Below, in pieces: positions 1 through 64,000 of a DNA stretch of 64,000 bases. The position numbers and the translations under genes are program-made. How positions within the stretch are numbered: position 1 is the first letter of the stretch; each line of letters begins with the position of its first letter. The stretch is from a virus (Duplodnaviria > Heunggongvirae > Uroviricota > Caudoviricetes): IMG/VR virus record IMGVR_UViG_3300028840_008157; one strand, given 5' to 3'. The notes beneath the pieces were generated by a model, which saw only the letters and a program-made list of their open reading frames with translations, had not been told where the DNA came from and searched no databases.

Positions 1-3000
1 ATCCCGTCCTAGAGCGATCATCCTGGAAAGAAACGTATCCAGCCCCGGAGGCGTCGACGAGGACGTCGCAATTCACGGACTCCCCGCGTCCCCTCGTAAC
101 GCGTTCCGCCGACGAGAAGATCGTCTCGTTCTGGTCGAGCCATGAGGAACAGATGCTCGAGGTCCCGAGGGCATCGTTCTGCCACGCCACCAATGCCTTT
201 TTCCCGTTGGTGGCGATGGATGGGAAGGAATTGTTTCCTCCGACGGCGTCGCTGATGGTCTGGATCGAGGAGACGGACATCGTCTCCTCGCCGGTGACGC
301 GGAAAGTCCTTATCTTCGTATACGAGCCAACCAAGTCTTGGTAGGCCACCAACATCGAGGGGGTCTGATTCGGGATGGCCGGATGCCGGATGACCCTCGG
401 GTTTCTGGCCTCGCTGGAATCGCCGGTGAAGGAACGTTGCGCGCTGACCTCGAGCAACGTGCCAGGGTCGATCACGCATCCGAATATCTCGCTCTTGGTC
501 TCGTCGTTCCTCGCGTCCGACCATGCCAGGAAGATGTTCCCGGATGCCGTTTCGGCCAAATCGGGCTCTTTGGAGTCGAACCTGGCGTTCGTGATTTGAA
601 CAGAATCCTCCGGGACTCCGTAGGCCGGCGAGTAGTTGATCCTTCGTAGGTGGATTTCCTTGTTGGCGGTCTCGTCGTTGTCGTAGGCGACGTACGCGAC
701 GTTCGAGGAGTGAAGCATGATCCTCGGGTTGTAGGAATCCAGCGATTGGGTCGAGATGACGAGCGGCGGCGTCCATTCCGTACGTCCGGTGAAGATGACG
801 AAGCTTAGCGTCCCCTCGTCGGGACCAGCCGATTCGACAGAACCGTCTATGAGCAGGTTGTTATCGTTGAGGACTTCCTTGACCTTGGTCCTCAGCGGGA
901 CAACCGTCTCCTTGTTCCCGTACAGGACGATGATGTCCCCGGCCTGCACGCCGGACGCGACGAATGTCGCGGCGGAAGAGGCAATAAGGTTGGGGCTTGA
1001 CGTAGAGAAAGTACCCGTGCCAGACGACTTGATGTCATCCAGGTCGGGCGCCGTCTTGCTGTACATGATCCTCCACGAACCGCCCTCAGAGTCCTGCCAT
1101 ACGGCGTGTGCGAATCCGGTCGAATCGACGGCTACGTCCGCCCTCTCCTGCTCTCCCGCTACCGACGCCCTAACGTAAAGGGCGTCTTCGGCGTACAGCA
1201 TGCGCCGGAACATCTGATCTCCGTCCGCCTTGGCGAAGACGGCGATGCTTCTGTCCTTCCCTACGATCCGAATGGTCTGGTATTGCTGGGACATGTTGAG
1301 CGGCGCGAAAACGTTCGCGTACTTCAGGCGAATGCCGCCGTTGAAGAACTGGACGATCTCCTGGTATACCCCGTCGTTAACGACGATCGCCGGAGCCTCG
1401 ATGTCATCATCTGGCTCGACGCCCGCTTGCTGGGCCTCAAAGTCGTCCGAGCCGTCCCCGGTGTCTATCCGGGAAACGACGCTCCCCCGCGGGCCGGTCC
1501 CGTCGAAGCTATAGTCGGGCGTGATCTCCTTCCAAAGGGCGAGCACCTCATTGTCGAGGTCGTTGTCCGTGGACGCGAACTTGGACGCTCCAGCGTTGTT
1601 CGACGCGATGTCCTCCAGCATCTCCTTCTTCGTCGGGGACTGGTTAAAGATGCTGGTCCCGATCCCCAGGCAAAATATCTGGGCGTTCGGTCCAGCCGCG
1701 TTTGCCGCCGTTACGATCGGTTCCACGGTGGCGGCGGACGTGTCGGTGCTTCCGTCGCTGACGAGGATGACGACCTTGTCCGATTGCTCGTAATCCTGCC
1801 CGAACGCCGCCGTGAACGCCCCGGTCAGGTTGGCTCCTTCCTGGGCGTAAAGAGCGTCGACGAACTCGCTCGCGGATGATATCTCGTATCTCGTTGAGTC
1901 GACGAGCCCTTCTGACCAGGGCGTATTGACCCCCGAGAAGGATATGACGTTGAACCGGTCGTTGGGCCCCATGTTCATGAGCATGAGGTCAAGGGCCCGC
2001 TTGGCCATCTCGGACTTGTCCGGCGTCATCGTTTCGCCGAAGTAGGACAGGAACACGTAATCCTTGCCCGTCCTGACGGGGGCGTCGATGCCGACCGACC
2101 CGTCGTCAACGACCTTCACGCGAGCCTCGACGGTCCATCCCCTCGCGTTGCTGGTTTGCGTTATCCACGCGTCGTCCCGGCGCCGCTGGACGTACTTGTG
2201 GAAACGACCTCCGGTTTCCCGCCGCGTATCTATGTTGAGCGCGTCGCCGAACATGGAAGCGCAACTAGAGGAACAGCTCGTTTCCAACTGCCATCCCTGG
2301 TCCTCTGGTGGCAGGTTGTTCTTCGTGACGACCTCGAACGGCGCGGCCTTGCTCCCGAGGATGTACTGTAATCCGCTGTCCGTCCCCACGAGCTTGCCCG
2401 TCGTTCCGAAAACGCTACCTTGCCGGTTGGGGTCCGCGAGGACGGACGTGGCCATGGACTTCGTGACGGCGAGGACGGCCCGCGTCTCTGGCGGATCGCT
2501 TTCCTCGTACTTGTAGACGGTCGAGGAATGGAGCGGGTCGGACGGGTCGTAGGACATGTAAAGCGCGTCGTCATACGCCCTCATCGTCCCTATCGAACCC
2601 GAGGGGAACATGGCGACTTCCTCGAACAACGACGTCGTGTCCGACGTCGGAGCGATCGCGCCCGCTATGCTATACCTGAACGAGTCCCACGTGGACCCGA
2701 TGGACTGCTCGCGGCCCGCTATGTCCCCAAACTCGACGATCCTCTCCGAGGTGGTCCTCGAGAACTTGCCTGTCCCGTCTATGGCCAGGACGCCGTCGAT
2801 GTACAGCTTTACGTCCTTCCCTCGTCCGGTAACCCTGTAGGTATGCGGCTTCGTGCCGTCAAACGGATCATCCGGCGTGCCTTCGTACTCGAGTGGCTCG
2901 TCGACCAGCAGCTCTACCTTGTCCTCGTGTACTCGGACGTAGCCATACGACGCGCCGTCGTAGAACCGGAAGCCCTGAAATTCATCCGAAGAACACGTCG

Positions 3001-3208
3001 TGATGGACGCCACGGCGGCTTCCCCGGCGGCCTCCCCGGCGGCCTCGGCGACGTCCTGGGCCTGACCGGTCGTCTGTTCCTGGGTTTCCTCCTCGGCTTG
3101 CGTGGCCTGCGTCGTTACCGTGGTCGACGCGGTCGTCCCCGACTGCCCGGTGTTGTAAACCCAGGAATCATCGCCTTGGCGGATCCATTCAGTGCTCGCG
3201 TTCGCCAT
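1..3208 (-). CDS. Partial (C-terminal >1069 aa) giant surface/fibre protein with VWA domain and beta-propeller (BNR/sialidase-like W-x-D-x-R-x-G..IY) repeats; N-terminus lies beyond window start
   Basis: Manual translation of minus frame from ATG at 3206-3208 (right after TGA of upstream gene) runs uninterrupted to position 1; VWA-like motifs (DRFNVISFSG...VILVSDGSTD); repeated VAYVAYDND/IFLAWSDARNDE propeller blades; not in ORF track because no in-window stop. Confidence 0.6.
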   Translation of the reverse strand, partial: MANASTEWIRQGDDSWVYNTGQSGTTASTTVTTQATQAEEETQEQTTGQAQDVAEAAGEAAGEAAVASITTCSSDEFQGFRFYDGASYGYVRVHEDKVELLVDEPLEYEGTPDDPFDGTKPHTYRVTGRGKDVKLYIDGVLAIDGTGKFSRTTSERIVEFGDIAGREQSIGSTWDSFRYSIAGAIAPTSDTTSLFEEVAMFPSGSIGTMRAYDDALYMSYDPSDPLHSSTVYKYEESDPPETRAVLAVTKSMATSVLADPNRQGSVFGTTGKLVGTDSGLQYILGSKAAPFEVVTKNNLPPEDQGWQLETSCSSSCASMFGDALNIDTRRETGGRFHKYVQRRRDDAWITQTSNARGWTVEARVKVVDDGSVGIDAPVRTGKDYVFLSYFGETMTPDKSEMAKRALDLMLMNMGPNDRFNVISFSGVNTPWSEGLVDSTRYEISSASEFVDALYAQEGANLTGAFTAAFGQDYEQSDKVVILVSDGSTDTSAATVEPIVTAANAAGPNAQIFCLGIGTSIFNQSPTKKEMLEDIASNNAGASKFASTDNDLDNEVLALWKEITPDYSFDGTGPRGSVVSRIDTGDGSDDFEAQQAGVEPDDDIEAPAIVVNDGVYQEIVQFFNGGIRLKYANVFAPLNMSQQYQTIRIVGKDRSIAVFAKADGDQMFRRMLYAEDALYVRASVAGEQERADVAVDSTGFAHAVWQDSEGGSWRIMYSKTAPDLDDIKSSGTGTFSTSSPNLIASSAATFVASGVQAGDIIVLYGNKETVVPLRTKVKEVLNDNNLLIDGSVESAGPDEGTLSFVIFTGRTEWTPPLVISTQSLDSYNPRIMLHSSNVAYVAYDNDETANKEIHLRRINYSPAYGVPEDSVQITNARFDSKEPDLAETASGNIFLAWSDARNDETKSEIFGCVIDPGTLLEVSAQRSFTGDSSEARNPRVIRHPAIPNQTPSMLVAYQDLVGSYTKIRTFRVTGEETMSVSSIQTISDAVGGNNSFPSIATNGKKALVAWQNDALGTSSICSSWLDQNETIFSSAERVTRGRGESVNCDVLVDASGAGYVSFQDDRSRTG

Positions 3209-3211
3209 GCG

Positions 3212-6200
3212 TCATTCCTTGACAAGCTGGAAGGTGGTCTCGATGGTCCACCCGTTTGCGTTTGATACCTTGGACGCCCACGCCGAGCCATCCATCGTGA
3301 AGCGAGTCGTGTACCAGTCGCTCCACGCCGCCCCGTCGTTCACCTTGACGGACGCGTAGTAGGTTCGCCCTTCCTCGAGCCGGGCTCCGTACGACAGCGT
3401 TTCCTTTGGGATGAAGACCAGCTTGGAGACGCGGGCCAGGGCTCCGCCTTGGGACGTCCCTGAAATCCTGACGACGTCGCCCCTGTTGATTTGTACGGAG
3501 CGAGCGATCCTGATCCTGCTCGCGGCCCCCTTCTCGTACGTGAAATTCATTATGGCCGCGTCATCGGCGTACAGAACGAGGCTCGGAGATCCGGTCATTT
3601 CGGTAACGTAATGCAACTCCACGTCGTAACTGGACGACGACGGGAACTGGAAGGCGTAGCTGGCCGTACCGGCCAGCCCGCTCAGGACAATGCTTCCGTC
3701 CGCTTGGCTGACGTAACCAGACAACTCGTCGAACTCGGAGCATCTCACCTCGAATCTCGTCTTTGGGGCAAGCGACAACTTGACGAACGAACCGCTCGCC
3801 TTCTCGTCGACGGGCGTCGCGGTCAAGGAGATCGTAGATCCCGAATCGAGGCGCGCGGACTTCAATAACTGAGTGGCCGCTCCGCTTGCGCGCGGGGATT
3901 GGAACTCGTCGATTTTGATGCCGTCAACGAACATGGCGTATCGGCAAGCCTTCTTGTCCATGTTGTAGGACAACTCGAAGGAGAATGTCCCCGATTCCCC
4001 TGAGTAGGAGAAGTTGATCTCGCCCCTGTTGGAACCGCTGACCAGGGTCATTTCCGAGCCGTCCGTCGATAGGACGTACCCCGTCGACGAGGACACGTCC
4101 GACGGGAGCAGGTTCATCATCGGCTTGTCGTCCTCGGTCAAGTACTTGTAGCTCGAGGCGGAGGACGCGACTGACCCGGAATCGAAGACGTCGTTGCCGG
4201 CCAGGACGGTTCCCGCTCCGGAAGCCGTCGACACGATCCCATTGACGAGGAATTGGCTGCTCGGAAGCAACGCGTTTTGAGCCCCCGATGTCCTGAGCGG
4301 CTCGGTCCCGATCGCCAGGTGATAACGGCTTTGATCGTCCTCATCCTCGTCGACGTATCGCCACTTGATCAGCGGGTTGGGGTTCGAGACGTCCTTAGGG
4401 GAGACGCTCCCTTCTACCAGCATGAGGTCAATGGAAGGAGGCGTGTTGAGCACCGTCACGCTGGACGATGTTTCGATCTCGCCGACAGAGTAGTCGTCAT
4501 ACGGCTGGACGGTGAAATGCCAGACGTCCCCCTTGGCCAGGTACGACGACGGGACGAGGGCGGAGTTCCGCAACGCGGGTTGCTCCACGCCAGACTTATA
4601 CCATTTCAGGATGGCGGTTACCGGGTCTCCATCGGGGTCGTCAAGCAGGAAGATGGCCCTTAGGTCATCGTCCTTTCTCGGGTTCTCCGGCAACAACCCG
4701 ATGATGGTCGCCGTCGGGACGCGGTTATAGATGGTCACCGAGGACGACGGGTAGGTAGACCCGTACTCGACGCCGTCGTGCGGCCTGACCGTGAAATACC
4801 ACGAGTCATTGGGGACCGTATACGCGCTGGAAATGGTCCTCTGGTTCCTGAGTCCTGATTGCTCGACGCCGTTTCTGTACCACCTGACCTCGGTCTTGTC
4901 GCTCTCGGTTCCTTCCTCGTCGACGAACGTGTAGTCGGCCGTCAAGTCGTCGCTGGTATAGGGCTCCGTCGGAAGAACCCTGACGTTGGTCGCCGTCGGA
5001 GGCGAGTTGAGCCTGAAGTACCCGGTGTTCCATTCGGAGGCCGACCCATAGACGTCGTATCCTCTGACCTGGAAGTAATACTTGACGCCGTCCTGAAGGG
5101 GTCCGTAAACGCATGCTTCCTCGCGATAGGTATATTGGTGCGCCTCAGGCGTGATTCTCGTACCCGTCGCGTCGACGTTCCCGATGAAGGAGTCCGTCCC
5201 GAGATCGGTCGAATGATCCGCGATCCTGACCTCGTAGCCCGCGAGTTGGTCGCCATCGACGTCGGAATGCTGCCACGTCAGGGTAGGTAGCGGGTCGTTC
5301 AGGTCAAGCGGGTTGCGCCTGGAGTCGACGAGCACGTTGCTCAGGACCGGTATGCCGGAGAAGAAGAACCACGACGTGCCGATCCCGGACATCTCCTCGT
5401 TATGGAAGGTGTCGTAAACCCTGACATGGACGTAAAGCATGACGTGTGGCGTCAGCGCCCTCCCCGTCCCGTCATAGTTGTAGACGATCGAAGTCGCCGA
5501 CGAGTGAACCTCTCCCGAGTCCCATAGGACGTCGGAGAACGAGGGATCGGCGGCAACCCGTACGTGGAATATCTCCTGCGGCTGCCCGTCGACGTCCGCA
5601 TACGTCCAGGAGATCGCCGGGGTCGCGACGGGGACGACGGAGCCGGGCGCCTGTCCGTTGACGAGGACGTTGGTACAGGTCGGGGACGTGTTGACCGTGG
5701 CCGACCCCGACGCCGTCACCATGGTCCTGGCCGGCTCGGGCGGGTAGTCTATGGCGAACGGGTCGACCTTCTGTCCGTCCGTTACCTCGATGGTCCAATG
5801 GAAGGTCGTACCCTCGGCGAGAGTGACGGGTATCCTGTAGCTGAAGTCAACCGGCCCAACGGGAGGAGAGCCGTCCATGTTCGCGTTGAGGACCGCGACG
5901 TCGGCGGCGTCGATGACGCCGTCCTTGTTCAGGTCGTACGCCTCGTCGAAGGACGGGTCGGTAGTGATGATTCCTGGGTATCCGGGCAACGACGTGATGA
6001 TCGAGACGTCGTCGCTGGTAACGACGCCATCCCCGTCCAGGTCGAGCCCCTGGGGAAGGAAAACATATTCGCTGTCGAACAAGTCCCCGAGTCCGGCCGC
6101 CGTGCCCAGCTTGACCCTGTACTTCCAGGGCTCGTCCTCGTCCGCGTCGACGAACTTCCAGGCGACGAGCGGGGACTCGTAACACAACCCATAGGCGTCC

Positions 6201-6514
6201 GAGACGACCCTCGCGGACTCGATGGTCGGCAGGTTGTTGGACAACGAGACGGGGTTGGAGAAAACACCGTCTATCTCGAAATCCACCTGTCCGTTCGAGT
6301 CGGCGGCGGTGAAATGGGCGTCGGCGGTATCGCTGGTGTTGACCTTGAGCATGGAGGCGTCGTCGGTCGATCCAGACTTGATGACGATGCCGTTCTTGCG
6401 CCAGTTAATCGTCTTCCCAGACGGCATGTAGGGAGGCGTCGGGACGTCGGTCGAGCGCGCCTCCAGGACTAGCTTGTGGTTGGGCGTCCCCGTCGGGACG
6501 ATGTAATAAGCCAT
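3212..6514 (-). CDS. Giant (1100 aa) fibrous/surface protein with tandem FN3-like domains and dockerin-like Ca-binding motif (DLNKDGVIDAADV)
   Basis: Long ORF, ATG verified at 6512-6514 directly after stop of upstream gene; repeated domain pattern P..T.V.V.P......DDL...Y...D.DGD. Confidence 0.75.
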   Translation of the reverse strand: MAYYIVPTGTPNHKLVLEARSTDVPTPPYMPSGKTINWRKNGIVIKSGSTDDASMLKVNTSDTADAHFTAADSNGQVDFEIDGVFSNPVSLSNNLPTIESARVVSDAYGLCYESPLVAWKFVDADEDEPWKYRVKLGTAAGLGDLFDSEYVFLPQGLDLDGDGVVTSDDVSIITSLPGYPGIITTDPSFDEAYDLNKDGVIDAADVAVLNANMDGSPPVGPVDFSYRIPVTLAEGTTFHWTIEVTDGQKVDPFAIDYPPEPARTMVTASGSATVNTSPTCTNVLVNGQAPGSVVPVATPAISWTYADVDGQPQEIFHVRVAADPSFSDVLWDSGEVHSSATSIVYNYDGTGRALTPHVMLYVHVRVYDTFHNEEMSGIGTSWFFFSGIPVLSNVLVDSRRNPLDLNDPLPTLTWQHSDVDGDQLAGYEVRIADHSTDLGTDSFIGNVDATGTRITPEAHQYTYREEACVYGPLQDGVKYYFQVRGYDVYGSASEWNTGYFRLNSPPTATNVRVLPTEPYTSDDLTADYTFVDEEGTESDKTEVRWYRNGVEQSGLRNQRTISSAYTVPNDSWYFTVRPHDGVEYGSTYPSSSVTIYNRVPTATIIGLLPENPRKDDDLRAIFLLDDPDGDPVTAILKWYKSGVEQPALRNSALVPSSYLAKGDVWHFTVQPYDDYSVGEIETSSSVTVLNTPPSIDLMLVEGSVSPKDVSNPNPLIKWRYVDEDEDDQSRYHLAIGTEPLRTSGAQNALLPSSQFLVNGIVSTASGAGTVLAGNDVFDSGSVASSASSYKYLTEDDKPMMNLLPSDVSSSTGYVLSTDGSEMTLVSGSNRGEINFSYSGESGTFSFELSYNMDKKACRYAMFVDGIKIDEFQSPRASGAATQLLKSARLDSGSTISLTATPVDEKASGSFVKLSLAPKTRFEVRCSEFDELSGYVSQADGSIVLSGLAGTASYAFQFPSSSSYDVELHYVTEMTGSPSLVLYADDAAIMNFTYEKGAASRIRIARSVQINRGDVVRISGTSQGGALARVSKLVFIPKETLSYGARLEEGRTYYASVKVNDGAAWSDWYTTRFTMDGSAWASKVSNANGWTIETTFQLVKE

Positions 6515-6517
6515 TCC

Positions 6518-8950
6518 TTAGTCCTTGGTCTGCCGCAGTATGAACGTCGACCCGGTCTTCGGCGCGATGTACATCTTGCCGTCCTTGACCGTCACCGACG
6601 GATTTCCCTCGGAGAAGGCCTCAAACTCCGTCGGAGGCCCATACGTCCATGGTTGCTCCAGGGTCCAGTTCCTCCCCACTATCTTGCGAAGTCTTCCGTC
6701 TATGGTCGAGACGTATCGAATGCCGTTGAGCGTCTCGAAGTCCGTGGCCGCCGCCGAGTTGTCGAGTTGGAACTCGTCCGAGTACTTGTACGAACCGGTC
6801 GAGCCGTTCTGGTCGATGGCCTGCATCCTTAGCTGTACGGTTCCATTGTCGTAGTCCCCGGCCTCTATGACCGCCCTCGTGTTTCCCGCCGGAACGGTAT
6901 CCACGATCGTCCAGCTAGATCCCCCGTCGAGCGTTATCCAAATCCTGTATAGTACGGCGTCCCCGTCCACGTCGACTGGATCCGCCTCCTGCCATTCGGC
7001 GACGATGCGATGAGCCGAGGTGCTTCCTGACGCGGGCGCGACGAATGTCGGCGTCGTGGGCGCGTGATCCTCGACCCCGAATCTGGGCGACGTTCCTCCG
7101 TTGGAGGGGTCGGACGTGGCGATGCCGTCCGTCGCGATGATCCGGATCGCGTAATCGTCCCCGGAGGGCCGTTGCGCGAGGCTGATCTCCCAGCTCGTCG
7201 TGCCCTCCGGTATGGGGCCGGCTACCTGCGTCCAGCCTTTGTCCTCGCTGAAGTTGTCGGTCATCTCGATGACGTAGCTGACCTCGTCGGAATCGTCGTC
7301 TGGCGGGACGGCCTCTGTCCAAGTAACGGTCAGCGTCCCGGCATACGTCCCCGAGCTCGGCGACGATAGGGTCGGGTCTCCGGGGGGATTATTGACGTAG
7401 AACGAGCCGTAGCCATCCACGTCGAAGCTGGACCACGAGACTCCATCGTAGACCTGAACGCGGAAGTAATACTTCTGGTGCGTCAGCGCCACGGGTGCCA
7501 CGATGGGGCTCGGGACCGCCGTCCCGTAAACGACGTTATCGGTCGCCCCGGTGACCTGTCCGGTATCCCAGACGAGGTTCTGGAAGGAAGAGTCCGTGGC
7601 GACTTGGATCCTGTATTTCTGTTGCGTATCGTCAGCGTCGTCGTCCCGGAACGTCCACTTGATCGTGGGAGTTGCGGTCGTGACATCCGACGGGTTGACC
7701 TCGTCCTCGACCTTCAGGCTCGTCGCTCTCGGCCTGGCGTTGGAGATGATCCTGCCCGTCGAAACGATCCCGTACTCGATGTCGTCCTTGACGGAAAACG
7801 TTACCGTGTAACTCCCCGGTGGGATGAGGGGAATCGTAAAGGAGGACGCCGCCGTACTGTTCTCGTACGTTATGGGCGACCCGGAGGACGGCGTCAGGAC
7901 GAGCCGGTAGGCCGTCTGCGCGGCTCCCTCCGGATCGACGTAGTTCCATTCCACCAGGACGTCCTGGCTTCCTATCGTCTGCTCGATGCCCGTCAACAAC
8001 TCCTCGCCGCCCATCTCCAGCGAGTTGACATGCGCCAAGGCGTTGAACCGGAAGTAATTGAGGGGGCTCCACGACGTGACGCCGTCCCCGTAGGGGTATT
8101 CGTCGTCCGCCCGAACGCGCCACGCGTACTGGACGTTGGAGGTCTTGCTGCCGTCGTACGTAATGGAGAAGTCCCTGCCGCCGACGATCCTCCCGAGCTC
8201 GGCGCTGAACTCCTTCTCTAGCATGAACCCTGACGGCGTCATGATCCCGGACTCGATCCAGTAGTTCAAGGCCGGCCCGTCGTCATCGTCGACGCGGAAC
8301 ATGAACAGGGCCGTCCCTTCGTGTACGAGCTTGGGGCTGGCCTCCCCGTTGGTGGAGACGTCGGAGACGACTGGTATCTCGTTGACGACGCCGTCGAGCG
8401 TTGCCCATCCGCTAGAAGACGAATTCGCCACGTACTGGGGGCATTGGTAATGGTCCCAGCGACCCGTCTGCTGCTGCCAATACTCCCACCTATGATTGGA
8501 CGTTATCGTCACGCGCAGGGAGAACGTGTACTCCTTCTCGGACTCCAGCACGGACGTAGGCAAGTCGATGAACAGCTCGGTCCCGACGGCCGCGTTGTAC
8601 GCGTCCCAGTCGGCGTAGCTGCTGATCGCGGACGACGAGTAGACGAGCGCCATGCCCTCGTAGATCATGAGCTCGGCCAGCGCCTCGGTGCCGTCGTGGA
8701 AGTAATAGACGCGCTTGCCGTCGACGGTACAAGAATACACGAGCGTCCCGCCGCTAGGCGACGATGTGCCGTCGATGATGGTACAGGAAGCGGGCCATGC
8801 CGGCGTCCCGCTTCCAGGATATACGCAGTCCGTAGACGATATGACCGGGAATGGCGTATCGGTATCGGAAAGGACGGGCAACGTGTAGCCTATCCTGGCC
8901 GAATACGTCGGCGAGTACTGCCGCGTCAGGGTTAGGGTCGGGTCAGCCAT
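6518..8950 (-). CDS. Large (810 aa) fibre/surface protein with FN3-like repeats
   Basis: Long ORF, ATG at 8948-8950 abutting upstream stop; repeated beta-sandwich-like segments. Confidence 0.75.
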   Translation of the reverse strand: MADPTLTLTRQYSPTYSARIGYTLPVLSDTDTPFPVISSTDCVYPGSGTPAWPASCTIIDGTSSPSGGTLVYSCTVDGKRVYYFHDGTEALAELMIYEGMALVYSSSAISSYADWDAYNAAVGTELFIDLPTSVLESEKEYTFSLRVTITSNHRWEYWQQQTGRWDHYQCPQYVANSSSSGWATLDGVVNEIPVVSDVSTNGEASPKLVHEGTALFMFRVDDDDGPALNYWIESGIMTPSGFMLEKEFSAELGRIVGGRDFSITYDGSKTSNVQYAWRVRADDEYPYGDGVTSWSPLNYFRFNALAHVNSLEMGGEELLTGIEQTIGSQDVLVEWNYVDPEGAAQTAYRLVLTPSSGSPITYENSTAASSFTIPLIPPGSYTVTFSVKDDIEYGIVSTGRIISNARPRATSLKVEDEVNPSDVTTATPTIKWTFRDDDADDTQQKYRIQVATDSSFQNLVWDTGQVTGATDNVVYGTAVPSPIVAPVALTHQKYYFRVQVYDGVSWSSFDVDGYGSFYVNNPPGDPTLSSPSSGTYAGTLTVTWTEAVPPDDDSDEVSYVIEMTDNFSEDKGWTQVAGPIPEGTTSWEISLAQRPSGDDYAIRIIATDGIATSDPSNGGTSPRFGVEDHAPTTPTFVAPASGSTSAHRIVAEWQEADPVDVDGDAVLYRIWITLDGGSSWTIVDTVPAGNTRAVIEAGDYDNGTVQLRMQAIDQNGSTGSYKYSDEFQLDNSAAATDFETLNGIRYVSTIDGRLRKIVGRNWTLEQPWTYGPPTEFEAFSEGNPSVTVKDGKMYIAPKTGSTFILRQTKD

Positions 8951-10597
8951 TTATAGCGCCGTCCTGGTCCAAGTGGTCCCGTTGAACACGTAATAAGCGC
9001 CCCCCGCAGACAAGGCCGCGTACAACAACGTCCCATCGTTCCTGATCCTCGTCACGGGATATCCGGTCGAGAGGACCACCGTCGTCGAGGTCCCGTTGAG
9101 AGAGATGATCCTCCCGTCTCGCAACCCCATGTATATCAAGCCATTATACGTCGCCATGGCCATCACTTCCCCATTGACCGTGGCGACTTCCTGGACGTTC
9201 CCGTCGTACCGGTAGACAATGCTGCTCGGTGCGTCGTAAGCGGCCACGTACAGGAAGCTATTCAAGGCCGTCATGGCGAGTAGCCTGTCCTCGTCGAAAT
9301 CATGCGCCTGCCTGACGAGCGCCTTGTATTCCATGAGGTTCCCGTTCGCGTCGAACGAGGCGTAGAGCTTGTCGCCGTAAACCTCAATGTCGGTGACGTC
9401 CCCTTCCTCGCAGAGTACGCGACTGATGATCTCGCAGTCGCAGGCTTCGGTCACGTTTCCGGCGTAATCCCGGAACTGGACGAGGACGCGCTTGATGCCG
9501 TCCCCGGCGGACAAGTCCCAGAACTTCTGCGGAACGTACGTATCCCAATCCGACCAACATTCCTCTCCGTGGTTCTTGAACCTCATGTCCTTGATGCCGC
9601 TGGTCGCGTCCGTCGCGTTCATCCGGATGCGGACGCGCCTCTCCGTCGTGAAGGCGTCTCCCTCGTTGATCTCTATCGAACCGACCGGCGCGAGCGTGTC
9701 GATGACGAAGGTGCCCTGGTGCTCGATCCTCAGGCGCCCGACCTCGGCCGGCGTCCCGTACTCGCCCAGCTCGTCATAAGGCGTCACCCGAACGCCGTAA
9801 TCATCGCCCTCCGGGAAGTTCGTCACGTCGATGACGTGGGAAACCGTTCCTTCGGAGAGGCTCGTGGCGTTCGGGATGTTGGCCCATCCCTGGTCGGACG
9901 TGTAGAGGGGCGTTATCTGGACCAGGTAGCTGACCCGATGGCCGTCGACGTCCCTCGGCGTGGCCTCGCGCCAGACCACCGTCAACGTGTTGTCAAACAA
10001 CTCGCCGGACAAGGGAGCGATGAGCCGTACCTGCGATGGAGCGTGGTTGGCCACCACGAATGGCGTTTTGTTCGACGACCATTCGCTGAACAAGTTCCTC
10101 TGGTCACGCGCCCTGAGCCTGATGCCGCCATCCTCGGTCATGGGCACCGTGGAGAAATCGAAGTCGTACGACGTGGTCCCCTGCGGTATGCCGGAGGCGA
10201 TGGTCCTCCATCCTCGATCGTCGGAGAAGCTGTCCGTGAACTGTATCTCGTAGGTTACCGTCCCCCAGCAAGCCTGGTCCCTGGGAAGAGATTCCCTCCA
10301 AATGACCGTGACGACGCCGGACAACGAGGTCGAGGTCGTCGGGTACGTTAGCGTCGGCCTGAAGGGAAGGAATGTTGGCTCCTGTAGGTTGCAGGAGAAC
10401 CCCGAGAACCCCGAGAACCCCGAGAACCCGGAGAAGGCGCTTATGCCGGAGAAACCCATGATTTCGATGCCGACGTCGCCAGCCCTGCTGGAGAAGCCGG
10501 AGTAGTCGTAATAACCCCAGCCGTTATCGTCGAACACGTTACGGGGGGTCACGGCCCCGAACGGCGACGCTAGGTTCTTTTCCCCGAAGGCTGCCAT
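8951..10597 (-). CDS. 548 aa structural protein with N-terminal (Gly-Phe-Ser)n tract
   Basis: Long ORF; N-term MGFSGISAFSGFSGFSGFSGFS encoded by 9-bp tandem repeat; ATG at 10595-10597. Confidence 0.7.
   Translation of the reverse strand: MAAFGEKNLASPFGAVTPRNVFDDNGWGYYDYSGFSSRAGDVGIEIMGFSGISAFSGFSGFSGFSGFSCNLQEPTFLPFRPTLTYPTTSTSLSGVVTVIWRESLPRDQACWGTVTYEIQFTDSFSDDRGWRTIASGIPQGTTSYDFDFSTVPMTEDGGIRLRARDQRNLFSEWSSNKTPFVVANHAPSQVRLIAPLSGELFDNTLTVVWREATPRDVDGHRVSYLVQITPLYTSDQGWANIPNATSLSEGTVSHVIDVTNFPEGDDYGVRVTPYDELGEYGTPAEVGRLRIEHQGTFVIDTLAPVGSIEINEGDAFTTERRVRIRMNATDATSGIKDMRFKNHGEECWSDWDTYVPQKFWDLSAGDGIKRVLVQFRDYAGNVTEACDCEIISRVLCEEGDVTDIEVYGDKLYASFDANGNLMEYKALVRQAHDFDEDRLLAMTALNSFLYVAAYDAPSSIVYRYDGNVQEVATVNGEVMAMATYNGLIYMGLRDGRIISLNGTSTTVVLSTGYPVTRIRNDGTLLYAALSAGGAYYVFNGTTWTRTAL
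10395..10434 (-). repeat. 9-bp tandem repeat (GAGAACCCC x3-4) encoding (Phe-Ser-Gly)n inside 8951..10597
   Basis: Read directly: gagaaccccgagaaccccgagaaccccgagaacccg. Confidence 0.8.
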
Positions 10598-10598
10598 C

Positions 10599-11558
10599 TC
10601 AAACCTCGTAGGCTGACGACACGCTGACGTCGTCGAAGTTGGGCGTTACCGTCAGGCAATATCCAACCGAGTAGTAATCGTTTACCTGCTCTATCGCGCC
10701 GGAGAAGCCGCCGGCCTCGACGAGAAGATTCGACCCGTGCCCGACCATGAACTGTCTGAAGCCAGAGAACCCGGAAAACGCGGGGTCTCCGCCCTTGGCC
10801 CAGGCGTAACTCGACAGCATGAGAGACGCCCTGCCCGGGACGAGGATCGCTACTTCGCCCGACGCCAAGTCCTGGGCGGTCGTCCCGTCTGCGCCTCTCG
10901 TGCATGACTCGAACGAGTCCTCCGTTCGATAGTCGTACCAGATGAACTCCTGGTTCGTAACGTGGCCGACGGGCGATCCTCCCAACGACGCGTCGACGAA
11001 AGGCTCGTAATCCTTGTATAGCTCGCCGCTCGAGCACGACCCGCTGAACGACTGCACGTTCGTCGTGCAATGGTCCGTCGTATTGACGGCGTTGAATTTA
11101 GTCATGTACCCGCGCTTCGGGAACAGGCTCGCCAGCGGGCACGAGATGCTCGAGTCGGACGCCCCCACGGGGCCCGTGATTTCGGCGCTGGCCACGCCGG
11201 CGGGTATTGGTATGCGGCCCCCCTCGATGACGTATCCAGCGACCGACGTGAGCAACCCGTCGTCGGCGATCCTCGCCAGGAGGTTCTCCACCTCCGAGAT
11301 GACACCAACGAGACCGCTCGTCGCGAGGCTCTCCCCTGACCATCCGGAGAAGGAGGAGAAGCCCGAACCGTCAAAATACCCGCTGAAGCCGCTAGCCTCG
11401 GAGCCGGCCGTGCCGACCAGGAATCTTTCGATGGCCCTGATTTCGCGATGATGCCTGTTGTATTCCGTAGCGTTGTAAATCAGCGGGCTGCCGTCCACCT
11501 CTGCGGACGTCTCGCGAGCGAGGTCTTTAGGCATGACTCGTTCCGGGAAGTACGCCAT
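10599..11558 (-). CDS. MAYFP-family paralog 1 (319 aa), GFSG-rich fibre-like protein
   Basis: N-term MAYFPERVMP...NATEYNRHHREIRAIERFL shared with the two next genes. Confidence 0.7.
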   Translation of the reverse strand: MAYFPERVMPKDLARETSAEVDGSPLIYNATEYNRHHREIRAIERFLVGTAGSEASGFSGYFDGSGFSSFSGWSGESLATSGLVGVISEVENLLARIADDGLLTSVAGYVIEGGRIPIPAGVASAEITGPVGASDSSISCPLASLFPKRGYMTKFNAVNTTDHCTTNVQSFSGSCSSGELYKDYEPFVDASLGGSPVGHVTNQEFIWYDYRTEDSFESCTRGADGTTAQDLASGEVAILVPGRASLMLSSYAWAKGGDPAFSGFSGFRQFMVGHGSNLLVEAGGFSGAIEQVNDYYSVGYCLTVTPNFDDVSVSSAYEV

Positions 11559-12808
11559 CAGGTGGTACCTCCATCGGGTTCTTCCATGCCCTTCGAGTTG
11601 GGTTGCATGTCCATCTCGGGCTGCTGCATCTGAGAGCCCACGAGGGTCGCGTGATAATTAACGTCGCCATAGGTCGGGACAAACGTGCCGTAATTGAACA
11701 CGTAAACGTCTCCCGTGGCGGCTTGCCGGAGCCTCATTCCATCCATCGGATCGAAGGCGTCCCTGGTCGTCCCGGCGATGGAAAGCGTCAGCGAGAGCCT
11801 GCCGTAGAAGACGGGGATGACGTACGCGGGCCAGTATTGTCCGTTGACGCCCCTGGTCGTATCGTACAATCCGTCGACAACCGCGTTGGCCTCTTCCCAC
11901 GTCAAGACGCCTTGCAAAGCGTAGGACACGTCGTTTGACTCGAGATAGTAGGACCCATCATCCCTCTGTCGAAGCAGCCCAAGGCCGCCCGTTAGGTCGG
12001 CGAAGCCAGTGAAGTCGGCGTCCGTCTGGAGAACCCTGAATAGGGCGGCGCGCCGTTGAACCTTCCACGCCAAGTCGGTCATGGTCCCGTACAGGCCGAG
12101 TATCTTGATCTCGTAAACGTCCATCCTCCTCCAGGCGGCGAAGTGCCTCGTGAAGAAGGCCCCGTCCTCGGCGTAGGCCGTCGTTATCGCGCGATGCACG
12201 GAGGTGTCATGCTCGACGTCCCCCGGATAGTCGAGCAGGTTGTTCTTGGTGGTCATGGCGGCGGCCGGCGACAACGCGTGCGATCCGGCGTACGTTCCTC
12301 CGTATCCCCTCTCGCATCCCTCGAAGGACTGCGTTGTCTTGGAGGAATACCTTATCCATTCCACGTTCGTGAAGCCGACCCTTTGCGCGTCGCGCTCGTC
12401 CATCTCGTTCAGGATGGATATGACGCCCTGATCCGGGAATCCAGCCGTCGAGGAGACCGTGATGCTAGAGTCATTCGATCCGGGGACCGTCAAGAGGAAC
12501 GTCCCCATGCATGGCTCCGGGAATATCACCCTGTTGCCAGAACGAACCATTCCCGAGGATACCGAGATGCCTCCGGCGGGATCGACCAGCGCGTTCAACT
12601 TGCTGATGACTGCGTTGGCCCTTTCCAGAATTCCTGCGGCGACGCCGGTCCCGGCGGCGTACAGGTCGCTGGCCCCGACGAACTCCTCGATCGCCCTGAT
12701 CTCCTCGTCGTGCGTGTTGTACCTAGGGGCGGTCATGGTCCCGCGACCCGCCAACGGGGACTGTTCTTTGGGCGTTAATGGCATTATCGCTCGCGGGAAG
12801 TAAGCCAT
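11558..12808 (-). CDS. MAYFP-family paralog 2 (416 aa)
   Basis: Track ORF 11558..12940 trimmed to internal MAYFPRAIMP start (44 aa in), which forms ATGA overlap with stop of upstream gene; conserved HDEEIRAIEEF. Confidence 0.7.
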   Translation of the reverse strand: MAYFPRAIMPLTPKEQSPLAGRGTMTAPRYNTHDEEIRAIEEFVGASDLYAAGTGVAAGILERANAVISKLNALVDPAGGISVSSGMVRSGNRVIFPEPCMGTFLLTVPGSNDSSITVSSTAGFPDQGVISILNEMDERDAQRVGFTNVEWIRYSSKTTQSFEGCERGYGGTYAGSHALSPAAAMTTKNNLLDYPGDVEHDTSVHRAITTAYAEDGAFFTRHFAAWRRMDVYEIKILGLYGTMTDLAWKVQRRAALFRVLQTDADFTGFADLTGGLGLLRQRDDGSYYLESNDVSYALQGVLTWEEANAVVDGLYDTTRGVNGQYWPAYVIPVFYGRLSLTLSIAGTTRDAFDPMDGMRLRQAATGDVYVFNYGTFVPTYGDVNYHATLVGSQMQQPEMDMQPNSKGMEEPDGGTT

Positions 12809-13983
12809 CAGCAGGATTCCTCCCCGGGCCTTAGCGGCGCGACCTCGTCCATGGTCTTCACCAGGACGGCCTGGTATTGCGCGTACGCCACGTGCCCGTC
12901 CTCGTTCCACGTGCCGGAGAACCCGCTCGGCGCGGTCCACCCGCGGAACTTGACGCTTCCGTCAGACCTGAGATAGCATTCGGCCTGCGCGATGTCCTCT
13001 CCTATGCAGCGGAGCAGCGTCGGCGAAACCTGAATGGACAGGCGTCCCTTGAAGACGAGATCCTGTGGCGCGTGCTGCGTTGGCGTCGATCCGAGCTGGG
13101 CGCGCCGAACGTTGAGGATTCGATTGTTGCCCGCGTCGAGTCCGGCGTAGAAGAGTATTTCCACGTTCTGGGCCTGCGCCGACGCCATCCTCTCGGCAAG
13201 CCTGTCTAGGACGTACTCCGGAACGATCGAGGTCGTCCCGGAGGCGACCGCGATGTCGTCCAGGTAGTACAGCCCGCTGAACCCGACGTACCCGCTGAAC
13301 CCGGAGAACCCAGAATAACCAGGAGGCGTGTCTTCCTGGGCGATGCTCGTCGGTCCAATCACGTTCGTGGGGTCGGGTATTCCGGAAGAGTCCGGCACGT
13401 CATGGAAAATCATGTTGGCCGAGTCGTTGATGATGGTCACGTATCCTATTTCCGGCATCCCAGAGACGTCCGCCAGCGTGACGTAATCCAGGTCGGCGGA
13501 CGGCATCTCCTCGGGGAACGTATGGGGGATGTAATCCCCAAGCGTCGTGATGGGCCAGCTTGTCGGGAAGACGATCTGTCCCGTCGATCCGCCCAGGACG
13601 TCGTTGCGGCAAGAGACGGTCCCGCTCGTCACGAGGACGAGCCCTTCTCGTATCGCGGATAGACGCGCGAAGATGTCCTGCAACGCGTCCATCAGGTTGT
13701 TGGTCGCCCCGGCGCATCCTGACGGCGCGGGGTAGCACCCGGCGGCGGCGGAAAATCCCTCCACCGACGAGAATCCCGTCGCCGTCGAGAACCCGCTTGA
13801 GGCCGCGCTGTAGCACAACCCGGGGAACATGGGCCGTCGGACGCCCAACGTCCGTTCGATCGCCCTGATCTCCTCGTCGTGCTTGTTGACGTCGGAGGCG
13901 TTGAGGATGTACTTGTTGCCGTTCACGTCGGCGGACTCGTCGGCGAGGCGAGAGGGCATGATGGATTCGGGGAAGTAGCTCAT
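12808..13983 (-). CDS. MAYFP-family paralog 3 (391 aa, MSYFPESIMP)
   Basis: Conserved N-terminus NKHDEEIRAIERTLG; GFSGFSGYVGFSG tract. Confidence 0.7.
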   Translation of the reverse strand: MSYFPESIMPSRLADESADVNGNKYILNASDVNKHDEEIRAIERTLGVRRPMFPGLCYSAASSGFSTATGFSSVEGFSAAAGCYPAPSGCAGATNNLMDALQDIFARLSAIREGLVLVTSGTVSCRNDVLGGSTGQIVFPTSWPITTLGDYIPHTFPEEMPSADLDYVTLADVSGMPEIGYVTIINDSANMIFHDVPDSSGIPDPTNVIGPTSIAQEDTPPGYSGFSGFSGYVGFSGLYYLDDIAVASGTTSIVPEYVLDRLAERMASAQAQNVEILFYAGLDAGNNRILNVRRAQLGSTPTQHAPQDLVFKGRLSIQVSPTLLRCIGEDIAQAECYLRSDGSVKFRGWTAPSGFSGTWNEDGHVAYAQYQAVLVKTMDEVAPLRPGEESC

Positions 13984-13992
13984 GCTCCGTCC

Positions 13993-16900
13993 TTATGGGG
14001 GCGTCTCGTTACCGCCGGTTTCCTCGGCCGACTTGTTCTTGTTCGCGTCGCATGGGTTCCCGCCATGCACGACGACCCTTGATAGCCCGTCGGCGTGGAA
14101 TACGCCGTCGTCCCTGTAAACGTGGAATCGACCCTTGAACGACCTGTACGCGTCGGCCTCGAATCCGGTCACGCCCTGTTGCTCGACGATGGCGCCGGCC
14201 TCGGTATCCGTCTCGTTGACCCCGATGGCCTTGTCCTCGGACTCCCCTACGGCGATCATCTCCTGATTGAAGACGCTATGGGAACCCCTGGTTATGACGT
14301 CGAAGGTCGGCGGGTGAACCTGGGGTTCGTCCGTGGTGATCCTGATGTAGACGTCCCCGGCCGTCGTGATCGGCCACGATTTATATTTCGGCAACGGCTC
14401 CGTCAAAGCCTCGTCCTTGAAGAAGTCGATCTTGAACCGTGATTCCGGCGCGACGAGGACGACGTTGTCGCATATCGGATACGACACGTTGAACTCGTCC
14501 TGAACCTGGACGCATACCGTCTTGAGGCCGTTGCCGCAGGTCAGCGACCAAGGGACGATCATCGTCTCGAGGTCTGGACCCGGCTTGAACGCCTGCCATG
14601 GGCTCAAGATGCCGTCCTCGTTGTAGGCGCGCCAGAACATGGTGCCAGGGGCCGTTATCCTCAGGCATACGTCGGGGACGTTGGTGTACTCTATGTCCGT
14701 TCCCGTCTCGCAATCCTGTATCGACATCGAAGCCCATGACTCGGTATAGGTCGGGGGGTCCAATGCCTGGAAGTGGGGCCTGCCGATCGACTCGCCCTCC
14801 CTCAGGCAGTAGATGCCGTATACTTCCTCGTGATAGTCCGGATTCTCCAGGGCGTGGCGATCGTCGTACCAAACGATGCCTATGCCGCCCGCCAAGTCGA
14901 CGTCGATGTCCGGATGAAGGGACGCGGATGGACCATGGGAGACTAGCATGTCCTTCCCGCCCTGGGCGCTACTGTACCATTCCAGCGCGGAGGTGACGTA
15001 GGAGGACATGAAGATGGCGGGCTTCGCCTGTCCTAGCCTGTAGTCGTGGTATACGACGCGTAGGTTCTGGTTCTTGTCCGCGACTATCCTGGGGAAGAGA
15101 CTATCGCCAGAGGCCGCTGTCAGCCGCAAGTCTCCGCCCCGTTGCCCGCTGCTTCGCCACGTCGCGCCCGTCTTGGACGCGCTCATGATCTCGAAATCCC
15201 CGAAGCGGTTGTCGTGCCATACCACCGTGATACGTTCCGCGTTCCCAACGTAGTTCACGGCCAGGTCCGGCATCAACGCCTCGACGGGGCTGTCGGTGAC
15301 CTTGATCGGGTTCAGGAAGCGTTGGCCGCCCCCGGTCGAGAAGGTATAGAACACGTCCGCCTTGCGGTCGCTCGTCTCGGTCGATTGCCAGACGAGATGA
15401 GCCTCCCCCTCGGCGTCGACCTTCACGTTGGGGAATTTGCCGGACGCCCCCCTTAGGCCGTGGTTGGTGACGCGCGTTTCTGCGCCGCCCATCGTCGGGA
15501 CGCTCCACGTGGCGCAATCCCCGTCATAGCGGGCGACGTATACCTCGTCAGAACCGGTCCTGTTCGAGTGCCACGTCAGCCAGATGTTGTCGAAGTCGTC
15601 GATGTCCATTCTCGGGTTGACGTTGTCCCCCTCGGTAGTCAACTGGAACGGGAGCGTCGCCCTGTATTGGTTATTGCACTCTATCTCCGTGACGGTGGCC
15701 CCGAGGTCTGGGGCGAACAACAGGTCCTCGGCCTTGATGGCCTCGTCCTGCGTCGGCACGCTCCCGATCTCGGTAACGACAGGACCATCGTCGGACCAGG
15801 TGACGAGCCATATCTGGCCATTGGCCGACGTCCCTATGATCTCGCCGACGATGTCCGTGAAGTTCTCTGGCGCCGCGACGAACAGGGCGTCGTTACCGCT
15901 GTCCAGCAGGTACAGGTTGCGGTTGGCCTTCACGATCTCGAAGGCCCTCATCATCGTTCCAACCTCGTACCTCTCGTAGCTCTCGGCCTCGACATCGAAT
16001 ATGTAGATCGTCCCGGTGGGATCGCTCGAGATGACGCCAGATGATATGATCTTGCCGGCGAACCCGCCATAGCGGTCCTCGTTCGGAACCACCATCGCGC
16101 CCCACAGGCCGACGGGGGCCCTAATCACCTTCGTGGCGGAGCCGTCTGAGGCTATCCTCCATAGGTTTCCCGTGCTCGTCACGGCGAAGAGGTCCCCGTC
16201 AAGATGATCAATGCCGGTAACGGTACCCGGGTCCTCAAGCGTGACCCATGGCTCCGTAACGACGGTGCCCTCGGAGGAGACGCTGACGATCTGGCCCGGG
16301 AGGTGCGATCCCACGTAGCTCTCGCCCTTTACGAACCCGTTCGCGCTCTCCTGGATCACGCAGAGCGGCACGTTCCCTTGCAGCTTCTCCAGATCGGAGA
16401 ACGGCGACTTCTCCCCGGCGCCGTCCAGTAATTCCAGGTTGTTCCTTGAGACGCCACCGGAATCGAAGTCGTAGCTGGCCGAGTATATGCCTTGGGCCGA
16501 CACCTTCAGCGTCGGCGTCGCTGGGACGATCTTGTTCAGGACGTATATCGCGCTGGAATATCCCAGCTCCCCTGGCGTTCCCCTCGTCTGTTTTGGCGCG
16601 TCGGCTATCGGTATCCAGCAACACGTCCCCCTAGGGGGCTCCTCGTAGGTGGCTCGAGCGGCCAGGAAGTCGTTGATGATGGGTATCTCGCTGGGGTCAT
16701 CGGTATGATATATCCACCTGCCATAGGATGGGATTTTGGGCCACTCGAAGAACTCTACGATGGACGTCAGGCCGTAGGGGTTAGCTGCTCCGGTCCGATA
16801 TATTGTCTTGCCCTTGGGGATCGCCTGTCCAGCCGAATAACCTCCCCCGAAGGTATATCCCCCGTGCCAAAACTTGTCAGCCGGCCTATTCCTTGGTGGT

Positions 16901-19896
16901 ATGTACGGCTTCGAGAGCATGATCCTGTTCTCGAGCTCGTAGTAGTCCATCTGGAGGGAATCCCCGATGTCGAACAGTTTGGACATCTCGAACACGGAGA
17001 CGGCGCCCCCTCCGTTGCCCTCCGTGATGCTTCCCAGATAACCGTCGTAAAAGATGGGCGCAAACAATCCCCTGAATGGAGGCAGCGTCCAGGGGACGAA
17101 ATACTGCTCGAACAGCCCCTCCTCGGTCGTCGACCAGATCACGTTTCCGGGCGCCGCTCCCTGGTAGATGATCTGGAAGTTAGGCGCGGGTTCCACGGTC
17201 GCGAAGTACATGTGGCCGGCGGCGAGCGTGAGCTTGTCCTTGGCGAACGAGTATATCGTTACGTTCTCGCCGGGCTCGAACCGGAACGTCTCCTCGTATA
17301 TTTTCTCGGAGGTGACCTGTGCCGACGTGACCTGTTCGGGGTCGAGCCTGTAGTCCGGACCCCTCCATATCTTCAGCACGAAGTCGTACGTCCTGGATGA
17401 CGCCTCCGTCGCGCCGGACTTGGGGACGAGAAGCGCGCAAGGATCGTCGTCGCACCTGAGCCTGCCAAGGATGAACTTGTAGTCGCCCTCGAGGTCTTCC
17501 TTCTTGAACACGAGCCTCAACCATTCTCCGGACGGGTCGTTTACGAAGACGTTCGTGTATATAGTCCCCGTCGCGTCCCCCTCGAGAGTAAACCTCGTGG
17601 GGCCATCCTCGTACTTGACCTGGGACTCTGATACGACCCGGCTGATGTCGACGGGATCGATGAAACTCGGCGGCAACGGCTTCTTCGGCGCCGGGACGAG
17701 CAACTGGTTGGACGCCTGCGGCTCCGGAAAGACGCGAGGAGCGAACTTGGGATAGATCGGCATCATGAGATGCCTCATCCTGACCGACTTGTCTGGAGGG
17801 GACATGAACATGACGCCGACGTTCTCGAAGTCGTAACGCTGGCCGAAGTCGCCCGCGCCGACGATGGAATTCGTGGACGTGGCCACGTAGGATGGGTCCG
17901 AAGTGATCCCCAGCTCTGACGCCTGGGCGTCCCACGCCTCCCTGTCGGACGACCTGCTGACCCCGGTCCACAAGCCGGACATGCTCGTCACGGTAGTCGT
18001 TCCCGTCGTTACGACGGGCGTCGTCGACGGGGCACCGGGCGGCAACTGATCGGGCTGTTCTTCGTCGACGCCGTCCTCGTAATAGAGCGCGGATTGCGGG
18101 ACGACCTGCCGGGGGGTTGATGGGCTGCTCCATTCCAACATCGCGACTCCCCGGCCGCCGATGTCGTAGTAATCGACGCGGATGTCGTACTTCTGGCCCG
18201 CGACCATGGGGATGTCGACGGTCGATTTCTCCATGCGCTCGTGATCGAACCACATGTCGACGTAGAGCGTCCCGTTGACCCAGAGGCGCCCCCCGTCGTC
18301 CGTCGTCAGGTAAAACTTGTAGTTCTCCGTGTATTGAGCCTCGACCTGGCCGCTCCATCGGGCGGAAAACGATCCGCGTGCCCCGGGGAACGGCATCGAT
18401 CCGTTCCAAGTGAAGTTGACGACCGAATCGACCCTTGAAAGGCGCAGGTCATCGAAGACGGTCGACGGGGCTCCCGTCGACGGGGCTCGCGTCGGGCCGT
18501 CGTAGAAGTATTGCCCCAACAGGCCGTTGCCCGTCGTCAAGGCCGGATCGGGTTCCGATCCCGTTACCGAAGCCGGGTCTTCGTAATCGTAGGTGATGAC
18601 CTCCTCGGTCTCCGTCGCGCCGAGATCGAGGAACAACGAATGAGTCCCCGTGCGGGTCAGCAACGTCCCGGACGACTGCGACGTCGGGAGGGTCATCTTC
18701 GAGTCGCCGTAGGAGAAGTAGTCCCCCACGTCGCCCGTCGAGACGTAGTTGGTGATGCTTCCGTCCGATAGCACGACCCTGACCGCGCCGGGAGTCGTGC
18801 TGGGAATCTCGGCGAACCCCCCTTGGGCGTGCGCTCGCCTGTTGCGACAGCCCAGGCGCGGCCCGACGCTTTCGGGATATACCTGCGAATACCACAACTG
18901 GAAACGGGTCTCGTCACCGTAGGGCTTGCTCTGCCATACGACGTGGAAGCGACCCTGGCTGTCCGCGACGACGTCGGGGAACATGGACGTCTCGAGGTCG
19001 CAGGACAATCTGAACTCGCAGGCCATCGCCTCGCATTGGTCCTCGGCGGCGAGGACGGAGAAGACGAAGGCGACGTCGCTCTGCGCGGTTGGCTTGTAAC
19101 CGAGGTCGAGAACGTTCACGGCCAGGACGGACTGAACGGTGAACTCCTGCTCGGAGTTGGCCCCAGTCTCGATCCTGATCCTGGTACCGCTCTGTACGCC
19201 GAGACGATAGAAGTCCACGTCCGCGTCCGTGCTTAGGACCACGGTCTGGGAAGTGGCGTTGACGTCCAGGATGCCCTGCGCGAGCCTCGCCACGAGGTCC
19301 GATTCGACGGTCTCGGCGGCGTTGTCGTCGCTGGAGCATCTCTGGCTCAGGTCGATGATCCCGCTGGGCGAGGTTGGTCCTCCGGACGCCCCCGAGAACC
19401 CGGAACATTCAGAGACCACTGGCCGAAAGCTGACATCGGAAATCTCGTAAGCCTCTCGCACGGCGCGGGCGCTCATTTGCGACGGCAAGATGCGCCCGTA
19501 TATCTCCCACGTGCCGTCCCTGTTGTCGTGCCAGAAGACGCCACGACGACCTGCCGGCTCGAACGCGACGGCAGGATGCAACGAATTACAGGCATGGGTA
19601 CTGATGCGTTGTTCGTTCTGGCAGAAACCCGCAGCCGCGACCTCCGCTACCTGTTGCCCGACGGCTTCCTCGACGAGGTCGTCGGCCTCGGCCTGCGCGT
19701 CGGCGGCCGCCTCCTCATCCGGGGTGGACTCCTCCTGCGTCGTCGCGGGAAGCTCTCCGGAGAGCTCGAGCGTTTGGAGCGCCTGTATCGCGGACTCGGC
19801 CTCGCTGACGGCGTTCTCGAAGAGCGCGTCGTCTATGTCCGAGGCCCCCGCGAGGAAGCGGTCTATCGCGGCAATGTATTCGTCGAAGCTCGCCAT
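13993..19896 (-). CDS. Giant (1967 aa) multidomain protein: PA14 domain (approx nt 17950-18450), many beta-propeller W-x-D-x-R-x-G..IY blades, C-terminal lectin/fibre-like regions
   Basis: PA14 signature region SARWSGQVEAQYTENYKFYLTTDDGGRLWVNGTLYVDMW...QKYDIRVDYYD; repeated VVWHDNRFGDFEI, VVYHDYRLGQ, IVWYDDRHA, LTWHSNRTGSDEVY; ATG at 19894-19896. Confidence 0.8.
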   Translation of the reverse strand: MASFDEYIAAIDRFLAGASDIDDALFENAVSEAESAIQALQTLELSGELPATTQEESTPDEEAAADAQAEADDLVEEAVGQQVAEVAAAGFCQNEQRISTHACNSLHPAVAFEPAGRRGVFWHDNRDGTWEIYGRILPSQMSARAVREAYEISDVSFRPVVSECSGFSGASGGPTSPSGIIDLSQRCSSDDNAAETVESDLVARLAQGILDVNATSQTVVLSTDADVDFYRLGVQSGTRIRIETGANSEQEFTVQSVLAVNVLDLGYKPTAQSDVAFVFSVLAAEDQCEAMACEFRLSCDLETSMFPDVVADSQGRFHVVWQSKPYGDETRFQLWYSQVYPESVGPRLGCRNRRAHAQGGFAEIPSTTPGAVRVVLSDGSITNYVSTGDVGDYFSYGDSKMTLPTSQSSGTLLTRTGTHSLFLDLGATETEEVITYDYEDPASVTGSEPDPALTTGNGLLGQYFYDGPTRAPSTGAPSTVFDDLRLSRVDSVVNFTWNGSMPFPGARGSFSARWSGQVEAQYTENYKFYLTTDDGGRLWVNGTLYVDMWFDHERMEKSTVDIPMVAGQKYDIRVDYYDIGGRGVAMLEWSSPSTPRQVVPQSALYYEDGVDEEQPDQLPPGAPSTTPVVTTGTTTVTSMSGLWTGVSRSSDREAWDAQASELGITSDPSYVATSTNSIVGAGDFGQRYDFENVGVMFMSPPDKSVRMRHLMMPIYPKFAPRVFPEPQASNQLLVPAPKKPLPPSFIDPVDISRVVSESQVKYEDGPTRFTLEGDATGTIYTNVFVNDPSGEWLRLVFKKEDLEGDYKFILGRLRCDDDPCALLVPKSGATEASSRTYDFVLKIWRGPDYRLDPEQVTSAQVTSEKIYEETFRFEPGENVTIYSFAKDKLTLAAGHMYFATVEPAPNFQIIYQGAAPGNVIWSTTEEGLFEQYFVPWTLPPFRGLFAPIFYDGYLGSITEGNGGGAVSVFEMSKLFDIGDSLQMDYYELENRIMLSKPYIPPRNRPADKFWHGGYTFGGGYSAGQAIPKGKTIYRTGAANPYGLTSIVEFFEWPKIPSYGRWIYHTDDPSEIPIINDFLAARATYEEPPRGTCCWIPIADAPKQTRGTPGELGYSSAIYVLNKIVPATPTLKVSAQGIYSASYDFDSGGVSRNNLELLDGAGEKSPFSDLEKLQGNVPLCVIQESANGFVKGESYVGSHLPGQIVSVSSEGTVVTEPWVTLEDPGTVTGIDHLDGDLFAVTSTGNLWRIASDGSATKVIRAPVGLWGAMVVPNEDRYGGFAGKIISSGVISSDPTGTIYIFDVEAESYERYEVGTMMRAFEIVKANRNLYLLDSGNDALFVAAPENFTDIVGEIIGTSANGQIWLVTWSDDGPVVTEIGSVPTQDEAIKAEDLLFAPDLGATVTEIECNNQYRATLPFQLTTEGDNVNPRMDIDDFDNIWLTWHSNRTGSDEVYVARYDGDCATWSVPTMGGAETRVTNHGLRGASGKFPNVKVDAEGEAHLVWQSTETSDRKADVFYTFSTGGGQRFLNPIKVTDSPVEALMPDLAVNYVGNAERITVVWHDNRFGDFEIMSASKTGATWRSSGQRGGDLRLTAASGDSLFPRIVADKNQNLRVVYHDYRLGQAKPAIFMSSYVTSALEWYSSAQGGKDMLVSHGPSASLHPDIDVDLAGGIGIVWYDDRHALENPDYHEEVYGIYCLREGESIGRPHFQALDPPTYTESWASMSIQDCETGTDIEYTNVPDVCLRITAPGTMFWRAYNEDGILSPWQAFKPGPDLETMIVPWSLTCGNGLKTVCVQVQDEFNVSYPICDNVVLVAPESRFKIDFFKDEALTEPLPKYKSWPITTAGDVYIRITTDEPQVHPPTFDVITRGSHSVFNQEMIAVGESEDKAIGVNETDTEAGAIVEQQGVTGFEADAYRSFKGRFHVYRDDGVFHADGLSRVVVHGGNPCDANKNKSAEETGGNETPP

Positions 19897-19897
19897 G

Positions 19898-20656
19898 TTA
19901 GCTCTCTAACGGGTTCGTTGCCTCCGGCTGGGTCTTCTTCTCGGAAGGGTTTTTCGCGTAACAGAACAACAACTCGTTTCGCTTGGCCGAGGCCTTTAGG
20001 TATTTCGTGAACGTATCGTCCCTAAGCCCATTGGCTTCCGCCCGGGCTTGCGACTCGGCCTGCAAGGCCGCATCCCTGGCGGCTTTTGAATCGGCGATCT
20101 TTTGCCTGGCGAACGTTGCCCGTTGTTCTTCTATCTTGATGAGTTTTTGAATCTCCTGAATCGCCTCGTTGATTTTTTCGTATCGGTTTCCCCTCAACCA
20201 TTGAGAGACGTTGATCTTCGACCTTTCCCCTTCGAGCCTGTCTTTTCTGGAATTAAGAGCGTTGATCTTCGAGGTCGCGTTGTCGACCTCGTTGCCCCAA
20301 TGAATCTCGTTCCGCGAATGTAGCACGTTGAGTCGTATCGCCTCCTGGGCAATGGGCTTGTATTTCTCGTAGGATTGTATGAATTCGGCGTACTTTTGGT
20401 TCATTGCCTTCAACGCGGTGTCGAACTCCTGTTCCAAGACCGAGCAATTGCCCGTTCCGGTGGCGACGAACGTCTTCGTGTTTGGATCGGAAATGATACC
20501 GGAATCCTCGGCCAACGCCGCGACTTGTTGGTCGTAGTACTCGGCCGCCGATATGACCCCCTCCTCCGTGGCGATGAAAACCTTCTTGGTGCTGGTAGTC
20601 TCGCCGCCCTCGTATCCATCGGAACCGCCTGACATGTTGGACATCGTGATGCTCAT
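19898..20656 (-). CDS. Coiled-coil protein of unknown function (lower GC than neighbours)
   Basis: Track start 20671 is TTG; first ATG at 20656 (MSITMSNMSGG); heptad-rich ...QEIQKLIKIEEQRATFARQKIADSKAARDAALQAE. Confidence 0.5.
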   Translation of the reverse strand: MSITMSNMSGGSDGYEGGETTSTKKVFIATEEGVISAAEYYDQQVAALAEDSGIISDPNTKTFVATGTGNCSVLEQEFDTALKAMNQKYAEFIQSYEKYKPIAQEAIRLNVLHSRNEIHWGNEVDNATSKINALNSRKDRLEGERSKINVSQWLRGNRYEKINEAIQEIQKLIKIEEQRATFARQKIADSKAARDAALQAESQARAEANGLRDDTFTKYLKASAKRNELLFCYAKNPSEKKTQPEATNPLES

Positions 20657-20795
20657 GGAGATTGCTCGCAATAGGGACTCAAGACGGCCGGGCCCAGCCT
20701 ATTCATTTCATTCTATGTACGACGGCCGTCTTCCTTGAAATAGAGACGGGCGGCCGGGATCGCCGGCCGCCCGCTGGATCAACGACCGGCCTCGC

Positions 20796-21296
20796 TCACT
20801 TCAGCCAGACCGGCTTGATGATGTTCCTCGCGCCGAGGAACGCGTCGCATCCCTCGGATACGCCCTCCAGGAACGCCTTGATGTAGCTGACCTGGTCCTC
20901 AGTCAGGTACGTGTTGGCGCCCGGGATGGGGAGGATCGCGTCCAGGGCCATCGAGGCCAGGACGATGGCCTGCTTGACCTCGGGCTTGACGTTGGTGAAC
21001 AGGCTGCTGCTCAGGAAAGCCTGAACCTGGTCGCTGGACGGGAGGTTCCCGCCGTTCAGGTACGGCAACAGCTTCTCCTTGATGTTCTTCGTCAGGGCGG
21101 TCGCGCATTCTTTAGCGGACGGCTCGTCCTTCTTGGCCCACTCCTTCAGGCCGTAGTAGGCGCCATTCTCGCCCGCGCCCTTCAGCATCTTGCGGATGGA
21201 TTCGGGGCTGGGCTTCTCGCATCCCGACAACCCGGTCAGTACGGCCCCGCCGGCTCCGACGGCGACAAGGGCCCCCAATGCTTCTCTGCGTTCCAT
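20796..21296 (-). CDS. Lipoprotein (lipobox LTGLSGC)
   Basis: Internal start MERREALGALVAVGAGGAVLTGLSGC (26 aa into track ORF); signal peptide + Cys. Confidence 0.5.
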   Translation of the reverse strand: MERREALGALVAVGAGGAVLTGLSGCEKPSPESIRKMLKGAGENGAYYGLKEWAKKDEPSAKECATALTKNIKEKLLPYLNGGNLPSSDQVQAFLSSSLFTNVKPEVKQAIVLASMALDAILPIPGANTYLTEDQVSYIKAFLEGVSEGCDAFLGARNIIKPVWLK

Positions 21297-21315
21297 CTCT
21301 CTCTCCTTTCGCGGG

Positions 21316-21498
21316 TCATCTCCCGCAACATTTCTTGTACTTCTTGCCGCTCCCGCACGGGCAGCGATCATTGGGGAGGACCTTCTTCCCCTGCCACTTG
21401 ATCTTCATCCCGGGGTATACCTTGACCCCGTGAAACTCCTTCTTCTTTCCCTTGTTATGCTCGCAATCCTTCCCGCATTCGTGTTCTTCCATGGTCAT
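21316..21498 (-). CDS. SEC-C motif (SecA C-terminal zinc-binding-like) mini-protein, 60 aa
   Basis: C-terminus RCPCGSGKKYKKCCG matches SEC-C metal-binding motif; Lys-rich. Confidence 0.55.
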   Translation of the reverse strand: MTMEEHECGKDCEHNKGKKKEFHGVKVYPGMKIKWQGKKVLPNDRCPCGSGKKYKKCCGR

Positions 21499-21637
21499 CG
21501 CCTCGCAGCTTCATCATACGGCACAGATTCGTTCCTTCGGCGAACACGTCCTTTGGGATTGAAGACCGGAATTATGACGGGCAACCTGGCGCTCATTGAG
21601 GTATCATCCTCTCCAAGGGGAGATCATACAAGGATTC
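21499..21637. promoter_or_regulatory. Divergent intergenic region between minus-strand SEC-C gene and plus-strand SLOG operon; presumed divergent promoters
   Basis: Only sizable non-coding gap here; genes diverge on both sides; no motif confirmed. Confidence 0.3.
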
Positions 21638-22177
21638 ATGGATGAGCGGATCGAGGTTTGTTGCAGCAAATGCGGGTTCGTCACCATCGTCGACCCGGAC
21701 GCCTGCTCGTGCTACGGGTGGCCCAAATGCTGTGGTGAAACGATGATACCGAGGATTGGACCGATGAGGATCGTCATCGCCGGCTCAAGGTCGATCACGG
21801 ATTACGAGCTCGTGAGGAAGGCCATCGAGGATTCCGGGTTCCTGATCGACGTCGTCATATCCGGGGGCGCCCGCGGAGTGGACAGGATTGGCGAGGAGTG
21901 GGCGCAGAAGAACGGCAAGCCGATCAATAGATTCCTCCCGGACTGGGAGAGGTACGGTAAATCCGCCGGATTCATCCGCAACGACCTGATGATTCGCAAC
22001 GCGGACGGGGCGATATTCGTTTACGACGGGACGTCGAGGGGGACCGCCCATACGATATCGTTGGCCAAGAGGAAGGGCATCCCCACCTACATTCTCGACA
22101 CGTCGAAGGAGACGCCGGATGGGAAAGAAGAAAAAGAAGATCGACCCGATCAAGAAGCAACTGGTCCGGGCGTCTAG
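21638..22177 (+). CDS. SLOG-superfamily protein (DprA/DUF2493-like Rossmann nucleotide-binding domain) with N-terminal Cys-rich zinc-ribbon-like segment
   Basis: IVIAGSRS...VISGGARGVDRIGEEWA resembles DprA/DUF2493 GxARGxD motif; track start 21596 appears to be TTG, first ATG approx 21638. Confidence 0.65.
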   Translation: MDERIEVCCSKCGFVTIVDPDACSCYGWPKCCGETMIPRIGPMRIVIAGSRSITDYELVRKAIEDSGFLIDVVISGGARGVDRIGEEWAQKNGKPINRFLPDWERYGKSAGFIRNDLMIRNADGAIFVYDGTSRGTAHTISLAKRKGIPTYILDTSKETPDGKEEKEDRPDQEATGPGV

Positions 22178-22376
22178 CTCGGAGGATCAAGTCCTGAGCG
22201 ACATGAGCACTAACTTCCCGCTGGACGAGATCACCCAGGCGTACGAGAAGGGCATCGTGGCCGTCGACGACCACCTCACGAAGAACGAGGCCATCATCGC
22301 GAGGTCGCTCCTCGCGATGGGGATGGGGCAATACCTGAGGTGCGTGGCGGCCAAGCTCAAGGAGGAGAAGAAATGA
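22119..22376 (+). CDS. Small Lys-rich protein (85 aa), translationally coupled to downstream gene
   Basis: Stop overlaps ATG of next gene (ATGA) with GGAGGAG upstream; non-junk composition. Confidence 0.4.
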   Translation: MGKKKKKIDPIKKQLVRASSSEDQVLSDMSTNFPLDEITQAYEKGIVAVDDHLTKNEAIIARSLLAMGMGQYLRCVAAKLKEEKK

Positions 22377-23281
22377 GCATGATACCGGTCATCTTCGAGA
22401 TGGAGACGTCCGACCCCGACGACTTCATGACGCTCCTGTGGCTCGCAGACAACCCCAAGATCGACCTGAAGGCCGTCGTCGTGACGCCCGGGTCGAAGGA
22501 CCAATGCCAGCTCGTCAGGTGGGGCCTCGACCATTGCGGGCAGCGCGAGATTCCCATCGGGGCGCTTCACGGCCCCGAATGGTGGGACACGCAGGACGGC
22601 AAGAAGCTCAGAGTCTCGGGGTTCCATTATCCCACCTACGGGGAGGAGATCAAGAAACACGACGTGGGATGGGTTTGCGACGGGCCGGAGCTGATCGACG
22701 AGCTGGCCGAGTACAATATGACGGTCCTCGTCGGGTCACCGCCCAAGAACCTCGGGGCGGCGTTCCGCAGGTCGGACAGGGTTTACGTCAGCAGGTGGGT
22801 CCAGCAGGGCGGCTTCGCGGGGGACAACATGGTTGAGAAGCCCCTCGAGAAGTTCAAGGGGCGCCTGACGTGCCCCAGTTTCAACCCCGGAGGGGCCCCT
22901 AACCAGGTCATGGATCTCTTGCAGAACAAACGCATCAGCGTTCGGTTGTTCGTCTCGAAGAACGTCTGCCACGGGGTGACCTGGACCCACAAGATGCAGT
23001 CCGAACTCAAGTCCCGGATCAAGAACCGAAGGACCGGCCTCGAGACGATGATCAAGGGGCTAGATACCTACCTGGAGAAGAAGGGCGTCGCGAAGGCCAT
23101 GCATGACATCGTGGCGGCGTGTTGCGTCGTCGACGACTCGGTCTGCGAGTTCAAGAAGGCCGAGATATACCGCGAGAAGGGCGAGTGGGGGGCTCGCCCG
23201 TACTCCCCGACGGCGTTTACGGTAACGAAGATATCGGTGGGATTCGACGAGGAGAAGTTCTTGTCGGTCTTGTCGTCCTGA
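22373..23281 (+). CDS. Nucleoside hydrolase-like protein (inosine-uridine preferring NH fold, divergent)
   Basis: N-terminal acidic cluster IIFEMETSDPDDFMTLLWL aligns to IUNH DxDxxxDD Ca-binding motif; start trimmed to ATG 11 codons into GTG-initiated track ORF. Confidence 0.55.
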   Translation: MSMIPVIFEMETSDPDDFMTLLWLADNPKIDLKAVVVTPGSKDQCQLVRWGLDHCGQREIPIGALHGPEWWDTQDGKKLRVSGFHYPTYGEEIKKHDVGWVCDGPELIDELAEYNMTVLVGSPPKNLGAAFRRSDRVYVSRWVQQGGFAGDNMVEKPLEKFKGRLTCPSFNPGGAPNQVMDLLQNKRISVRLFVSKNVCHGVTWTHKMQSELKSRIKNRRTGLETMIKGLDTYLEKKGVAKAMHDIVAACCVVDDSVCEFKKAEIYREKGEWGARPYSPTAFTVTKISVGFDEEKFLSVLSS

Positions 23282-23494
23282 TCACGTCAACCCGGCGATG
23301 ATCATCTCGAACAGCTCGTTCTGCTCGTCGTCGTCGAACTCGTCGTCGCTTCCCTCGTCAGGAAGCAGCCTGATATAGATCCAGTCCGCCGCGTCCCACG
23401 CGTCCTCCCCGTTGGGGTCCTCGAACGCCTCGCGGGCTTCCTGGAACAACTCGTCGCATTTCTTGGACTGGTACAGCTTTTCGACCCTACTCAT
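23282..23494 (-). CDS. Small acidic protein (70 aa)
   Basis: MSRVEKLYQSKK...DEGSDDEFDDDEQNELFEMIIAGLT; internal ATG of long junk-headed ORF. Confidence 0.4.
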   Translation of the reverse strand: MSRVEKLYQSKKCDELFQEAREAFEDPNGEDAWDAADWIYIRLLPDEGSDDEFDDDEQNELFEMIIAGLT

Positions 23495-23505
23495 CGTCCC
23501 TCCTC

Positions 23506-23877
23506 CTACCTTGTGATCGTTATCCGTTTCGCCTTCTTGAGCCGTAGCAGGCTCTTCCTGGACAGCGTCTCGGGGAACTTGAACTTTCCGGGGGCGAGCT
23601 CGTGCTCGTACTCCTCCCCGAACATGAACATGTGATCCATCAATTCCTGCAACTCGCAGCAAAGGAACTCGCGGATCGAAACGCGCTCCCCTCCATGGCG
23701 CCTGTGTGGTTTGGCGGGCCAGCAACAATACAGGACGAACGCCTCTTCCAGGTCGCCGCCCTCGAGGAGGTCGATGAACTTGAGCATCTCCCTCTTCTCG
23801 TACTTGTAATAACCGACCTTCTGGATGCGTTTGCGCTCGGCCTTGAGGTCGATCTCGACGGTCTTCTTCAGGATCAT
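23506..23877 (-). CDS. Hypothetical protein (123 aa)
   Basis: Clean ORF, RBS-like AAGGGAGA upstream. Confidence 0.5.
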   Translation of the reverse strand: MILKKTVEIDLKAERKRIQKVGYYKYEKREMLKFIDLLEGGDLEEAFVLYCCWPAKPHRRHGGERVSIREFLCCELQELMDHMFMFGEEYEHELAPGKFKFPETLSRKSLLRLKKAKRITITR

Positions 23878-23904
23878 CGCGTTCTCCCTTCGCGAATCTT
23901 CGTT

Positions 23905-24102
23905 TCACTCGCAGAACCTCCTGAGAACCTCATCCTGGACGTCCTCGACGGCGAGCCTGATGGCCATGCGGGTATCATGGTGCCTTTCCCTGACCCAGGT
24001 CGGGATTTCCCCGTCGGGCCACGTCCATTCCTCCTTGAAGTAGAGGACGATCTTCGCCCTTTCGCGGAGCTCGGCGTCGGGCATCTTGGTCAATTCGCTC
24101 AT
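23905..24102 (-). CDS. Small hypothetical protein (65 aa)
   Basis: Internal ATG (MSELTKMPDAELRERAK...) of longer alt-start ORF. Confidence 0.4.
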   Translation of the reverse strand: MSELTKMPDAELRERAKIVLYFKEEWTWPDGEIPTWVRERHHDTRMAIRLAVEDVQDEVLRRFCE

Positions 24103-24106
24103 GTGA

Positions 24107-24487
24107 TCACCTGGCGAGGCGCATGGATATCTGGAGCGCCTCCAGCCTGTTGACGCGCCGGTACGTCTTGCGCCTTCGTCCGCTGTTCGGCTTGATCCAG
24201 TACACGGCGTGCCAGAGTTGGTCCCATGCCACCTTCTTAACCTCGACATACTCGCGATCATCCTCGAAGATCCTGCTGCCCGGGTCGCAGGCCGCACGAC
24301 TCTCGAACAGGCTCCCCTCGACGATCTTCTCGTAGCAGCGCACGGCCGTCATGCCGTTGCACGGCTTGAGCTTCATGATGCGCTCGATGTCGCGCCATGA
24401 CGTCCCGCAGTCCCGAAGATTGACTACCTTCGCGCACGTCTCCGGGTCGGCCTCGCTGGCCGTGGGTTTTCTCCTCGGCATCTTCAT
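24107..24487 (-). CDS. Hypothetical protein (126 aa), Cys-containing, basic
   Basis: Clean ORF MKMPRRKPTASEADPETCAKVVNLRDCGTSW... Confidence 0.5.
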   Translation of the reverse strand: MKMPRRKPTASEADPETCAKVVNLRDCGTSWRDIERIMKLKPCNGMTAVRCYEKIVEGSLFESRAACDPGSRIFEDDREYVEVKKVAWDQLWHAVYWIKPNSGRRRKTYRRVNRLEALQISMRLAR

Positions 24488-24526
24488 CCTCCTTACACGA
24501 TAATTGTACCTCGTGCAAGGAGGATG

Positions 24527-24727
24527 TCAACCTCGCGATGATCCCAAATGTTTGCCGTGCTTGTGAGCCACGCTGAACACGTTCTCGAGGGGATACTTGA
24601 TGATCAGGCCGTCCTTGAGCTGGACGCAGAGCAGGGCGCCCTTGGTATAGACCGCCTCGACCTTCCTGACGACCTTTGGCGTCGAGCTCGATTTGAATAT
24701 TATCTCGATCTTCATGAGGGGGATCAT
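24527..24727 (-). CDS. Small hypothetical protein (66 aa)
   Basis: ORF directly downstream of terminator hairpin on minus strand. Confidence 0.4.
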   Translation of the reverse strand: MIPLMKIEIIFKSSSTPKVVRKVEAVYTKGALLCVQLKDGLIIKYPLENVFSVAHKHGKHLGSSRG

Positions 24728-24776
24728 ACAAAAAAGGAGCCCCCGGGGCTTCCCCGCCCCGGGGGCCGATGTTTTT
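24728..24776 (-). terminator. Intrinsic terminator: 11-bp GC stem (GCCCCCGGGGC/GCCCCGGGGGC) followed by T6 on minus strand (weaker T-tract on plus)
   Basis: Perfect inverted repeat read directly; minus-strand reading gives hairpin then CTCCTTTTTTG. Confidence 0.55.
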
Positions 24777-24828
24777 CAGAAGTATCAGTTCTGAGAGCGA
24801 TCCTCGCCCGCCATGCCGCCCCTTCTGA

Positions 24829-24935
24829 ATTTTAGGGCCGTACTCTGTCCCCTGAGTTACCCCCGCTCGAAACCTCCTCTCGCGGAGGGGGCTTCGAGCG
24901 GGGGACGGGATTCGAACCCGCGACCCGGCCTAATG
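24829..24935 (-). tRNA. tRNA-like gene in permuted order: 3' half (anticodon-stem 3' strand GGCCG, T-arm GCGGG-TTCGAAT-CCCGT, acceptor CCCCCGC) lies UPSTREAM of matching 5' half (acceptor GCGGGGG, D-arm ACTC-AGGGGACA-GAGT, anticodon-stem CGGCC, loop CTAAAAT) with 30-nt hairpin linker
   Basis: Hand-folded on minus strand: acceptor 7/7, anticodon stem 5/5, D-stem 4/4 complementarity between the two pieces; no co-linear full tRNA can be formed. Confidence 0.45.
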
Positions 24936-25055
24936 TCAGGAGCGCTGGCTTCTGCGGCGAGGAATAACCTCGTTTGCCTGAACTTGCCAGCTACAACCTA
25001 AGACTCAGCCAGAACTTTAGGGCGCCTGATGACCGTTGCCTCTGCCATTGGGCTA

Positions 25056-25098
25056 CCCCTATGTCAAGTATAGGGGGAGGGAATCGAACCCCCACTGT
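25056..25098 (-). other. Second tRNA 3'-end-like element: T-arm (GGGGG-TTCGATT-CCCTC) + acceptor-like CCCCTAT hairpinned to adjacent ATAGGGG; no co-linear 5' half or D/anticodon arms found
   Basis: Canonical GTTCGATTC T-loop on minus strand; 7-bp stem with 7-nt loop immediately 3' of it. Confidence 0.3.
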
Positions 25099-25172
25099 GG
25101 CGGCCGGACGCGTGAGCCTGAACCTGGCTGGTTATCCACGAACGAACCTGTCCAATCATCTATTCGTCGGGT

Positions 25173-25952
25173 TTAGCTCCGCCCGTGGATGTAGTCGAAT
25201 ATCTCCTTTCCGATCTGCTGGTCGCCGACCTCGACCTCGTTGGCCTGCATCCTGGCCCTCTTGGTCGCGGCGATGAGCCGGTCAATCTTTGCGATCCACT
25301 CGGCCTTGTCCTTCGGATGAGCCGAGCCCGAGAAGTTCGTATGGAGGAACTTGCCGATCTGGACGTCCTGCGTCTCCGCCTTGACCTGGGCGGGATGCTC
25401 CTTGGTCTCCGGCCTTAGGACGACGGGGATCGTCTTCTTGGCCGTCCTGTACTGCTCGACGGGGCCATGCTTGCGGTGTCCAGGCTTCCCCCCATCCTCC
25501 CAGTTCTTGGACATGTCGATCGTCGGGATCGCGTCGTAGTAGGCGCGAATCTCCCGCAGGCGCTTCTCCAGGGCCAGCAGGTACGTCGCGGGGACGTCCT
25601 TGGCCAGGGCGCGCTCGCCGACCACGAGGTCGGCCTTGGCCGACATGTTGCCCGCGTCCTTGACGAGCTCGAAGTCGAGCAGCTCGGCGATCTTTTTCTC
25701 TGTCCAGGCGAGTCGCTCCTCGACCGTGGTCACAACTTCCTTCGCCTCCGTCGGGAGCTGGTCTCCCGCGGCGTCCTTGGGCTGGTACTCGCGGTAGAAG
25801 CCCTCGAGAAGGTCGCGACTCTTGAAGACCTTCATGGTCTCCTTGGTAATCTTGTCGGCGGCCCCCTTGACCTCGTTCTCGGTGATGATGTGTTGGTAGA
25901 GTTTCCTGGCCATTTTTCCTTCCTCCTTTTTGTCTCCTGGATGCGAGATCAT
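25173..25952 (-). CDS. Hypothetical protein (259 aa), Lys/Glu-rich
   Basis: Clean ORF upstream (same strand) of tRNA-like elements and terminator. Confidence 0.6.
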   Translation of the reverse strand: MISHPGDKKEEGKMARKLYQHIITENEVKGAADKITKETMKVFKSRDLLEGFYREYQPKDAAGDQLPTEAKEVVTTVEERLAWTEKKIAELLDFELVKDAGNMSAKADLVVGERALAKDVPATYLLALEKRLREIRAYYDAIPTIDMSKNWEDGGKPGHRKHGPVEQYRTAKKTIPVVLRPETKEHPAQVKAETQDVQIGKFLHTNFSGSAHPKDKAEWIAKIDRLIAATKRARMQANEVEVGDQQIGKEIFDYIHGRS

Positions 25953-26030
25953 ACGTGCCGCCCACCGCTCGTCAAGAAAAAAATTCGATCCGATTTCTCT
26001 CGTATAACCGAGCCATCTTCGGGGCGGCGG

Positions 26031-26663
26031 TCAAGCCCACGACTTGGCCCAATGATGGGCGCAATACGTCTCCGGGGAATAAGCCAGCGGCGGCGATTCC
26101 CACCACAAATACGGGCAGAACCGGTACTTCGGGTGAACCGTGAGCGGCAACTCCGGATGATCCAGATGGACCGACGTCACGAAGTCGTTGGCCGTCTGGG
26201 CCACGATGTTCCCGTTGATCTCCCTCGTGGGAAGGAGCTCCATCGTCTTGGCGAAGAACGCCGATCCGGGCGTGGCCCCCATGGGCGTCGTGGATAGGTA
26301 TCTTTTTTCCTCGTGTTGCAGGCCGGCGAAAGCCTCCGCGTCGAGCAATGGGTCGAACGGCCTGAGTACCTCCGTGTCCGCGTCGATGTATATCCCGCCG
26401 TGGCGATGGAGAATCTCGAGCCTCATGATGTCGGCCTTCTGGGCGGGTTTCCGGGCGGCGTCGATCATGGGGGCCATGACGAACCTCCCGACGTCGTGGT
26501 TGGTCCACAACCTGAAGCGCCATCCGGGGTGGAGTTCCCGGCATCGGGCCATCCATCCCTGGAACTCCCTCGGCATCTCCTCGGTCCCGACCCATATGTA
26601 ATGCATGTTTTTTGGTATCAATTTTGTATGATCCTCGTCTGTATGATACCTCAAAAGGGCCAT
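26031..26663 (-). CDS. GT32-like glycosyltransferase (Och1/Gly_transf_sug family, DXD)
   Basis: HYIWVG and QKADIMRLEILHRHGGIYIDADTE motifs. Confidence 0.8.
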   Translation of the reverse strand: MALLRYHTDEDHTKLIPKNMHYIWVGTEEMPREFQGWMARCRELHPGWRFRLWTNHDVGRFVMAPMIDAARKPAQKADIMRLEILHRHGGIYIDADTEVLRPFDPLLDAEAFAGLQHEEKRYLSTTPMGATPGSAFFAKTMELLPTREINGNIVAQTANDFVTSVHLDHPELPLTVHPKYRFCPYLWWESPPLAYSPETYCAHHWAKSWA

Positions 26664-26680
26664 GAGGCGCGGATTGAAAC

Positions 26681-27577
26681 ATGGACTTGATCATACCGGT
26701 CTTCAACAAGCCGGAATATACCCAGGCCTGCCTCGATTCACTGTTGGTAACCGACCCGGGAACGAACTTGCGACCCATCATCGTCGACAACGGATCGCGA
26801 ACGAAGACGCGCCGCCTTCTTGAACGATGGATCAAGGATGCCCGAGAACGACCCTTCTTGTCGGATCCCAGGATCGTCGCCAACAAGGAGAACTTCGGCT
26901 TCGCCGGCGCCCTGAATAGGGCCATCAACGAGTCTCGCGACGGCGAGCTGGCGATGATCATGCATAACGACTGCATCCCCTTCAAGGGATGGGCCAGGGA
27001 AATGCTCGATTGCCTCGAGCTCCACGAGGATGACGACGTCATCGCGGTCGCGCCTCGGACGAATTACGCGAACGAGATGCGTCCGTGCCTCCCCGGCGTC
27101 AGGGAACGATTCGAGGGGCTCAAGTTCCCCAACAAGGACAGGGTCGCCGTCGATCAGATCGACGGGCTCATGCGGGAGTTGTATCCGGAGGACCAGGACG
27201 CTTTCCTGACGAGGCTCCGTGATGACCCTCGAACGTCGTACCTCCCAGAGATATGCTCCTTTTGTCTTCTCGTTCGCAAGCAAGCCCTCCGCGACGTCCC
27301 GTTCGACGAGGACTTTTGGCCGAGGTTCTTCGAGGACAAGCTCTGGTTCCTCCACCACGAGAGGCAGGGCTGCGCTTGCATGCTGTCGAATTGGTCTTAT
27401 GTGCATCACTTCGGGAACATTACCAGCGATGGCCCGGGGTTCTCGATGCCGGACTTGTTCGCGATGAACGAGAAGAAATTCAAGGAGAAGGTTCGCGTCC
27501 TCAACGAGCGTCCCTTCGGCCAAAAGGAGACGAAGCCCGATGTTGCGGTTCATAACGACATGCATGGGGCGCCTTGA
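26681..27577 (+). CDS. GT2-family glycosyltransferase (GT-A fold)
   Basis: LIIPVFNKPEYTQACLDS...IVDNGS signature; 17-bp divergent gap from GT32 gene. Confidence 0.8.
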   Translation: MDLIIPVFNKPEYTQACLDSLLVTDPGTNLRPIIVDNGSRTKTRRLLERWIKDARERPFLSDPRIVANKENFGFAGALNRAINESRDGELAMIMHNDCIPFKGWAREMLDCLELHEDDDVIAVAPRTNYANEMRPCLPGVRERFEGLKFPNKDRVAVDQIDGLMRELYPEDQDAFLTRLRDDPRTSYLPEICSFCLLVRKQALRDVPFDEDFWPRFFEDKLWFLHHERQGCACMLSNWSYVHHFGNITSDGPGFSMPDLFAMNEKKFKEKVRVLNERPFGQKETKPDVAVHNDMHGAP

Positions 27578-30500
27578 ACACGCCAAGAAGGCCGTCCGGA
27601 GCCTGCTCCCCCAACCCGACAGCGGGATCGTGTTCGTGGACTGGGGTTGTCCGGATAATTCCGGAAATTGGATGATCAACCTCCAGCGCGAACAACCCGA
27701 CAAGTCGATCATCGTGCTCCAGGCTCCGTGGGCCAAGAATTTCAACCTCTCCGGAGCCCGCAACCTGGGGGCGCGAAGCGGGGCCCTCGCCAAGGACGAC
27801 GTCCTTTGCTTCGTCGATTGCGACATCGTCGCGTCCGCCAGCTTGTCGGCGGAAATATCGAGGAGGATCGAGCCGGGGGTTTTCCTGACCTTCCAGCCAC
27901 GCGGACTTCCGACGGACGGTACATGCGTCGTCCGCCGAGGGGACTTCGAGCGCGTCGGGGGGTACGACGAGAACTTCAGGAGCTATGGGCACGAGGACGC
28001 CGATTTCTACGACGCGCTTCGTTTCGCCGGCCTCAAGGAGAGGCACTTGCCCGTTTCCCTGGTCGAGCACGTCGATCACGAGCCCGACAAGGAACGCTAC
28101 GAGATGAGGCTTAACTCCTGCGAGAACCAGATGTACCGCAGGACCAAGTGGGAACTCGCCCGAAGGCTTGGCAAGCCGCTGTCCGGCGAGGAGCGAACGT
28201 CCCTGTATGGCTCGCTCGTCCAGCGTTATCAACGGCTAGATCGACCAGAACCGGACGTCCCCCCGGCGTCGCCCAAGGTTTCTTTCTGCACCGCCTGCAA
28301 GGGAAGGGAATGGCAGTTACGGGCCACGTACAAGAAGAACATCGAGGACAATCTCTGCTACGGCAACGTCGAGTTCGTCCTGCTTAATTATGACTCCCCA
28401 GGCGACATCGATGAACTCGTCAGGGACGAGCTCAAGGAGTACATTGACCGAGGCGTCCTCAAGTACTACGCGCTCAAGACTCCCGACAACGCCACCCCGT
28501 GGCATTGCTCCGTGGCGAAAAACGTCACCCACAGGCTAGCCATGGGCGACATCGTATGTAACCTGGACGCGGACAACATGACGAAGCCGAACTTCGCCAC
28601 GCTGCTCGCCAAGACATGCAGGCCGGGCGTGGCCCTCCGGGCGCAGGGGCAGAAGGGCGCCGGCGGCATGATCGCCATGTGGCGCAAGGACTTCCTGTCC
28701 GTCGGCGGATACGACGAGAGCTTCCTGGCCGTGGGACACCAGGACAACGACATGGAGGATCGCCTATGGGCTGCCGGGCTGGAAGTCGCCCTTTTCCGGT
28801 CGATGCCCAACACGGTGATACCCAACACCAATGTAGACCGGATGAGGTTCGCCGGGGGCGGTCAGTACTTCGCGATGTCCGAGGAGAACAGGCGTCGCAA
28901 GGAAAAGAACAAGCAACTCGGACGCGTCGCGGTCAACGAGTTCGGATTCAAGCCCGTCGAGCTCCTCTTGAACTTCGACAAGGAGGTGACGCTGGACGCC
29001 TCCAATCCGGACCTCGTTACGACGATCTCCGACGTGAACCCCCTCTACAAGAGCTTCGCGTGGTCCAAACCATTCGACGAGGAACCGTCGGGGTGCTGGT
29101 ACGTGGTACACAAGGATTGGCGCGATCCGCTCTTCCTGAAGCCCGACGGAGATTTCTACCGGCCCTCCAAGGACGACGGGAAGTGGAGCCACGTCGGCAA
29201 CCGCCTGCACGTGTTATGGGACAACTGGGCCCCCGAGACGCTCGGCGTGAGCGGTGACGACGTCATCAGGGGTCGCAACATGCGCGCCATGCGCCTCGGA
29301 AACTGGAAGCCGGGGGGCTCCCCTCGGCGGCTGCTTGGTCCAGAGGCCTGGAAGGACGTGTTCGAGCCATGGCGCGGCAAGAAGGCCGCCTACTTGCAGA
29401 TGTACGGGAACGTCGGGGACCAGATGATCTATGACGCCACGTTGCAACTGATGTCCCATTACGGCATCAGCTACGAGCGCTGGCACGACGACTGCGACGT
29501 CGACGTCCTGATGATCACCGGGGGAGGCAACCTCGGCGAGGAGGGCCAGGCCAAGAGGCGCAAGAAGGTCATCGACTGGGCGATCAAGAAGGGCGTCAAG
29601 TGCGTGATCCTGCCGCAAACGATGATCCGGAAGGGCAACGAGACGTTCGCCAAGGAAGTCGACGTCTACGCCAGGGAGGACGCCACGCGCGCCATCGTCG
29701 ACGGATCGCGCTTCGCCCCGGACATGGCGCTCGGGTACCGGGCCGACCTGGAGCTCCCGGAACCGGTGTTCGACAAGGGCTACTTCTGCTCGAGGAGAAC
29801 CCATCGGTTCGTCCACGCCTGCGACCCGACGAGGCTATGCGATACGCCCCAGGGGTACGTCGCCCTGGCGGCGCTCTTCAAGGAGATCGTGACGAACCGC
29901 CTCCACTTCGCCATCGCCGGCCTCATCGCGGGACGCAAGGTCACGCTGTTCCCGAACGAGTACCACAAGAACAAGGCGGTCTGGGAGGCTTCCCTGAGGC
30001 ATCTCGGCTGCGAATGGCGCGACGACATGGTCCCGGAGGAGGAGATCCCGGAAGACGACGTCGTGGCCCAGCTATCTTTCTTCATCTGCTACGGCAAGAG
30101 GACGCCCCTCGCCAATCTGACCGACCCTATCGACGTCTACGTATTCGGGACCCAACGAAGCGGAAACCACGGAATCATCAAGTGGCTCCTCGGTCAATTC
30201 AAGCACCTGAACCCGGACGACAACCTGCGCAAGGAGGGCATTTTCAGGAACGACTGGAACAACGGCGGCCACAACGAGAACTTCGTCCCGGACGACAGCC
30301 GTATCCCCAGGAAGGACAACGTCAGGCTCATCAGCTACGAGAACGACTGGAACGTCCTCGATCCGGAGAGGCGCGACATGCTCCTGCGGGACGACCCGCA
30401 TGTCCGGAAGAGGTGCTTCGTGGTCCTGAGAAGCCCCCTCAACTGGTTCGCGTCGACGACGCGCTGGTCCAAGCGAACCCCTAAGGACAAGATCGTCGAG

Positions 30501-30824
30501 CTGATGATCCGGTACTTCGAGGACTTCTACCTGGAGCCGAAAGATCCTCGGGTGATCCCGATCCTGTTCGATCGATGGTTCGTGGACAAGGAATACAGGA
30601 TGAAGATCGCCAGGGAGATCGTCGACGATCCCAATGACAGGGCCTTCGGTACGATGGACGCCTTCAGCACGCCCAGCTCTTTCGACGGGTGGGGTCATCG
30701 ATTCGACGCGAAAGCGCTCAAGGTCCTCGAGCGGTACAAGCAACTCTCCAAGGAGGACATGGAAGCCCTCCTCGCCAACCCGCGGATCATGAGGATACTC
30801 GAGGCGCTGGGGGATGTCCCGTAG
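27540..30824 (+). CDS. Giant multidomain glycan-modifying enzyme (1094 aa): two GT-A modules (DCD/DAD, GGYDE..GHED.D), polysaccharide pyruvyltransferase-like domain (NRLHFAIAGLIAGRKV), C-terminal sulfotransferase-like P-loop region
   Basis: Motifs FITTCMGRLEH..VDWGCP..CFVDCDIVAS..VGGYDENFRSYGHEDADF; ISFCTACKGREWQL..NLDADN; pyruvyl-transferase C-motif; GTQRSGNHG. Confidence 0.8.
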   Translation: MLRFITTCMGRLEHAKKAVRSLLPQPDSGIVFVDWGCPDNSGNWMINLQREQPDKSIIVLQAPWAKNFNLSGARNLGARSGALAKDDVLCFVDCDIVASASLSAEISRRIEPGVFLTFQPRGLPTDGTCVVRRGDFERVGGYDENFRSYGHEDADFYDALRFAGLKERHLPVSLVEHVDHEPDKERYEMRLNSCENQMYRRTKWELARRLGKPLSGEERTSLYGSLVQRYQRLDRPEPDVPPASPKVSFCTACKGREWQLRATYKKNIEDNLCYGNVEFVLLNYDSPGDIDELVRDELKEYIDRGVLKYYALKTPDNATPWHCSVAKNVTHRLAMGDIVCNLDADNMTKPNFATLLAKTCRPGVALRAQGQKGAGGMIAMWRKDFLSVGGYDESFLAVGHQDNDMEDRLWAAGLEVALFRSMPNTVIPNTNVDRMRFAGGGQYFAMSEENRRRKEKNKQLGRVAVNEFGFKPVELLLNFDKEVTLDASNPDLVTTISDVNPLYKSFAWSKPFDEEPSGCWYVVHKDWRDPLFLKPDGDFYRPSKDDGKWSHVGNRLHVLWDNWAPETLGVSGDDVIRGRNMRAMRLGNWKPGGSPRRLLGPEAWKDVFEPWRGKKAAYLQMYGNVGDQMIYDATLQLMSHYGISYERWHDDCDVDVLMITGGGNLGEEGQAKRRKKVIDWAIKKGVKCVILPQTMIRKGNETFAKEVDVYAREDATRAIVDGSRFAPDMALGYRADLELPEPVFDKGYFCSRRTHRFVHACDPTRLCDTPQGYVALAALFKEIVTNRLHFAIAGLIAGRKVTLFPNEYHKNKAVWEASLRHLGCEWRDDMVPEEEIPEDDVVAQLSFFICYGKRTPLANLTDPIDVYVFGTQRSGNHGIIKWLLGQFKHLNPDDNLRKEGIFRNDWNNGGHNENFVPDDSRIPRKDNVRLISYENDWNVLDPERRDMLLRDDPHVRKRCFVVLRSPLNWFASTTRWSKRTPKDKIVELMIRYFEDFYLEPKDPRVIPILFDRWFVDKEYRMKIAREIVDDPNDRAFGTMDAFSTPSSFDGWGHRFDAKALKVLERYKQLSKEDMEALLANPRIMRILEALGDVP

Positions 30825-31470
30825 GATATCGTTCTGCACGACCTGCAAGGGGAGGCTCTGGCAGCTACGCCAGACGTACCTGCTCAACGTCGAGACGGCG
30901 ATCGAGGAGCATGACGACGTCGAGTTCGTCCTGGTGAACTACATGTCCCCTGACGAGTTGGACGACTGGGTATCGACGAGGCTCTCCCGCGTCGAGGGGC
31001 TCGTCTACGTCCGCCTCCGGGAACCCCTCCCCTGGCACGTCTGCAAGGCCAAGAACATGGGTCACCGGGCGACGACCGGCGACGTCATCGTCAACCTCGA
31101 CGCCGACAACTTCCTCGGCGAGGGGTACGTCTCCAGGGTCGTCGCGGAGGTCGGACCCGGGAACGCCTCGCGCCTGGTCGGGCACCCGTCCGTGGGCGGC
31201 CGGATCGCCGTCCATAGGGACGACTTCTTCGCCGTCGGCGGCTACGACGAGTCGCTGGCCCCCATGGGCCACGAGGACAACGACCTGGAGGCGAGGCTCG
31301 TCCTTAACGGGGTCAAGGTGGCCCATTGGCCACGCGGCCCGTTGCCGGTCGACAACACGGACGAGCAGCGCGCCGAGTTCTGCGACGCGAATTTCCCCGA
31401 ATGCGCCAGGCGAAGCGAGGAGATCAGCGCCGGGAACCTGAGGGCCGGGAGGATCGTCGCCAACTCATGA
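30814..31470 (+). CDS. GT-A glycosyltransferase (type-II module, CTTCKGRLWQL / DADN / GGYDESLAPMGHED)
   Basis: Near-identical module architecture to second module of 32788..36339. Confidence 0.75.
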   Translation: MSRRISFCTTCKGRLWQLRQTYLLNVETAIEEHDDVEFVLVNYMSPDELDDWVSTRLSRVEGLVYVRLREPLPWHVCKAKNMGHRATTGDVIVNLDADNFLGEGYVSRVVAEVGPGNASRLVGHPSVGGRIAVHRDDFFAVGGYDESLAPMGHEDNDLEARLVLNGVKVAHWPRGPLPVDNTDEQRAEFCDANFPECARRSEEISAGNLRAGRIVANS

Positions 31471-32060
31471 GGTTCGTCTTCGTCCACATCCAGAAGACCG
31501 GCGGAGACAGCGTTCGCTCGGCCCTGGGGCTTCCCGTCACCGGGAGGACCAAGCACTTCTCGGCCAGCGAGCACCTCGGAAGGATCGGGGTCGAGGCTTG
31601 GGGGAGCTCCTTCAGCTTCTCGTTCGTCAGGAACCCGTGGGACCGCCTCGTCTCATGGTGGGCGATGATGAGGAGAATCCGGCGTGAGAACCCGGAGGGC
31701 CGCGGACTCAACCCGTTCGCCAAGTACATCCTCGACAACTCCGATACGTTCGAGGAGTTCCTGTCCTGCGACGAGGTCATGGACTTGCCGGACGGCGCCC
31801 GATCGCTCTGGAGGAACCAATACGATTACCTGACCGGTCCCGACGGATCCATGATCGTGAGCTTCGTCGGGCGGTTCGAGCGCATCGAGTCGGACTTCGA
31901 AAAGGTCGCCAGGATCATCGGCCGCGACGCGAAGGTTCCCCACGTCAACAAGTCCCATCACGATCATTACTCCTCGTATTACACGCCCACGCTGGCGAGG
32001 ATCGTCGGCGAGCGCTTCGCGAGGGACGTCGAGGCGTTCGGGTACGGCTTCGAGGGTTAG
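31467..32060 (+). CDS. Sulfotransferase-family protein
   Basis: 5'-PSB-like motif FVFVHIQKTGGDS; start set at internal ATG forming ATGA overlap with upstream stop (track ORF begins earlier with Arg-rich junk). Confidence 0.65.
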   Translation: MRFVFVHIQKTGGDSVRSALGLPVTGRTKHFSASEHLGRIGVEAWGSSFSFSFVRNPWDRLVSWWAMMRRIRRENPEGRGLNPFAKYILDNSDTFEEFLSCDEVMDLPDGARSLWRNQYDYLTGPDGSMIVSFVGRFERIESDFEKVARIIGRDAKVPHVNKSHHDHYSSYYTPTLARIVGERFARDVEAFGYGFEG

Positions 32061-32064
32061 GGAA

Positions 32065-32784
32065 TTGTACACGATGGAGGAGAACTGGGCGCTGGTCGAG
32101 GAAGCCAGGCGCAGGGTTTCCGGGCGCCGACCGCGCGAGCTCGGGATCCTGTTCCTCTATCACAAGACGTGCGACGTAACCGAGAGGAACCTGGAGTCGC
32201 TCGAGCGATCGGGTCATCTCGTGATCCCGATCTCGATGGAGAGGGGCGCGTACTTCTCTTCCGGTTACTGGCTCGAGCAGACCCCGTTCTGGGGCGACCT
32301 CACGGGGTACGACCCGCGGAGGTGCTGGTATAATATGGACGCCTGCTATTACGAGTACTATCGCAGGCGCAACGAGAACTGCAAGCGATGGCTCCTCGCG
32401 GAATGGGACGTCCTGTGCAAGGGACGCGTCGAGGACTTCTACGGGAACCTCTGGGACGAGGACTTCGTCGCCGCCACGATCCATCCCCCTGAGGGTAGCC
32501 GCTGGCATTGGTTCAAGGAGGTCGAATCGCTGCCTTACTACATGCGCGGACGCGCCTTCGGGGCGTCGCCCCTCGCCGGCGTCCTGTTGTCGGACGACTG
32601 CATGGAACGGATCGTCCGCGAGTCGTGGCGCATCGACGCCTTCTGCGAGCTGAGGATCGCCACGCTCGCCAGGTTCGCGGGGCTCCTGCCGATTCGCAAT
32701 CCCAGGGCGCGGGGAAAGCTGAAATGGAGGCCGAGCCCGGTGGTCGACGGCGACGGCCTCTGGCATCCGGTCAAGGAAATGTGA
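32065..32784 (+). CDS. Hypothetical protein (239 aa) within glycan cluster
   Basis: Clean ORF, Trp/Tyr-rich; no motif recognised. Confidence 0.5.
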   Translation: MYTMEENWALVEEARRRVSGRRPRELGILFLYHKTCDVTERNLESLERSGHLVIPISMERGAYFSSGYWLEQTPFWGDLTGYDPRRCWYNMDACYYEYYRRRNENCKRWLLAEWDVLCKGRVEDFYGNLWDEDFVAATIHPPEGSRWHWFKEVESLPYYMRGRAFGASPLAGVLLSDDCMERIVRESWRIDAFCELRIATLARFAGLLPIRNPRARGKLKWRPSPVVDGDGLWHPVKEM

Positions 32785-32787
32785 CCC

Positions 32788-35700
32788 ATGTTCCTCGTCG
32801 CCAAGCGTGAGATCACGGAGCACAAGGGCGACCCGGAGGAGATGAAGAAGCTCCTTCTCCGGGACGACTACCTTTACGCCTGCTTCCTGTACTCCGACCC
32901 GCTCAGCCCCTTGTTCGTCCACGTCAAGCCCGGGAAGGCCAGGCTGATGGCCGACTGGGAGAGCAACGACTTCTGGTTCATGGAAGTCCCGACGTCCTTC
33001 CTGTACCCGTCCGAGACGAGCCTGAGGATGGGCCATGGGGCTTCCATGGCCCACTTCTCCAGGCTTGGATGGATCGCCGAGGATGACGCCTGGATCGAGA
33101 ACCGGATGCCCGTCCGTCAATACGAGCAGAGGATCCAAGGGCTCCTCGGTCATTTCGAAGAGAAAAGGTTGTTGTTCTTCGGCTCCCTGGACGGACACGA
33201 CGAGAGGGGCGAGACGAGGAGGTCCCAAGTCAAGCTCCTCGAGACGGCCGGATTCACCATCGTGACGAAGTCCTTCTTCCCCGAACCCACGAGGAAGTTG
33301 ATCGACGTCCTCGAGGACGAGAGGTGCTGCGCCGTCCTGGGGATGGACGGACTGAGCGTGGGCTGCATGAGGGACCATGAGGTCGCGTTGTCGGCCGTCC
33401 CCTACCTGAGGGTCACGAGGACGATCCAGAACGTTCCCTTCGTCAACCCGACTGGCCGCGCCTGGGTCGCGACGGCGCAGGGAGCGGACGTCGGTCGCGC
33501 CTTCGCGGAGATGAAGGCGTCGGCCTCGTGCGGGACAATGTCCGAGCGACTTCTCGACGCCAGGGACGTGTCCTTGGCGATGAGGGACAATTGGCGCTTC
33601 TTCCAATGCCTCGACGCCTGCTGCTTCGATTCCGATTCGGCCCTCCGGGCGGCCGAGGAGATCGCGATTCGAGACGCGTCGATTCCCGAGGCGATCGAGG
33701 GGGCGCTTCCCGGGAAAGTCCTGGAAGCCGAGAAGGTGGATACCTTCATGGTGTTCGATTCCGACGGGTCTCTCCTGCCGGGGAGATTCAAGATCGGGGA
33801 AGTCCATGGCGCCTCGGAGGGGCGGCCGGCCCTCCTCCAATCGCTGGTGGGCGAGAAGGGCCTCCCCAAAAACCCCTTGATATCGTTCGTGGTGCCTTGC
33901 ATGGGAAGGCTCGAGCATCTGCAACGGGCGCTCCCGAGGTTGTCCCAGCAGCCCAATTCAGAGGTCGTCATCGTCGACTGGTCGTGCCCGGAGTATTGCG
34001 GAGACTGGGCCGACAAGTTCCCCCGGACGCGCGTCGTCAGGGTCCCGGGCCAACGGACGTTCAACCTGTCCAAGGCGAGGAACGCCGGCGCGGGGGAGGC
34101 TCGCGGGGAGTGGCTTTGCTTCCTTGACTGCGACATGATCGTGTCGCCCAAGTTCGCGACGGAGCTATCGAAGGGATTCAAGGACAAGTCCTACGTCAGC
34201 TTCGGAACGCTCGGGTCGGCCGGCCATTCGGGGATGACGACGTGTCGCAAGGCCGATTGGGAGGCCGTCGGGGGCTATGACGGTCGCATGGAGGGCTGGG
34301 GGTACGAGGACACCGACTTCAAGCATCGCCTCAGGCTCAGGGGGCTCTCGGGCGTCGTGGTCGACATGTCGCTCGCCAAGCACATAGATCACGACAACGA
34401 GGCGAGGACCAGGTTTTACGACGATGACCAGGCGACGAGCCACGGCAGGAACGAAGCCCTTTCCCAACGGAAGATCAAGGATCGCAAGAAGATCGTCGGC
34501 CTATGGAAGGCCACGCATTCCTCGTGGAAGGGCTTCCTGTTCTTCGACGAGGACGGCTCGTTCTCCCGTCAGGCGCACGGAGATCACGGAAGCTGGCTGC
34601 TCGAGGATGGCGAGCTGGTCCTCAGGTGGGCCAAGTGGCCCCCCGAAAGGTTGAAGGAGAAGGAACCGGGCCAATACGCCGGGACGTTCATGACCCTGTC
34701 AAAGGAGGAGCCTCTCAAAAGGAAGGACGACGAGAGCCTCCAATACGTCGGCGATTGGACCGTTAGGCATGACGACTGGAAGGACACGATTAGCCTCCTT
34801 CGGGACGGAACATTCCATAGGTCGAGCGTCAAGTGGGAAGGGGGCACGTGGGAGTCGCTGGGGGGCCGCGTCCTGTTGAAGTGGGACCGATGGGGGACGG
34901 AAACGGCCAACTACGAGGACGGAAGCCTCGTCGGCGACCGGTTCGTCGCCGTCAGGCCGTGGCGCCTGGAACACCCCAAGATATCCCTTTGCACGACCTG
35001 CAAGGGGAGGCTGTGGCAATTATCACGGACGTTCCTTGGAAACGTAAGGAGAGCCCTGGAGGAGTACGACAACGTCGAGTTCGTCCTGATGGACTACGGC
35101 TCCCAGGACGGGCTCGAGGATTGGGCGCGGACGAAGCTCCGGAAGTACGTCGACGAGGGGATCGTGAAGTACTGCAAGCTCGTCGACGATCTTCCGTGGC
35201 ATGCGTCCAAGTCCAGGAATCTGGCCCATCGGATGGCGAGCGGGGTCATCCTTTGCAACGTGGACGCCGACAACTTCCTCGGCGAGGGATTCGTCAAGAA
35301 ACTATCCTTCGAAGTCGGACCTAAGAAGGCCGTCAGGCTGGCTGGCGACGCGTCCGTGGGGGGACGCATCGCCGTCCACAAGGACGACTTCTTCGCCGTC
35401 GGCGGTTACCTCGAGTCGTTGGCCCCCATGGGCCACCTCGACAACGAGTTCGAGCGCAGGCTCGGGAGCAACGGCGTCCGCGTGATCCACTGGCCGAGCG
35501 GGCCGTTGCCGGTCGAGAACACGGACGCCCAGCGGGCCGAGTTCTGCGACAGGTCGTACGCCGAGTGCATGGCCCACAGCAAAAAGGTCATGGACCGGAA
35601 CCCCGTGGTCAACGAGCGGTTCCAGCGCGCCACGGTCCGCGTGAACTGGTCTAGAACCGTCGAGCTGGGGCCGGAACGCGGGGACGTTAGAAAGAAACTG

Positions 35701-36339
35701 GGGATCGCCCCGGCGCCTGCGAAGGTCAGGATCGTCTCCTTCTTCAAGGACAACATCCCGGAGGAGGCGAGGTCGGCGCAGCGGGCGGTCATGAGGAAGT
35801 TCGGGCAACGGATCGAGCAGTTCCGGTTCGCGGCCACGCACCAGCAGGCCATCGACGGGTTCATGAGCGAAATGGATTGGAGCCGCCACGACTTCCTCGT
35901 CATCCTCGACATCGACGCCGTGCCCACGAGCGACGAGGGAATCCCGTACATGGTCGAGGAGATGAGGAGAGGGCGCCTCGTCGGCTGCGCGCAGGCCGCG
36001 AACCACGGCCATATGAACCGCGACCACGTCTACGTCGGGCCGTTCTGCGTCGGCCTGACGAGGGACGTCTTCGAGGCGCTCGGGAGGCCCTCCTTCCTGG
36101 AGACCGCCAGGTCCGACGTCGGGCAGGAGCTCACGTGGCTGGCGCAGGAGAAAAACGTGCCCGTCTCCATGATGCTGCCGACGAGCGTCGAGGAGCCCCG
36201 CTGGGCGCTCGGCCCGACGGGCAAATTCGGGCTGGGGACGGGATACGGGGTCGCCGGCGTCGAGTTGTTCTGGCACGCCTTCGAGTCCCGGTACCGGACC
36301 GAGCGGTTCGTCAGGAAGTGCAAGGAGCTGCTGGCATGA
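32788..36339 (+). CDS. Giant multidomain glycosyltransferase (1183 aa): N-terminal unknown region, type-I GT-A module, Trp-rich repeat domain, type-II GT-A module, C-terminal unknown domain
   Basis: VVPCMGRLEHL..IVDWSCPEY..CFLDCDMIVS..GGYDGRMEGWGYEDTDF and ISLCTTCKGRLWQL..NVDADNFLGEGF..GGYLESLAPMGHLDNE. Confidence 0.8.
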   Translation: MFLVAKREITEHKGDPEEMKKLLLRDDYLYACFLYSDPLSPLFVHVKPGKARLMADWESNDFWFMEVPTSFLYPSETSLRMGHGASMAHFSRLGWIAEDDAWIENRMPVRQYEQRIQGLLGHFEEKRLLFFGSLDGHDERGETRRSQVKLLETAGFTIVTKSFFPEPTRKLIDVLEDERCCAVLGMDGLSVGCMRDHEVALSAVPYLRVTRTIQNVPFVNPTGRAWVATAQGADVGRAFAEMKASASCGTMSERLLDARDVSLAMRDNWRFFQCLDACCFDSDSALRAAEEIAIRDASIPEAIEGALPGKVLEAEKVDTFMVFDSDGSLLPGRFKIGEVHGASEGRPALLQSLVGEKGLPKNPLISFVVPCMGRLEHLQRALPRLSQQPNSEVVIVDWSCPEYCGDWADKFPRTRVVRVPGQRTFNLSKARNAGAGEARGEWLCFLDCDMIVSPKFATELSKGFKDKSYVSFGTLGSAGHSGMTTCRKADWEAVGGYDGRMEGWGYEDTDFKHRLRLRGLSGVVVDMSLAKHIDHDNEARTRFYDDDQATSHGRNEALSQRKIKDRKKIVGLWKATHSSWKGFLFFDEDGSFSRQAHGDHGSWLLEDGELVLRWAKWPPERLKEKEPGQYAGTFMTLSKEEPLKRKDDESLQYVGDWTVRHDDWKDTISLLRDGTFHRSSVKWEGGTWESLGGRVLLKWDRWGTETANYEDGSLVGDRFVAVRPWRLEHPKISLCTTCKGRLWQLSRTFLGNVRRALEEYDNVEFVLMDYGSQDGLEDWARTKLRKYVDEGIVKYCKLVDDLPWHASKSRNLAHRMASGVILCNVDADNFLGEGFVKKLSFEVGPKKAVRLAGDASVGGRIAVHKDDFFAVGGYLESLAPMGHLDNEFERRLGSNGVRVIHWPSGPLPVENTDAQRAEFCDRSYAECMAHSKKVMDRNPVVNERFQRATVRVNWSRTVELGPERGDVRKKLGIAPAPAKVRIVSFFKDNIPEEARSAQRAVMRKFGQRIEQFRFAATHQQAIDGFMSEMDWSRHDFLVILDIDAVPTSDEGIPYMVEEMRRGRLVGCAQAANHGHMNRDHVYVGPFCVGLTRDVFEALGRPSFLETARSDVGQELTWLAQEKNVPVSMMLPTSVEEPRWALGPTGKFGLGTGYGVAGVELFWHAFESRYRTERFVRKCKELLA

Positions 36340-37532
36340 GACGACGCGCGAGACCAAAACTCTTCTGCGTCAAGCCTCGGCTTCCCGTCGAGGAGCCGAA
36401 GCAGATTGTCGTCCAAGACGAGCACAAGGAGCCGGAATCATTCCTCGAAAGGGTCGCCAATCAGAGGATTCTCGTCGTGGGAAACGGGCCAAGCGCGCTT
36501 CGATGCGCCAAGATGATGGAGGAGTTCGACGTCGTCGTCAGGTTCAACAAGTTCGCCATCAGGGAGGGGACCGGCGCAAGGACGGACGTATGGGCGTGCT
36601 GCCTACTTCCCGACGTCATAGACCATATTGTTTCCAATGTCGAGAACATCAAACCCAAAGTCGTATTTCTTGTGCAACACGATAAATCTGATGATTGGTT
36701 GTCAAAATGCATTGACCGAGTTAAAAAAACAGGCATTCGCCTTTGTATATCTTGCCGAGACGAGTGGGAACGTATGGTACAAGAGTTAGACGGGGGTCCT
36801 CCAACAACGGGAGCCATGGTCGTAAACAAATTAATAGAAACGGGGGCCAAACCTACATTGATAGGGTTTGACCAGGTTTGCGGAAATCTAAAAAGTTATT
36901 TTAGACAAGAGGATATGTACTGGAGACACGTTCCATTTATCGAAAGTACATGGCTTATAAAACAAAGAAACCATGGATATCTCAACATTGAAGGCTTAAT
37001 TACTGAAAAAGAAGAAGATGAAAAATATTCGAGTTGTTATGCCCATGGATACGGTCATGGTCCTATTTTTGAATTATTTTCGTTCGGCAAAAAAATAAAC
37101 GCTTTTGATCATGTTCGAACCATATTTGACGCCGGATGCGGTACTGGCGAAGCCATGTTAATGCTCCGGAGCAATGGTTTTTATGTATCAGGAATAGATA
37201 TATCGTCTTTGGCAGTCGACAAGGCTTCGTCTTCGGGACTAGAAGTGATTCATGGGTCGCTAACACAAATCCCCTCCTGTCATTTTGACCTCGTATGGTG
37301 TTGTGATGTACTTGAACATTTGCCAATGATTTGGTTAAACGAAGCTTTGATAAAAATCAAAGGGGTTTCTAAAAGATGCTTATTCAGCATATCTACACGT
37401 AAAAGTATGTTTCGTAAAAATTTGCATTTAACGGTTCGCTCTCCAGGTTGGTGGTCTGAATTGTTGTCTTCCTATTTTTCTATACGACAGTACGAAACTA
37501 CCAAAGATTCCATCAAGATTTTTACGGCCTAA
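36336..37532 (+). CDS. Fusion protein: CstII/GT42-like sialyltransferase-type N-domain + class I SAM-dependent methyltransferase C-domain
   Basis: ILVVGNGPSALRCAKMMEEFDVVVRFNKF (cf. CstII IIAGNGPSL..DFDVFRCNQF); FDAGCGTGEAMLML...FDLVWCCDVLEHL MTase motifs I and post-I; ATGA overlap with upstream stop; 3' two-thirds AT-rich. Confidence 0.75.
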   Translation: MRRRARPKLFCVKPRLPVEEPKQIVVQDEHKEPESFLERVANQRILVVGNGPSALRCAKMMEEFDVVVRFNKFAIREGTGARTDVWACCLLPDVIDHIVSNVENIKPKVVFLVQHDKSDDWLSKCIDRVKKTGIRLCISCRDEWERMVQELDGGPPTTGAMVVNKLIETGAKPTLIGFDQVCGNLKSYFRQEDMYWRHVPFIESTWLIKQRNHGYLNIEGLITEKEEDEKYSSCYAHGYGHGPIFELFSFGKKINAFDHVRTIFDAGCGTGEAMLMLRSNGFYVSGIDISSLAVDKASSSGLEVIHGSLTQIPSCHFDLVWCCDVLEHLPMIWLNEALIKIKGVSKRCLFSISTRKSMFRKNLHLTVRSPGWWSELLSSYFSIRQYETTKDSIKIFTA

Positions 37533-38910
37533 CAGCAATTACAAAGAACGTGTTGTTCGGCAATCGTAATTCCGTCGTCGTTCCAACATATACATCGTAT
37601 GGATGTATTGTTTGGCCTACTTTAATTCCAACTCGTTCTCCTGTTTTATTGAGTCCCTTCGGAATACGAACATTACGTGTAGAATCTTTGGCGAAGAATA
37701 CCGTCATAGGCATATAGACATCTACATCAAAAGGCGAAGACGCTATGCCTTGAAGAAGAGTCCATCCTTCGTATTTTTTGGGTACATCGATCAGAGTATA
37801 ATCCCTATTAGTATATAGTCTTTGACCATCCTTGAGTGGTATTTGGTTGCATGATGTCTTGAATCTGAATCTAATCAATCGCGTCTGTCCTCTTCGTGGC
37901 GTATCGGAGAATAGAATAGTTTTTTGTTGGTTTTCTATTCTCTTGTTTTGGTCACAAAAACCTAACTTTGCCAAGCTCAATATTCGAGTTTCTTCTGTAA
38001 TGCATACAGTACATGGGGCCATGGCTCTTTGCCCTTCTTTGTCAATTAAAGGCTTCCCATCCGCAAAAACCATCCAGCCGTCCCCCATCTCGGCGGACGT
38101 CGTCACCTCCACGTCGAACTTCGGTTTCTCCAGCTTGACCACGTCGGTCTTCACGATGGCGTCCCCCGCGACGGCCTCCACCGTCGCGTCCTCGTACTTG
38201 TCCTTCCGCAGGACCAGCTTGGCAGGCCCCTTGGGCAACCGGACCAAACCCGGGGTCCGAAGCCCCGTGTCGCGCAGCTCGCCGCCCTGCCTGACCAGGA
38301 TGGTGGCCCCTCGCGGGTCGCTCTGGACGTACACCTTGCCGTCGCCGCGCTCGGCACTGCCGACCACGTCGGTCTTGGGCTTGGCGGATACCATCTTCAT
38401 CAGCTTGAGGGACTGGTCGAGCGCGGTGAACCCCTCCGGCGTCCCCTTGAAGCGGTCCGCGACCTCGAAGTAGCGGACGGCCTTCAGGAGAGGGTCGGTG
38501 GTGTTCCGGGCGTACTCGTTGGCCCTGACCAGCCAGACCTTGGCGTCCTTGGGATCGACCTTCTTCTCGACGACCTCCTGGACGACTTTGGCGACCTTGG
38601 CGTCGCCGGCCAGCGCGTTGGCCTGGGCCAGCGTCATCCTCTTCTTGGCCCAGTAGAGCAGGGAGTTGGCCTCGGCGGCCCTCTCCTCGTTCCCGGACGC
38701 CTGGAACGCCTCGCTCGCCTTGGCGAGGACCTTGACGGCCTCGACGAGCTTCTCCTCCTTCAGGAGGGTCACGCCCTCCTTGAGCAGCTCCTGGGGTGTG
38801 GGGTTGGACGCCGTCACGACCACCTCGTGGTCCTTGGTTGGGCGTTCAACGCCGAAAAGCGGCATGACGAAGACCAGGACCAGCGGCAGCGCTCTCGTTA
38901 GGAATCTCAT
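37522..38910 (-). CDS. Secreted protein (462 aa) with signal peptide and helical/TPR-like N-domain; C-terminal third AT-rich
   Basis: MRFLTRALPLVLVFVMPLFG signal; convergent 10-nt overlap with 36336..37532. Confidence 0.65.
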   Translation of the reverse strand: MRFLTRALPLVLVFVMPLFGVERPTKDHEVVVTASNPTPQELLKEGVTLLKEEKLVEAVKVLAKASEAFQASGNEERAAEANSLLYWAKKRMTLAQANALAGDAKVAKVVQEVVEKKVDPKDAKVWLVRANEYARNTTDPLLKAVRYFEVADRFKGTPEGFTALDQSLKLMKMVSAKPKTDVVGSAERGDGKVYVQSDPRGATILVRQGGELRDTGLRTPGLVRLPKGPAKLVLRKDKYEDATVEAVAGDAIVKTDVVKLEKPKFDVEVTTSAEMGDGWMVFADGKPLIDKEGQRAMAPCTVCITEETRILSLAKLGFCDQNKRIENQQKTILFSDTPRRGQTRLIRFRFKTSCNQIPLKDGQRLYTNRDYTLIDVPKKYEGWTLLQGIASSPFDVDVYMPMTVFFAKDSTRNVRIPKGLNKTGERVGIKVGQTIHPYDVYVGTTTELRLPNNTFFVIAVRP

Positions 38911-39023
38911 TTCTTCTTTCCTCCTGACCGCTTGCGCCGGGCCTTCTTTTCACCCTTGGCCTTCAGGCTCCGTATCTTGTTACAAGCCCATCCGGGGACG
39001 AACGCGTCGCGCAGACCGGGCCC

Positions 39024-39329
39024 TTATCTGTAGTTCGGCGGGTATCCAGGGTATCGCCGGGCCTTGTTGTACTCGTCCTCGTTATGCGCCCTGCGCATCT
39101 CCTCCTCGTGCTCGCGCATGTCCATCTCATGTCGAAGCATCTCGATCTCGTGCTTGCGGCTGGATCGCTCGATGGAGGCCCGCTTGATCCCATCCGCCGA
39201 CAGCAGCAGGATGACGATGATCGCCCCAGCGATCCCGACGCCAGCCCCGGGGCCCTTCCCGTCACGCTCCTCGGCCTCCTCGACGCTGTCCGTGGCCGTC
39301 CTGAAGCCCTGATGTCGCTGAACGTCCAT
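39024..39329 (-). CDS. Small single-TM membrane protein
   Basis: Internal ATG preceded by GGAGGAGGA; TM GIAGAIIVILLL; His/Glu-rich tail. Confidence 0.5.
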   Translation of the reverse strand: MDVQRHQGFRTATDSVEEAEERDGKGPGAGVGIAGAIIVILLLSADGIKRASIERSSRKHEIEMLRHEMDMREHEEEMRRAHNEDEYNKARRYPGYPPNYR

Positions 39330-39373
39330 TCGTCCTCCTCCTTTGGCTCCCCTGCCGGGCCTTCTTTTCACAC

Positions 39374-39616
39374 TCAGGACGGCTTCAACTTCTTGACGAG
39401 CGCGTCGATGAACGCGCACCCCTCGCAGGAACACCCCTCGGGGCCACGCGGTTCAGGACAGCGGTATTTCTCGTCGTCCAGGACGGCGATCAGGAATTCC
39501 ACCTCCTTCTTGGACAAGGACACGTCGGCCTGACCGGCACGATGACGAAGTTCTTCTCCTCCTCCTACGAAAACCTGCTTGGACTTCTTAGACTTCGGCA
39601 TGTCAGCTCTCCTCAT
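39374..39616 (-). CDS. Small Cys-containing protein (80 aa)
   Basis: CPEPRGPEGCSCEGC motif. Confidence 0.4.
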   Translation of the reverse strand: MRRADMPKSKKSKQVFVGGGEELRHRAGQADVSLSKKEVEFLIAVLDDEKYRCPEPRGPEGCSCEGCAFIDALVKKLKPS

Positions 39617-39635
39617 CCCCTATCGATCATCAGGA

Positions 39636-40148
39636 TCAACATGAGGGTTCCCTTCTTCTCTGCCTGCTCCCGGCGATCTCCCCGTCGTCCTTGACGGCCT
39701 TGGTGAACATCCCGAACGGGAAGAGATGACCCGGCTCGGAGAGGCACCAGAGATGGAACTGGTTGGCGGAGTCAACGAGCCTCGACTCGGCCGGATAGAG
39801 CTCGACCGCCTCGTTCTCCGGTCCGACGATGGCGTTCTTGATCTCCTGGAGCTCGCGCCAGTCGTGGATGACGTCCTTGTCGCGGCGCTTGATGCTGAGG
39901 TGGATGATGTCGGGCCATCCCTCGGGGCCGTCGTTCCGCTGGACGATCACCTGGTACTTGTCGTTCAGGTAGACTTCCCCCTTGAAGCCGCGCTCGGCGG
40001 CCTTCCTGGCGTCCTTCATGAATTGCTCGCGGCTCGGGAGCGGCCCGTCGGGGATGACGCTCCTGGGATCGGCGTCGAACGCCTCGACCGTCTCCCTGAC
40101 GACGCGCTCGACCTCCTCCGGCGGTATCGTCGCCCTCTCGAACTTCAT
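39636..40148 (-). CDS. Hypothetical protein (170 aa)
   Basis: Clean ORF. Confidence 0.55.
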   Translation of the reverse strand: MKFERATIPPEEVERVVRETVEAFDADPRSVIPDGPLPSREQFMKDARKAAERGFKGEVYLNDKYQVIVQRNDGPEGWPDIIHLSIKRRDKDVIHDWRELQEIKNAIVGPENEAVELYPAESRLVDSANQFHLWCLSEPGHLFPFGMFTKAVKDDGEIAGSRQRRREPSC

Positions 40149-40546
40149 TCGTCATCCTCCTCGTCCGGGTCATCGCCGGGGAAGTACTCGTCGGGACGCT
40201 TGGCGTAGCGAACCTCGACGCCGGAATCCTCGAAGAACCCCACGCAGAATAGATCCTCGAGCGGACGTCGGGCCAGCCGACGCCTCTCGATCTTGCGAAT
40301 CTCCTTCATCGCCGCCTTCCAGGCGTCGTAGGATGAACAGTCGTAGCCCTTGCAATCGAGCATGTACGTCGGGATGCCCTTGGCGGGCGAAAGGGAAACG
40401 TAGTTCAGGCGGCTTGCGCTGCCGTCCTCCGGCTCGTAGTCGGTCTCGACGACGGAGAAGAGGCGCTTCCCGGTGCTGAGCTTGACCAGGCAGGACTCCT
40501 GGCCCCCGTTGCATTCCCTGACCCGAACATGGACGAACTCGGTCAT
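40145..40546 (-). CDS. Hypothetical acidic protein (133 aa)
   Basis: Internal ATG MTEFVHV forms ATGA overlap with stop of exonuclease gene. Confidence 0.5.
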   Translation of the reverse strand: MTEFVHVRVRECNGGQESCLVKLSTGKRLFSVVETDYEPEDGSASRLNYVSLSPAKGIPTYMLDCKGYDCSSYDAWKAAMKEIRKIERRRLARRPLEDLFCVGFFEDSGVEVRYAKRPDEYFPGDDPDEEDDE

Positions 40547-41256
40547 TTCAAGCCTCCCCTCTCGTAAAGCGCCGCCTTGACGAGCCACGCGACGGCGGTC
40601 GCGTCGTCCATGGCCCTGTGTTGTTTCATCCCGGGCATCTCCGGCCACTTCTCCCGGAGGCGCTCCAGGCAATTCTCCGTCGACGGAGTCTTCTCGTCCC
40701 CGTCCCTGTAATAAAGGACCGCCGGGTCGATGACCCTGGGACGGAACAGCCCGTCGAACTGCGGGTCAAGCCGTCTCAGGAACCTGGCGTCGAAACCGGC
40801 GAAGTTCTTCCCGGCCACGTTGGCCATGCCGTCGTCTGACCAGACCCTCTTGAACCACCCCCTGAAGATCGGGTAAGCCTTCTCCCTCCTGACCACGTAG
40901 AAGGACTCGTCCAGCTTGATGACCTCCTTCTGGCGCATGGCCTCGCGGTAGGTGTCCAGCTCGACCCAGAGATCGGAGTGCATGGCCAAGACTTCCAGCC
41001 GGGCCGTGATCTCCTTGTCGGGCATGACGAGGATGCGGATGGGGTTCTCGAGCGGGGCGTATACGTAGTCGCTGATGGCCTTGCGCAACTCGTCGCCCGC
41101 CGGAAGCAACTTCAGGCGCTCCGTGGCTTTACGGTCCATGTCCCCCTTGAAGAACGAGAGCGGCCTGACCTGCGATACCCCGGCGGCGATCTCGACGACG
41201 AGGTCTCGGTCCGAGTCGAGACCCGTGGTCTCGAGATCCATGGAAATGAACTTCAT
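40543..41256 (-). CDS. DnaQ-like 3'-5' exonuclease (DEDDh, DNA pol III epsilon family)
   Basis: Exo I motif MDLETTGLD, Exo III motif HRAMDDATAVAWL. Confidence 0.8.
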   Translation of the reverse strand: MKFISMDLETTGLDSDRDLVVEIAAGVSQVRPLSFFKGDMDRKATERLKLLPAGDELRKAISDYVYAPLENPIRILVMPDKEITARLEVLAMHSDLWVELDTYREAMRQKEVIKLDESFYVVRREKAYPIFRGWFKRVWSDDGMANVAGKNFAGFDARFLRRLDPQFDGLFRPRVIDPAVLYYRDGDEKTPSTENCLERLREKWPEMPGMKQHRAMDDATAVAWLVKAALYERGGLK

Positions 41257-41723
41257 TTTTTGGCCCCTTTCCGGCGCGAACGGCCGGGCCTTCGTTTCAC
41301 TTTCTTCTTGGAGAGGGCCTTCGCTCCGGGCGAAACCCCGTCCATGGCCTTCCTCATGCGCATCGCCATGTCGAAGGCCATTTCCGCGTCTTTCTTGTTC
41401 AGCATCTTGAAGCTCCCGAAGATGGGCATTCCATTGACGCTTCGGGGGAGCGCTTCGCTGAGGTTCTCGTAGAGCAGCCCGAGGCTTTTTAGGTCGACGT
41501 CGTTCATGGCGCCGAGGGCGATCGGCATGAAGATCATCGGCAGGTTGTTTCGCTCGTGCTCAGGGACGTGCCTGTCAGTAAATACCTGTCCCGTCGCGAT
41601 CCCCCTAGCGACTTCCTTGATGGTCTCCGAGGGGACGCTCTTGATCTTGTGGGGCTTGACCTTCGGACTGGGCATCATGTCTCTCCTCGGAACGAAGGAT
41701 ACGACACGACACGGGGAAGTCAA
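41253..41723 (-). CDS. Hypothetical basic protein (156 aa)
   Basis: Lys/Arg-rich C-terminus. Confidence 0.45.
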   Translation of the reverse strand: MTSPCRVVSFVPRRDMMPSPKVKPHKIKSVPSETIKEVARGIATGQVFTDRHVPEHERNNLPMIFMPIALGAMNDVDLKSLGLLYENLSEALPRSVNGMPIFGSFKMLNKKDAEMAFDMAMRMRKAMDGVSPGAKALSKKKVKRRPGRSRRKGAKK

Positions 41724-41950
41724 GGCGAATTCGTGTAAATATCGTCGTCGAGCATGTCGAGGAGGTGCATCTCGTCCCTAAGGACGTTGAACGCGGGCAA
41801 TTCCGAAAACGAGTTGACGGTGAACGTCCTTCGCGTGGCCGCCAAGGGGCTCGGGTACTCGACGAAATGATTCACCACCTCCGGCAGGTACACGTCGGGC
41901 AATTCCGAGGCCAGGAGAATGACCACGTCTTGCCATCTAAACTCTTCCAT
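41720..41950 (-). CDS. Small protein, cassette member A
   Basis: Pairs with downstream gene as duplicated two-gene unit. Confidence 0.4.
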   Translation of the reverse strand: MEEFRWQDVVILLASELPDVYLPEVVNHFVEYPSPLAATRRTFTVNSFSELPAFNVLRDEMHLLDMLDDDIYTNSP

Positions 41951-42197
41951 TTTGTTGCCTCGGCGCGAAAGCCCGGTCTCTGGCCGACAGGGGGATGTCC
42001 TGTACCGCGTGTTCTTGGATGACGCCCCAGTTCGGTCCGGTCATGACGAATACGCCGGTCGAGTTCTCGCCGCTGGCCTCCTCGGGAAGCTCCTCCGCGT
42101 ACCGCGCCTCGATCTCGGCCAGGTTCGGGCAGGCGTCGCACATGGCGCAATACCCGACGTTCTCAAGCTCGACGACGACCTCGGCGACGGCTCTCAT
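41937..42197 (-). CDS. Small protein, TGPNW-family paralog B
   Basis: VVVELENVGY...MTGPNWGVIQEHAVQDI shared with 42393..42623. Confidence 0.5.
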   Translation of the reverse strand: MRAVAEVVVELENVGYCAMCDACPNLAEIEARYAEELPEEASGENSTGVFVMTGPNWGVIQEHAVQDIPLSARDRAFAPRQQNGRV

Positions 42198-42396
42198 TGT
42201 TCCTCGTCCTCATGTTGAAGATGACCCCCCTCAGGAGGGCGGGGTCTTTGAATCGGGCTTGAACCTCGGACAAGAAGGACGCCCAAGGCTCGTCGTCAGG
42301 TCGAGCGATGCCGGCCCGGAAACAGTAGGCGGCCATGGCGTCCACGAGATCGTATTCATGCTTCCTGACGAGGAACAGCACGTTTGTCCCGGTCAT
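42163..42396 (-). CDS. Small protein, cassette member A'
   Basis: Internal ATG MTGTNVLFLVRKHEYDLVD; ATGA overlap with upstream stop. Confidence 0.4.
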   Translation of the reverse strand: MTGTNVLFLVRKHEYDLVDAMAAYCFRAGIARPDDEPWASFLSEVQARFKDPALLRGVIFNMRTRNNESRRRGRRRA

Positions 42397-42623
42397 ATGA
42401 CGTCCTCCACGTGCGGCTCTATGGCCGTCCAGTTGGGGCCGGTCAGGAGCGTCGATCTCGATCCCCCTGCGACTGCGTACGCCTCGTCGCTCAGGAACAA
42501 CGCCCTGCCGTATCGATCCTCCGCCTCCATGAACGTCAGGGTCGCGCAACGGCTCCTGAGAACCTTCCAGACGTGGTTCTCGAGCTCGGAGACTATCTCC
42601 GTCGTCAGGTCAAGTCGTTTCAT
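42393..42623 (-). CDS. Small protein, TGPNW-family paralog B'
   Basis: IVSELENHVW...LTGPNWTAIEPHVEDVI. Confidence 0.5.
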   Translation of the reverse strand: MKRLDLTTEIVSELENHVWKVLRSRCATLTFMEAEDRYGRALFLSDEAYAVAGGSRSTLLTGPNWTAIEPHVEDVI

Positions 42624-42990
42624 CGGGTTTCGGGACCGACATGATCTGCGTCAGTTGCTTGAGTCTTTGGTTCTTGGAGACGCATCTCTTCTCGACGTCC
42701 TCCTGGAGGATCTTCAGGAACTCATCGGCGAGCTCGTCCCCGAACTGGGCCCGGATGTCGTTCGATATCTTGTCCACGAGGTGATGGATGTTGATCACCG
42801 ACGACCCGATCATCCTCCCGAGATCGGCGGGGTCCTTCGCCACGAGCTTCATGATGACCTTGCAGCCGCTCTCGCCGTCCTCGTCGACGTAGGACAGCAT
42901 GGAGAGCATCGACTGGCATTTCTTCCCGGTCATCTTCTCGAGGAGCCTCTCGGCGTCCCTCTGGACCTCATCCGTGTCGTACTCGAACAT
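42610..42990 (-). CDS. Hypothetical acidic protein (126 aa)
   Basis: Clean ORF. Confidence 0.5.
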   Translation of the reverse strand: MFEYDTDEVQRDAERLLEKMTGKKCQSMLSMLSYVDEDGESGCKVIMKLVAKDPADLGRMIGSSVINIHHLVDKISNDIRAQFGDELADEFLKILQEDVEKRCVSKNQRLKQLTQIMSVPKPDETT

Positions 42991-43192
42991 TTCCTTCCCT
43001 CCTCCATTGGATCGCGTCGAGAATCTCGTCCTCGAGAATCCTCCAATTCGGGTAGCCGATGTCGATTCTCGATCCTATGCTGGCCCGAATATAACGCCGG
43101 AACGGCAATGACGAAAAGACGTTCCGAAATGCCCGGAACGAATGGAACCTCCTGAACGCGACGCCGGCCCGTTCGCTGGAGAACTCGCACAT
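42968..43192 (-). CDS. Possible small basic protein (74 aa) immediately downstream of ARH gene
   Basis: ATG sharing one nt with ARH stop (TAATG); GGGGAACGAATA upstream; tail of a junk-headed track ORF. Confidence 0.3.
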   Translation of the reverse strand: MCEFSSERAGVAFRRFHSFRAFRNVFSSLPFRRYIRASIGSRIDIGYPNWRILEDEILDAIQWRREGNVRVRHG

Positions 43193-44157
43193 TATTCGTT
43201 CCCCTTCCTCAAGGCGTCCGCCAACCCGAGCAGCTTCTCCTCGTGCTCGACGCGTCCGAGCCATTCCTTGGGAATCGCGCCCATCCCCAAACGAGCCCCC
43301 ATCAACGCGCCGGTGATGCAGGCGATGGTGTCCGAGTCGCCGGGCGTGTTGGCCGCCATCAACACGGCCTTCCGGAAGTCGTCCGGGGAGGACATGCAAC
43401 AGTAGAGGGCGCAGGCGACGGCCTCGTGACCCTGCCACCCGTCTCCGAGCTGGCCGCCCATCAGGGCCTCCTCGGGGGACAACAAGCCGACCGATGACGT
43501 GGCGGCGTTGATCGACGTGGAGAACTCGTCGCTTATCCCGCCGACGACGTCCATGAGCTCGTGGCCCCACGTCCCGACGGGCGCGCCCCTCATCGCCACC
43601 GAGCAGAGGAGGGCCGTCGCCACGGAGGCGCAACGGGCGACGTCGTCGGCGTGGGTGATCTGGGCCGTCGCGATCCCGTACTGGACGATGTTCGGGACGT
43701 CCTCGTGAAACCAAAGCCCGATGGGGGCGGAGCGCATGGCCGTCCCGCTCCCCCTCGACCCGGCGATCCCCGCGTTGCCCCAGTCCTTCCCGGACGCGAG
43801 CGCGCGGCAGGCCGCCATGCAGGTGTTGCCCGGATCCCTGGCCTGCGCCGGGTCCTGCTGGGACCTGAACCACTCGACGAACTCGGCCGAGAGCCTCGTC
43901 CCGTAGCGGGCCAGGACGGCGTCCCCCTCGACGACGCCGACGCGGGGCTTGGACGCGATCAGCGCTCTCGCCACGCGCATGGTCATTTGCGTGTCGTCGG
44001 AGACGATGGCGTTCTCGGGCAGAGACGTGACCCCGTCGGGGCCATGAATCTTCCTTATCTCGTCCATCGACCCCACGAACTCGACCTGGTAACCGAGGCA
44101 ATCGCCCAGGGCCAGCCCGATCATGCAACCCTTGTACTTGTCGTCGTCTCTCATCAT
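43192..44157 (-). CDS. ADP-ribosylglycohydrolase (ARH/DraG family)
   Basis: GLALGDCLGYQVEF, SDDTQMT, GNAGIAGSRGSGTAMR, GDSDTIACITGAL motifs. Confidence 0.85.
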   Translation of the reverse strand: MMRDDDKYKGCMIGLALGDCLGYQVEFVGSMDEIRKIHGPDGVTSLPENAIVSDDTQMTMRVARALIASKPRVGVVEGDAVLARYGTRLSAEFVEWFRSQQDPAQARDPGNTCMAACRALASGKDWGNAGIAGSRGSGTAMRSAPIGLWFHEDVPNIVQYGIATAQITHADDVARCASVATALLCSVAMRGAPVGTWGHELMDVVGGISDEFSTSINAATSSVGLLSPEEALMGGQLGDGWQGHEAVACALYCCMSSPDDFRKAVLMAANTPGDSDTIACITGALMGARLGMGAIPKEWLGRVEHEEKLLGLADALRKGNE

Positions 44158-45626
44158 TAGAACCCCTTGAACTTGTCCAAGATCTGCGCCTTCAGGTCGT
44201 CCGCGAAGTCGAGCGTATGCTTGTCGTCGGAGAAGGAGCTCGGCGCGATGACCCCTCCGACGGCGTCAATGTAGCAACTGAACTTGCCTTCCCCGAGGCG
44301 GTAAAGCTTCTCGGGGATCTCGTCGTAACCGGCCCAACCGTTCTTCTTCGACTCCTCCATGAGCGTCGTGTCGGCCGACAGCGTCCACGGGAAGTCCTTG
44401 CGCGTCGTGACCTTTCTGTTCGCCTTCTTGACGTCGATGATCCAGTCGGAATATTGCTTCGGAGAGTACTTCAGTCCTCGCCCGGCGCGCTTGAATCCAA
44501 GGGCGACGACGCCGAGGTCGAGCTTGATCGCGTCCTCGATGAAGTACGGGAACTCGTAGGACTCCATGATGCCCATCGGGACGTGTATCTTGACCTTGTT
44601 CCGGTCGAAGCCGTTGTCGTCGACCAGGGCCGCCAGGCGCGGGAGCATCGTCCTGTCCGTCGTCGAGATGGCGAACGCCCCGCAGTTCTCCTTGACCGAG
44701 TCCCTTATCTCTGGGTTCCGCATCCAGTCGAGCGAGCGCGTCGAGAAGTTCGGGACGACGTCGTTCTTCCTGAAGTTCCCCAGGAGCTCGGCGAACTTCG
44801 GGTGGAGGACCGGGTCGCCGCCCCCGATGGCGACCTCGAAGACGCCCATCTCCGAGAGGGCCCACGCGATCGAGTACAGGTCGTCATGAATCGCGTCGGT
44901 CCCGGCCGATGACGAGCTCTGGTAGCAATACTCGCAGGCGCAATGGCACCTCTCCGTGATCTTCAGGTCGACGAGCTCGGGGACGAGCGCCCGCTCGACC
45001 TTCTTGGCGGGGACGCCGTCCATCCGGCAACGAATCTTCGTCCCGGTCCCTTGGTTGAACAGGACCCATTCGTCGCTGTCCTTGCGGCAAATCCAATCTC
45101 GGCAATAATCCGGCCTCATCGAAACGCCATGGTCGTCCATGAACGCCCTGGCCGCGTCCTCCGGTAGTCCGGTGACGAATGGTAGCTCGACCTTTCCCTC
45201 GTCGACGAGATAATGATTGTGGTCGTCGTTGTCGTTTCCGCCCAGGATGGCGACCTCGGGACGCAGGACGTTCTCCATGAGCTCGTCGAACAGCTCCCTG
45301 CTCGGCATGATCTGCCCGTGGGTCCTCGGGATGACGAAACAACTCTGGTGATCGACGTAGCCGTGCTTGTCGAGGGGAACCCCGACCCATTCCTTGACGA
45401 TGATTTCGACCATGTCGTTCGGGAGGTTCTGGGAGAGCGTGGCCTTCAGGATTTGCGCCATGTAGCTCTGCTTGGCGCGCGCGCTCTTGGCCGTGAAGAA
45501 GTTCCAGCCGAACTCGCCGTCTTCCACGTCCTTGTCGTTCACCCCGGACGGGTCGCGGACGTGGACGATGGAATGCGTGGAGCTGCTGTTCGTGGCGAAC
45601 CCCAGCCTGACGTTGAATATCCGCAT
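44157..45626 (-). CDS. Radical SAM enzyme (489 aa) with ~200-aa N-terminal extension of unknown function
   Basis: CxxxCxxC cluster ITERCHCACEYCY plus GGGDP-like downstream motifs. Confidence 0.85.
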   Translation of the reverse strand: MRIFNVRLGFATNSSSTHSIVHVRDPSGVNDKDVEDGEFGWNFFTAKSARAKQSYMAQILKATLSQNLPNDMVEIIVKEWVGVPLDKHGYVDHQSCFVIPRTHGQIMPSRELFDELMENVLRPEVAILGGNDNDDHNHYLVDEGKVELPFVTGLPEDAARAFMDDHGVSMRPDYCRDWICRKDSDEWVLFNQGTGTKIRCRMDGVPAKKVERALVPELVDLKITERCHCACEYCYQSSSSAGTDAIHDDLYSIAWALSEMGVFEVAIGGGDPVLHPKFAELLGNFRKNDVVPNFSTRSLDWMRNPEIRDSVKENCGAFAISTTDRTMLPRLAALVDDNGFDRNKVKIHVPMGIMESYEFPYFIEDAIKLDLGVVALGFKRAGRGLKYSPKQYSDWIIDVKKANRKVTTRKDFPWTLSADTTLMEESKKNGWAGYDEIPEKLYRLGEGKFSCYIDAVGGVIAPSSFSDDKHTLDFADDLKAQILDKFKGF

Positions 45627-45658
45627 CTATCACCTCCCACGGCAAGCATACCACTAAT

Positions 45659-46381
45659 TCATGTCAGGTCAATCCACGTCCTCAACTCGTCGATGATCGC
45701 CATCACCATCGGGGGGATCATCGACTCCGACAGCATCCGATGGAGGCTCGCGTTGCCGCAGGTCTTGTAGTCCGGCGGGAACCCGTACAGCATCAGGCTC
45801 TCGGGCTTCGTCAGCCTCCTCGGGCCGTCCTTGCCTGGAACCTTGGGAAATGGCCCCTTGTGGTAGCGCGGCTTCCGGCACGGCTCGTCGACGCTCACCA
45901 GGTAGCCCTTTCGCTCGTCCCTCGGGAGGTCCTCCTTCAGGACGTGCCGGAGGACGGACGGGCTCCCGTCGGGGAACGGAAAGTCCCGGAAAAGAGTCTC
46001 GAGGTCCTCCCTGAGCATGACGTTCATGCGCCTCTTCCCGACGAGCGGCGCGCCGAACCGCCTCGGCTCGAGCTCGTCGACCCACGCCCTGTAGCCCGTC
46101 GGAGGATCGACGTCGCCCTCCGCGATGATGACGCGGGGGGAGAACACGGCCAGGACGGACCACGCGTCTCCGGGCCACCCCTTGCAGACCAGCATGTCGG
46201 CGTGCGGTATCCTGTCCGCAGGGAGCTTCGACGGCGACTCGAACTCGACGTCGGGGAAATTGCGACCCGCGACCCGACGCGCCAGGTGATCGTCGTCCCA
46301 GGCCAGCATCGGGAACCCGCTCCTCTTGCGGACGGCCAGGATGCCGGCCCCCATGCCGCAGGAAAGGATGATCGCCCTCAT
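45659..46381 (-). CDS. Short DNA (cytosine-5) methyltransferase-like protein (atypical/degenerate)
   Basis: N-terminal IILSCGMGAG (motif I-like) and C-terminal LMLYGFPPDYKTCGNASLHRMLSESMIPPMV (motif X-like); PC motif not clear. Confidence 0.45.
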   Translation of the reverse strand: MRAIILSCGMGAGILAVRKRSGFPMLAWDDDHLARRVAGRNFPDVEFESPSKLPADRIPHADMLVCKGWPGDAWSVLAVFSPRVIIAEGDVDPPTGYRAWVDELEPRRFGAPLVGKRRMNVMLREDLETLFRDFPFPDGSPSVLRHVLKEDLPRDERKGYLVSVDEPCRKPRYHKGPFPKVPGKDGPRRLTKPESLMLYGFPPDYKTCGNASLHRMLSESMIPPMVMAIIDELRTWIDLT

Positions 46382-46412
46382 GTCCTTTCATCATACGACG
46401 TATGATTCCAGA

Positions 46413-47525
46413 ATGAAAGAGCTTCGTTGGCTCGGTCCAATCCTCGATTGCTCCGGATACGCGTCGGCCGGTCGGGGGTACCTGCGGGCCGCCGAGTCCA
46501 CCGGCATCAGGATCAGGGCTTGCGAGCGCGGTAGATCGGCGGCGCTGGCATCTCGCGGGATGGACGACGAGGCCTACGCCCTTTACGACAGGCTGTCACG
46601 CGTCAAGGTTTCCCGCGACGCCCCTACCGTCCAGCACCAGACCGCCGACACGTTCTTTCGCGACAACAGGACGAGCTTCTCGATAGGCTATACGATATTC
46701 GAGATGTGTTCGGTTCCTAGTTGCTGGGTTCCTTATTGCGACATGATGGACGCGATCTGGACCGGCAGCGAGTATTCCAAGGACGCGCTGGTAAACGCGG
46801 GCGTCAAGAGCCCGACATGCGTCTTGCCTCACGCCCTTGACATGGAAGCCTATTCCCCAAATGGCGCGCGGTGGGGGATTTCAAACCGTCGCGGCTTTGC
46901 CTTCCTGAGCGTCTTCGACTTCACCGAGCGGAAGGCTTGGCGCGACCTCCTCAGGGCTTACTGGACGGCCTTTCGGCCGGACGAGGACGTCTGCCTCGTC
47001 CTGAAGATATACTTCGGGGACTTCGGGGACGCCGCCCGCAAGGACCTCATCCTGCGCATCCTGCGGTACAGGCGCGAGCTCGGGCTCACGAGCTCCCCGA
47101 AGATACTCATGTACGGGCATGACGTCCCGGCGAACATGATGCCGGCCCTATACCGGTCGTGCGACTGCTACGTGGGCGTTTCCAGGGAAGGGTTCGGGCT
47201 TCCCTACGCCGAGGCCATGGCTTGCGGGATCGGCTGCATCGGACCGGAGGTCGGCGGAACGAGGCAGTTCATGAGCGAGTCCAACTCCTTCCTCGTCAAG
47301 TACGTGGACGACGAGCCCGTCTCCCCGGAGATGACGTCCATGTTCCCGGCGTTCAAGGGGCTTCGATGGGCGCGCCACTCGTGGGAGCACTTGTCCGAGG
47401 TGATGCGGCGCGTGGTCGATGACCGCGAGGAGTTCAGGATGAGGGCCGCGCTGGGGACCAAGGAAGTGCGCTCGATGTTGTCCTATGAAGCCATAGGGGA
47501 ACGAATGAAGGAGCTGCTGCCGTGA
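46413..47525 (+). CDS. GT4 (GT-B fold, family 1-like) glycosyltransferase
   Basis: SREGFGLPYAEAMACGIGCIG E-x7-E motif; start at internal ATG MKELRW. Confidence 0.75.
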   Translation: MKELRWLGPILDCSGYASAGRGYLRAAESTGIRIRACERGRSAALASRGMDDEAYALYDRLSRVKVSRDAPTVQHQTADTFFRDNRTSFSIGYTIFEMCSVPSCWVPYCDMMDAIWTGSEYSKDALVNAGVKSPTCVLPHALDMEAYSPNGARWGISNRRGFAFLSVFDFTERKAWRDLLRAYWTAFRPDEDVCLVLKIYFGDFGDAARKDLILRILRYRRELGLTSSPKILMYGHDVPANMMPALYRSCDCYVGVSREGFGLPYAEAMACGIGCIGPEVGGTRQFMSESNSFLVKYVDDEPVSPEMTSMFPAFKGLRWARHSWEHLSEVMRRVVDDREEFRMRAALGTKEVRSMLSYEAIGERMKELLP

Positions 47526-47832
47526 GGGAGATCGTCAAGGAGACGTTTTGGATCGTCCTCTTCCTCCCGTTCATGGCCGTGGCGGCGTTGGTATCCATAC
47601 CGCCGGCCATGGCTGTCATGATCATGTGGCGCTTGCGTAATCGTCAATGACGCTTCGCCGCAGCCGATGTATCTCGTACTCGACGCGCATGAGCCGTACT
47701 GAAATCGAACGAGGAGGACGTGACAAAAATCCCTCGTGCGCAGGCCGTCCCCCACCGCCTTCCATGCGTTAAACAACGAACCCTGGAGGGTCAAATGGGA
47801 GGTGTCCCTGTTAGGTAAGCCAGGAAAACCCA

Positions 47833-48252
47833 TTAGGACGGCATCCTGAGCAACTGGTAAGCCCTTGATTTTGGCCCGACGGCGAGGAGGACGTGGCGGC
47901 TCTCGGGGCCAGGTGGATGCTCCGTGAAACACAACGGCATCCATCTGTCATGACGTCGTAGGGCCTTGTTCTTGCGCTTCGCGAATTCCCACAACTCGGC
48001 CCGCGCCTTGTCGAGGTCCTTGTATTTCAGCCATGGGATGAAAACCTCGTCTCCCTCGTTTATCTCCGTCGGGACGCCGCCTCGATGGCACGCCACGTAG
48101 ACGATCTCGCGGGGGTCGCGCTCGACGTACACGCCCACGGGCTTCTCTGGCTTCTTGACGACCTCCATCTTCTCGTCTTGAAGACGCCTCCCGCAAGCCG
48201 CCAGCGCCAAGGGAACTCCGGGCAGCGCGACAAGGGCTTCTCTTCTGTTCAT
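47833..48252 (-). CDS. Lipoprotein (lipobox LALAAC)
   Basis: Signal peptide + Cys. Confidence 0.5.
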   Translation of the reverse strand: MNRREALVALPGVPLALAACGRRLQDEKMEVVKKPEKPVGVYVERDPREIVYVACHRGGVPTEINEGDEVFIPWLKYKDLDKARAELWEFAKRKNKALRRHDRWMPLCFTEHPPGPESRHVLLAVGPKSRAYQLLRMPS

Positions 48253-48302
48253 GGATCGGCTCCTTTCGACGTCATCCTAGCAACGCGCCGTTCGATTTCC
48301 AA

Positions 48303-49526
48303 TCAAATCTCGACCATCCTGACCGATCCGCGAAGGTCATCCAGCCGGGGGGCCTCCTGCCTGACCAGCTCCTCGCTGAGCCGGGCGAACTCCATGTCTC
48401 CGGCGAGATCGCCCCATATCCTCGGGATCCGGGTCCTCATCGCGTCGACGAACTCCCCGAACACGTTCTTCATCGAGTAGCGGGAGGCCACCAGCGCCGC
48501 GGCCGTCGCGGACCGCTGCCTCCTGGCCCCCTCGTCCTCGAACATCTCCCGCATGACGCGCCGCAGGGCGACGCCGTCGGGCTCCGCCCACTGGATGCCA
48601 TCCAGGTCGGGGAACATGCTCGCCTCTCGCGGGGACGGCGAGGACCAGCCCCTCGGGGGTATCATCCACGCCGTGTCGTCCTTGGCGAAGTCGGTGACTC
48701 CCCCGTAGTCGGTGCATGCGACGGGAACCCCGAGCGCCATCGCGTACCAGGGGTTCATCCCGAAGCCCTCGCTCCGATGCGGGCTGAGCAACGCGTCGAA
48801 GGAGCGCATGAAGGACGGCAAGTCCTCGTCGTGCATCTGCCGGTCGATGATCGTGACGGGCGCCCGCGTCGTCCTCTTGACGCCAAGGCGCGACGCCTCC
48901 ATGGCGATGATCTCCTCGGCGCTCCTGTCGCGGTTGGTGTCCATGTACGTTTTCAGGACGAGCTCGACGGGGTCGTCGGCCGAGAACTCCTCCCACCACG
49001 ACTTGAGGAGGACGTCCCACCCCTTCCTCTCGTACCACGTGTTCATGAACAGGAAGCGGAACCTGCCGTTCGCGGGAAGCGACGGCTCGACCCCCGGGTT
49101 CCAGCGCGTCGAGTCGAGCGGGTACGGGACGAGGAACGTCTTCCTGCGCGGGTAGCCCGAGCGAAGGAACGTGGAGCGGCAGAACGTCGAGGGGGCCAGG
49201 ACGCAGTCCATGGAACGGACGCCCATCCGCTGGCGTTGGGACAGGACGTTCCCCTCGACGACGACCGACCCGACGAACGCCTCGCGATCGATCACGTCCT
49301 TCACGCTCCCGGGGATGCCGACGAGCATCTGGACCGGTTTTTTCGCCGGCCTCGAGGAGGCGGACTTCATCCTCCTCGCTAGGTCCCGTTCGACGAACGT
49401 CGTGTTGGGGCGGGATATGAACCTGGTGACGACGCGCAGACCATTATCCTCGAAAAGTCGATAGAACTCCTGGGCCGCCCTCGACAGGCCACTCGCATTC
49501 AAGAAACACGACATTACTATGTCCAT
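48303..49526 (-). CDS. GT4 (GT-B fold) glycosyltransferase
   Basis: HRSEGFGMNPWYAMALGVPVACTDYGG. Confidence 0.8.
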   Translation of the reverse strand: MDIVMSCFLNASGLSRAAQEFYRLFEDNGLRVVTRFISRPNTTFVERDLARRMKSASSRPAKKPVQMLVGIPGSVKDVIDREAFVGSVVVEGNVLSQRQRMGVRSMDCVLAPSTFCRSTFLRSGYPRRKTFLVPYPLDSTRWNPGVEPSLPANGRFRFLFMNTWYERKGWDVLLKSWWEEFSADDPVELVLKTYMDTNRDRSAEEIIAMEASRLGVKRTTRAPVTIIDRQMHDEDLPSFMRSFDALLSPHRSEGFGMNPWYAMALGVPVACTDYGGVTDFAKDDTAWMIPPRGWSSPSPREASMFPDLDGIQWAEPDGVALRRVMREMFEDEGARRQRSATAAALVASRYSMKNVFGEFVDAMRTRIPRIWGDLAGDMEFARLSEELVRQEAPRLDDLRGSVRMVEI

Positions 49527-49773
49527 GGGAGGATGATACGGAATCCCTCATGATGGCAAGCACGGGGATTGGTTGACGTTCTGAACCGTGGGAGAACCCA
49601 TTGACCCAATCCGCCGTCCAACCTCTCGAGCGCTCGCGGCATCCCCACCAGGCCGCGTTCTCCTGCAACCTCACGATCATCTCTTTCAGGTTCTTCATCG
49701 ATCACCCCGTAGGAAGTATAACACGCGGAACTCCGTGGTCAAGGAACCGGGCGCTTCCTCGTCGTAACTCCAA

Positions 49774-50997
49774 ATGAGGAGGCTATACATGCTGCAAGTC
49801 CTCTCGTGGATATGGTCCAACACGGTCATCGCCGGCAAGGATCGCTCCGGATACAAGCGGTTCTCCATCTCCGACCCGGCGTCCTTCGGCCTCCCGGATT
49901 CCCCCTATCTCATCATGCAGCCGGTCGAGAGGGTCGGGAACGCCTATGTCCTTCGCTACATCGACCCGATGACCATGGAGAAGGGCACCCAGATGTTCTA
50001 CGACGGCCCGAGCGTGTCAGCGTTCATGAGCGCCGGCTCCCCCTACGACGGGGAGCTCGTCGGCGCCGACCTCCAGGAGGAGCAGCAAGAGGCGCAAAAG
50101 ATCGAGCGCAAGAAGCGCTCTCAGGAGCTCAAGCTGATGCCCCTGACGCCGAGGGTCGTCTCGAGGGACGTCGCCGACGCCTCGGCGGACAACCCCGCGG
50201 ACGCGAGCGCCATCCGGAAGCTCACTCCGTTGGCCGGGGACGTCGTGATGGTAAAGGGGCTCCCTGACGGGACCTATGAGGTGGAAACCCCGTCCGGAGG
50301 GCTGGTGATAAGCGGGGACCTGTTCAAGCAGGTCATGCTCGCGCCCGAGATGGGCAGGGAAAGCGCGAACAAAATCCAGCGCGACTTCGAGAAGACGTAC
50401 GGTTCGACGGAGAAGATGAGGGAGATGCTCCCCGAACAGTACCCGAACCTCGCGGCTTACGTCCAAATGGGGCTCGCCAAGATCCTCGACTCGAGCAAGA
50501 TATTCGCGAACTACCGCGAGGGCGTCGGAGAAGAGGGCAACCCCATGGGGGAAGCCTACTTCAAGAACGACGTCAGGCTATACGGGGGCGTCCCGGACGA
50601 GTTCGTGCGCGAGTTCAACGTCGATTGGCGGACGCCGAACAAGAGGTTCAACGCCAAGACCGGCGACGAGGAGATGCTTCGCGGGTACTATTCCCCCCAA
50701 GTCGTTTTCCTGCCCGATCCCACCGCCCCGAAGGCCGACATCGAGACGGCCGGCGTCCCCGAGGAGGTTCTGGAGGAGGCCGAGCAGATCGCCAAGAAGA
50801 GCATGGGATACAAGCCTTATCCCGATGGCGGCGTCTATTACAACTCGACCGACTTGTTCAGGATCGTCCTTGGCCTCAGCGACGGCGTCGCGAGGACCCT
50901 GATGCATCCCTCGGTATTGCCGGGGGGTAGTTCCGAGAAACGCAAACGAAGGCGCGCCGCCGAGCGGTTCATCGATAAAATCTGCCGGTTCTGTTGA
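49774..50997 (+). CDS. Hypothetical protein (407 aa)
   Basis: Clean ORF; no motif recognised. Confidence 0.55.
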   Translation: MRRLYMLQVLSWIWSNTVIAGKDRSGYKRFSISDPASFGLPDSPYLIMQPVERVGNAYVLRYIDPMTMEKGTQMFYDGPSVSAFMSAGSPYDGELVGADLQEEQQEAQKIERKKRSQELKLMPLTPRVVSRDVADASADNPADASAIRKLTPLAGDVVMVKGLPDGTYEVETPSGGLVISGDLFKQVMLAPEMGRESANKIQRDFEKTYGSTEKMREMLPEQYPNLAAYVQMGLAKILDSSKIFANYREGVGEEGNPMGEAYFKNDVRLYGGVPDEFVREFNVDWRTPNKRFNAKTGDEEMLRGYYSPQVVFLPDPTAPKADIETAGVPEEVLEEAEQIAKKSMGYKPYPDGGVYYNSTDLFRIVLGLSDGVARTLMHPSVLPGGSSEKRKRRRAAERFIDKICRFC

Positions 50998-51000
50998 TGC

Positions 51001-51267
51001 CTAGACGTCGTCCTCGAGGCCGTCTGACCTCAGGGCTATCCGATAGGAGCCTGCGTATGGCGTCGCCTTGATGTCCTTCAACTTCCGCAGCTTCGCCTTG
51101 ACCTTGGCGGACGCCCGCTTGAGGGCGTTGGCGGTCTCCTCGAGCACTCCCTTCTCCATCGAGGCGCATTTGCGGCAAAACCATTTGCCCTCGATCTCGA
51201 CGACGGCCTTCGCGTCGCAGGTCATGAGGGCCGTTGGCATCGCGGAGCATCGCTCCGTGTTATTCAT
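51001..51267 (-). CDS. Small Cys-rich protein (88 aa), possible zinc ribbon
   Basis: CDAKAVVEIEGKWFCRKC. Confidence 0.4.
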   Translation of the reverse strand: MNNTERCSAMPTALMTCDAKAVVEIEGKWFCRKCASMEKGVLEETANALKRASAKVKAKLRKLKDIKATPYAGSYRIALRSDGLEDDV

Positions 51268-51290
51268 GTCGTGTCCTCCGCGTCGCCGAA

Positions 51291-51491
51291 TTATACGACG
51301 CGTGGGGCACGCTTACCTTTTTCCTGGGCCAAAAGTTCGAAATGCTCGGACAGGATCCTGCAAAAGTCGTATAGGTGCTCGCGCCTGCGCGCGAGTTCGA
51401 ACCACGTCACGCTGACGGAGCGACCACCGCAGGAGGGGAACTTCATCGGTAGCCCGCAAACGCAGTCGTGCCAGTCTACGACCTTACGCAC
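51291..51491 (-). CDS. Small Cys-containing protein (66 aa)
   Basis: ORF only. Confidence 0.3.
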   Translation of the reverse strand: MRKVVDWHDCVCGLPMKFPSCGGRSVSVTWFELARRREHLYDFCRILSEHFELLAQEKGKRAPRVV

Positions 51492-51765
51492 GGCGCGTCT
51501 CCCTGACGTACTCGTAGGTGGTTTCCAGGATCATCCGCTTGTTGGAGTCGTCGTCGTGACGGCGCGGGGGTCTGACGTGTAGGCGGATGAATCTCGTCAT
51601 CGACGTGTTGAACCTCCGGGTCGCGTCAAAAATGCATACGGGGGGGAATTCGGTGAACATGTTCCTGATTTCCCTGGTTACGGCCTGGTTGACCCTGTCC
51701 GACAACAGGCGGTAGTCGAAAACCTTCTTGAGCAGGATGGGAGGAGGGGCTCCCCGTACCTTCAT
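51484..51765 (-). CDS. Small hypothetical protein
   Basis: Internal ATG MKVRGAPPPILLKK. Confidence 0.3.
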   Translation of the reverse strand: MKVRGAPPPILLKKVFDYRLLSDRVNQAVTREIRNMFTEFPPVCIFDATRRFNTSMTRFIRLHVRPPRRHDDDSNKRMILETTYEYVRETRRA

Positions 51766-51769
51766 TTGC

Positions 51770-51985
51770 CTACCCGTCGCCCGGAGAGTCGCTATCAAAC
51801 TCCACGTTACTTGGTCGGAATGGCTTCTCGCATTTGCATTGTCCATTCTCGATCATCTTGTAGAGCTTGTTCCATTTCATCTCGTCCCGGAGCAGGACGA
51901 GAAGGAACATGATGGCCCCTAGGACGATGAGCACGATGGTCATGGCGGCCTCCTTGAATTCCTTCGGGATTATAGGGCGCGCCAC
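51770..51985 (-). CDS. Small membrane protein (71 aa)
   Basis: TM AAMTIVLIVLGAIMFLLVLL. Confidence 0.4.
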   Translation of the reverse strand: MARPIIPKEFKEAAMTIVLIVLGAIMFLLVLLRDEMKWNKLYKMIENGQCKCEKPFRPSNVEFDSDSPGDG

Positions 51986-51992
51986 TCGACGG

Positions 51993-52310
51993 TCAAGGCT
52001 TCTCTATCGGCTTCCTCTGCCCGCAAGCGGAGCAATAGGGGTTGCTCGACGGCTCGTGGGTAATCGCGAACGCGCTCGTGTAGCCATTGGTGCCCCTGCC
52101 TATCGAGGTGATATCCAGGATGCGCTTGTCCTTGTTCCCCTCCAGCCACGTCCTCAAGTCCTCGTAGTCGACGAACTCGACGGTCTGCCCGCTGTCGTTG
52201 GTTATCTTGATGGGGGTCGTCACGTGCCCGCGCTTCAGGCCGTTCTTGTCGGGCTCGGAGCATCCCGTGGACAGGAACAGGAGGGGGATCAGGATCAGGT
52301 ATCTCATCAT
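51993..52310 (-). CDS. Lipoprotein (lipobox LSTGC), starts 8-10 nt after tmRNA 3' end
   Basis: MMRYLILIPLLFLSTGC; track start is TTG, first ATG at 52310. Confidence 0.55.
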   Translation of the reverse strand: MMRYLILIPLLFLSTGCSEPDKNGLKRGHVTTPIKITNDSGQTVEFVDYEDLRTWLEGNKDKRILDITSIGRGTNGYTSAFAITHEPSSNPYCSACGQRKPIEKP

Positions 52311-52320
52311 GTTCAAAAAT

Positions 52321-52681
52321 TGGTGGAAGCGGCGGGAATCGAACCCGCGTCCCAGAGCGCTTCTTGCCGGGCTTCTACGCGCGTATCCACGTTCGGGGAC
52401 TTAGGGCTCCCCCGGTCCTGGCGACCAAACCCACGTTCTTTCCCGCCGTCACCCCGGTTTCCCGAGGGCTACCATCCCGGTTGTACTGCGTGCCTTGCCA
52501 CGAGTCGGGCCCCCGTAGCGGGTTGAAGCCCTGGTTCAGGCAGCCAGGGCGACCGCGGAGCGGTCAAGGCGAAGGATGTTCTTCGCATTTGCTACTGTGA
52601 TCGGCTTTTAACGAGGCCAACCGATCAACCTCGGCGCGCGGCCACGACCGTCCATCACCCGGTCGAAACCTTTTCGCTCCC
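52321..52681 (-). ncRNA. ssrA: tmRNA (ssrA), one-piece, ~361 nt
   Basis: 5' GGGAGCG pairs with 3' CGCTTCC-A-CCA (G3:U70, CCA encoded); T-arm GCGGGTTCGATTCCCGC; GGUUUCGACCGGG and CCGAGG..UUGGCCUCGUUAAAAGCC match conserved 5'/PK1 elements of E. coli tmRNA; tag frame GCA AAU GCG ... GUC GCC CUG GCU GCC UGA = ...SAVALAA-stop. Confidence 0.85.
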
Positions 52682-52711
52682 ACTTGTCAAAGAACCGCCG
52701 TCACCGGAATA

Positions 52712-53548
52712 CTACTCGAACAACGACGGCATCGCAAGGACTCTTTCTAGCGGCGCGGGCGCTTCTCCTGCATGCGACTCCGGGATGTGAGCCTTGACCT
52801 TGGGGTCCTTCTCCGAGTTGGCCCTCATCTTCTTGACCAGGAACGACATCGTGGTCTTGGTCGACGGGTGGATGTCGATCCTCGACGGCAACATCAGGCC
52901 GTCCTCGACGTGCCCGGAATGCTGGATCGCCGCCATCGGCTTGCCGCCCTCGAAGAAAACGACCTTCGAGACGACGAGCTCCTCGCGAATCTTGACCAGG
53001 ACGAAGCGCCTGTAAAGGAGGCCGTCCTTGAAGACGCTGACGATCGCGCCGTCGTCCGACTCTAGCACCTTCCTCTTGTCGGCCCCCTTCGCCCAGCAAT
53101 CGGGCGCGACGAGCCCCCTGGCGTCCTTGGCCATCCCGAGAACCCTGAGGTCGTTCGGCCTCTCCGACAGGAGGGCGCGTCGCCCCTTCGTATGGACGCC
53201 CTTGCGGGGCAGCCACATGACGATCTCGTCCCCCTTGGCGGCCATGTCCAGGACGCCGATGATGCCCCAGTCCATCTTGAAGCGGTAGTCGGATCCGGAC
53301 GCCGCGTACTCGCCGGAGAGAGACACGTCGTCCTTCCCGGTCCTGACGACGTTGATGTCCGCCTCGACGACGAGGTTCCTGAGCCGGGCGTTCCTGCGCT
53401 CCATGCGCAGGACGGCGTCAACGACGTCGAACTTGGGCGCCGACGGCGCCCTGCCGACGACGGATCTCGGCGCCATCGCGAGGGACGTGTTCTCCCCCGC
53501 CCATCCCGCGAGCGGCAGGAGGGCCAACAGCAGTATTCTGGCTATCAT
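52712..53548 (-). CDS. Secreted LolA/LolB-like (outer-membrane lipoprotein sorting fold) protein, tentative
   Basis: Signal peptide MIARILLLALLPLAGWA; size/composition; weak. Confidence 0.5.
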   Translation of the reverse strand: MIARILLLALLPLAGWAGENTSLAMAPRSVVGRAPSAPKFDVVDAVLRMERRNARLRNLVVEADINVVRTGKDDVSLSGEYAASGSDYRFKMDWGIIGVLDMAAKGDEIVMWLPRKGVHTKGRRALLSERPNDLRVLGMAKDARGLVAPDCWAKGADKRKVLESDDGAIVSVFKDGLLYRRFVLVKIREELVVSKVVFFEGGKPMAAIQHSGHVEDGLMLPSRIDIHPSTKTTMSFLVKKMRANSEKDPKVKAHIPESHAGEAPAPLERVLAMPSLFE

Positions 53549-53564
53549 TTTTTGGGAATCTCCC

Positions 53565-54431
53565 TTATTTCTTTTCCGGAGGAGGGAAATCGACGCCGAA
53601 CGAGGCGGCCTTGATCTCCTCCGCGTTGGGGAGCTTGTTCTTCAGGACGGCGGCCAGCTCGCGATGGCGTTCGTTGAGCGCGTTGAGTCGCTCCGAGAGC
53701 TGCGTGATCTTGACGTTGCCGTCGCCGACGGTCTTCTTGAGGACGTCAAGGTCGGCCTGCTTCTCCTTGATCGAGCGGAGCAGGCTGGCGACCTCGCCGT
53801 ATCGGGCGTCGAGCGTCTTGAACTCGCCATCGAACGTCTCGGTCATGTCCAGCATGGTCTCCGACCCCTTGGACATCCTGGGGATCAACCCCTGGTCCAT
53901 GCGGTCCATGACCTTCTGGAGGTCGCCCTGGATCAACCCCGGCATCTCGGCCATGCGGGACTCGATCTTGGCGATCTCGGAAGACAGCGCGTCGATCTTC
54001 TCCTGGATGTTGGCGTTGTTCTTCTCGTAACCCTTCGCGATCTCCAGCGCCGCCATGGCCGCGTACTGTCGCATGTCCTCCTTCGAGATGGACGGCGACT
54101 CCCGCACGACGACCTCGCGGGTACTGAAGCGATGCCCGCAGTAGAAGGCCGTTATCAACGACGCGAAGCCGAGGCACGCGAACGCCATGACCCATCCGAA
54201 CGGCATGCCCGGCAAATGAACGACTTGAGGCTCAACGACCCTGGTAGGGGTCGCGGCTCGCGCTACAGCCTCTCTACCCGTGTCCTTGGTCTCCATCTTT
54301 ATTTCCTCTCCTGTGGTTTTCCCCTCCCTCGACGACTCCATGCGCTTCTGCGCCGACGTCGGCGCCCTCTCGTCGGGGTTTTGGGATGATGAATCCCCAT
54401 TCTGCTTTTTCCATCCTAATTCCTTCCACAT
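53565..54431 (-). CDS. Membrane-anchored coiled-coil protein
   Basis: TM WVMAFACLGFASLITAFY followed by heptad-rich region. Confidence 0.55.
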   Translation of the reverse strand: MWKELGWKKQNGDSSSQNPDERAPTSAQKRMESSREGKTTGEEIKMETKDTGREAVARAATPTRVVEPQVVHLPGMPFGWVMAFACLGFASLITAFYCGHRFSTREVVVRESPSISKEDMRQYAAMAALEIAKGYEKNNANIQEKIDALSSEIAKIESRMAEMPGLIQGDLQKVMDRMDQGLIPRMSKGSETMLDMTETFDGEFKTLDARYGEVASLLRSIKEKQADLDVLKKTVGDGNVKITQLSERLNALNERHRELAAVLKNKLPNAEEIKAASFGVDFPPPEKK

Positions 54432-54504
54432 GACCTATGATGCTACAAGCGGCCGTTGCCAAGTCAATCCGAAAAAACACGGCCTTACACGGGGGTTATC
54501 GTAA

Positions 54505-55014
54505 ATGTACCGCAGGATATGCCTTTATGCTGGACCCGGATCGGGAAAAAGTACGATGGCGGCGTGGATTTACTCGGCGATGAAGGTCAAGGGCAAGGAC
54601 ATCGAGCTCGTGCGGGAGCACGTCAAGAACTGGGTCTACGAGGATCGCGCTCCCCAGTCCTTCGACCAGGTTTTCCTGTTCGCGACCCAGATGAGGGCGG
54701 AGGATATAATCCTGAGGGCCGGCGTCGAGATGCTCGTGACGGACAGCCCGTTGTTCCTGTCCCTTTGCTACGCGGAGATGTATGAGACGCCCGGTTGGAA
54801 GCATCTCCTGCCGCTATGCGAGGAGTTCGAGGAGACCTATCCCTCCATCAACATCTTCCTGGAGCGCAGGACGCCGTACGATCCCAAGGGAAGATTTCAG
54901 GACGAGAAGGGCGCCTTGGCGATGGACGAGCTGGTCCAAAGGAGGCTTGGCGGCAGGGGCAAGCCGTTTCACGTCGCTAGGGACGAGGACGAAGTGATGC
55001 GAATTCTGAGATGA
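54505..55014 (+). CDS. P-loop NTPase, small kinase-like (AAA_33-like)
   Basis: Walker A LYAGPGSGKST near N-terminus; 169 aa. Confidence 0.6.
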   Translation: MYRRICLYAGPGSGKSTMAAWIYSAMKVKGKDIELVREHVKNWVYEDRAPQSFDQVFLFATQMRAEDIILRAGVEMLVTDSPLFLSLCYAEMYETPGWKHLLPLCEEFEETYPSINIFLERRTPYDPKGRFQDEKGALAMDELVQRRLGGRGKPFHVARDEDEVMRILR

Positions 55015-55157
55015 TCGTTTCCGAGATGATCGTTTGCATTTGCCGACTCCGGTTCGTCCAGAGGTGCCATCTCATGTAGATCACGTCGAGCTTGTATTTC
55101 GAGTAAGCCCCGGGGCAAGGTCCCAGTATTCGTTTCCCGGGCATTTGCCTCAGCCTC

Positions 55158-55622
55158 TCAAGGATTAACCTGTCCATTCTCGTCTATCTCCCGTACGGGG
55201 AAGGACTTCCCGGTGTCGATGTCGCAGAAATGCGTGAAATTGACCTCTTGCTTATCCGTCGCCCTGACGAATTTGGGGCATAGCGGTCCGCAGACGGTCG
55301 TGGATCGTTGGTGGGAGCATGGCGCGTCGGGCATGTCGCCCTTGTTCTCCTTCTGGAACGCCTGCTGCTCGCGCATGAGCGTCAGGCAGGAGTTCTGAAG
55401 CTCGCTCTCCATCAGCTCGGCCTCGTAGACGAGCCAATAGGCCCTCGCGAACTCCCGGTATTCCTCCTCCTCGACCCCCATCTCCCTGAGCTTGGCCCTC
55501 TTCTTCTCGGAGAGCTTCTCGAACGGCCTGAGCGCCTTGGGGTCTATCCCGACCTGGCGCAGCCTCTTCAGGTTGTGCTCGTTCCTGAACAGTTTCCGCA
55601 TGATATCGGTCTTCTGGCTCAT
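55158..55622 (-). CDS. Hypothetical protein
   Basis: Internal ATG MSQKTDIMRKLF. Confidence 0.45.
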   Translation of the reverse strand: MSQKTDIMRKLFRNEHNLKRLRQVGIDPKALRPFEKLSEKKRAKLREMGVEEEEYREFARAYWLVYEAELMESELQNSCLTLMREQQAFQKENKGDMPDAPCSHQRSTTVCGPLCPKFVRATDKQEVNFTHFCDIDTGKSFPVREIDENGQVNP

Positions 55623-55683
55623 CTTAACCTCGCTTGCAGGAAGTCCCGTCGTGGATGGCGAAATCGATGGAGGAGGAAAAACC

Positions 55684-56019
55684 ATGGCCCAGTTCATAAA
55701 CCCCTTCCCGGGACTGACCCCCGACAAGAAGCTCGACGAGCGGGAACTCGCCAGGGCCGTGCGACAAGCCCTCGCGGCGGAGGAGGAGGCCGTCCATTTC
55801 TACGAGGCGGTCGCCGACGCCACGGATAACGAGCTCGTCAAGGAGGTCATGCAGGAGGTCGCCGACGAGGAGAAGGTTCACGTCGGGGAGTTCCAGCGCG
55901 TCCTCGAGATCATGGAGAAGGACGAGAAGAAGTTCATGGAGGAGGGTTTCGCCGAGGTCGACGACAAGGTCGCCGGATGGGTCGGCCACAACTGTCGCTT
56001 CGCCGGCAAGAAGCGGTGA
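55684..56019 (+). CDS. Ferritin-like (rubrerythrin/half-ferritin type) mini-protein, 111 aa, very acidic
   Basis: Two ExxH diiron-site motifs (EEEAVHFY, EEKVHVGEF) about 30 aa apart. Confidence 0.6.
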   Translation: MAQFINPFPGLTPDKKLDERELARAVRQALAAEEEAVHFYEAVADATDNELVKEVMQEVADEEKVHVGEFQRVLEIMEKDEKKFMEEGFAEVDDKVAGWVGHNCRFAGKKR

Positions 56020-56080
56020 TTTTATCGCGCTCACTCGTTCCTCCCGTCGAAGGATATCACGAGAAACGCAGGTCGTCAAT

Positions 56081-56308
56081 TCAGGGCAACACGTATCCTA
56101 GGTTGCTCAGAATCCCGTTGATCCGGTTCTCGTCCCCCGGAGACGTAGCGAATCCGAACTTCTCGTCCCGTTTTTGAATCGCCACGAGGTCCGCCAGCTC
56201 CCTCAATAACTCGTCGTCGCTCTTCTTCCGCGACTCCTTTTGCTCGACAATGGGGTCCTCGAACATGTTCGTTGCTCCTTTCGGCGTTTGATGCCCTCGA
56301 CGGATCAT
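56081..56308 (-). CDS. Small hypothetical protein
   Basis: ORF only. Confidence 0.3.
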   Translation of the reverse strand: MIRRGHQTPKGATNMFEDPIVEQKESRKKSDDELLRELADLVAIQKRDEKFGFATSPGDENRINGILSNLGYVLP

Positions 56309-56392
56309 ATACCTCGCCAGGATCGTTTTCCCTTTCCACGTCCCGACAAATCGCGCAACTTGTTTGGAAGCAACGGGGAACGATTTCGTTTT

Positions 56393-56734
56393 TTATTCGT
56401 TTCCGGAACCCGGTGCGATGACCTGCTCGAAGATGTATCGGCCGTTGATGAAGCGCTTGATATCGACGCCCGTAAAACACGCCATGGACGGGACGGATAC
56501 CGAGTACCACATGGTCTTCTCCGGGTGAAAATCACGAAGGCGTTTCAGGAATTCTGCGCCTCCATACGAGTCCTGGATGATCTTCTCGACGAGCCACTCG
56601 TTGTAGAAGACGCGCATGTTCCAGCCGACCCCCCGTCGACCAAGAACCTCGCGGACCAGGATGACGGCGCTGGCCGGCGCGTTTTGAAGCGGGCGGAAAG
56701 CCCGGCAAGCTAGGTTGTGGTCGTCCTCTTTCAT
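56393..56734 (-). CDS. Hypothetical protein (113 aa)
   Basis: Clean ORF. Confidence 0.45.
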   Translation of the reverse strand: MKEDDHNLACRAFRPLQNAPASAVILVREVLGRRGVGWNMRVFYNEWLVEKIIQDSYGGAEFLKRLRDFHPEKTMWYSVSVPSMACFTGVDIKRFINGRYIFEQVIAPGSGNE

Positions 56735-56785
56735 GCCCGCATCATACTCGTCCTCGGCGTATAATCAAGGCGGAGGAAGTATCGA

Positions 56786-57094
56786 ATGGGACCCACCATC
56801 GTCAGGACCATCGCGGCGGCGAGCCCGTCCCGCAAGGCGGCCCACCGCGTCATAGCGTGTCTTTGCATCGGGGCGGCCGACGGCATCGAGAACGGCATCC
56901 TGTCCCCTCGGGACGCCTGCAAGGACTTGTTCACCGACGAGAACTACCAGGAGGTCAAGCGTCACCGCATGAACAAGTCCCTCAAGACCTGCTTCGAGCT
57001 AGGCTTGAAGCTGGAGTCCCTTGAAAAGGACGACGTCGCCAACCACGTCTCGAGGATGAGGGACATGGCCCGGCAAGTCCTGAAGTCGTCGTGA
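56786..57094 (+). CDS. Hypothetical protein (102 aa)
   Basis: ORF only. Confidence 0.4.
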   Translation: MGPTIVRTIAAASPSRKAAHRVIACLCIGAADGIENGILSPRDACKDLFTDENYQEVKRHRMNKSLKTCFELGLKLESLEKDDVANHVSRMRDMARQVLKSS

Positions 57095-57239
57095 CAATCC
57101 GTTTGTAATGTAAAACACGAGTTACACAAACGTGATTCACGATTGGACATTGCGTCCTTCCAGAAGGAATCTCCTCGTTATCGATGGATACAAAATCATG
57201 GGCGGGAAGGGCCCGCCGTCATCCTAGGAGGGGCATCAA

Positions 57240-58325
57240 ATGGGAGTATTGGCTGACCAAGTCGCGGTCCTGGAGACCAAGGTCGCGACCCTGGAATCGC
57301 AAATGGCCGCCGTCCAGGGCCAGGTCGCGAATCTGGAGAACATCCACGGCAAGGGTGGCTGGCATGACCAGCAAGTCAGGAAGGGGATTCATCGCCGCCC
57401 GTCCGACTTGCTCGTCTATTACGGGTGGCCGAGCGGGTTCAACAGCGCGGTCAACCAGTGGAACCTCGACAAGGTGGCGCAGGACATGGCCAAGTACGGG
57501 CTCGTCGTCCTCGGCGCCGGGCTCGAGGACTCCGGCCATGGCGACCACTCCAACACGGTACAGGTCATCACGAAGGTCAAGGCGCTGAACCCCACCGCGT
57601 TGATCTTCGGCTACGTGAGCACGAACCAGGACTTGAGCGTATTCCAGTCCAAGGCGAACCTCTGGAACGACATGGGCGTCCATGGCATCTTCATGGACGA
57701 GTCCGGATACGACTATGGAAAGACGAGGGGGGATTTCAACGATCGCGTCGATCACGTCCACGGCTTGTCGTCAGCGAAGATCGCCTTCGCCAACGCCTGG
57801 AACACGGACCACGTCCTCGGGACGGCCGACGACCCGTCGTTCCCCAACTCGACCTTCAACGCCAGCTCGACGGAGTCGTTGCTGGGGCCGCAGGACTGGG
57901 TCATGTTGGAGAGCTTCGGGGTCAACACCTCCTCGTATGGAAACTTGATCGAGCCGAAGGCCCAGTGGGCGGCCCGAGGATGCAAGATGCTGGGCTTGAG
58001 GGCGACCTACAACGTGAACTTCGCCGGCGTCGGCGTGATCCAGAACGGGCACGCGAGCGCGTCGTCGTTGTTCGCCTTCGGCGTGACGTCGGCCCTGATG
58101 TGGAGCCTCGAGGCTTTCGGCACGTCGGACGCGTCGTACGCCTCCGGGTCGGCCGCGGTGGACTTCCACGCGCGACCGGCGGTGGCGGAAATCAACCCCG
58201 TCTGGAGCCTCAACCCGAGCGTCCAGGCGGACGCCACGAACGGCGACCGTTACTTCCGGTACGTGGAGAAGGGGCGCATGATGGTCAACTTCGCGGACGG
58301 ATCGAGCGAGATCGTCTGCTGGTGA
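57240..58325 (+). CDS. N-terminal coiled coil + putative polysaccharide hydrolase domain (Spherulin-4/GH114-like TIM barrel, tentative)
   Basis: Heptads LETKVATLESQMAAVQGQVANLENI then YYGWPSG...IFMDESGYD pattern. Confidence 0.5.
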   Translation: MGVLADQVAVLETKVATLESQMAAVQGQVANLENIHGKGGWHDQQVRKGIHRRPSDLLVYYGWPSGFNSAVNQWNLDKVAQDMAKYGLVVLGAGLEDSGHGDHSNTVQVITKVKALNPTALIFGYVSTNQDLSVFQSKANLWNDMGVHGIFMDESGYDYGKTRGDFNDRVDHVHGLSSAKIAFANAWNTDHVLGTADDPSFPNSTFNASSTESLLGPQDWVMLESFGVNTSSYGNLIEPKAQWAARGCKMLGLRATYNVNFAGVGVIQNGHASASSLFAFGVTSALMWSLEAFGTSDASYASGSAAVDFHARPAVAEINPVWSLNPSVQADATNGDRYFRYVEKGRMMVNFADGSSEIVCW

Positions 58326-58344
58326 TGCCCGGATGGCGGGGGCT

Positions 58345-58638
58345 TCAGGCCCCCGCCATCTTCGTCTTTGCGTGGATGTCGATCAGGATTTCCTGGATCA
58401 TCTGCTTGTCGTCCAGGCGCTCGGCCATGCTGGCGATGGACTTCCAGTCCTTTTCGTTCGACAATATGACGATGTAGACCCAGTCGGGGTCTTCGGAGGG
58501 GTAACACAGATAGGGAATCCCGCCCTTGGTCAGGAACGAGCAGAGCCTCGACGCCAGGTTCCCGTTCAACGAGCATAGGTAGGTGTTCTCGCCCTTCGCG
58601 TGCTCGAGAACGAGGTCTGCCAACTCGTGAGCCCTCAT
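58345..58638 (-). CDS. Hypothetical protein (97 aa)
   Basis: Internal ATG MRAHELADL; ATGA overlap with DUF4326 gene. Confidence 0.45.
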   Translation of the reverse strand: MRAHELADLVLEHAKGENTYLCSLNGNLASRLCSFLTKGGIPYLCYPSEDPDWVYIVILSNEKDWKSIASMAERLDDKQMIQEILIDIHAKTKMAGA

Positions 58639-59108
58639 CTCTCCTCCCACGTCGTCCATTCCTTGACGAACTCCTCGGCGTCCTCGCGTCCCGTCGCGGC
58701 CCACGCGTCGCGCTGGATCGACGCGACCTCCGATCTCCTTTCCGGCTCGGGGACGTCCTCCAGCCCGGGTCCGTCGTACGGGACGCGGAGGGCCATCTGG
58801 CCCTCCGTCCCTGGGCATACGGGCGGATATTCCATCATCCTGGCCATGACGTCGCCGTGACAATCCAGCGGCTTGCAAAAGCAGACCAGCGTCTTCCCCC
58901 GGAGCGTTCGGAGCTCGCGCCATAGCCAGATGTCGGACGCCAGCCGTCCTCGGAACCAGACGGTAAACTCTAGGATGGCCTTGGCCCTCCCCAAGTCCTT
59001 GCTGCGGAAGGGGTTGCCCCATTGGGAGGGACGCCCGATATATACGTACGAGGGGTCGTCCCGCCATCCCCTCGGGGCGTTTTTGATGTTGATGACCTTG
59101 GTTTTCAA
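58635..59108 (-). CDS. DUF4326-family protein
   Basis: YIGRPSQWGNPF ... LRGKTLVCFCKPLDCHGDV pattern characteristic of DUF4326 as I recall it. Confidence 0.6.
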   Translation of the reverse strand: MKTKVINIKNAPRGWRDDPSYVYIGRPSQWGNPFRSKDLGRAKAILEFTVWFRGRLASDIWLWRELRTLRGKTLVCFCKPLDCHGDVMARMMEYPPVCPGTEGQMALRVPYDGPGLEDVPEPERRSEVASIQRDAWAATGREDAEEFVKEWTTWEER

Positions 59109-59454
<346 letters not shown>

Positions 59455-59468
<14 letters not shown>

Positions 59469-60123
59469 GTATGTAGCCGAAATGCTGGCGAAGGTCTTCG
59501 GTCCCGACGTCGTAGTATACCTTCTTGAACTTGCGCCGCATCTGCTTCTCGAGCAACTCCTTCAGGCGCCGTTGTACCTCGGTCGAGTACAGGCCCGCCT
59601 CGCGCAGGAACTTCTCCTCGTTATCGGGATCCCGCATCAGGAGCGCGCTCGGTTCCAGGACCGATATGTCGTAGGGACGCATGGCGAGCTCGTTGGTTCG
59701 TGGAAAGTAGAACCCGCGAATCCAAAACCCGTAGTTATGCGGGGGGGCGTTGAAGTTCCGCTTCTTTCCGCGACGCTTGAGCGCATCCTCGAAGCCCTTG
59801 AGGATCAAGGCGTGTTCCGTCGTCCTTCCGGCCTTCGAGATCATCTCCCCGGTCTGGGGGTTCCACATCCAACGGATGACCTCTGGGGGCTTCCATTCCA
59901 TTCGCTCGTCCCGCATGAAGGGATGCGTCTTCCTGAGCTTGCGGAGCGCCTTCGGGTCGTCCTCGACGTCCTCCTCCTCGGTGAACCCGGCGGAATGGAC
60001 GTGCTCGACCTCCTTCGAGATGGGGGGCGCCTCGAACCGATACTCGAAAGCCTTCTTCTCTCGTTTTTTCCGCCTCGGGATGATGACCATGATTAAGCCT
60101 TTCGTTGAGTTGGTGGTCGCCAC
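59455..60123 (-). CDS. Hypothetical basic protein (222 aa)
   Basis: Clean ORF. Confidence 0.5.
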
Positions 60124-60395
60124 ATGAGGATGTCGACGGCGCTCATGTTCATCTTGGGAGACTTGCGCCTAGAATCCTGCCGAGGTTGCGTCCTCAACTC
60201 ATGGCCGTTCCCGTTTCCGTTCGTCTTCTTTTTGGCCTTCTGGACGATCCGGTAGGCCGTCATGCCCCTCGTCGGCTTCAGGTCGAACGCCTTCTCGATC
60301 TGCTCGTAGCTCATGTCCCCGCCATTGCCTCGATAGGCGAGGAAGATCGACCTTATCTCCTTGGGGCAAACGACTTGAGAGGCTAACCTTCCCAT
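60093..60395 (-). CDS. Small protein with possible HTH (sigma region-4-like)
   Basis: MSYEQIEKAFDLKPTRGMTAYRIVQKA. Confidence 0.35.
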   Translation of the reverse strand: MGRLASQVVCPKEIRSIFLAYRGNGGDMSYEQIEKAFDLKPTRGMTAYRIVQKAKKKTNGNGNGHELRTQPRQDSRRKSPKMNMSAVDILMWRPPTQRKA

Positions 60396-60440
60396 CTCGA
60401 ATCCCTCCTTCGTCCCCCCATGACGGGCCTACTTTTCACA

Positions 60441-62078
60441 TTATTCGGTCTTCGGGGCGGCTTCCTCCTTCGCCTTTTGGGCTTCTGGCAATCTCGAGAC
60501 CATCTCGGTCAACACCGGCGTCAACAGGGAATGATTGATGCCCCCGTTTCCGCCGCCCCCGATAATAAGGATATTCGGCAGCTTGACGTCGGGGATCGAG
60601 GCCGTGATCTTCTCGACCATGAACGCCTTCAGGTACTCGTTCACGCCGCCGAACGCGTTGATCTTCTCCAGGTAGGCGGCCGCCTCGCCGATGGCCAGCT
60701 CCTTCTTGGCCTGCGCATCGGACTTGGCGATGTCGACCTTGGCCTTGGCCTCGGCCTTCATCTTCTCCTGGCGGGCGTCCTCCTCGGCCTTGACCATGCT
60801 GGCTCGCTGGATTTCGGCCTTCTCCTGCTCCTTGAACGTCTCCTGTTGCTGGACGGCCAGCTCCTTGTCCGTCTGCGTTTTCATCAGCTCCTTTCCTTCC
60901 GGGGTGTCTCCAAGGCCGATCTGGGCGACGTAAACGCGGTCGACGTCGATCTTGAACTCCTTCATGTCCTCGGCGAACTGCTTCGTCGCGTCCTCCTCTA
61001 TGATGGACCGGGAGTTCAGGTATTCGAGCGCGCTCTTGGCCTCCGCCGTGTTCCTGAAGATCGACCGGATGGACGGGAGGATGGCCTTCTCCTCCAACAT
61101 GTCGAACCCGTTCTTGTTGGGGTCGCTGTCGGGGTCCGCCAGCATGGCCACGACGTACGGGGCGTCCTCCGCGCTTATCTTGACGGATACCCGGACGTCC
61201 ACGGGGAACTCGAACGCGTCCTTCGTCTTGACGGAGACGGCGTTATTCCCGGCGCCCTCGGCGGACGTGTAGCTATAGACTCGCTTCGTGGTCTGGACGA
61301 GACGTACCACGTACGCCTGTGGATGCATGTAGTACGCGTTCGGCTGAAGGGCGTCCCGCCAAATGCCCCTGAACCCATTGGGGACGATCGGGACGCCGTT
61401 GACCTCCTCGACAACCTGGCCGTCCTTGGGCTGGTAGAACTCGCCCGCGTTGGACTTGATGACGGCTACGGAGCCGACCGGGACTTCCAAGGCCGGCTGC
61501 GGGGTTATCTCGAACAGCCTGGGGTTATAGCGGTACTGGCCAGGGGGGAGCACCGTTAGCTGCGGCCCCTTGTGCCCGTTGCCGGTAAGGAACTTGAGTC
61601 CGTCTATCATCTCATGCGGGTCCTTCCACGCCGGGGCGAACACCTCCCCGTCGGGCAACGGCTTCCCGTCCTTGGCCACGATGACGCCGATCCTGCCCTG
61701 CGGGATGTCCATGTTGTCGTGGGCGGTCAGGTCGTACAACCAGGGCCAGTAGAAGAAGTGCCAGCCAGGCGGTAACACGTACGCCTGTGGCCCCTTTTCC
61801 CCTTGGGTCGCGATGATCGCGCCCTCGTGGAGGTCATCTCCGAACTTGCGAATGATGATGCCACCTTGAGTATCCTTGACGAATATGGCCGTCGAGGCGA
61901 TGATCAGGATGAAGCCGAGCAATACGGCGGCCGACCCGGACAGCCTGCGCACCATCTTGCTCGGCCATTCCCTCCCGCCGGAGCTGGTCATTCTCACGAA
62001 CGCAAAGACCAAACCCCCCAACATCAACAACGATCCCAAAACGAAAAGTATCATGGCTTCCTCCTTTTCATGACTCAA
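60441..62078 (-). CDS. SPFH/Band-7 (flotillin/YqiK-like) membrane protein
   Basis: N-terminal TMs, SPFH core, long Ala/Glu/Lys coiled coil (KAEIQRASMVKAEEDARQEKMKAEAKAK). Confidence 0.8.
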   Translation of the reverse strand: MSHEKEEAMILFVLGSLLMLGGLVFAFVRMTSSGGREWPSKMVRRLSGSAAVLLGFILIIASTAIFVKDTQGGIIIRKFGDDLHEGAIIATQGEKGPQAYVLPPGWHFFYWPWLYDLTAHDNMDIPQGRIGVIVAKDGKPLPDGEVFAPAWKDPHEMIDGLKFLTGNGHKGPQLTVLPPGQYRYNPRLFEITPQPALEVPVGSVAVIKSNAGEFYQPKDGQVVEEVNGVPIVPNGFRGIWRDALQPNAYYMHPQAYVVRLVQTTKRVYSYTSAEGAGNNAVSVKTKDAFEFPVDVRVSVKISAEDAPYVVAMLADPDSDPNKNGFDMLEEKAILPSIRSIFRNTAEAKSALEYLNSRSIIEEDATKQFAEDMKEFKIDVDRVYVAQIGLGDTPEGKELMKTQTDKELAVQQQETFKEQEKAEIQRASMVKAEEDARQEKMKAEAKAKVDIAKSDAQAKKELAIGEAAAYLEKINAFGGVNEYLKAFMVEKITASIPDVKLPNILIIGGGGNGGINHSLLTPVLTEMVSRLPEAQKAKEEAAPKTE

Positions 62079-62389
62079 TTGAGAGCCGTCTTCTCCCTTA
62101 TCCTCTTGGCGACCTCCCAGACGTGGTCGTCCATGGAGAGCGGCACGCCGACCGCCTCGGACAGCTCGTCGATGTCGTCGAAGGCGCCGTCAAAGTCGCC
62201 GATGGTCGACTCGTCGGTCACCAGGGCGCTGCTTATGCCCATGGCATGCAACAGGACGCCGACCTCCTCGGAGTACTCGTCGGACTTGTCCCTGGAGGCG
62301 ACTTTGATCTTGACCTTGCCCTCCCGGAGCCTTTTTTTAAGGTCCGGGGGCAAATCCTTTCGTTCCCTTCTGCGCTTCCTGTTCTTCAT
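62075..62389 (-). CDS. Small acidic protein
   Basis: Internal ATG MKNRKRRRERK. Confidence 0.4.
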   Translation of the reverse strand: MKNRKRRRERKDLPPDLKKRLREGKVKIKVASRDKSDEYSEEVGVLLHAMGISSALVTDESTIGDFDGAFDDIDELSEAVGVPLSMDDHVWEVAKRIREKTALN

Positions 62390-62772
62390 TTTCTCGCAAG
62401 GTGACCCTTGCAGGGGTGGATGTACGTCGCCTTTCGCTTCCCGTTGCAGTCGTTGATGACGACTTCCACGTAGCCAGGCGGGACGGCCCCGTGGACGGAC
62501 ACTTGACGCTCGATCATTTCCGGCTCCCAGGAGGGCCATTCGCCCCGGAGCATGGCCTCCGCGACGTTCAGGTCGAGCGTCGCGTTCGCGAGGTCGCTCC
62601 TGAGATCATGGACGAGGGCTTTTTGCCCCGGCGTCATTCCCCTGGACAACCTCTTGACGCGCCTGCTTAGCTCGCACGACTCGCATTTGCACATGCCACG
62701 GGACATCATATACCGTTTTTCCCACGCTGTCAACAAGGAAGGGGATTGGCGGCGATTGTCAGAATTCGTCAT
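62386..62772 (-). CDS. Small Cys-containing protein (128 aa)
   Basis: CKCESCELS...CNGKRKATYIHPC. Confidence 0.4.
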   Translation of the reverse strand: MTNSDNRRQSPSLLTAWEKRYMMSRGMCKCESCELSRRVKRLSRGMTPGQKALVHDLRSDLANATLDLNVAEAMLRGEWPSWEPEMIERQVSVHGAVPPGYVEVVINDCNGKRKATYIHPCKGHLARK

Positions 62773-62788
62773 TTAGGAGGAAATAGGA

Positions 62789-63511
62789 ATGCTCTGGTAC
62801 GCGGCGGACGTCATGGAGTTCGCCGAGGACGCCATCCTCGCGGTGGGCGAGCTGGCCGTCCAGAACGGATATCATCACGTCGCCACGTCAAACATCAGCG
62901 ACTCGATGTACTACGCCAAGGGGCCGCGAACCCGCGAGAGGCCGTCCCCCCATCTCACCCTGCGCGTTTCCGATCACGAGCCGGCCTACGACATCTCCAA
63001 GAAGGGCGTCAACATCGTCCTCTTGGCCCCTGGCAACCTCGAGTTCTTCATAACCAAGGAACAACCGGGCCTTTACTACGCCGAGAGGGGGGATGACGCG
63101 TCCGTCCAGGAGGCGTTCCTGAAGGCCGACGCCGAGATAGAACGAAGGATCGAGCGCATGAATCAGTCGCGTGGGAAGGCCGTCGCGTCGTGGATACGCG
63201 GCAACTGCCGCTTCGCGGCCATCGAGAACGTCCTCGAAAAGCCGCCGCTGAGTCCGATGCCAGGCTCCAAGACGAGGAAGGACATCCGTTCCGGGACGGG
63301 GTTGCCGCCGGGCGCCGACAAGTGGCCCCCCGAGCGCGTCGAGCGCGAGGAGTCCATCACGCGATCCAAGATCGACGTCCTCCAGGACTGGATCATCGAG
63401 AACCTCGACGCGCTTCGGCCGGACCCGGCGCAATACAAGGCGTTCCAGGACTTGCTCGCCAGGTACCAACGCAGGCTGAAGGCCCTCGGGAAGATCAAAG
63501 AAGCCGCTTGA
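62789..63511 (+). CDS. Hypothetical protein (240 aa)
   Basis: Clean ORF with AGGAGGAAATAGGA RBS-like upstream. Confidence 0.5.
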   Translation: MLWYAADVMEFAEDAILAVGELAVQNGYHHVATSNISDSMYYAKGPRTRERPSPHLTLRVSDHEPAYDISKKGVNIVLLAPGNLEFFITKEQPGLYYAERGDDASVQEAFLKADAEIERRIERMNQSRGKAVASWIRGNCRFAAIENVLEKPPLSPMPGSKTRKDIRSGTGLPPGADKWPPERVEREESITRSKIDVLQDWIIENLDALRPDPAQYKAFQDLLARYQRRLKALGKIKEAA

Positions 63512-63556
63512 CACGAAGTCCCATCGCGCCCAGAATTAAGGGCGGAGGGACTGATC

Positions 63557-64000
63557 ATGTCCAAGAAACCCAAGAAGATCGAGAAGGACGCCGTCAGGAC
63601 GACCATCGTCGGGGGACGACCTCCCGGAAGCGGCAAGGACCTCGGGCCGGTCCCGCGCGGCATCGAGGACGTCGTCCGGAAGGCCGCCATGGATCCTTCC
63701 TTCAGGAACGACTTGTTGCTGGCGGAAAGGCAAAACAGGTCGCGGGTCGCCTCCAGGGCCGCAATCAAGCTCAGCGCCGTCGAGTCGTTGATGCTCCAGT
63801 CCCTCGACAAGGATCAGCTCTCCAAGATCATCAACGCCATCCGGTCCGACATGGTTCCTGGTGCGAGGCCGCTGGCTTCGACGAGGGGGCGCCCAAGGCC
63901 GACGCCCGAGCCGAGGGATTGGGTTCCTCCGTCCGACGTCCGTACCAAGGGCATACGGCCAGACCGGCCCGGCCCGACGCTGGGTCATTCACCGAGATGA
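63557..64000 (+). CDS. Hypothetical protein (147 aa), stop at window end
   Basis: GGAGGGACTGATC upstream of ATG. Confidence 0.5.
   Translation: MSKKPKKIEKDAVRTTIVGGRPPGSGKDLGPVPRGIEDVVRKAAMDPSFRNDLLLAERQNRSRVASRAAIKLSAVESLMLQSLDKDQLSKIINAIRSDMVPGARPLASTRGRPRPTPEPRDWVPPSDVRTKGIRPDRPGPTLGHSPR

What the first reader, a model, noticed from the sequence alone, without database searches (positions are those of the whole stretch)
36600..38050. Sharply AT-rich ~1.4-kb patch covering the convergent 3' ends of two genes
GC falls from about 62% to roughly 35-40% across the C-terminal part of the sialyltransferase-MTase fusion gene (the MTase domain) and the C-terminal third of the convergent secreted-protein gene. 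The two genes overlap by 10 nt. The patch suggests a recently acquired foreign module, such as a swapped C-terminal domain or an inserted cassette, within an otherwise homogeneous high-GC region. The SAM-MTase domain itself is in the foreign patch, so the fusion may be a recent domain capture.
Basis: seen in the sequence. Interest (0 to 1): 0.6.

Follow-up and report, generated by a model that had tools for sequence, protein, structure and literature searches.

The report
Foreign low-GC recombination tract, two genes
A 1.46-kb stretch of low-GC DNA has replaced the tail ends of two facing genes (a sugar-transferase/methyltransferase and a secreted surface-type protein) at the edge of a glycan-synthesis operon, most likely by recombination with a lower-GC relative; this is a clear but ordinary case of cassette swapping at a variable cell-surface locus.

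Summary
GC falls from 0.64/0.65 to 0.396 across window 36616-38073, and nothing else in the 64 kb resembles it. The shift sits at synonymous sites: GC3 drops from 0.77-0.94 to about 0.35 while GC2 is unchanged.

Both boundaries lie inside conserved coding sequence, in frame. The left one is at codon 94, in the middle of a GT29-like sialyltransferase-fold domain and about 365 nt upstream of the methyltransferase domain. The right one is at codon ~280 of the TPR-PEGA secreted protein, in a conserved motif.

Relatives from Planctomycetota-associated metagenome contigs (41-66% GC) keep the same convergent gene pair. They show GC3 breakpoints at the same PEGA motif and carry different C-terminal cassettes.

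A 46%-GC relative, L005, holds the closest methyltransferase (49-51% identity) and the closest PEGA C-terminal domain (44%). The two genes are arranged tail to tail there with the same 11-nt overlap.

Patch codon usage anti-correlates with the host genes (r = -0.43) and resembles low-GC relatives. I found no repeats and no paralogues; the tract has no room for a mobility gene.

Best reading: a homeologous recombination tract swapping a two-gene "tail" cassette. "Foreign module" is supported. "Recent MTase domain capture" and "GT42" are not.

The parts
36616..38073 (.). Low-GC tract (GC 0.396), entirely coding, interpreted as a recombination tract from a lower-GC relative
   Evidence: Change-point fit, window statistics, RSCU anti-correlation with host genes r = -0.43
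36600..36627 (+). Left junction zone, immediately after the codons for the conserved motif RTD(V/I)WACCL..DV(I) of the GT29-like domain (codon 94)
   Evidence: 2-lnL interval, codon alignment with L003/L005, GC3 change point after codon 94
38014..38081 (-). Right junction zone, within the codons for the conserved PEGA-family motif GDGWxVFxDGKPxxDKxGxxAxAPCT (codon ~280)
   Evidence: 2-lnL interval. GC3 change points fall in the same motif in relatives L011, L005, L003 and L019
36336..37532 (+). Last gene of the glycan operon, 398 aa: GT29-like sialyltransferase-fold domain fused to a class I SAM methyltransferase. The start ATG overlaps the upstream stop (ATGA)
36438..36956 (+). GT29-like transferase domain (aa 35-207). 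Motif L is encoded in GC-rich DNA; motifs S, III-like and VS are encoded in low-GC DNA. All family-invariant residues are retained
   Evidence: BLASTP to DUF8361 proteins P0002/P0003 at 40-43%. Profile A5 against PDB ST3Gal-I E = 1.8e-8
36981..37529 (+). SAM-dependent methyltransferase domain (aa 216-398). Its closest relative is the stand-alone 194-aa MTase of L005
37522..38910 (-). Secreted TPR-PEGA protein, 462 aa: hydrophobic N-terminus, TPR-like helical domain aa 39-175, beta-sandwiches aa 191-259 and 264-334, variable C-terminal beta domain aa ~343-462
37525..37884 (-). Variable C-terminal domain of the PEGA protein ('NRDY' type, aa 343-462). Its closest relative is the 118-aa ORF of L005
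   Evidence: 44% identity, score 248, against <=108 for all others. No Pfam match
37522..37532 (.). 11-nt tail-to-tail overlap of the two stop regions (TTACGGCCTAA). The same geometry is present in L005 (CTACGGCTTGA)
26681..36339 (+). Upstream part of the same-strand glycan-synthesis operon (GT2, multi-domain GT2/GT7C/pyruvyl-transferase, sulfotransferase, 1183-aa multi-GT2), GC-rich with GC3 0.79-0.92

Best explanation
The patch is a recombination tract. DNA from a lower-GC relative of the same element family replaced the convergent 3' ends of two genes in one event.

The crossovers resolved inside the last well-conserved coding stretches on each side. On the left this is just after the RTDxWACCL..DV motif of the GT29-like transferase domain. 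On the right it is within the GDGWxVFxDGKP...APCT motif of the TPR-PEGA protein.

The exchanged unit is a 'tail cassette' with three components:
- the distal 60% of the transferase domain together with its fused SAM-methyltransferase;
- in tail-to-tail overlap, the end of the second beta-sandwich of the secreted protein;
- the variable C-terminal domain of that protein.

Both reading frames and all family-invariant residues are preserved, so both chimeric proteins are probably functional.

Shown: the compositional break and its location, its synonymous-site nature, synteny and recurrent breakpoints in relatives, and discordant nearest relatives inside versus outside the tract.

Inferred: the mechanism (homologous/homeologous recombination), its recency (no amelioration), and the consequence. 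The consequence would be a changed terminal glycan decoration and a changed specificity domain of the secreted protein, that is, surface-type switching as in O-antigen or capsule loci.
For: 1. GC is 0.396 against 0.64/0.65, with boundaries resolved to about 30 and 70 nt. The tract is unique in the 64 kb.
2. GC1/2/3 changes from .61/.41/.76 to .44/.38/.36 in the + gene and from .66/.39/.94 to .46/.40/.34 in the - gene. GC2 is constant, so amino-acid content does not explain the shift.
3. Protein homology is continuous across both junctions. Open frames of 306 and 183 codons in 40%-GC DNA have chance probabilities of 2e-9 and 7e-6.
4. RSCU of the patch against host genes gives r = -0.43. The GC-rich 5' parts of the same two genes give r = 0.87. 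The patch against low-GC relatives gives r = 0.38-0.52.
5. The convergent pair is conserved in relatives whose backgrounds span 41-66% GC. Lower-GC donors with the same synteny therefore exist.
6. L005 (46% GC) carries the nearest MTase (49-51%) and the nearest PEGA C-domain (44%) as one 0.93-kb tail-to-tail module with the same 11-nt overlap. The GC-rich PEGA part is instead closest to L009, L011 and L019.
7. GC3 change points in the PEGA genes of L011, L005, L003 and L019 fall in the same ~25-codon motif as in the window.
8. There are no direct or inverted repeats at the ends, and no repeats or paralogues of the patch elsewhere in the window.
9. The sequence is identical in three assembly sources.
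Against: - No close sister of the 546-kb element was found. The nearest PEGA relative is ~63% identical, so the pre-exchange allele is not observed.
- No near-identical donor was found. The best match is 44-51% amino-acid identity.
- A GC trough at this site is family-wide. A standing local bias, such as weaker GC-favouring forces on a fast-evolving region, could contribute.
- Read-level support across the junctions could not be checked.
- Cassette types do not co-vary strictly. The NRDY-type C-domain occurs next to three different neighbours in L005, L007 and L008.
Confidence: 0.75

Rival explanations
1. In-situ compositional decay. The variable 3' region evolves fast under AT-biased mutation, with weak selection or weak GC-biased gene conversion. 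The conserved, frequently recombining 5' parts are kept GC-rich. No discrete transfer event is needed.
For: The trough recurs at the same place in many relatives. In low-GC relatives the conserved PEGA 5' part is a high-GC island: L005 GC3 0.71 against ~0.44 background, and L012, L013, L019 and L028 behave likewise.
Against: The transition from GC3 0.94 to 0.34 is step-like, within tens of nt and within a single predicted domain. The low-GC part includes conserved, alignable sequence: GT29-like aa 94-207 and PEGA aa 281-325. Nearest relatives are discordant. Codon usage matches low-GC relatives.
Confidence: 0.1
2. Insertion of a mobile cassette by site-specific or illegitimate recombination (transposon, integron-like cassette, miniature island).
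For: The composition is foreign and the edges are sharp.
Against: There are no target-site duplications or terminal inverted repeats. There is no room for a mobility gene because the tract is 100% occupied by the two gene tails. Both junctions are in frame at homologous positions of conserved domains.
Confidence: 0.04
3. Metagenome assembly chimera that joins two related populations of different GC content.
For: The window comes from metagenome assemblies, and related elements with other cassettes occur in ENA assemblies with neighbouring accession numbers.
Against: The junctions are identical in a MEGAHIT contig, a Logan contig (2 runs) and a JGI record. A chimera would need two precise in-frame switches 1.46 kb apart between sequences that share little nucleotide identity.
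Confidence: 0.03
4. AT-richness maintained by selection for a local function, for example termination or insulation of convergent transcription where no intergenic spacer exists, or binding of a nucleoid-associated silencer. This could act alone or on top of transfer.
For: The 3' ends overlap by 11 nt, and no terminator-like site lies between the genes. The trough is recurrent in relatives.
Against: A functional element would not need 1.46 kb. Relatives have troughs of very different depth and extent, for example 3.3 kb in L011. No promoter or terminator enrichment was found.
Confidence: 0.05

Closest known systems
O-antigen / capsule gene-cluster switching in Enterobacteria (e.g. Salmonella Gal-initiated O-antigen clusters)
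   Same: A glycan-synthesis operon with a low-GC, type-specific segment. Recombination junctions lie inside shared genes, so a single gene has a GC step (rml genes, PMC3715488). The exchange is thought to change surface glycan specificity.
   Different: Only the last 1.46 kb of this operon is foreign. One junction lies in a non-enzymatic secreted protein gene on the opposite strand. The host is a Planctomycetota-associated 546-kb contig of uncertain nature, and no serological or structural data exist.
Rhs / polymorphic-toxin C-terminal tip exchange
   Same: A GC-rich conserved core is followed, within one ORF, by a variable AT-rich extension (PMC7259588). A conserved peptide motif marks the switch point, and the tips are exchanged among relatives.
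   Different: No toxin domain and no downstream same-strand immunity gene are present. The partner here is a convergent glycan-modifying enzyme gene whose own tail is swapped in the same tract.
Phage tail-fibre / receptor-binding-protein C-terminal domain swapping (own knowledge)
   Same: A conserved N-terminal anchor with exchangeable C-terminal specificity domains. Mosaic boundaries lie at conserved linker motifs.
   Different: The PEGA protein has a signal-peptide-like N-terminus and a TPR domain and gives no PHROG hit. No evidence shows that it is a virion protein.
Eukaryotic-type GT29 sialyltransferases (ST3Gal-I, PDB 2WML/2WNB) and bacterial DUF8361 proteins
   Same: The N-domain profile aligns over the whole catalytic core, including the GNG (L), P(T/S)TG (S), HY-like (III) and H..E (VS) motifs, with E = 1.8e-8. 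Identity to the N-halves of DUF8361 proteins is 40-43%.
   Different: The single-sequence Pfam GT29 score is below the gathering threshold (14 against 23 bits). The domain is fused to a methyltransferase instead of the DUF8361 C-half. Donor and acceptor sugars are unknown.

Membership tests
Horizontally exchanged recombination tract (mosaic gene segment) | Composition atypical for the host at synonymous sites | tested here: met
   GC3 is 0.34-0.36 against 0.74-0.94 for every other gene. GC2 is unchanged.
Horizontally exchanged recombination tract (mosaic gene segment) | Sharp boundaries at homologous, in-frame positions | tested here: met
   Boundary intervals are 28 and 68 nt. Homology is continuous across both.
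Horizontally exchanged recombination tract (mosaic gene segment) | Different nearest relatives inside and outside the tract | tested here: met
   Inside, L005 is closest (MTase 49-51%, C-domain 44%). Outside, L009, L011 and L019 are closest (63-79%). Sampling is thin and no formal phylogeny was made.
Horizontally exchanged recombination tract (mosaic gene segment) | A close sister lineage with the unreplaced allele, or an identified donor | tested here: not met
   No relative closer than ~63% (flank) or ~51% (patch) was found among 5.8 billion and 1.84 billion proteins or in the contig collections.
Transposon / integrative cassette | Terminal repeats, target-site duplication, or a mobility gene | tested here: not met
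   Only short chance repeats were found. The tract is fully occupied by two gene tails.
Diversity-generating retroelement or silent-cassette antigenic variation | A template or silent copy homologous to the variable region nearby | tested here: not met
   blastn and tblastn of the patch against the 64-kb window found no second copy. The rest of the 546-kb contig was not searched.
GT29-like sialyltransferase fold | Sequence-profile match across the catalytic core with sialyl motifs L, S, III and VS | tested here: met
   Profile A5 against ST3Gal-I gives E = 1.8e-8 over 8-176 of 191 positions, and against ST6GalNAc-II gives 5.7e-7. The single sequence is below the Pfam gathering score.
   No PF06002 hit at E <= 10. 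Cst-II chains match only at E ~0.03 over the first 44 residues.
GT29-like sialyltransferase fold | Nonulosonic-acid transferase activity | not testable with these tools
   Needs an enzyme assay.
Class I SAM-dependent methyltransferase | Pfam match above cut-off and Rossmann MTase fold | tested here: met
PEGA-domain secreted protein family (Planctomycetota-associated) | PEGA domain and the conserved N-terminal architecture shared with family members | tested here: met
   PF08308 scores 22 bits against 20.8. There are 26 homologues with conserved aa 34-325. All 10 genome hits are Planctomycetota MAGs.
Rhs / polymorphic toxin system | C-terminal toxin domain plus a cognate immunity gene downstream | tested here: not met
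   The C-domain has no Pfam match. The downstream gene is a convergent transferase-MTase gene.

The most novel reading that the evidence does not exclude
The tract could be a matched 'writer-reader' specificity cassette. The transferase/methyltransferase tail would put a terminal (methylated) cap on the operon's glycan. The co-transferred C-terminal beta domain of the secreted TPR-PEGA protein would be the carbohydrate-binding module that recognises that cap. An analogy, from my own knowledge, is the WbdD methyl cap read by the Wzt C-terminal module in E. coli O8/O9a.

Under this reading the tail-to-tail 11-nt overlap keeps writer and reader genetically inseparable. The conserved PEGA motif then acts as a dedicated recombination anchor for cassette exchange among Planctomycetota-associated giant elements of very different GC content.
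Probability: 0.12. Interest if true: 0.7.

Novelty: new member of a known kind. Interest (0 to 1): 0.35.

Why it matters
The tract is a clean, unameliorated example of homeologous exchange between elements that differ by more than 15-20 GC points, with both crossovers inside conserved protein motifs. It shows that a little-known Planctomycetota-associated family of TPR-PEGA secreted proteins and their adjacent glycan operons forms a recombination hot spot with swappable tails.

In practical terms, it marks which parts of the two proteins are likely to determine specificity. It also warns annotators that the MTase fusion is an old architecture, not a fresh capture. It does not reveal a new mechanism.

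Tried and rejected
- Phage DNA database (blastn, distant mode) with the patch: no match.
- IMG/VR scan with the PEGA alignment: no relative.
- Third protein-database search, using the PEGA C-domain alone: no candidates at all, not even the protein itself, so it is uninformative.
- PDB profile search with only 4 N-domains: nothing. It succeeded only after adding fused homologues.
- Flanking direct or inverted repeats, a DGR template, silent cassettes or paralogues: none.
- tRNA or Rfam features in the patch: none.
- Promoter/terminator scan: not enriched.
- Literature search for the sample accessions and DUF8361: no papers.
- Strict co-variation of the MTase with the NRDY-type C-domain: rejected, because L007 and L008 carry that C-domain next to other neighbours.
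Full report
**Observation**

Sliding-window composition shows that the window is uniformly 57-67% GC, except for one tract. A three-segment maximum-likelihood fit places that tract at 36616-38073 (1458 bp). GC is 0.396 inside, against 0.640 and 0.649 on the two sides. The left boundary is resolved to 36600-36627 and the right to 38014-38081.

Outside the tract, 300-bp windows average 0.613 (sd 0.033, minimum 0.48). Inside they average 0.392, which is z = -6.6. The 3' overlap of the two genes is 11 nt (37522-37532), not 10.

**Genes**

- *Gene 36336-37532 (+, 398 aa).* It is the last gene of a same-strand glycan operon that runs from 26681 and encodes GT2s, a pyruvyl-transferase-containing multi-domain protein, a sulfotransferase and a 1183-aa multi-GT2 protein. 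Its ATG overlaps the upstream stop.
- *Gene 37522-38910 (-, 462 aa).* It has a hydrophobic N-terminus. A confident AlphaFold model (pLDDT 85) shows a TPR-like helical domain (aa 39-175), two beta-sandwiches (aa 191-259, the Pfam PEGA match, and aa 264-334) and a C-terminal beta domain.

**Where the boundaries fall**

The left change point is at codon 94 of the 398-aa protein. BLASTP against two DUF8361 proteins (P0002, P0003; 40-43% identity) aligns residues 35-207 without a break. The boundary therefore lies inside one homologous domain, directly after its most conserved motif RTD(V/I)WACCL..DV(I).

The methyltransferase part starts at about aa 216, roughly 365 nt inside the tract.

The right change point is at codon ~280 of the PEGA protein, within the family motif GDGWxVFxDGKPxxDKxGxxAxAPCT. 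Family-invariant residues G293, P299, C300, T301, K315, G317 and F318 are encoded by the low-GC DNA.

**Nature of the shift**

GC at codon positions 1/2/3 changes as follows:

| Gene | 5' part | Part inside the tract |
|---|---|---|
| + gene (398 aa) | .61/.41/.76 | .44/.38/.36 |
| - gene (462 aa) | .66/.39/.94 | .46/.40/.34 |

GC2 does not move, so amino-acid composition is not the cause. All other likely genes in the window have GC3 of 0.74-0.92.

Relative synonymous codon usage of the tract is anti-correlated with the window's genes (r = -0.43). The GC-rich 5' parts of the same two genes correlate at r = 0.87. The tract correlates positively with low-GC relatives (r = 0.38-0.52).

Open frames of 306 and 183 codons in DNA of this composition have chance probabilities of about 2e-9 and 7e-6. 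Both tails are therefore real coding sequence.

**Not an artefact or a mobile element**

The 21 kb around the genes is 100% identical in an ENA MEGAHIT contig of 546.6 kb and a Logan contig of 31 kb seen in two runs. The proteins are also on record from JGI.

There are no meaningful direct or inverted repeats at the ends. No other copy or paralogue of the tract occurs in the window. No tRNA or Rfam feature lies in the tract. No space is left for a mobility gene.

**Relatives**

The PEGA protein has 26 homologues. They share aa 34-325 and then diverge into unrelated C-terminal domains. All ten hits in species genomes are Planctomycetota MAGs; IMG/VR gave none.

The convergent arrangement, transferase-like gene facing the PEGA gene, is conserved in L003/L004 (54% GC), L005/L006 (46% GC), L007 and L008. 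Backgrounds in the family span 41-66% GC.

In close relatives the conserved PEGA 5' part is GC-rich, while the variable C-domain and the partner's 3' end are GC-poor.

GC3 change points recur at the same motif as in the window:

- Window: codon 280.
- L011: codon 281.
- L005: codon 291.
- L003: codon 298.
- L019: the same motif.
- L007, L008 and L009: at the start of the C-domain.

In L011 the low-GC tract is 3.3 kb long and covers a whole glycosyltransferase gene. In low-GC relatives the PEGA 5' part is itself a high-GC island; in L005 its GC3 is 0.71 against about 0.44 for the background. Mosaicism therefore runs in both directions at this locus.

**The module**

L005 encodes, in order:

- a full-length DUF8361 protein;
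- a separate 194-aa methyltransferase, 49-51% identical to aa 216-398 of the window protein and with the same C-terminus;
- a convergent 118-aa ORF, 44% identical to PEGA aa 343-462.

The last two overlap tail to tail by 11 nt: CTACGGCTTGA in L005 against TTACGGCCTAA in the window.

An exhaustive HMMER search of 1.84 billion representatives confirms that this methyltransferase is the nearest relative. For the PEGA C-domain, L005 scores 248 while every other relative scores 108 or less or is unrelated. For the GC-rich PEGA part, the nearest relatives are instead L009, L011 and L019.

Inside and outside the tract thus have different nearest relatives. Both halves of the tract point to one module in a low-GC relative.

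**The fusion**

The window protein corresponds to an L005-type gene pair with DUF8361 aa ~212-440, the spacer and the first ~6 methyltransferase codons missing. However, directly fused transferase-like + methyltransferase proteins exist in at least eight other clusters at 26-36% identity: P0004, P0052, P0066, P0071, P0105, P0117, P0151 and P0164.

The architecture is therefore old. The fusion joint lies within low-GC DNA on both sides. The compositional break is not a signature of domain capture.

**Identity of the N-domain**

A profile of eight N-domains matches mammalian ST3Gal-I (GT29) with E = 1.8e-8 across the catalytic core, and ST6GalNAc-II with E = 5.7e-7. GT42 Cst-II matches only at E ~0.03 over 44 residues. 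The single sequence gives a sub-threshold Pfam GT29 hit. "Sialyltransferase-like" stands; "GT42" does not.

All eleven residues invariant in that alignment are retained in the chimeric domain. The C-domain is a class I SAM methyltransferase.

**Interpretation**

The evidence fits a single homeologous recombination tract from an unsampled lower-GC relative, with crossovers in the last conserved stretches flanking a variable two-gene tail cassette.

The closest known behaviours are:

- O-antigen and capsule cluster switching, where junctions lie inside shared genes and create GC steps (PMC3715488);
- the GC-rich core and AT-rich variable extension of Rhs genes (PMC7259588).

It is not a member of the toxin systems, because it has no toxin or immunity pair. 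It is not a transposon, an integron cassette or a DGR, because none of their defining features was found.

The main rival is in-situ AT drift of a fast-evolving region. The family-wide trough favours it. The step-like boundaries inside conserved sequence, the codon-usage affinity to low-GC relatives and the discordant nearest relatives count against it.

**Limits**

- No close sister and no near-identical donor were found.
- Read-level validation of the junctions was not possible.
- Substrates of the enzyme and the role of the PEGA protein are inferred only.
- The nature of the 546-kb contig (huge phage, other extrachromosomal element or chromosome) is unresolved. The phage-like signals are weak: one virion-structural PHROG hit, an exonuclease-like protein and many small unknown ORFs.

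Noticed in passing
window 52321-52681 (-): A complete tmRNA gene (Rfam 110 bits; tag peptide ANAKNILRLDRSAVALAA) lies in a 64-kb stretch with no tRNAs and almost no recognisable housekeeping genes. It is compatible either with a chromosome or with a huge phage or extrachromosomal element carrying its own tmRNA.
   Followed up: partly
window 3212-19896 (-): A run of very large same-strand genes (1100, 810, 548, 319, 460, 391 and 1967 aa). They carry Rha78A-like Ig, dockerin, Big_7 and PA14 domains and one PHROG 'virion structural protein' hit. They could be surface or adhesin proteins, or virion fibre-like proteins.
   Followed up: partly
window 26031-37532: A large glycan-synthesis cluster, with overlapping starts and stops along the + strand. 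It contains GT2s, a 1094-aa protein with GT2/GT7C/pyruvyl-transferase hits, a sulfotransferase and a 1183-aa multi-GT2 protein. This suggests a sulfated or pyruvylated glycan.
   Followed up: partly
L005 9150-9300 (JGI 3300049893 Ga0499946_0000468): The PEGA gene of this 46%-GC relative is split into 316-aa and 118-aa ORFs. The cause is a frameshift just after the KEGF motif, right at its own GC3 break. It could be a pseudogene, a sequencing error, or a scar of recombination.
   Followed up: partly
L005 9250-10201; also L011, L012, L013, L019, L028: In low-GC relatives the conserved 5' part of the PEGA gene is a high-GC island (for example GC3 0.71 against ~0.44). This is the reverse of the window's situation. 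The conserved part may itself move between high- and low-GC lineages, or it may be held GC-rich by some other force.
   Followed up: partly
L011 5600-8950: A 3.3-kb low-GC tract (0.39-0.46 against ~0.55) covers the PEGA C-terminus and a whole convergent 1017-aa glycosyltransferase gene. The ORFs' 3' ends overlap by about 106 nt.
   Followed up: no
window 20101-20400: This is the only other 300-bp window below 50% GC (0.48). It lies between the 1967-aa gene and the next called ORF. It was not examined further.
   Followed up: no
window 43192-46381 (-): An ADP-ribosylglycohydrolase, a radical-SAM/Fe-S oxidoreductase-like protein and a protein with a C5 DNA-methylase C-terminal fragment lie in a row downstream of many small unknown ORFs.
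   Followed up: no
window 25173-25952 (-): Very strong match to Pfam DUF7873 (E = 2e-71), next to the glycan cluster. Function unknown.
   Followed up: no

Follow-up and report, generated by a model that had tools for sequence, protein, structure and literature searches.

The window analysed here, a stretch of 64,000 nucleotides, comes from a contig of 546.6 kb (~547 kb), a probable huge phage that carries virion-protein PHROG matches and mostly orphan ORFs. Between positions 40543 and 46381 of the minus strand lie genes for a C5-cytosine DNA methyltransferase-like (MTase-like) protein, a radical-SAM (rSAM) enzyme, an ADP-ribosylglycohydrolase (ARH), six small overlapping ORFs and a DEDDh exonuclease (Table 1). 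The same genes were called independently on the source contig. Those flagged in the original prediction, all on this strand, were found to be real; their assignment to the rSAM, ARH, C5-MTase-like and DEDDh classes was confirmed by Pfam, PHROG, PADLOC and motif matches. The segment is the upstream part of a single-strand gene string of ~8.9 kb. The rSAM gene ends on a stop codon that overlaps the ARH start codon. Within the string there is a single intergenic gap of notable size, at positions 42991–43191, and it contains a terminator-like hairpin. Judging from its sequence, this hairpin may end a transcription unit formed by the MTase-like, rSAM and ARH genes; it is weak evidence, since such sites are not more frequent in the region than the shuffled expectation. 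Co-expression of the three genes is likely, because of the overlapping rSAM and ARH codons and because the trio may be one transcript.

Table 1. Features of the gene string and of its flank (window positions).
Feature	Position	Strand	Basis or content
PEGA-domain protein, 462 aa	37522-38910	-	
Remaining same-strand string	37522-40546	-	133-aa ORF, DUF7694, small ORFs, PEGA-domain protein
ORFs of 75-80 aa and 101 aa	within 37522-40546	-	
DUF7694 protein	39636-40148	-	
133-aa ORF	40145-40546	-	
DEDDh (DnaQ/RNase T-type) 3'-5' exonuclease, 237 aa	40543-41256	-	PHROG 192, PADLOC DEDDh
Six small overlapping ORFs, string section	41253-42990	-	Gene calls
Small ORF, 156 aa	41253-41723	-	
Small ORF, 76 aa	41720-41950	-	
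Small ORF, 86 aa	41937-42197	-	
Small ORF, 77 aa	42163-42396	-	
Small ORF, 76 aa	42393-42623	-	
Small ORF, 126 aa	42610-42990	-	
Terminator-like hairpin	43120-43140	-	9-bp stem, T-rich tail
ARH/DraG-fold ADP-ribosylglycohydrolase, 321 aa	43192-44157	-	PF03747
rSAM enzyme, 489 aa	44157-45626	-	Pfam Radical_SAM, residues 222-309 only
rSAM core and C-terminal beta-hairpin region, aa 206-489	44157-45011	-	CX3CX2C, GGGD/E
rSAM N-terminal domain, aa 1-205	45012-45626	-	Orphan fold
C5-cytosine DNA-MTase homologue, 240 aa	45659-46381	-	Pfam DNA_methylase, profile match to M.HhaI
GT4a glycosyltransferase	46353-47525	+	Orthologues beside ARH in relatives
139-aa ORF	between GT4a and GT4b		
GT4b glycosyltransferase	48303-49526	-	Orthologues beside ARH in relatives

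The core of the rSAM enzyme contains the motif CX3CX2C (C227/C231/C234), conserved in 100% of 224 family members, together with the GGE-type SAM motif GGGD/E at residues 268–271 and a partial TIM-barrel fold. Some members of the family carry inteins inside the cluster loop and the GGE motif. Auxiliary-cluster cysteines are absent: only the three columns of CX3CX2C are conserved, and no other Cys column exceeds 53%. From these motifs and the fold, the core would bind one [4Fe-4S] cluster and SAM and generate a 5'-deoxyadenosyl radical. Residues 1–205 matched no entry in any fold or family library. The best conserved motifs of this N-terminal domain are R7-x-G9-x-A11-x-N13-S14-S15-S16-x-H18-S19, D92-H93-Q94-S95 and G129-G130-N131-D132-N133, and H138 is conserved as well. 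The orphan domain thus has an invariant site rich in His, Asp, Asn and Ser, and its role is probably to bind the substrate or to process it further.

Comparison with characterised rSAM enzymes set the phage protein apart from each of them. SPASM/twitch maturases (SuiB, SkfB, PqqE, anSME) have auxiliary-cluster cysteines, whereas none is conserved in the phage family, and RRE-dependent RiPP maturases are accompanied by an RRE/PqqD-like domain and an adjoining precursor peptide gene, neither of which was found here. The similarity to viperin/pVip and MoaA is limited to a cluster loop of ~70 residues. Identity with viperin/pVip was rejected (viperin_w_prok NF038283, score 24.1 bits, cut-off 180; match to the PADLOC pVip model over residues 219–290 only). 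From both of these nucleotide-acting enzymes the phage protein differs further in its extra invariant N-domain of 205 aa and in being carried by phages, not by a host as a defence gene. The assignments to MoaA (30.7 vs 231) and PqqE (19.4 vs 381) were likewise discarded. QueE returned no match, and no genes of the QueE, PqqE or MoaA pathways were present in 83 loci.

The ARH matched PF03747 with an E-value of 1.3e-64 over profile positions 1–287 of 287, and its metal-site motifs are intact (D19, E26, S53-D54-D55-T56 and G273-D274-S275-D276-T277) and conserved in the subfamily. It shares both the full-length domain and these motifs with the ARH family members ARH3, DraG, Tri1 and MJ1187, all of which are among its PDB relatives; it differs from these in being phage-encoded and in adjoining a C5-MTase homologue that lacks the catalytic Cys. 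Homologues were present in 31 cultured-phage records. The protein falls below the equivalog cut-offs of DraG and Tri1, and no DraT or Tre1-type transferase lies nearby; the DraG equivalog in particular was rejected (TIGR02662, score 79 bits, cut-off 337). Among the genes across positions 3993–55626 of the window, none was recorded with an ART domain, and neither ART nor nif genes were found within ±10 kb. Its sequence suggests that the enzyme most likely strips ADP-ribose from protein or nucleic acid, for example undoing the action of host ADP-ribosyltransferase toxins. A precedent is AdfN, an orphan ADP-ribose eraser of the NADAR type encoded by a phage, which counters DarTG1 (PMC11825919). 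The proposed logic would be shared, that of a phage-borne stand-alone eraser with no cognate transferase that undoes host ADP-ribosylation; the folds differ (NADAR in AdfN, ARH here).

The MTase-like protein was recognised by Pfam DNA_methylase at 23.4 bits (cut-off 22) through motifs IX–X only, and a profile of five homologues matched M.HhaI with an E-value of 4e-6. Independent gene calls placed its start later (216 aa); the 240-aa start is supported by homologues of 238–241 aa, in which motif I at the N terminus is conserved. Motifs I, VI (Glu) and IX, and part of VIII, can be aligned with those of M.HhaI-type MTases (PF00145). Motif I, the SAM loop, is SCGMGAG at residue 7, and motif IX is RRLTKPE...YGFPPDY (pattern GPRRLT..E..L.GFP). 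The Glu of motif VI is kept as E88-G instead of ENV. Compared with M.HhaI, the protein has only 240 aa and a short target-recognition region; ENV has become EG or EF, and GNAV of motif X, which is not conserved, is replaced by SESMIPP. At the position of motif IV, CKGWP-G71-D72 stands in place of GGPPCQ, so that the Pro-Cys nucleophile was not found and G71 aligns with Cys81 of HhaI. The aligned residue is G, P, A or S in five close homologues and S or A in the relatives from contigs L128 and L212, which are 24–31% identical. In these two contigs a clear PF00145 member (E-values of 1e-31 and 1e-37) directly adjoins the ARH gene, and PPSD or PPAR replaces PPCQ. Among PDB entries, 2z6a ranked first in both searches; it is an M.HhaI entry with Ala at the Cys81 position (GFPAQAFS). 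The protein thus appears to have lost the nucleophile but neither the SAM loop, nor the Glu of motif VI, nor motif IX, which contacts DNA. It therefore probably binds DNA without making 5mC, and may flip a base without methylating it.

The six small ORFs that follow the ARH gene overlap one another by 4–35 nt and gave no Pfam or PHROG match; four further small ORFs lie past the exonuclease gene. In the exonuclease, Exo I, II and III are all present (D7-x-E9, N151-x3-F155-D156 and H213-x4-D218), and the H-x4-D form of Exo III is common to DnaQ/RNase T exonucleases. It differs from these in an insertion of ~120 aa between Exo I and II and in having no adjoining polymerase partner. PHROG 192 (E-value 1.5e-14) and the PADLOC DEDDh model (2e-11) recognised it, and the Pfam score was borderline (24.3 bits vs 24). 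The gene is syntenic only in the close relatives L084 (54% identity) and L124, which does not fit its inclusion in a module as originally predicted, and the small ORFs of 126 and 156 aa are kept in L084. The small ORFs and the exonuclease, which come after the ARH, are conserved among close relatives only.

In one phage lineage, represented by about seven independent contigs, the ARH gene is linked to the gene of the Cys-less C5-MTase homologue and to two GT4 glycosyltransferase genes, a linkage that could be inherited synteny. Beside the ARH gene in the distant relatives L127, L128, L211 and L212, GT4a is found at 56–57% and GT4b at 42–45% identity. An island of ~12 kb with glycosyltransferase, sulfotransferase and pyruvyl-transferase genes lies next door in the window. 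One unlikely explanation is that the ARH, the MTase-like protein, GT4a and GT4b form a pathway for a glycan or glyco-conjugate of the virion, the DNA or the cell surface, in which the ARH fold acts on a non-ADP-ribose or primed substrate. The persistence of both GT4 orthologues by the ARH through the rearrangements in those four contigs argues for such a pathway, as does the adjoining island, but the ARH keeps the canonical metal motifs of ADP-ribose hydrolases and the MTase-like protein keeps motif IX of DNA MTases. The linkage is moreover confined to a single lineage: it is gone at ≤42% ARH identity, and no MTase-like or GT4 neighbours were found in ARH loci of <42% identity.

The rSAM family is large. 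It comprises ~1,270 clusters at 50% identity (1,273 representative clusters by the N-domain alone), one search returned at least 1,428 matches, and the same two-domain architecture, with 58 conserved positions, was always found. The family is enriched in huge phages, and 21 of the 78 IMG/VR contigs reach at least 200 kb. It is also nearly exclusive to phages. The 185,579 GTDB species genomes contained ~21 full-length matches, mostly on MAG contigs and from many phyla. No conserved neighbour was detected by all-against-all ORF clustering, and when the 135 genes immediately flanking the rSAM at 68 non-redundant loci were assigned to Pfam, no family was counted more than twice. Neighbour surveys also failed to find a conserved precursor-peptide or partner gene. 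By tblastn, neither the ARH, the MTase-like protein, the DEDDh protein nor ten other neighbouring proteins of the window had a match in the 81 other rSAM loci. Since the family spans phages of very different hosts and no partner gene was found, the substrate is probably one that nearly all hosts contain, such as a nucleotide or nucleic acid.

A rival reading, that of the original prediction, is that the MTase-like, rSAM and ARH genes, with or without the exonuclease, constitute one nucleic-acid hypermodification or counter-defence pathway. The genes are co-oriented and tightly packed, and the rSAM and ARH genes overlap. The trio is also present in L085 (73–87% identity), where the rSAM gene occupies the same slot between the MTase-like and ARH genes. 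In four related phage contigs that keep the MTase-like and ARH genes (L084, L124 and L125/L126), however, the rSAM gene is missing from this slot, which is filled by mutually unrelated genes of 101+34 aa, 122 aa and 109–112 aa, respectively. The 97 other ARH loci of at least 8 kb lack this rSAM family, and in the 81 other rSAM loci none of the remaining components is present. Another rSAM gene does lie close to the ARH gene in L127, but it belongs to a different family, with 27% identity over 97 aa and a Cys-rich SPASM tail. A single pathway is thus quite improbable, and the original prediction of one co-functioning module is not supported by these neighbourhood surveys. The cellular alternative, a housekeeping or prophage-remnant pairing of a DraG-type regulator with a cofactor rSAM (QueE, PqqE or MoaA), is effectively refuted: its generic weak HMM matches to MoaA, PqqE and viperin span only the ~70 cluster-binding residues, the MoaA, PqqE and DraG scores are far below their cut-offs, pathway neighbours were not found, full-length matches are rare in the GTDB genomes and the sequence comes from a ~547-kb contig whose ORFs are mostly orphans. 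The original prediction had itself named a QueE- or PqqE-type setting and a DraG/DraT pair as evidence against it; the rSAM homologues do not lie in the QueE, PqqE or MoaA pathways, and no such ARH pair was seen.

We consider it fairly probable that the locus is a mosaic of independently acting accessory genes, of host-takeover or counter-defence type, in a huge phage, and does not encode a pathway. The ARH and the Cys-less MTase-like gene would form a lineage-conserved pair, separated by a putative hypervariable cargo slot that here appears to be filled by a self-sufficient two-domain rSAM enzyme. The rSAM gene itself is exchangeable, an insert that belongs to a large, uncharacterised family of phage genes. 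The counter-defence character originally proposed is retained, in looser form, for the accessory string with its lineage-conserved pair, and the single module is not; the combination matched no described system in PADLOC, NCBIfam or the literature, as had been predicted. Against the mosaic reading stand the likely co-expression of the rSAM gene with its neighbours and the rSAM of another family near the ARH gene in L127, which could hint at a recurring rSAM-ARH theme.

More tentatively, and with less than even expectation, the rSAM family might carry out an undescribed radical transformation of a near-universal substrate (a nucleotide, an NAD-derived metabolite or a nucleic acid) for takeover or counter-defence, with an N-domain of novel fold whose His/Asp/Asn/Ser site serves catalysis or metal binding, and the Cys-less MTase and the ARH might, separately, be a new DNA-directed anti-defence pair. 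Phage-borne ADP-ribose erasers are an emerging theme, to which the occurrence of a Cys-less C5-MTase homologue by the ARH adds; it also suggests that DNA-MTase scaffolds are put to uses other than methylation in phages. For huge phages, the locus illustrates that tight gene packing does not amount to a shared pathway. As a rule, radical-SAM enzymes catalyse reactions that cannot be achieved by other means. A stand-alone rSAM that many large phages share probably points to a novel step, either in nucleotide metabolism or in the conflict between phage and host. The question is experimentally tractable, since the family has a cultured member, gp146 of Salmonella phage Arash, which is annotated as 'methyltransferase'.

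The minus-strand genes assigned in the original prediction to a radical-SAM enzyme (rSAM), an ADP-ribosylglycohydrolase (ARH), a C5-methyltransferase (MTase)-like protein and a DEDDh exonuclease are all present: their coordinates were confirmed by the ORF table, with which the stored gene calls of the source contig concur, and their assignments by domain scans. The block is the start of a co-oriented string of ~8.9 kb running from 46381 to 37522, bracketed at both ends by plus-strand glycosyltransferase or methyltransferase genes; the ARH start codon and the rSAM stop codon have one base in common. The ADP_ribosyl_GH domain covers the whole ARH (E 1.3e-64), the Radical_SAM match is confined to residues 222-309 of rSAM, and the DNA_methylase match of the MTase-like protein is borderline (23.4 bits against a cut-off of 22, motifs IX-X). 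The exonuclease was assigned to RNase_T/DEDDh (PHROG 192, 1.5e-14; PADLOC DEDDh model, 2e-11). Catalytic motifs are intact in both this protein and the ARH, the former having a predicted complete DEDDh site and the latter a predicted full di-metal site. A PADLOC scan of the block returned nothing beyond generic MTase, pVip and DEDDh fragments. In NCBIfam, 21 radical-SAM models matched, each far under its own cut-off, and no gene of the block reached equivalog level for any characterised enzyme. At 46326-46413, the MTase-like start (46381) and the longest ORF of the divergent glycosyltransferase gene GT4a overlap. This ORF begins with TTG at 46326, and the gene caller places the start at 46353; the true start is probably the Met near 46413, because the relatives of GT4a align only from about residue 30 onwards, and therefore only ~31 nt would separate the two genes.

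Features of the flagged block and of its surroundings in the window
Feature	Position	Strand	Evidence or remark
Giant-gene run	3212-19896	-	probably tail-fibre or adhesin-type structural genes
Glycan-modification island, ~12 kb	~25000-37500		
PEGA-domain protein, 462 aa, preceded by four further small genes	37522-38910	-	ORF table
DEDDh exonuclease, 237 aa	40543-41256	-	ORF table
Six small ORFs, neighbours overlapping by 4-35 nt	between ARH and DEDDh	-	ORF table
ARH, 321 aa	43192-44157	-	ORF table
rSAM, 489 aa	44157-45626	-	ORF table
MTase-like protein, 240 aa	45659-46381	-	ORF table
Two GT4 glycosyltransferase genes (GT4a, GT4b) bordering the block	46353-49526	+ (GT4a), - (GT4b)	
tmRNA, full-length	52321-52681	-	Rfam RF00023, 110 bits; ARAGORN tag peptide ANAKNILRLDRSAVALAA

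One question is whether these genes work together as one module, as had been proposed for 40543-46381. The rSAM gene failed to support this in three analyses. None of the other 16 proteins of the window was matched by tblastn in 81 other rSAM loci, with flanks of up to ±10 kb. All-against-all blastp clustering of 5,342 ORFs brought up no neighbour that is conserved; clusters recurred only as shadow ORFs within the rSAM gene itself, and no Pfam family occurred more than twice among 135 immediate neighbours in 68 non-redundant loci, so that no partner gene is kept beside rSAM. A faint RNA-ligase/kinase theme was seen in two of these 135 neighbours and in Salmonella phage Arash. When the nearest two genes to either side of rSAM are counted (n=269), 78% are co-oriented, and their median length is a short 147 aa. 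In the third analysis, relatives of this phage kept the surrounding synteny but not rSAM. Locus L084 (55-75% amino acid identity) reads GT4b, GT4a, MTase-like, two genes of 101 and 34 aa, ARH and, further on, the small ORFs orf126 and orf156 and the DEDDh gene. The same interval between the MTase-like and ARH genes holds a 122-aa gene in L124 and a 109-112-aa gene in L125 and L126; these genes show no kinship to each other or to rSAM, which among the relatives only L085 (73-87% identity) shares. Because the relatives hold mutually unrelated genes there, this interval is a cargo site of hypervariable content, with at least four alternative occupants, rSAM among them. For the small ORFs and the DEDDh gene, synteny is limited to the closest clade. 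Each domain belongs to a known superfamily. Taken together, the four genes do not make up a system; of the original prediction, the domain assignments stand and the module including rSAM is not supported.

The genes that stay linked are those on either side of the cargo site. Four loci (L127, L128, L211 and L212) carry ARH relatives at 46-48% identity, and in all of them orthologues of GT4a (56-57%) and GT4b (42-45%) again lie beside the ARH gene. In L128 (E 1e-31) and L212 (E 1e-37), a PF00145 protein with 24-31% identity to the MTase-like protein of the window directly adjoins the ARH gene in divergent orientation. Once ARH identity falls under about 42%, MTase-like, rSAM and DEDDh neighbours are absent from all 93 loci (≥8 kb), and so are GT4a- and GT4b-like ones except for one weak GT4b match (24%). 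Since the neighbours vanish at this point, the ARH/MTase/GT4 linkage, although real, is limited to one phage lineage. It has outlasted at least one inversion, a persistence that is suggestive, but not proof, of a functional tie. An alternative reading is that the ARH, MTase-like and GT4 genes are tied to the neighbouring glycan machinery. The ARH itself would remove ADP-ribose marks, plausibly those of host ART toxins, a role parallel to that of AdfN, the NADAR ADP-ribose eraser of T4-like phages (PMC11825919). Among cultured phages, 31 have an annotated ARH homologue. L128 carries a second ARH-family gene (11965-12945), 5 kb from the first, and therefore ARH genes have been duplicated in this lineage. 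L127 (4299-5914) lacks an MTase homologue and has in its place, beside the ARH gene, an unrelated 213-aa gene without a Pfam match and a SPASM-type radical-SAM protein of 338 aa with a Cys-rich C-terminus, different from the rSAM of the window.

The catalytic cysteine is absent from all these MTase homologues. The motif at this site is PPSD in L128, PPAR in L212 and W-P-(G/P/A/S)-(D/E) in the clade of the window; the loop of motif I, the Glu of motif VI and motif IX persist. The best PDB match in both searches was 2z6a, an M.HhaI entry with Ala at the Cys81 position (GFPAQAFS). The homologue is predicted, from its sequence and modelling, to be incapable of the canonical Cys-addition mechanism; it would be a DNA-binding protein that does not methylate, although it may flip a base. 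Substitutions of Cys81 in M.HhaI abolish transfer, and some of them raise DNA affinity. Scans of IMG/VR for this family gave essentially no matches. A C5-MTase homologue that naturally lacks the Cys and is associated with an ARH of a phage is new.

Also new is the rSAM family, which is large, uncharacterised, almost exclusive to phages and provided with a novel N-terminal domain; it is the piece of this locus most deserving of experiment. At least 1,428 full-length homologues were found, at about 35-40% identity. The N-terminal 205 residues as sole query retrieved 1,273 representative clusters, and because nearly all of these are 450-510 aa long, the family has a fixed architecture of two domains. 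Inteins are carried by longer members; in the homologues P0036 and P0176, from other contigs, one intein lies directly before the third Cys of CX3CX2C, its +1 Cys being the cluster ligand, and the other within the SAM-binding motif FEVA|GGGEP. Conservation of at least 95% across 224 members was seen at 58 positions, 26 of them in the N-terminal domain (R7, G9, A11, N13, S14, S15, S16, H18, S19, G40, W41, K52, Y55, D92, H93, S95, P100, G129, G130, N131, D132, N133, W187, G195, K197 and R199), and the three cysteines of CX3CX2C are the only conserved ones. Sequence and modelling indicate that the protein has all that the binding of SAM and of one [4Fe-4S] cluster requires and nothing for auxiliary clusters, and membership in SPASM/twitch was ruled out because auxiliary-cluster cysteines are absent. 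The N-terminal domain, set down as of unknown function in the original prediction, indeed resembled nothing outside its own family: a BFVD search with rSAM matched family members only, and a Pfam search of the domain gave no match. It is predicted to have an orphan fold in which a polar site is invariant. We infer that rSAM, generating a 5'-dAdo radical, would act alone on a substrate that nearly every host contains and that the N-terminal domain may bind or further process. A glycyl-radical reading of R7-L-G9-F (compare RVxG[FY]) was rejected, given the different spacing and the substitution of G9 in some members, and a self-substrate/formylglycine reading is unsupported speculation, the C/S-x-P-x-R motif not being found.

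Seventy-eight rSAM loci were found in IMG/VR, 21 of them on contigs of at least 200 kb. About 21 full-length matches were obtained among 185,579 species genomes, and nearly every one came from a MAG contig, with many phyla represented. The sole full-length member from a cultured phage is gp146 of Salmonella phage Arash (OQ632216; L086, 8001-9431; 31.7% identity), the label 'methyltransferase' of which is probably a mis-annotation; it lies near an RNA ligase, genes for NAD salvage and split DNA-polymerase genes, and is not discussed in the Arash paper. A literature search revealed no publication describing this family. Distant relatives without the N-terminal domain occur in one Myxococcales MAG and in Deinococcus lacus, where relA/spoT and lepA flank the gene; both settings are uninformative.

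The rSAM protein itself lies on a metagenome contig of 546,627 bp (ENA ERZ27256783). Giant PA14- and Ig-domain proteins, a virion-protein PHROG match, mostly orphan ORFs, the tmRNA, the glycan island and the lack of DNA similarity to cultured phages (none for the 40-47 kb DNA against 50,697 phage records) point to a huge phage. The giant-gene run encodes a 1,967-aa PA14-domain protein, Ig_Rha78A_N/dockerin-like proteins of 810 and 1,100 aa and a 548-aa protein matching virion-protein PHROGs. GT2-type genes number at least five in the glycan island, and two of these are giant (1,094 and 1,183 aa); the island also includes a GT32-like gene, a SAM-MTase, a sulfotransferase and a pyruvyl-transferase domain. 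GC content falls to 0.47 at 36001-38000, against about 0.61 elsewhere, across a 398-aa SAM-methyltransferase gene (about 36336-37532, +), which suggests recent horizontal acquisition. At 21764-22177 (+), an ORF of 137 aa encodes a YAcAr domain (PF10686) and is adjoined by a small SEC-C-motif protein (21316-21492, -).
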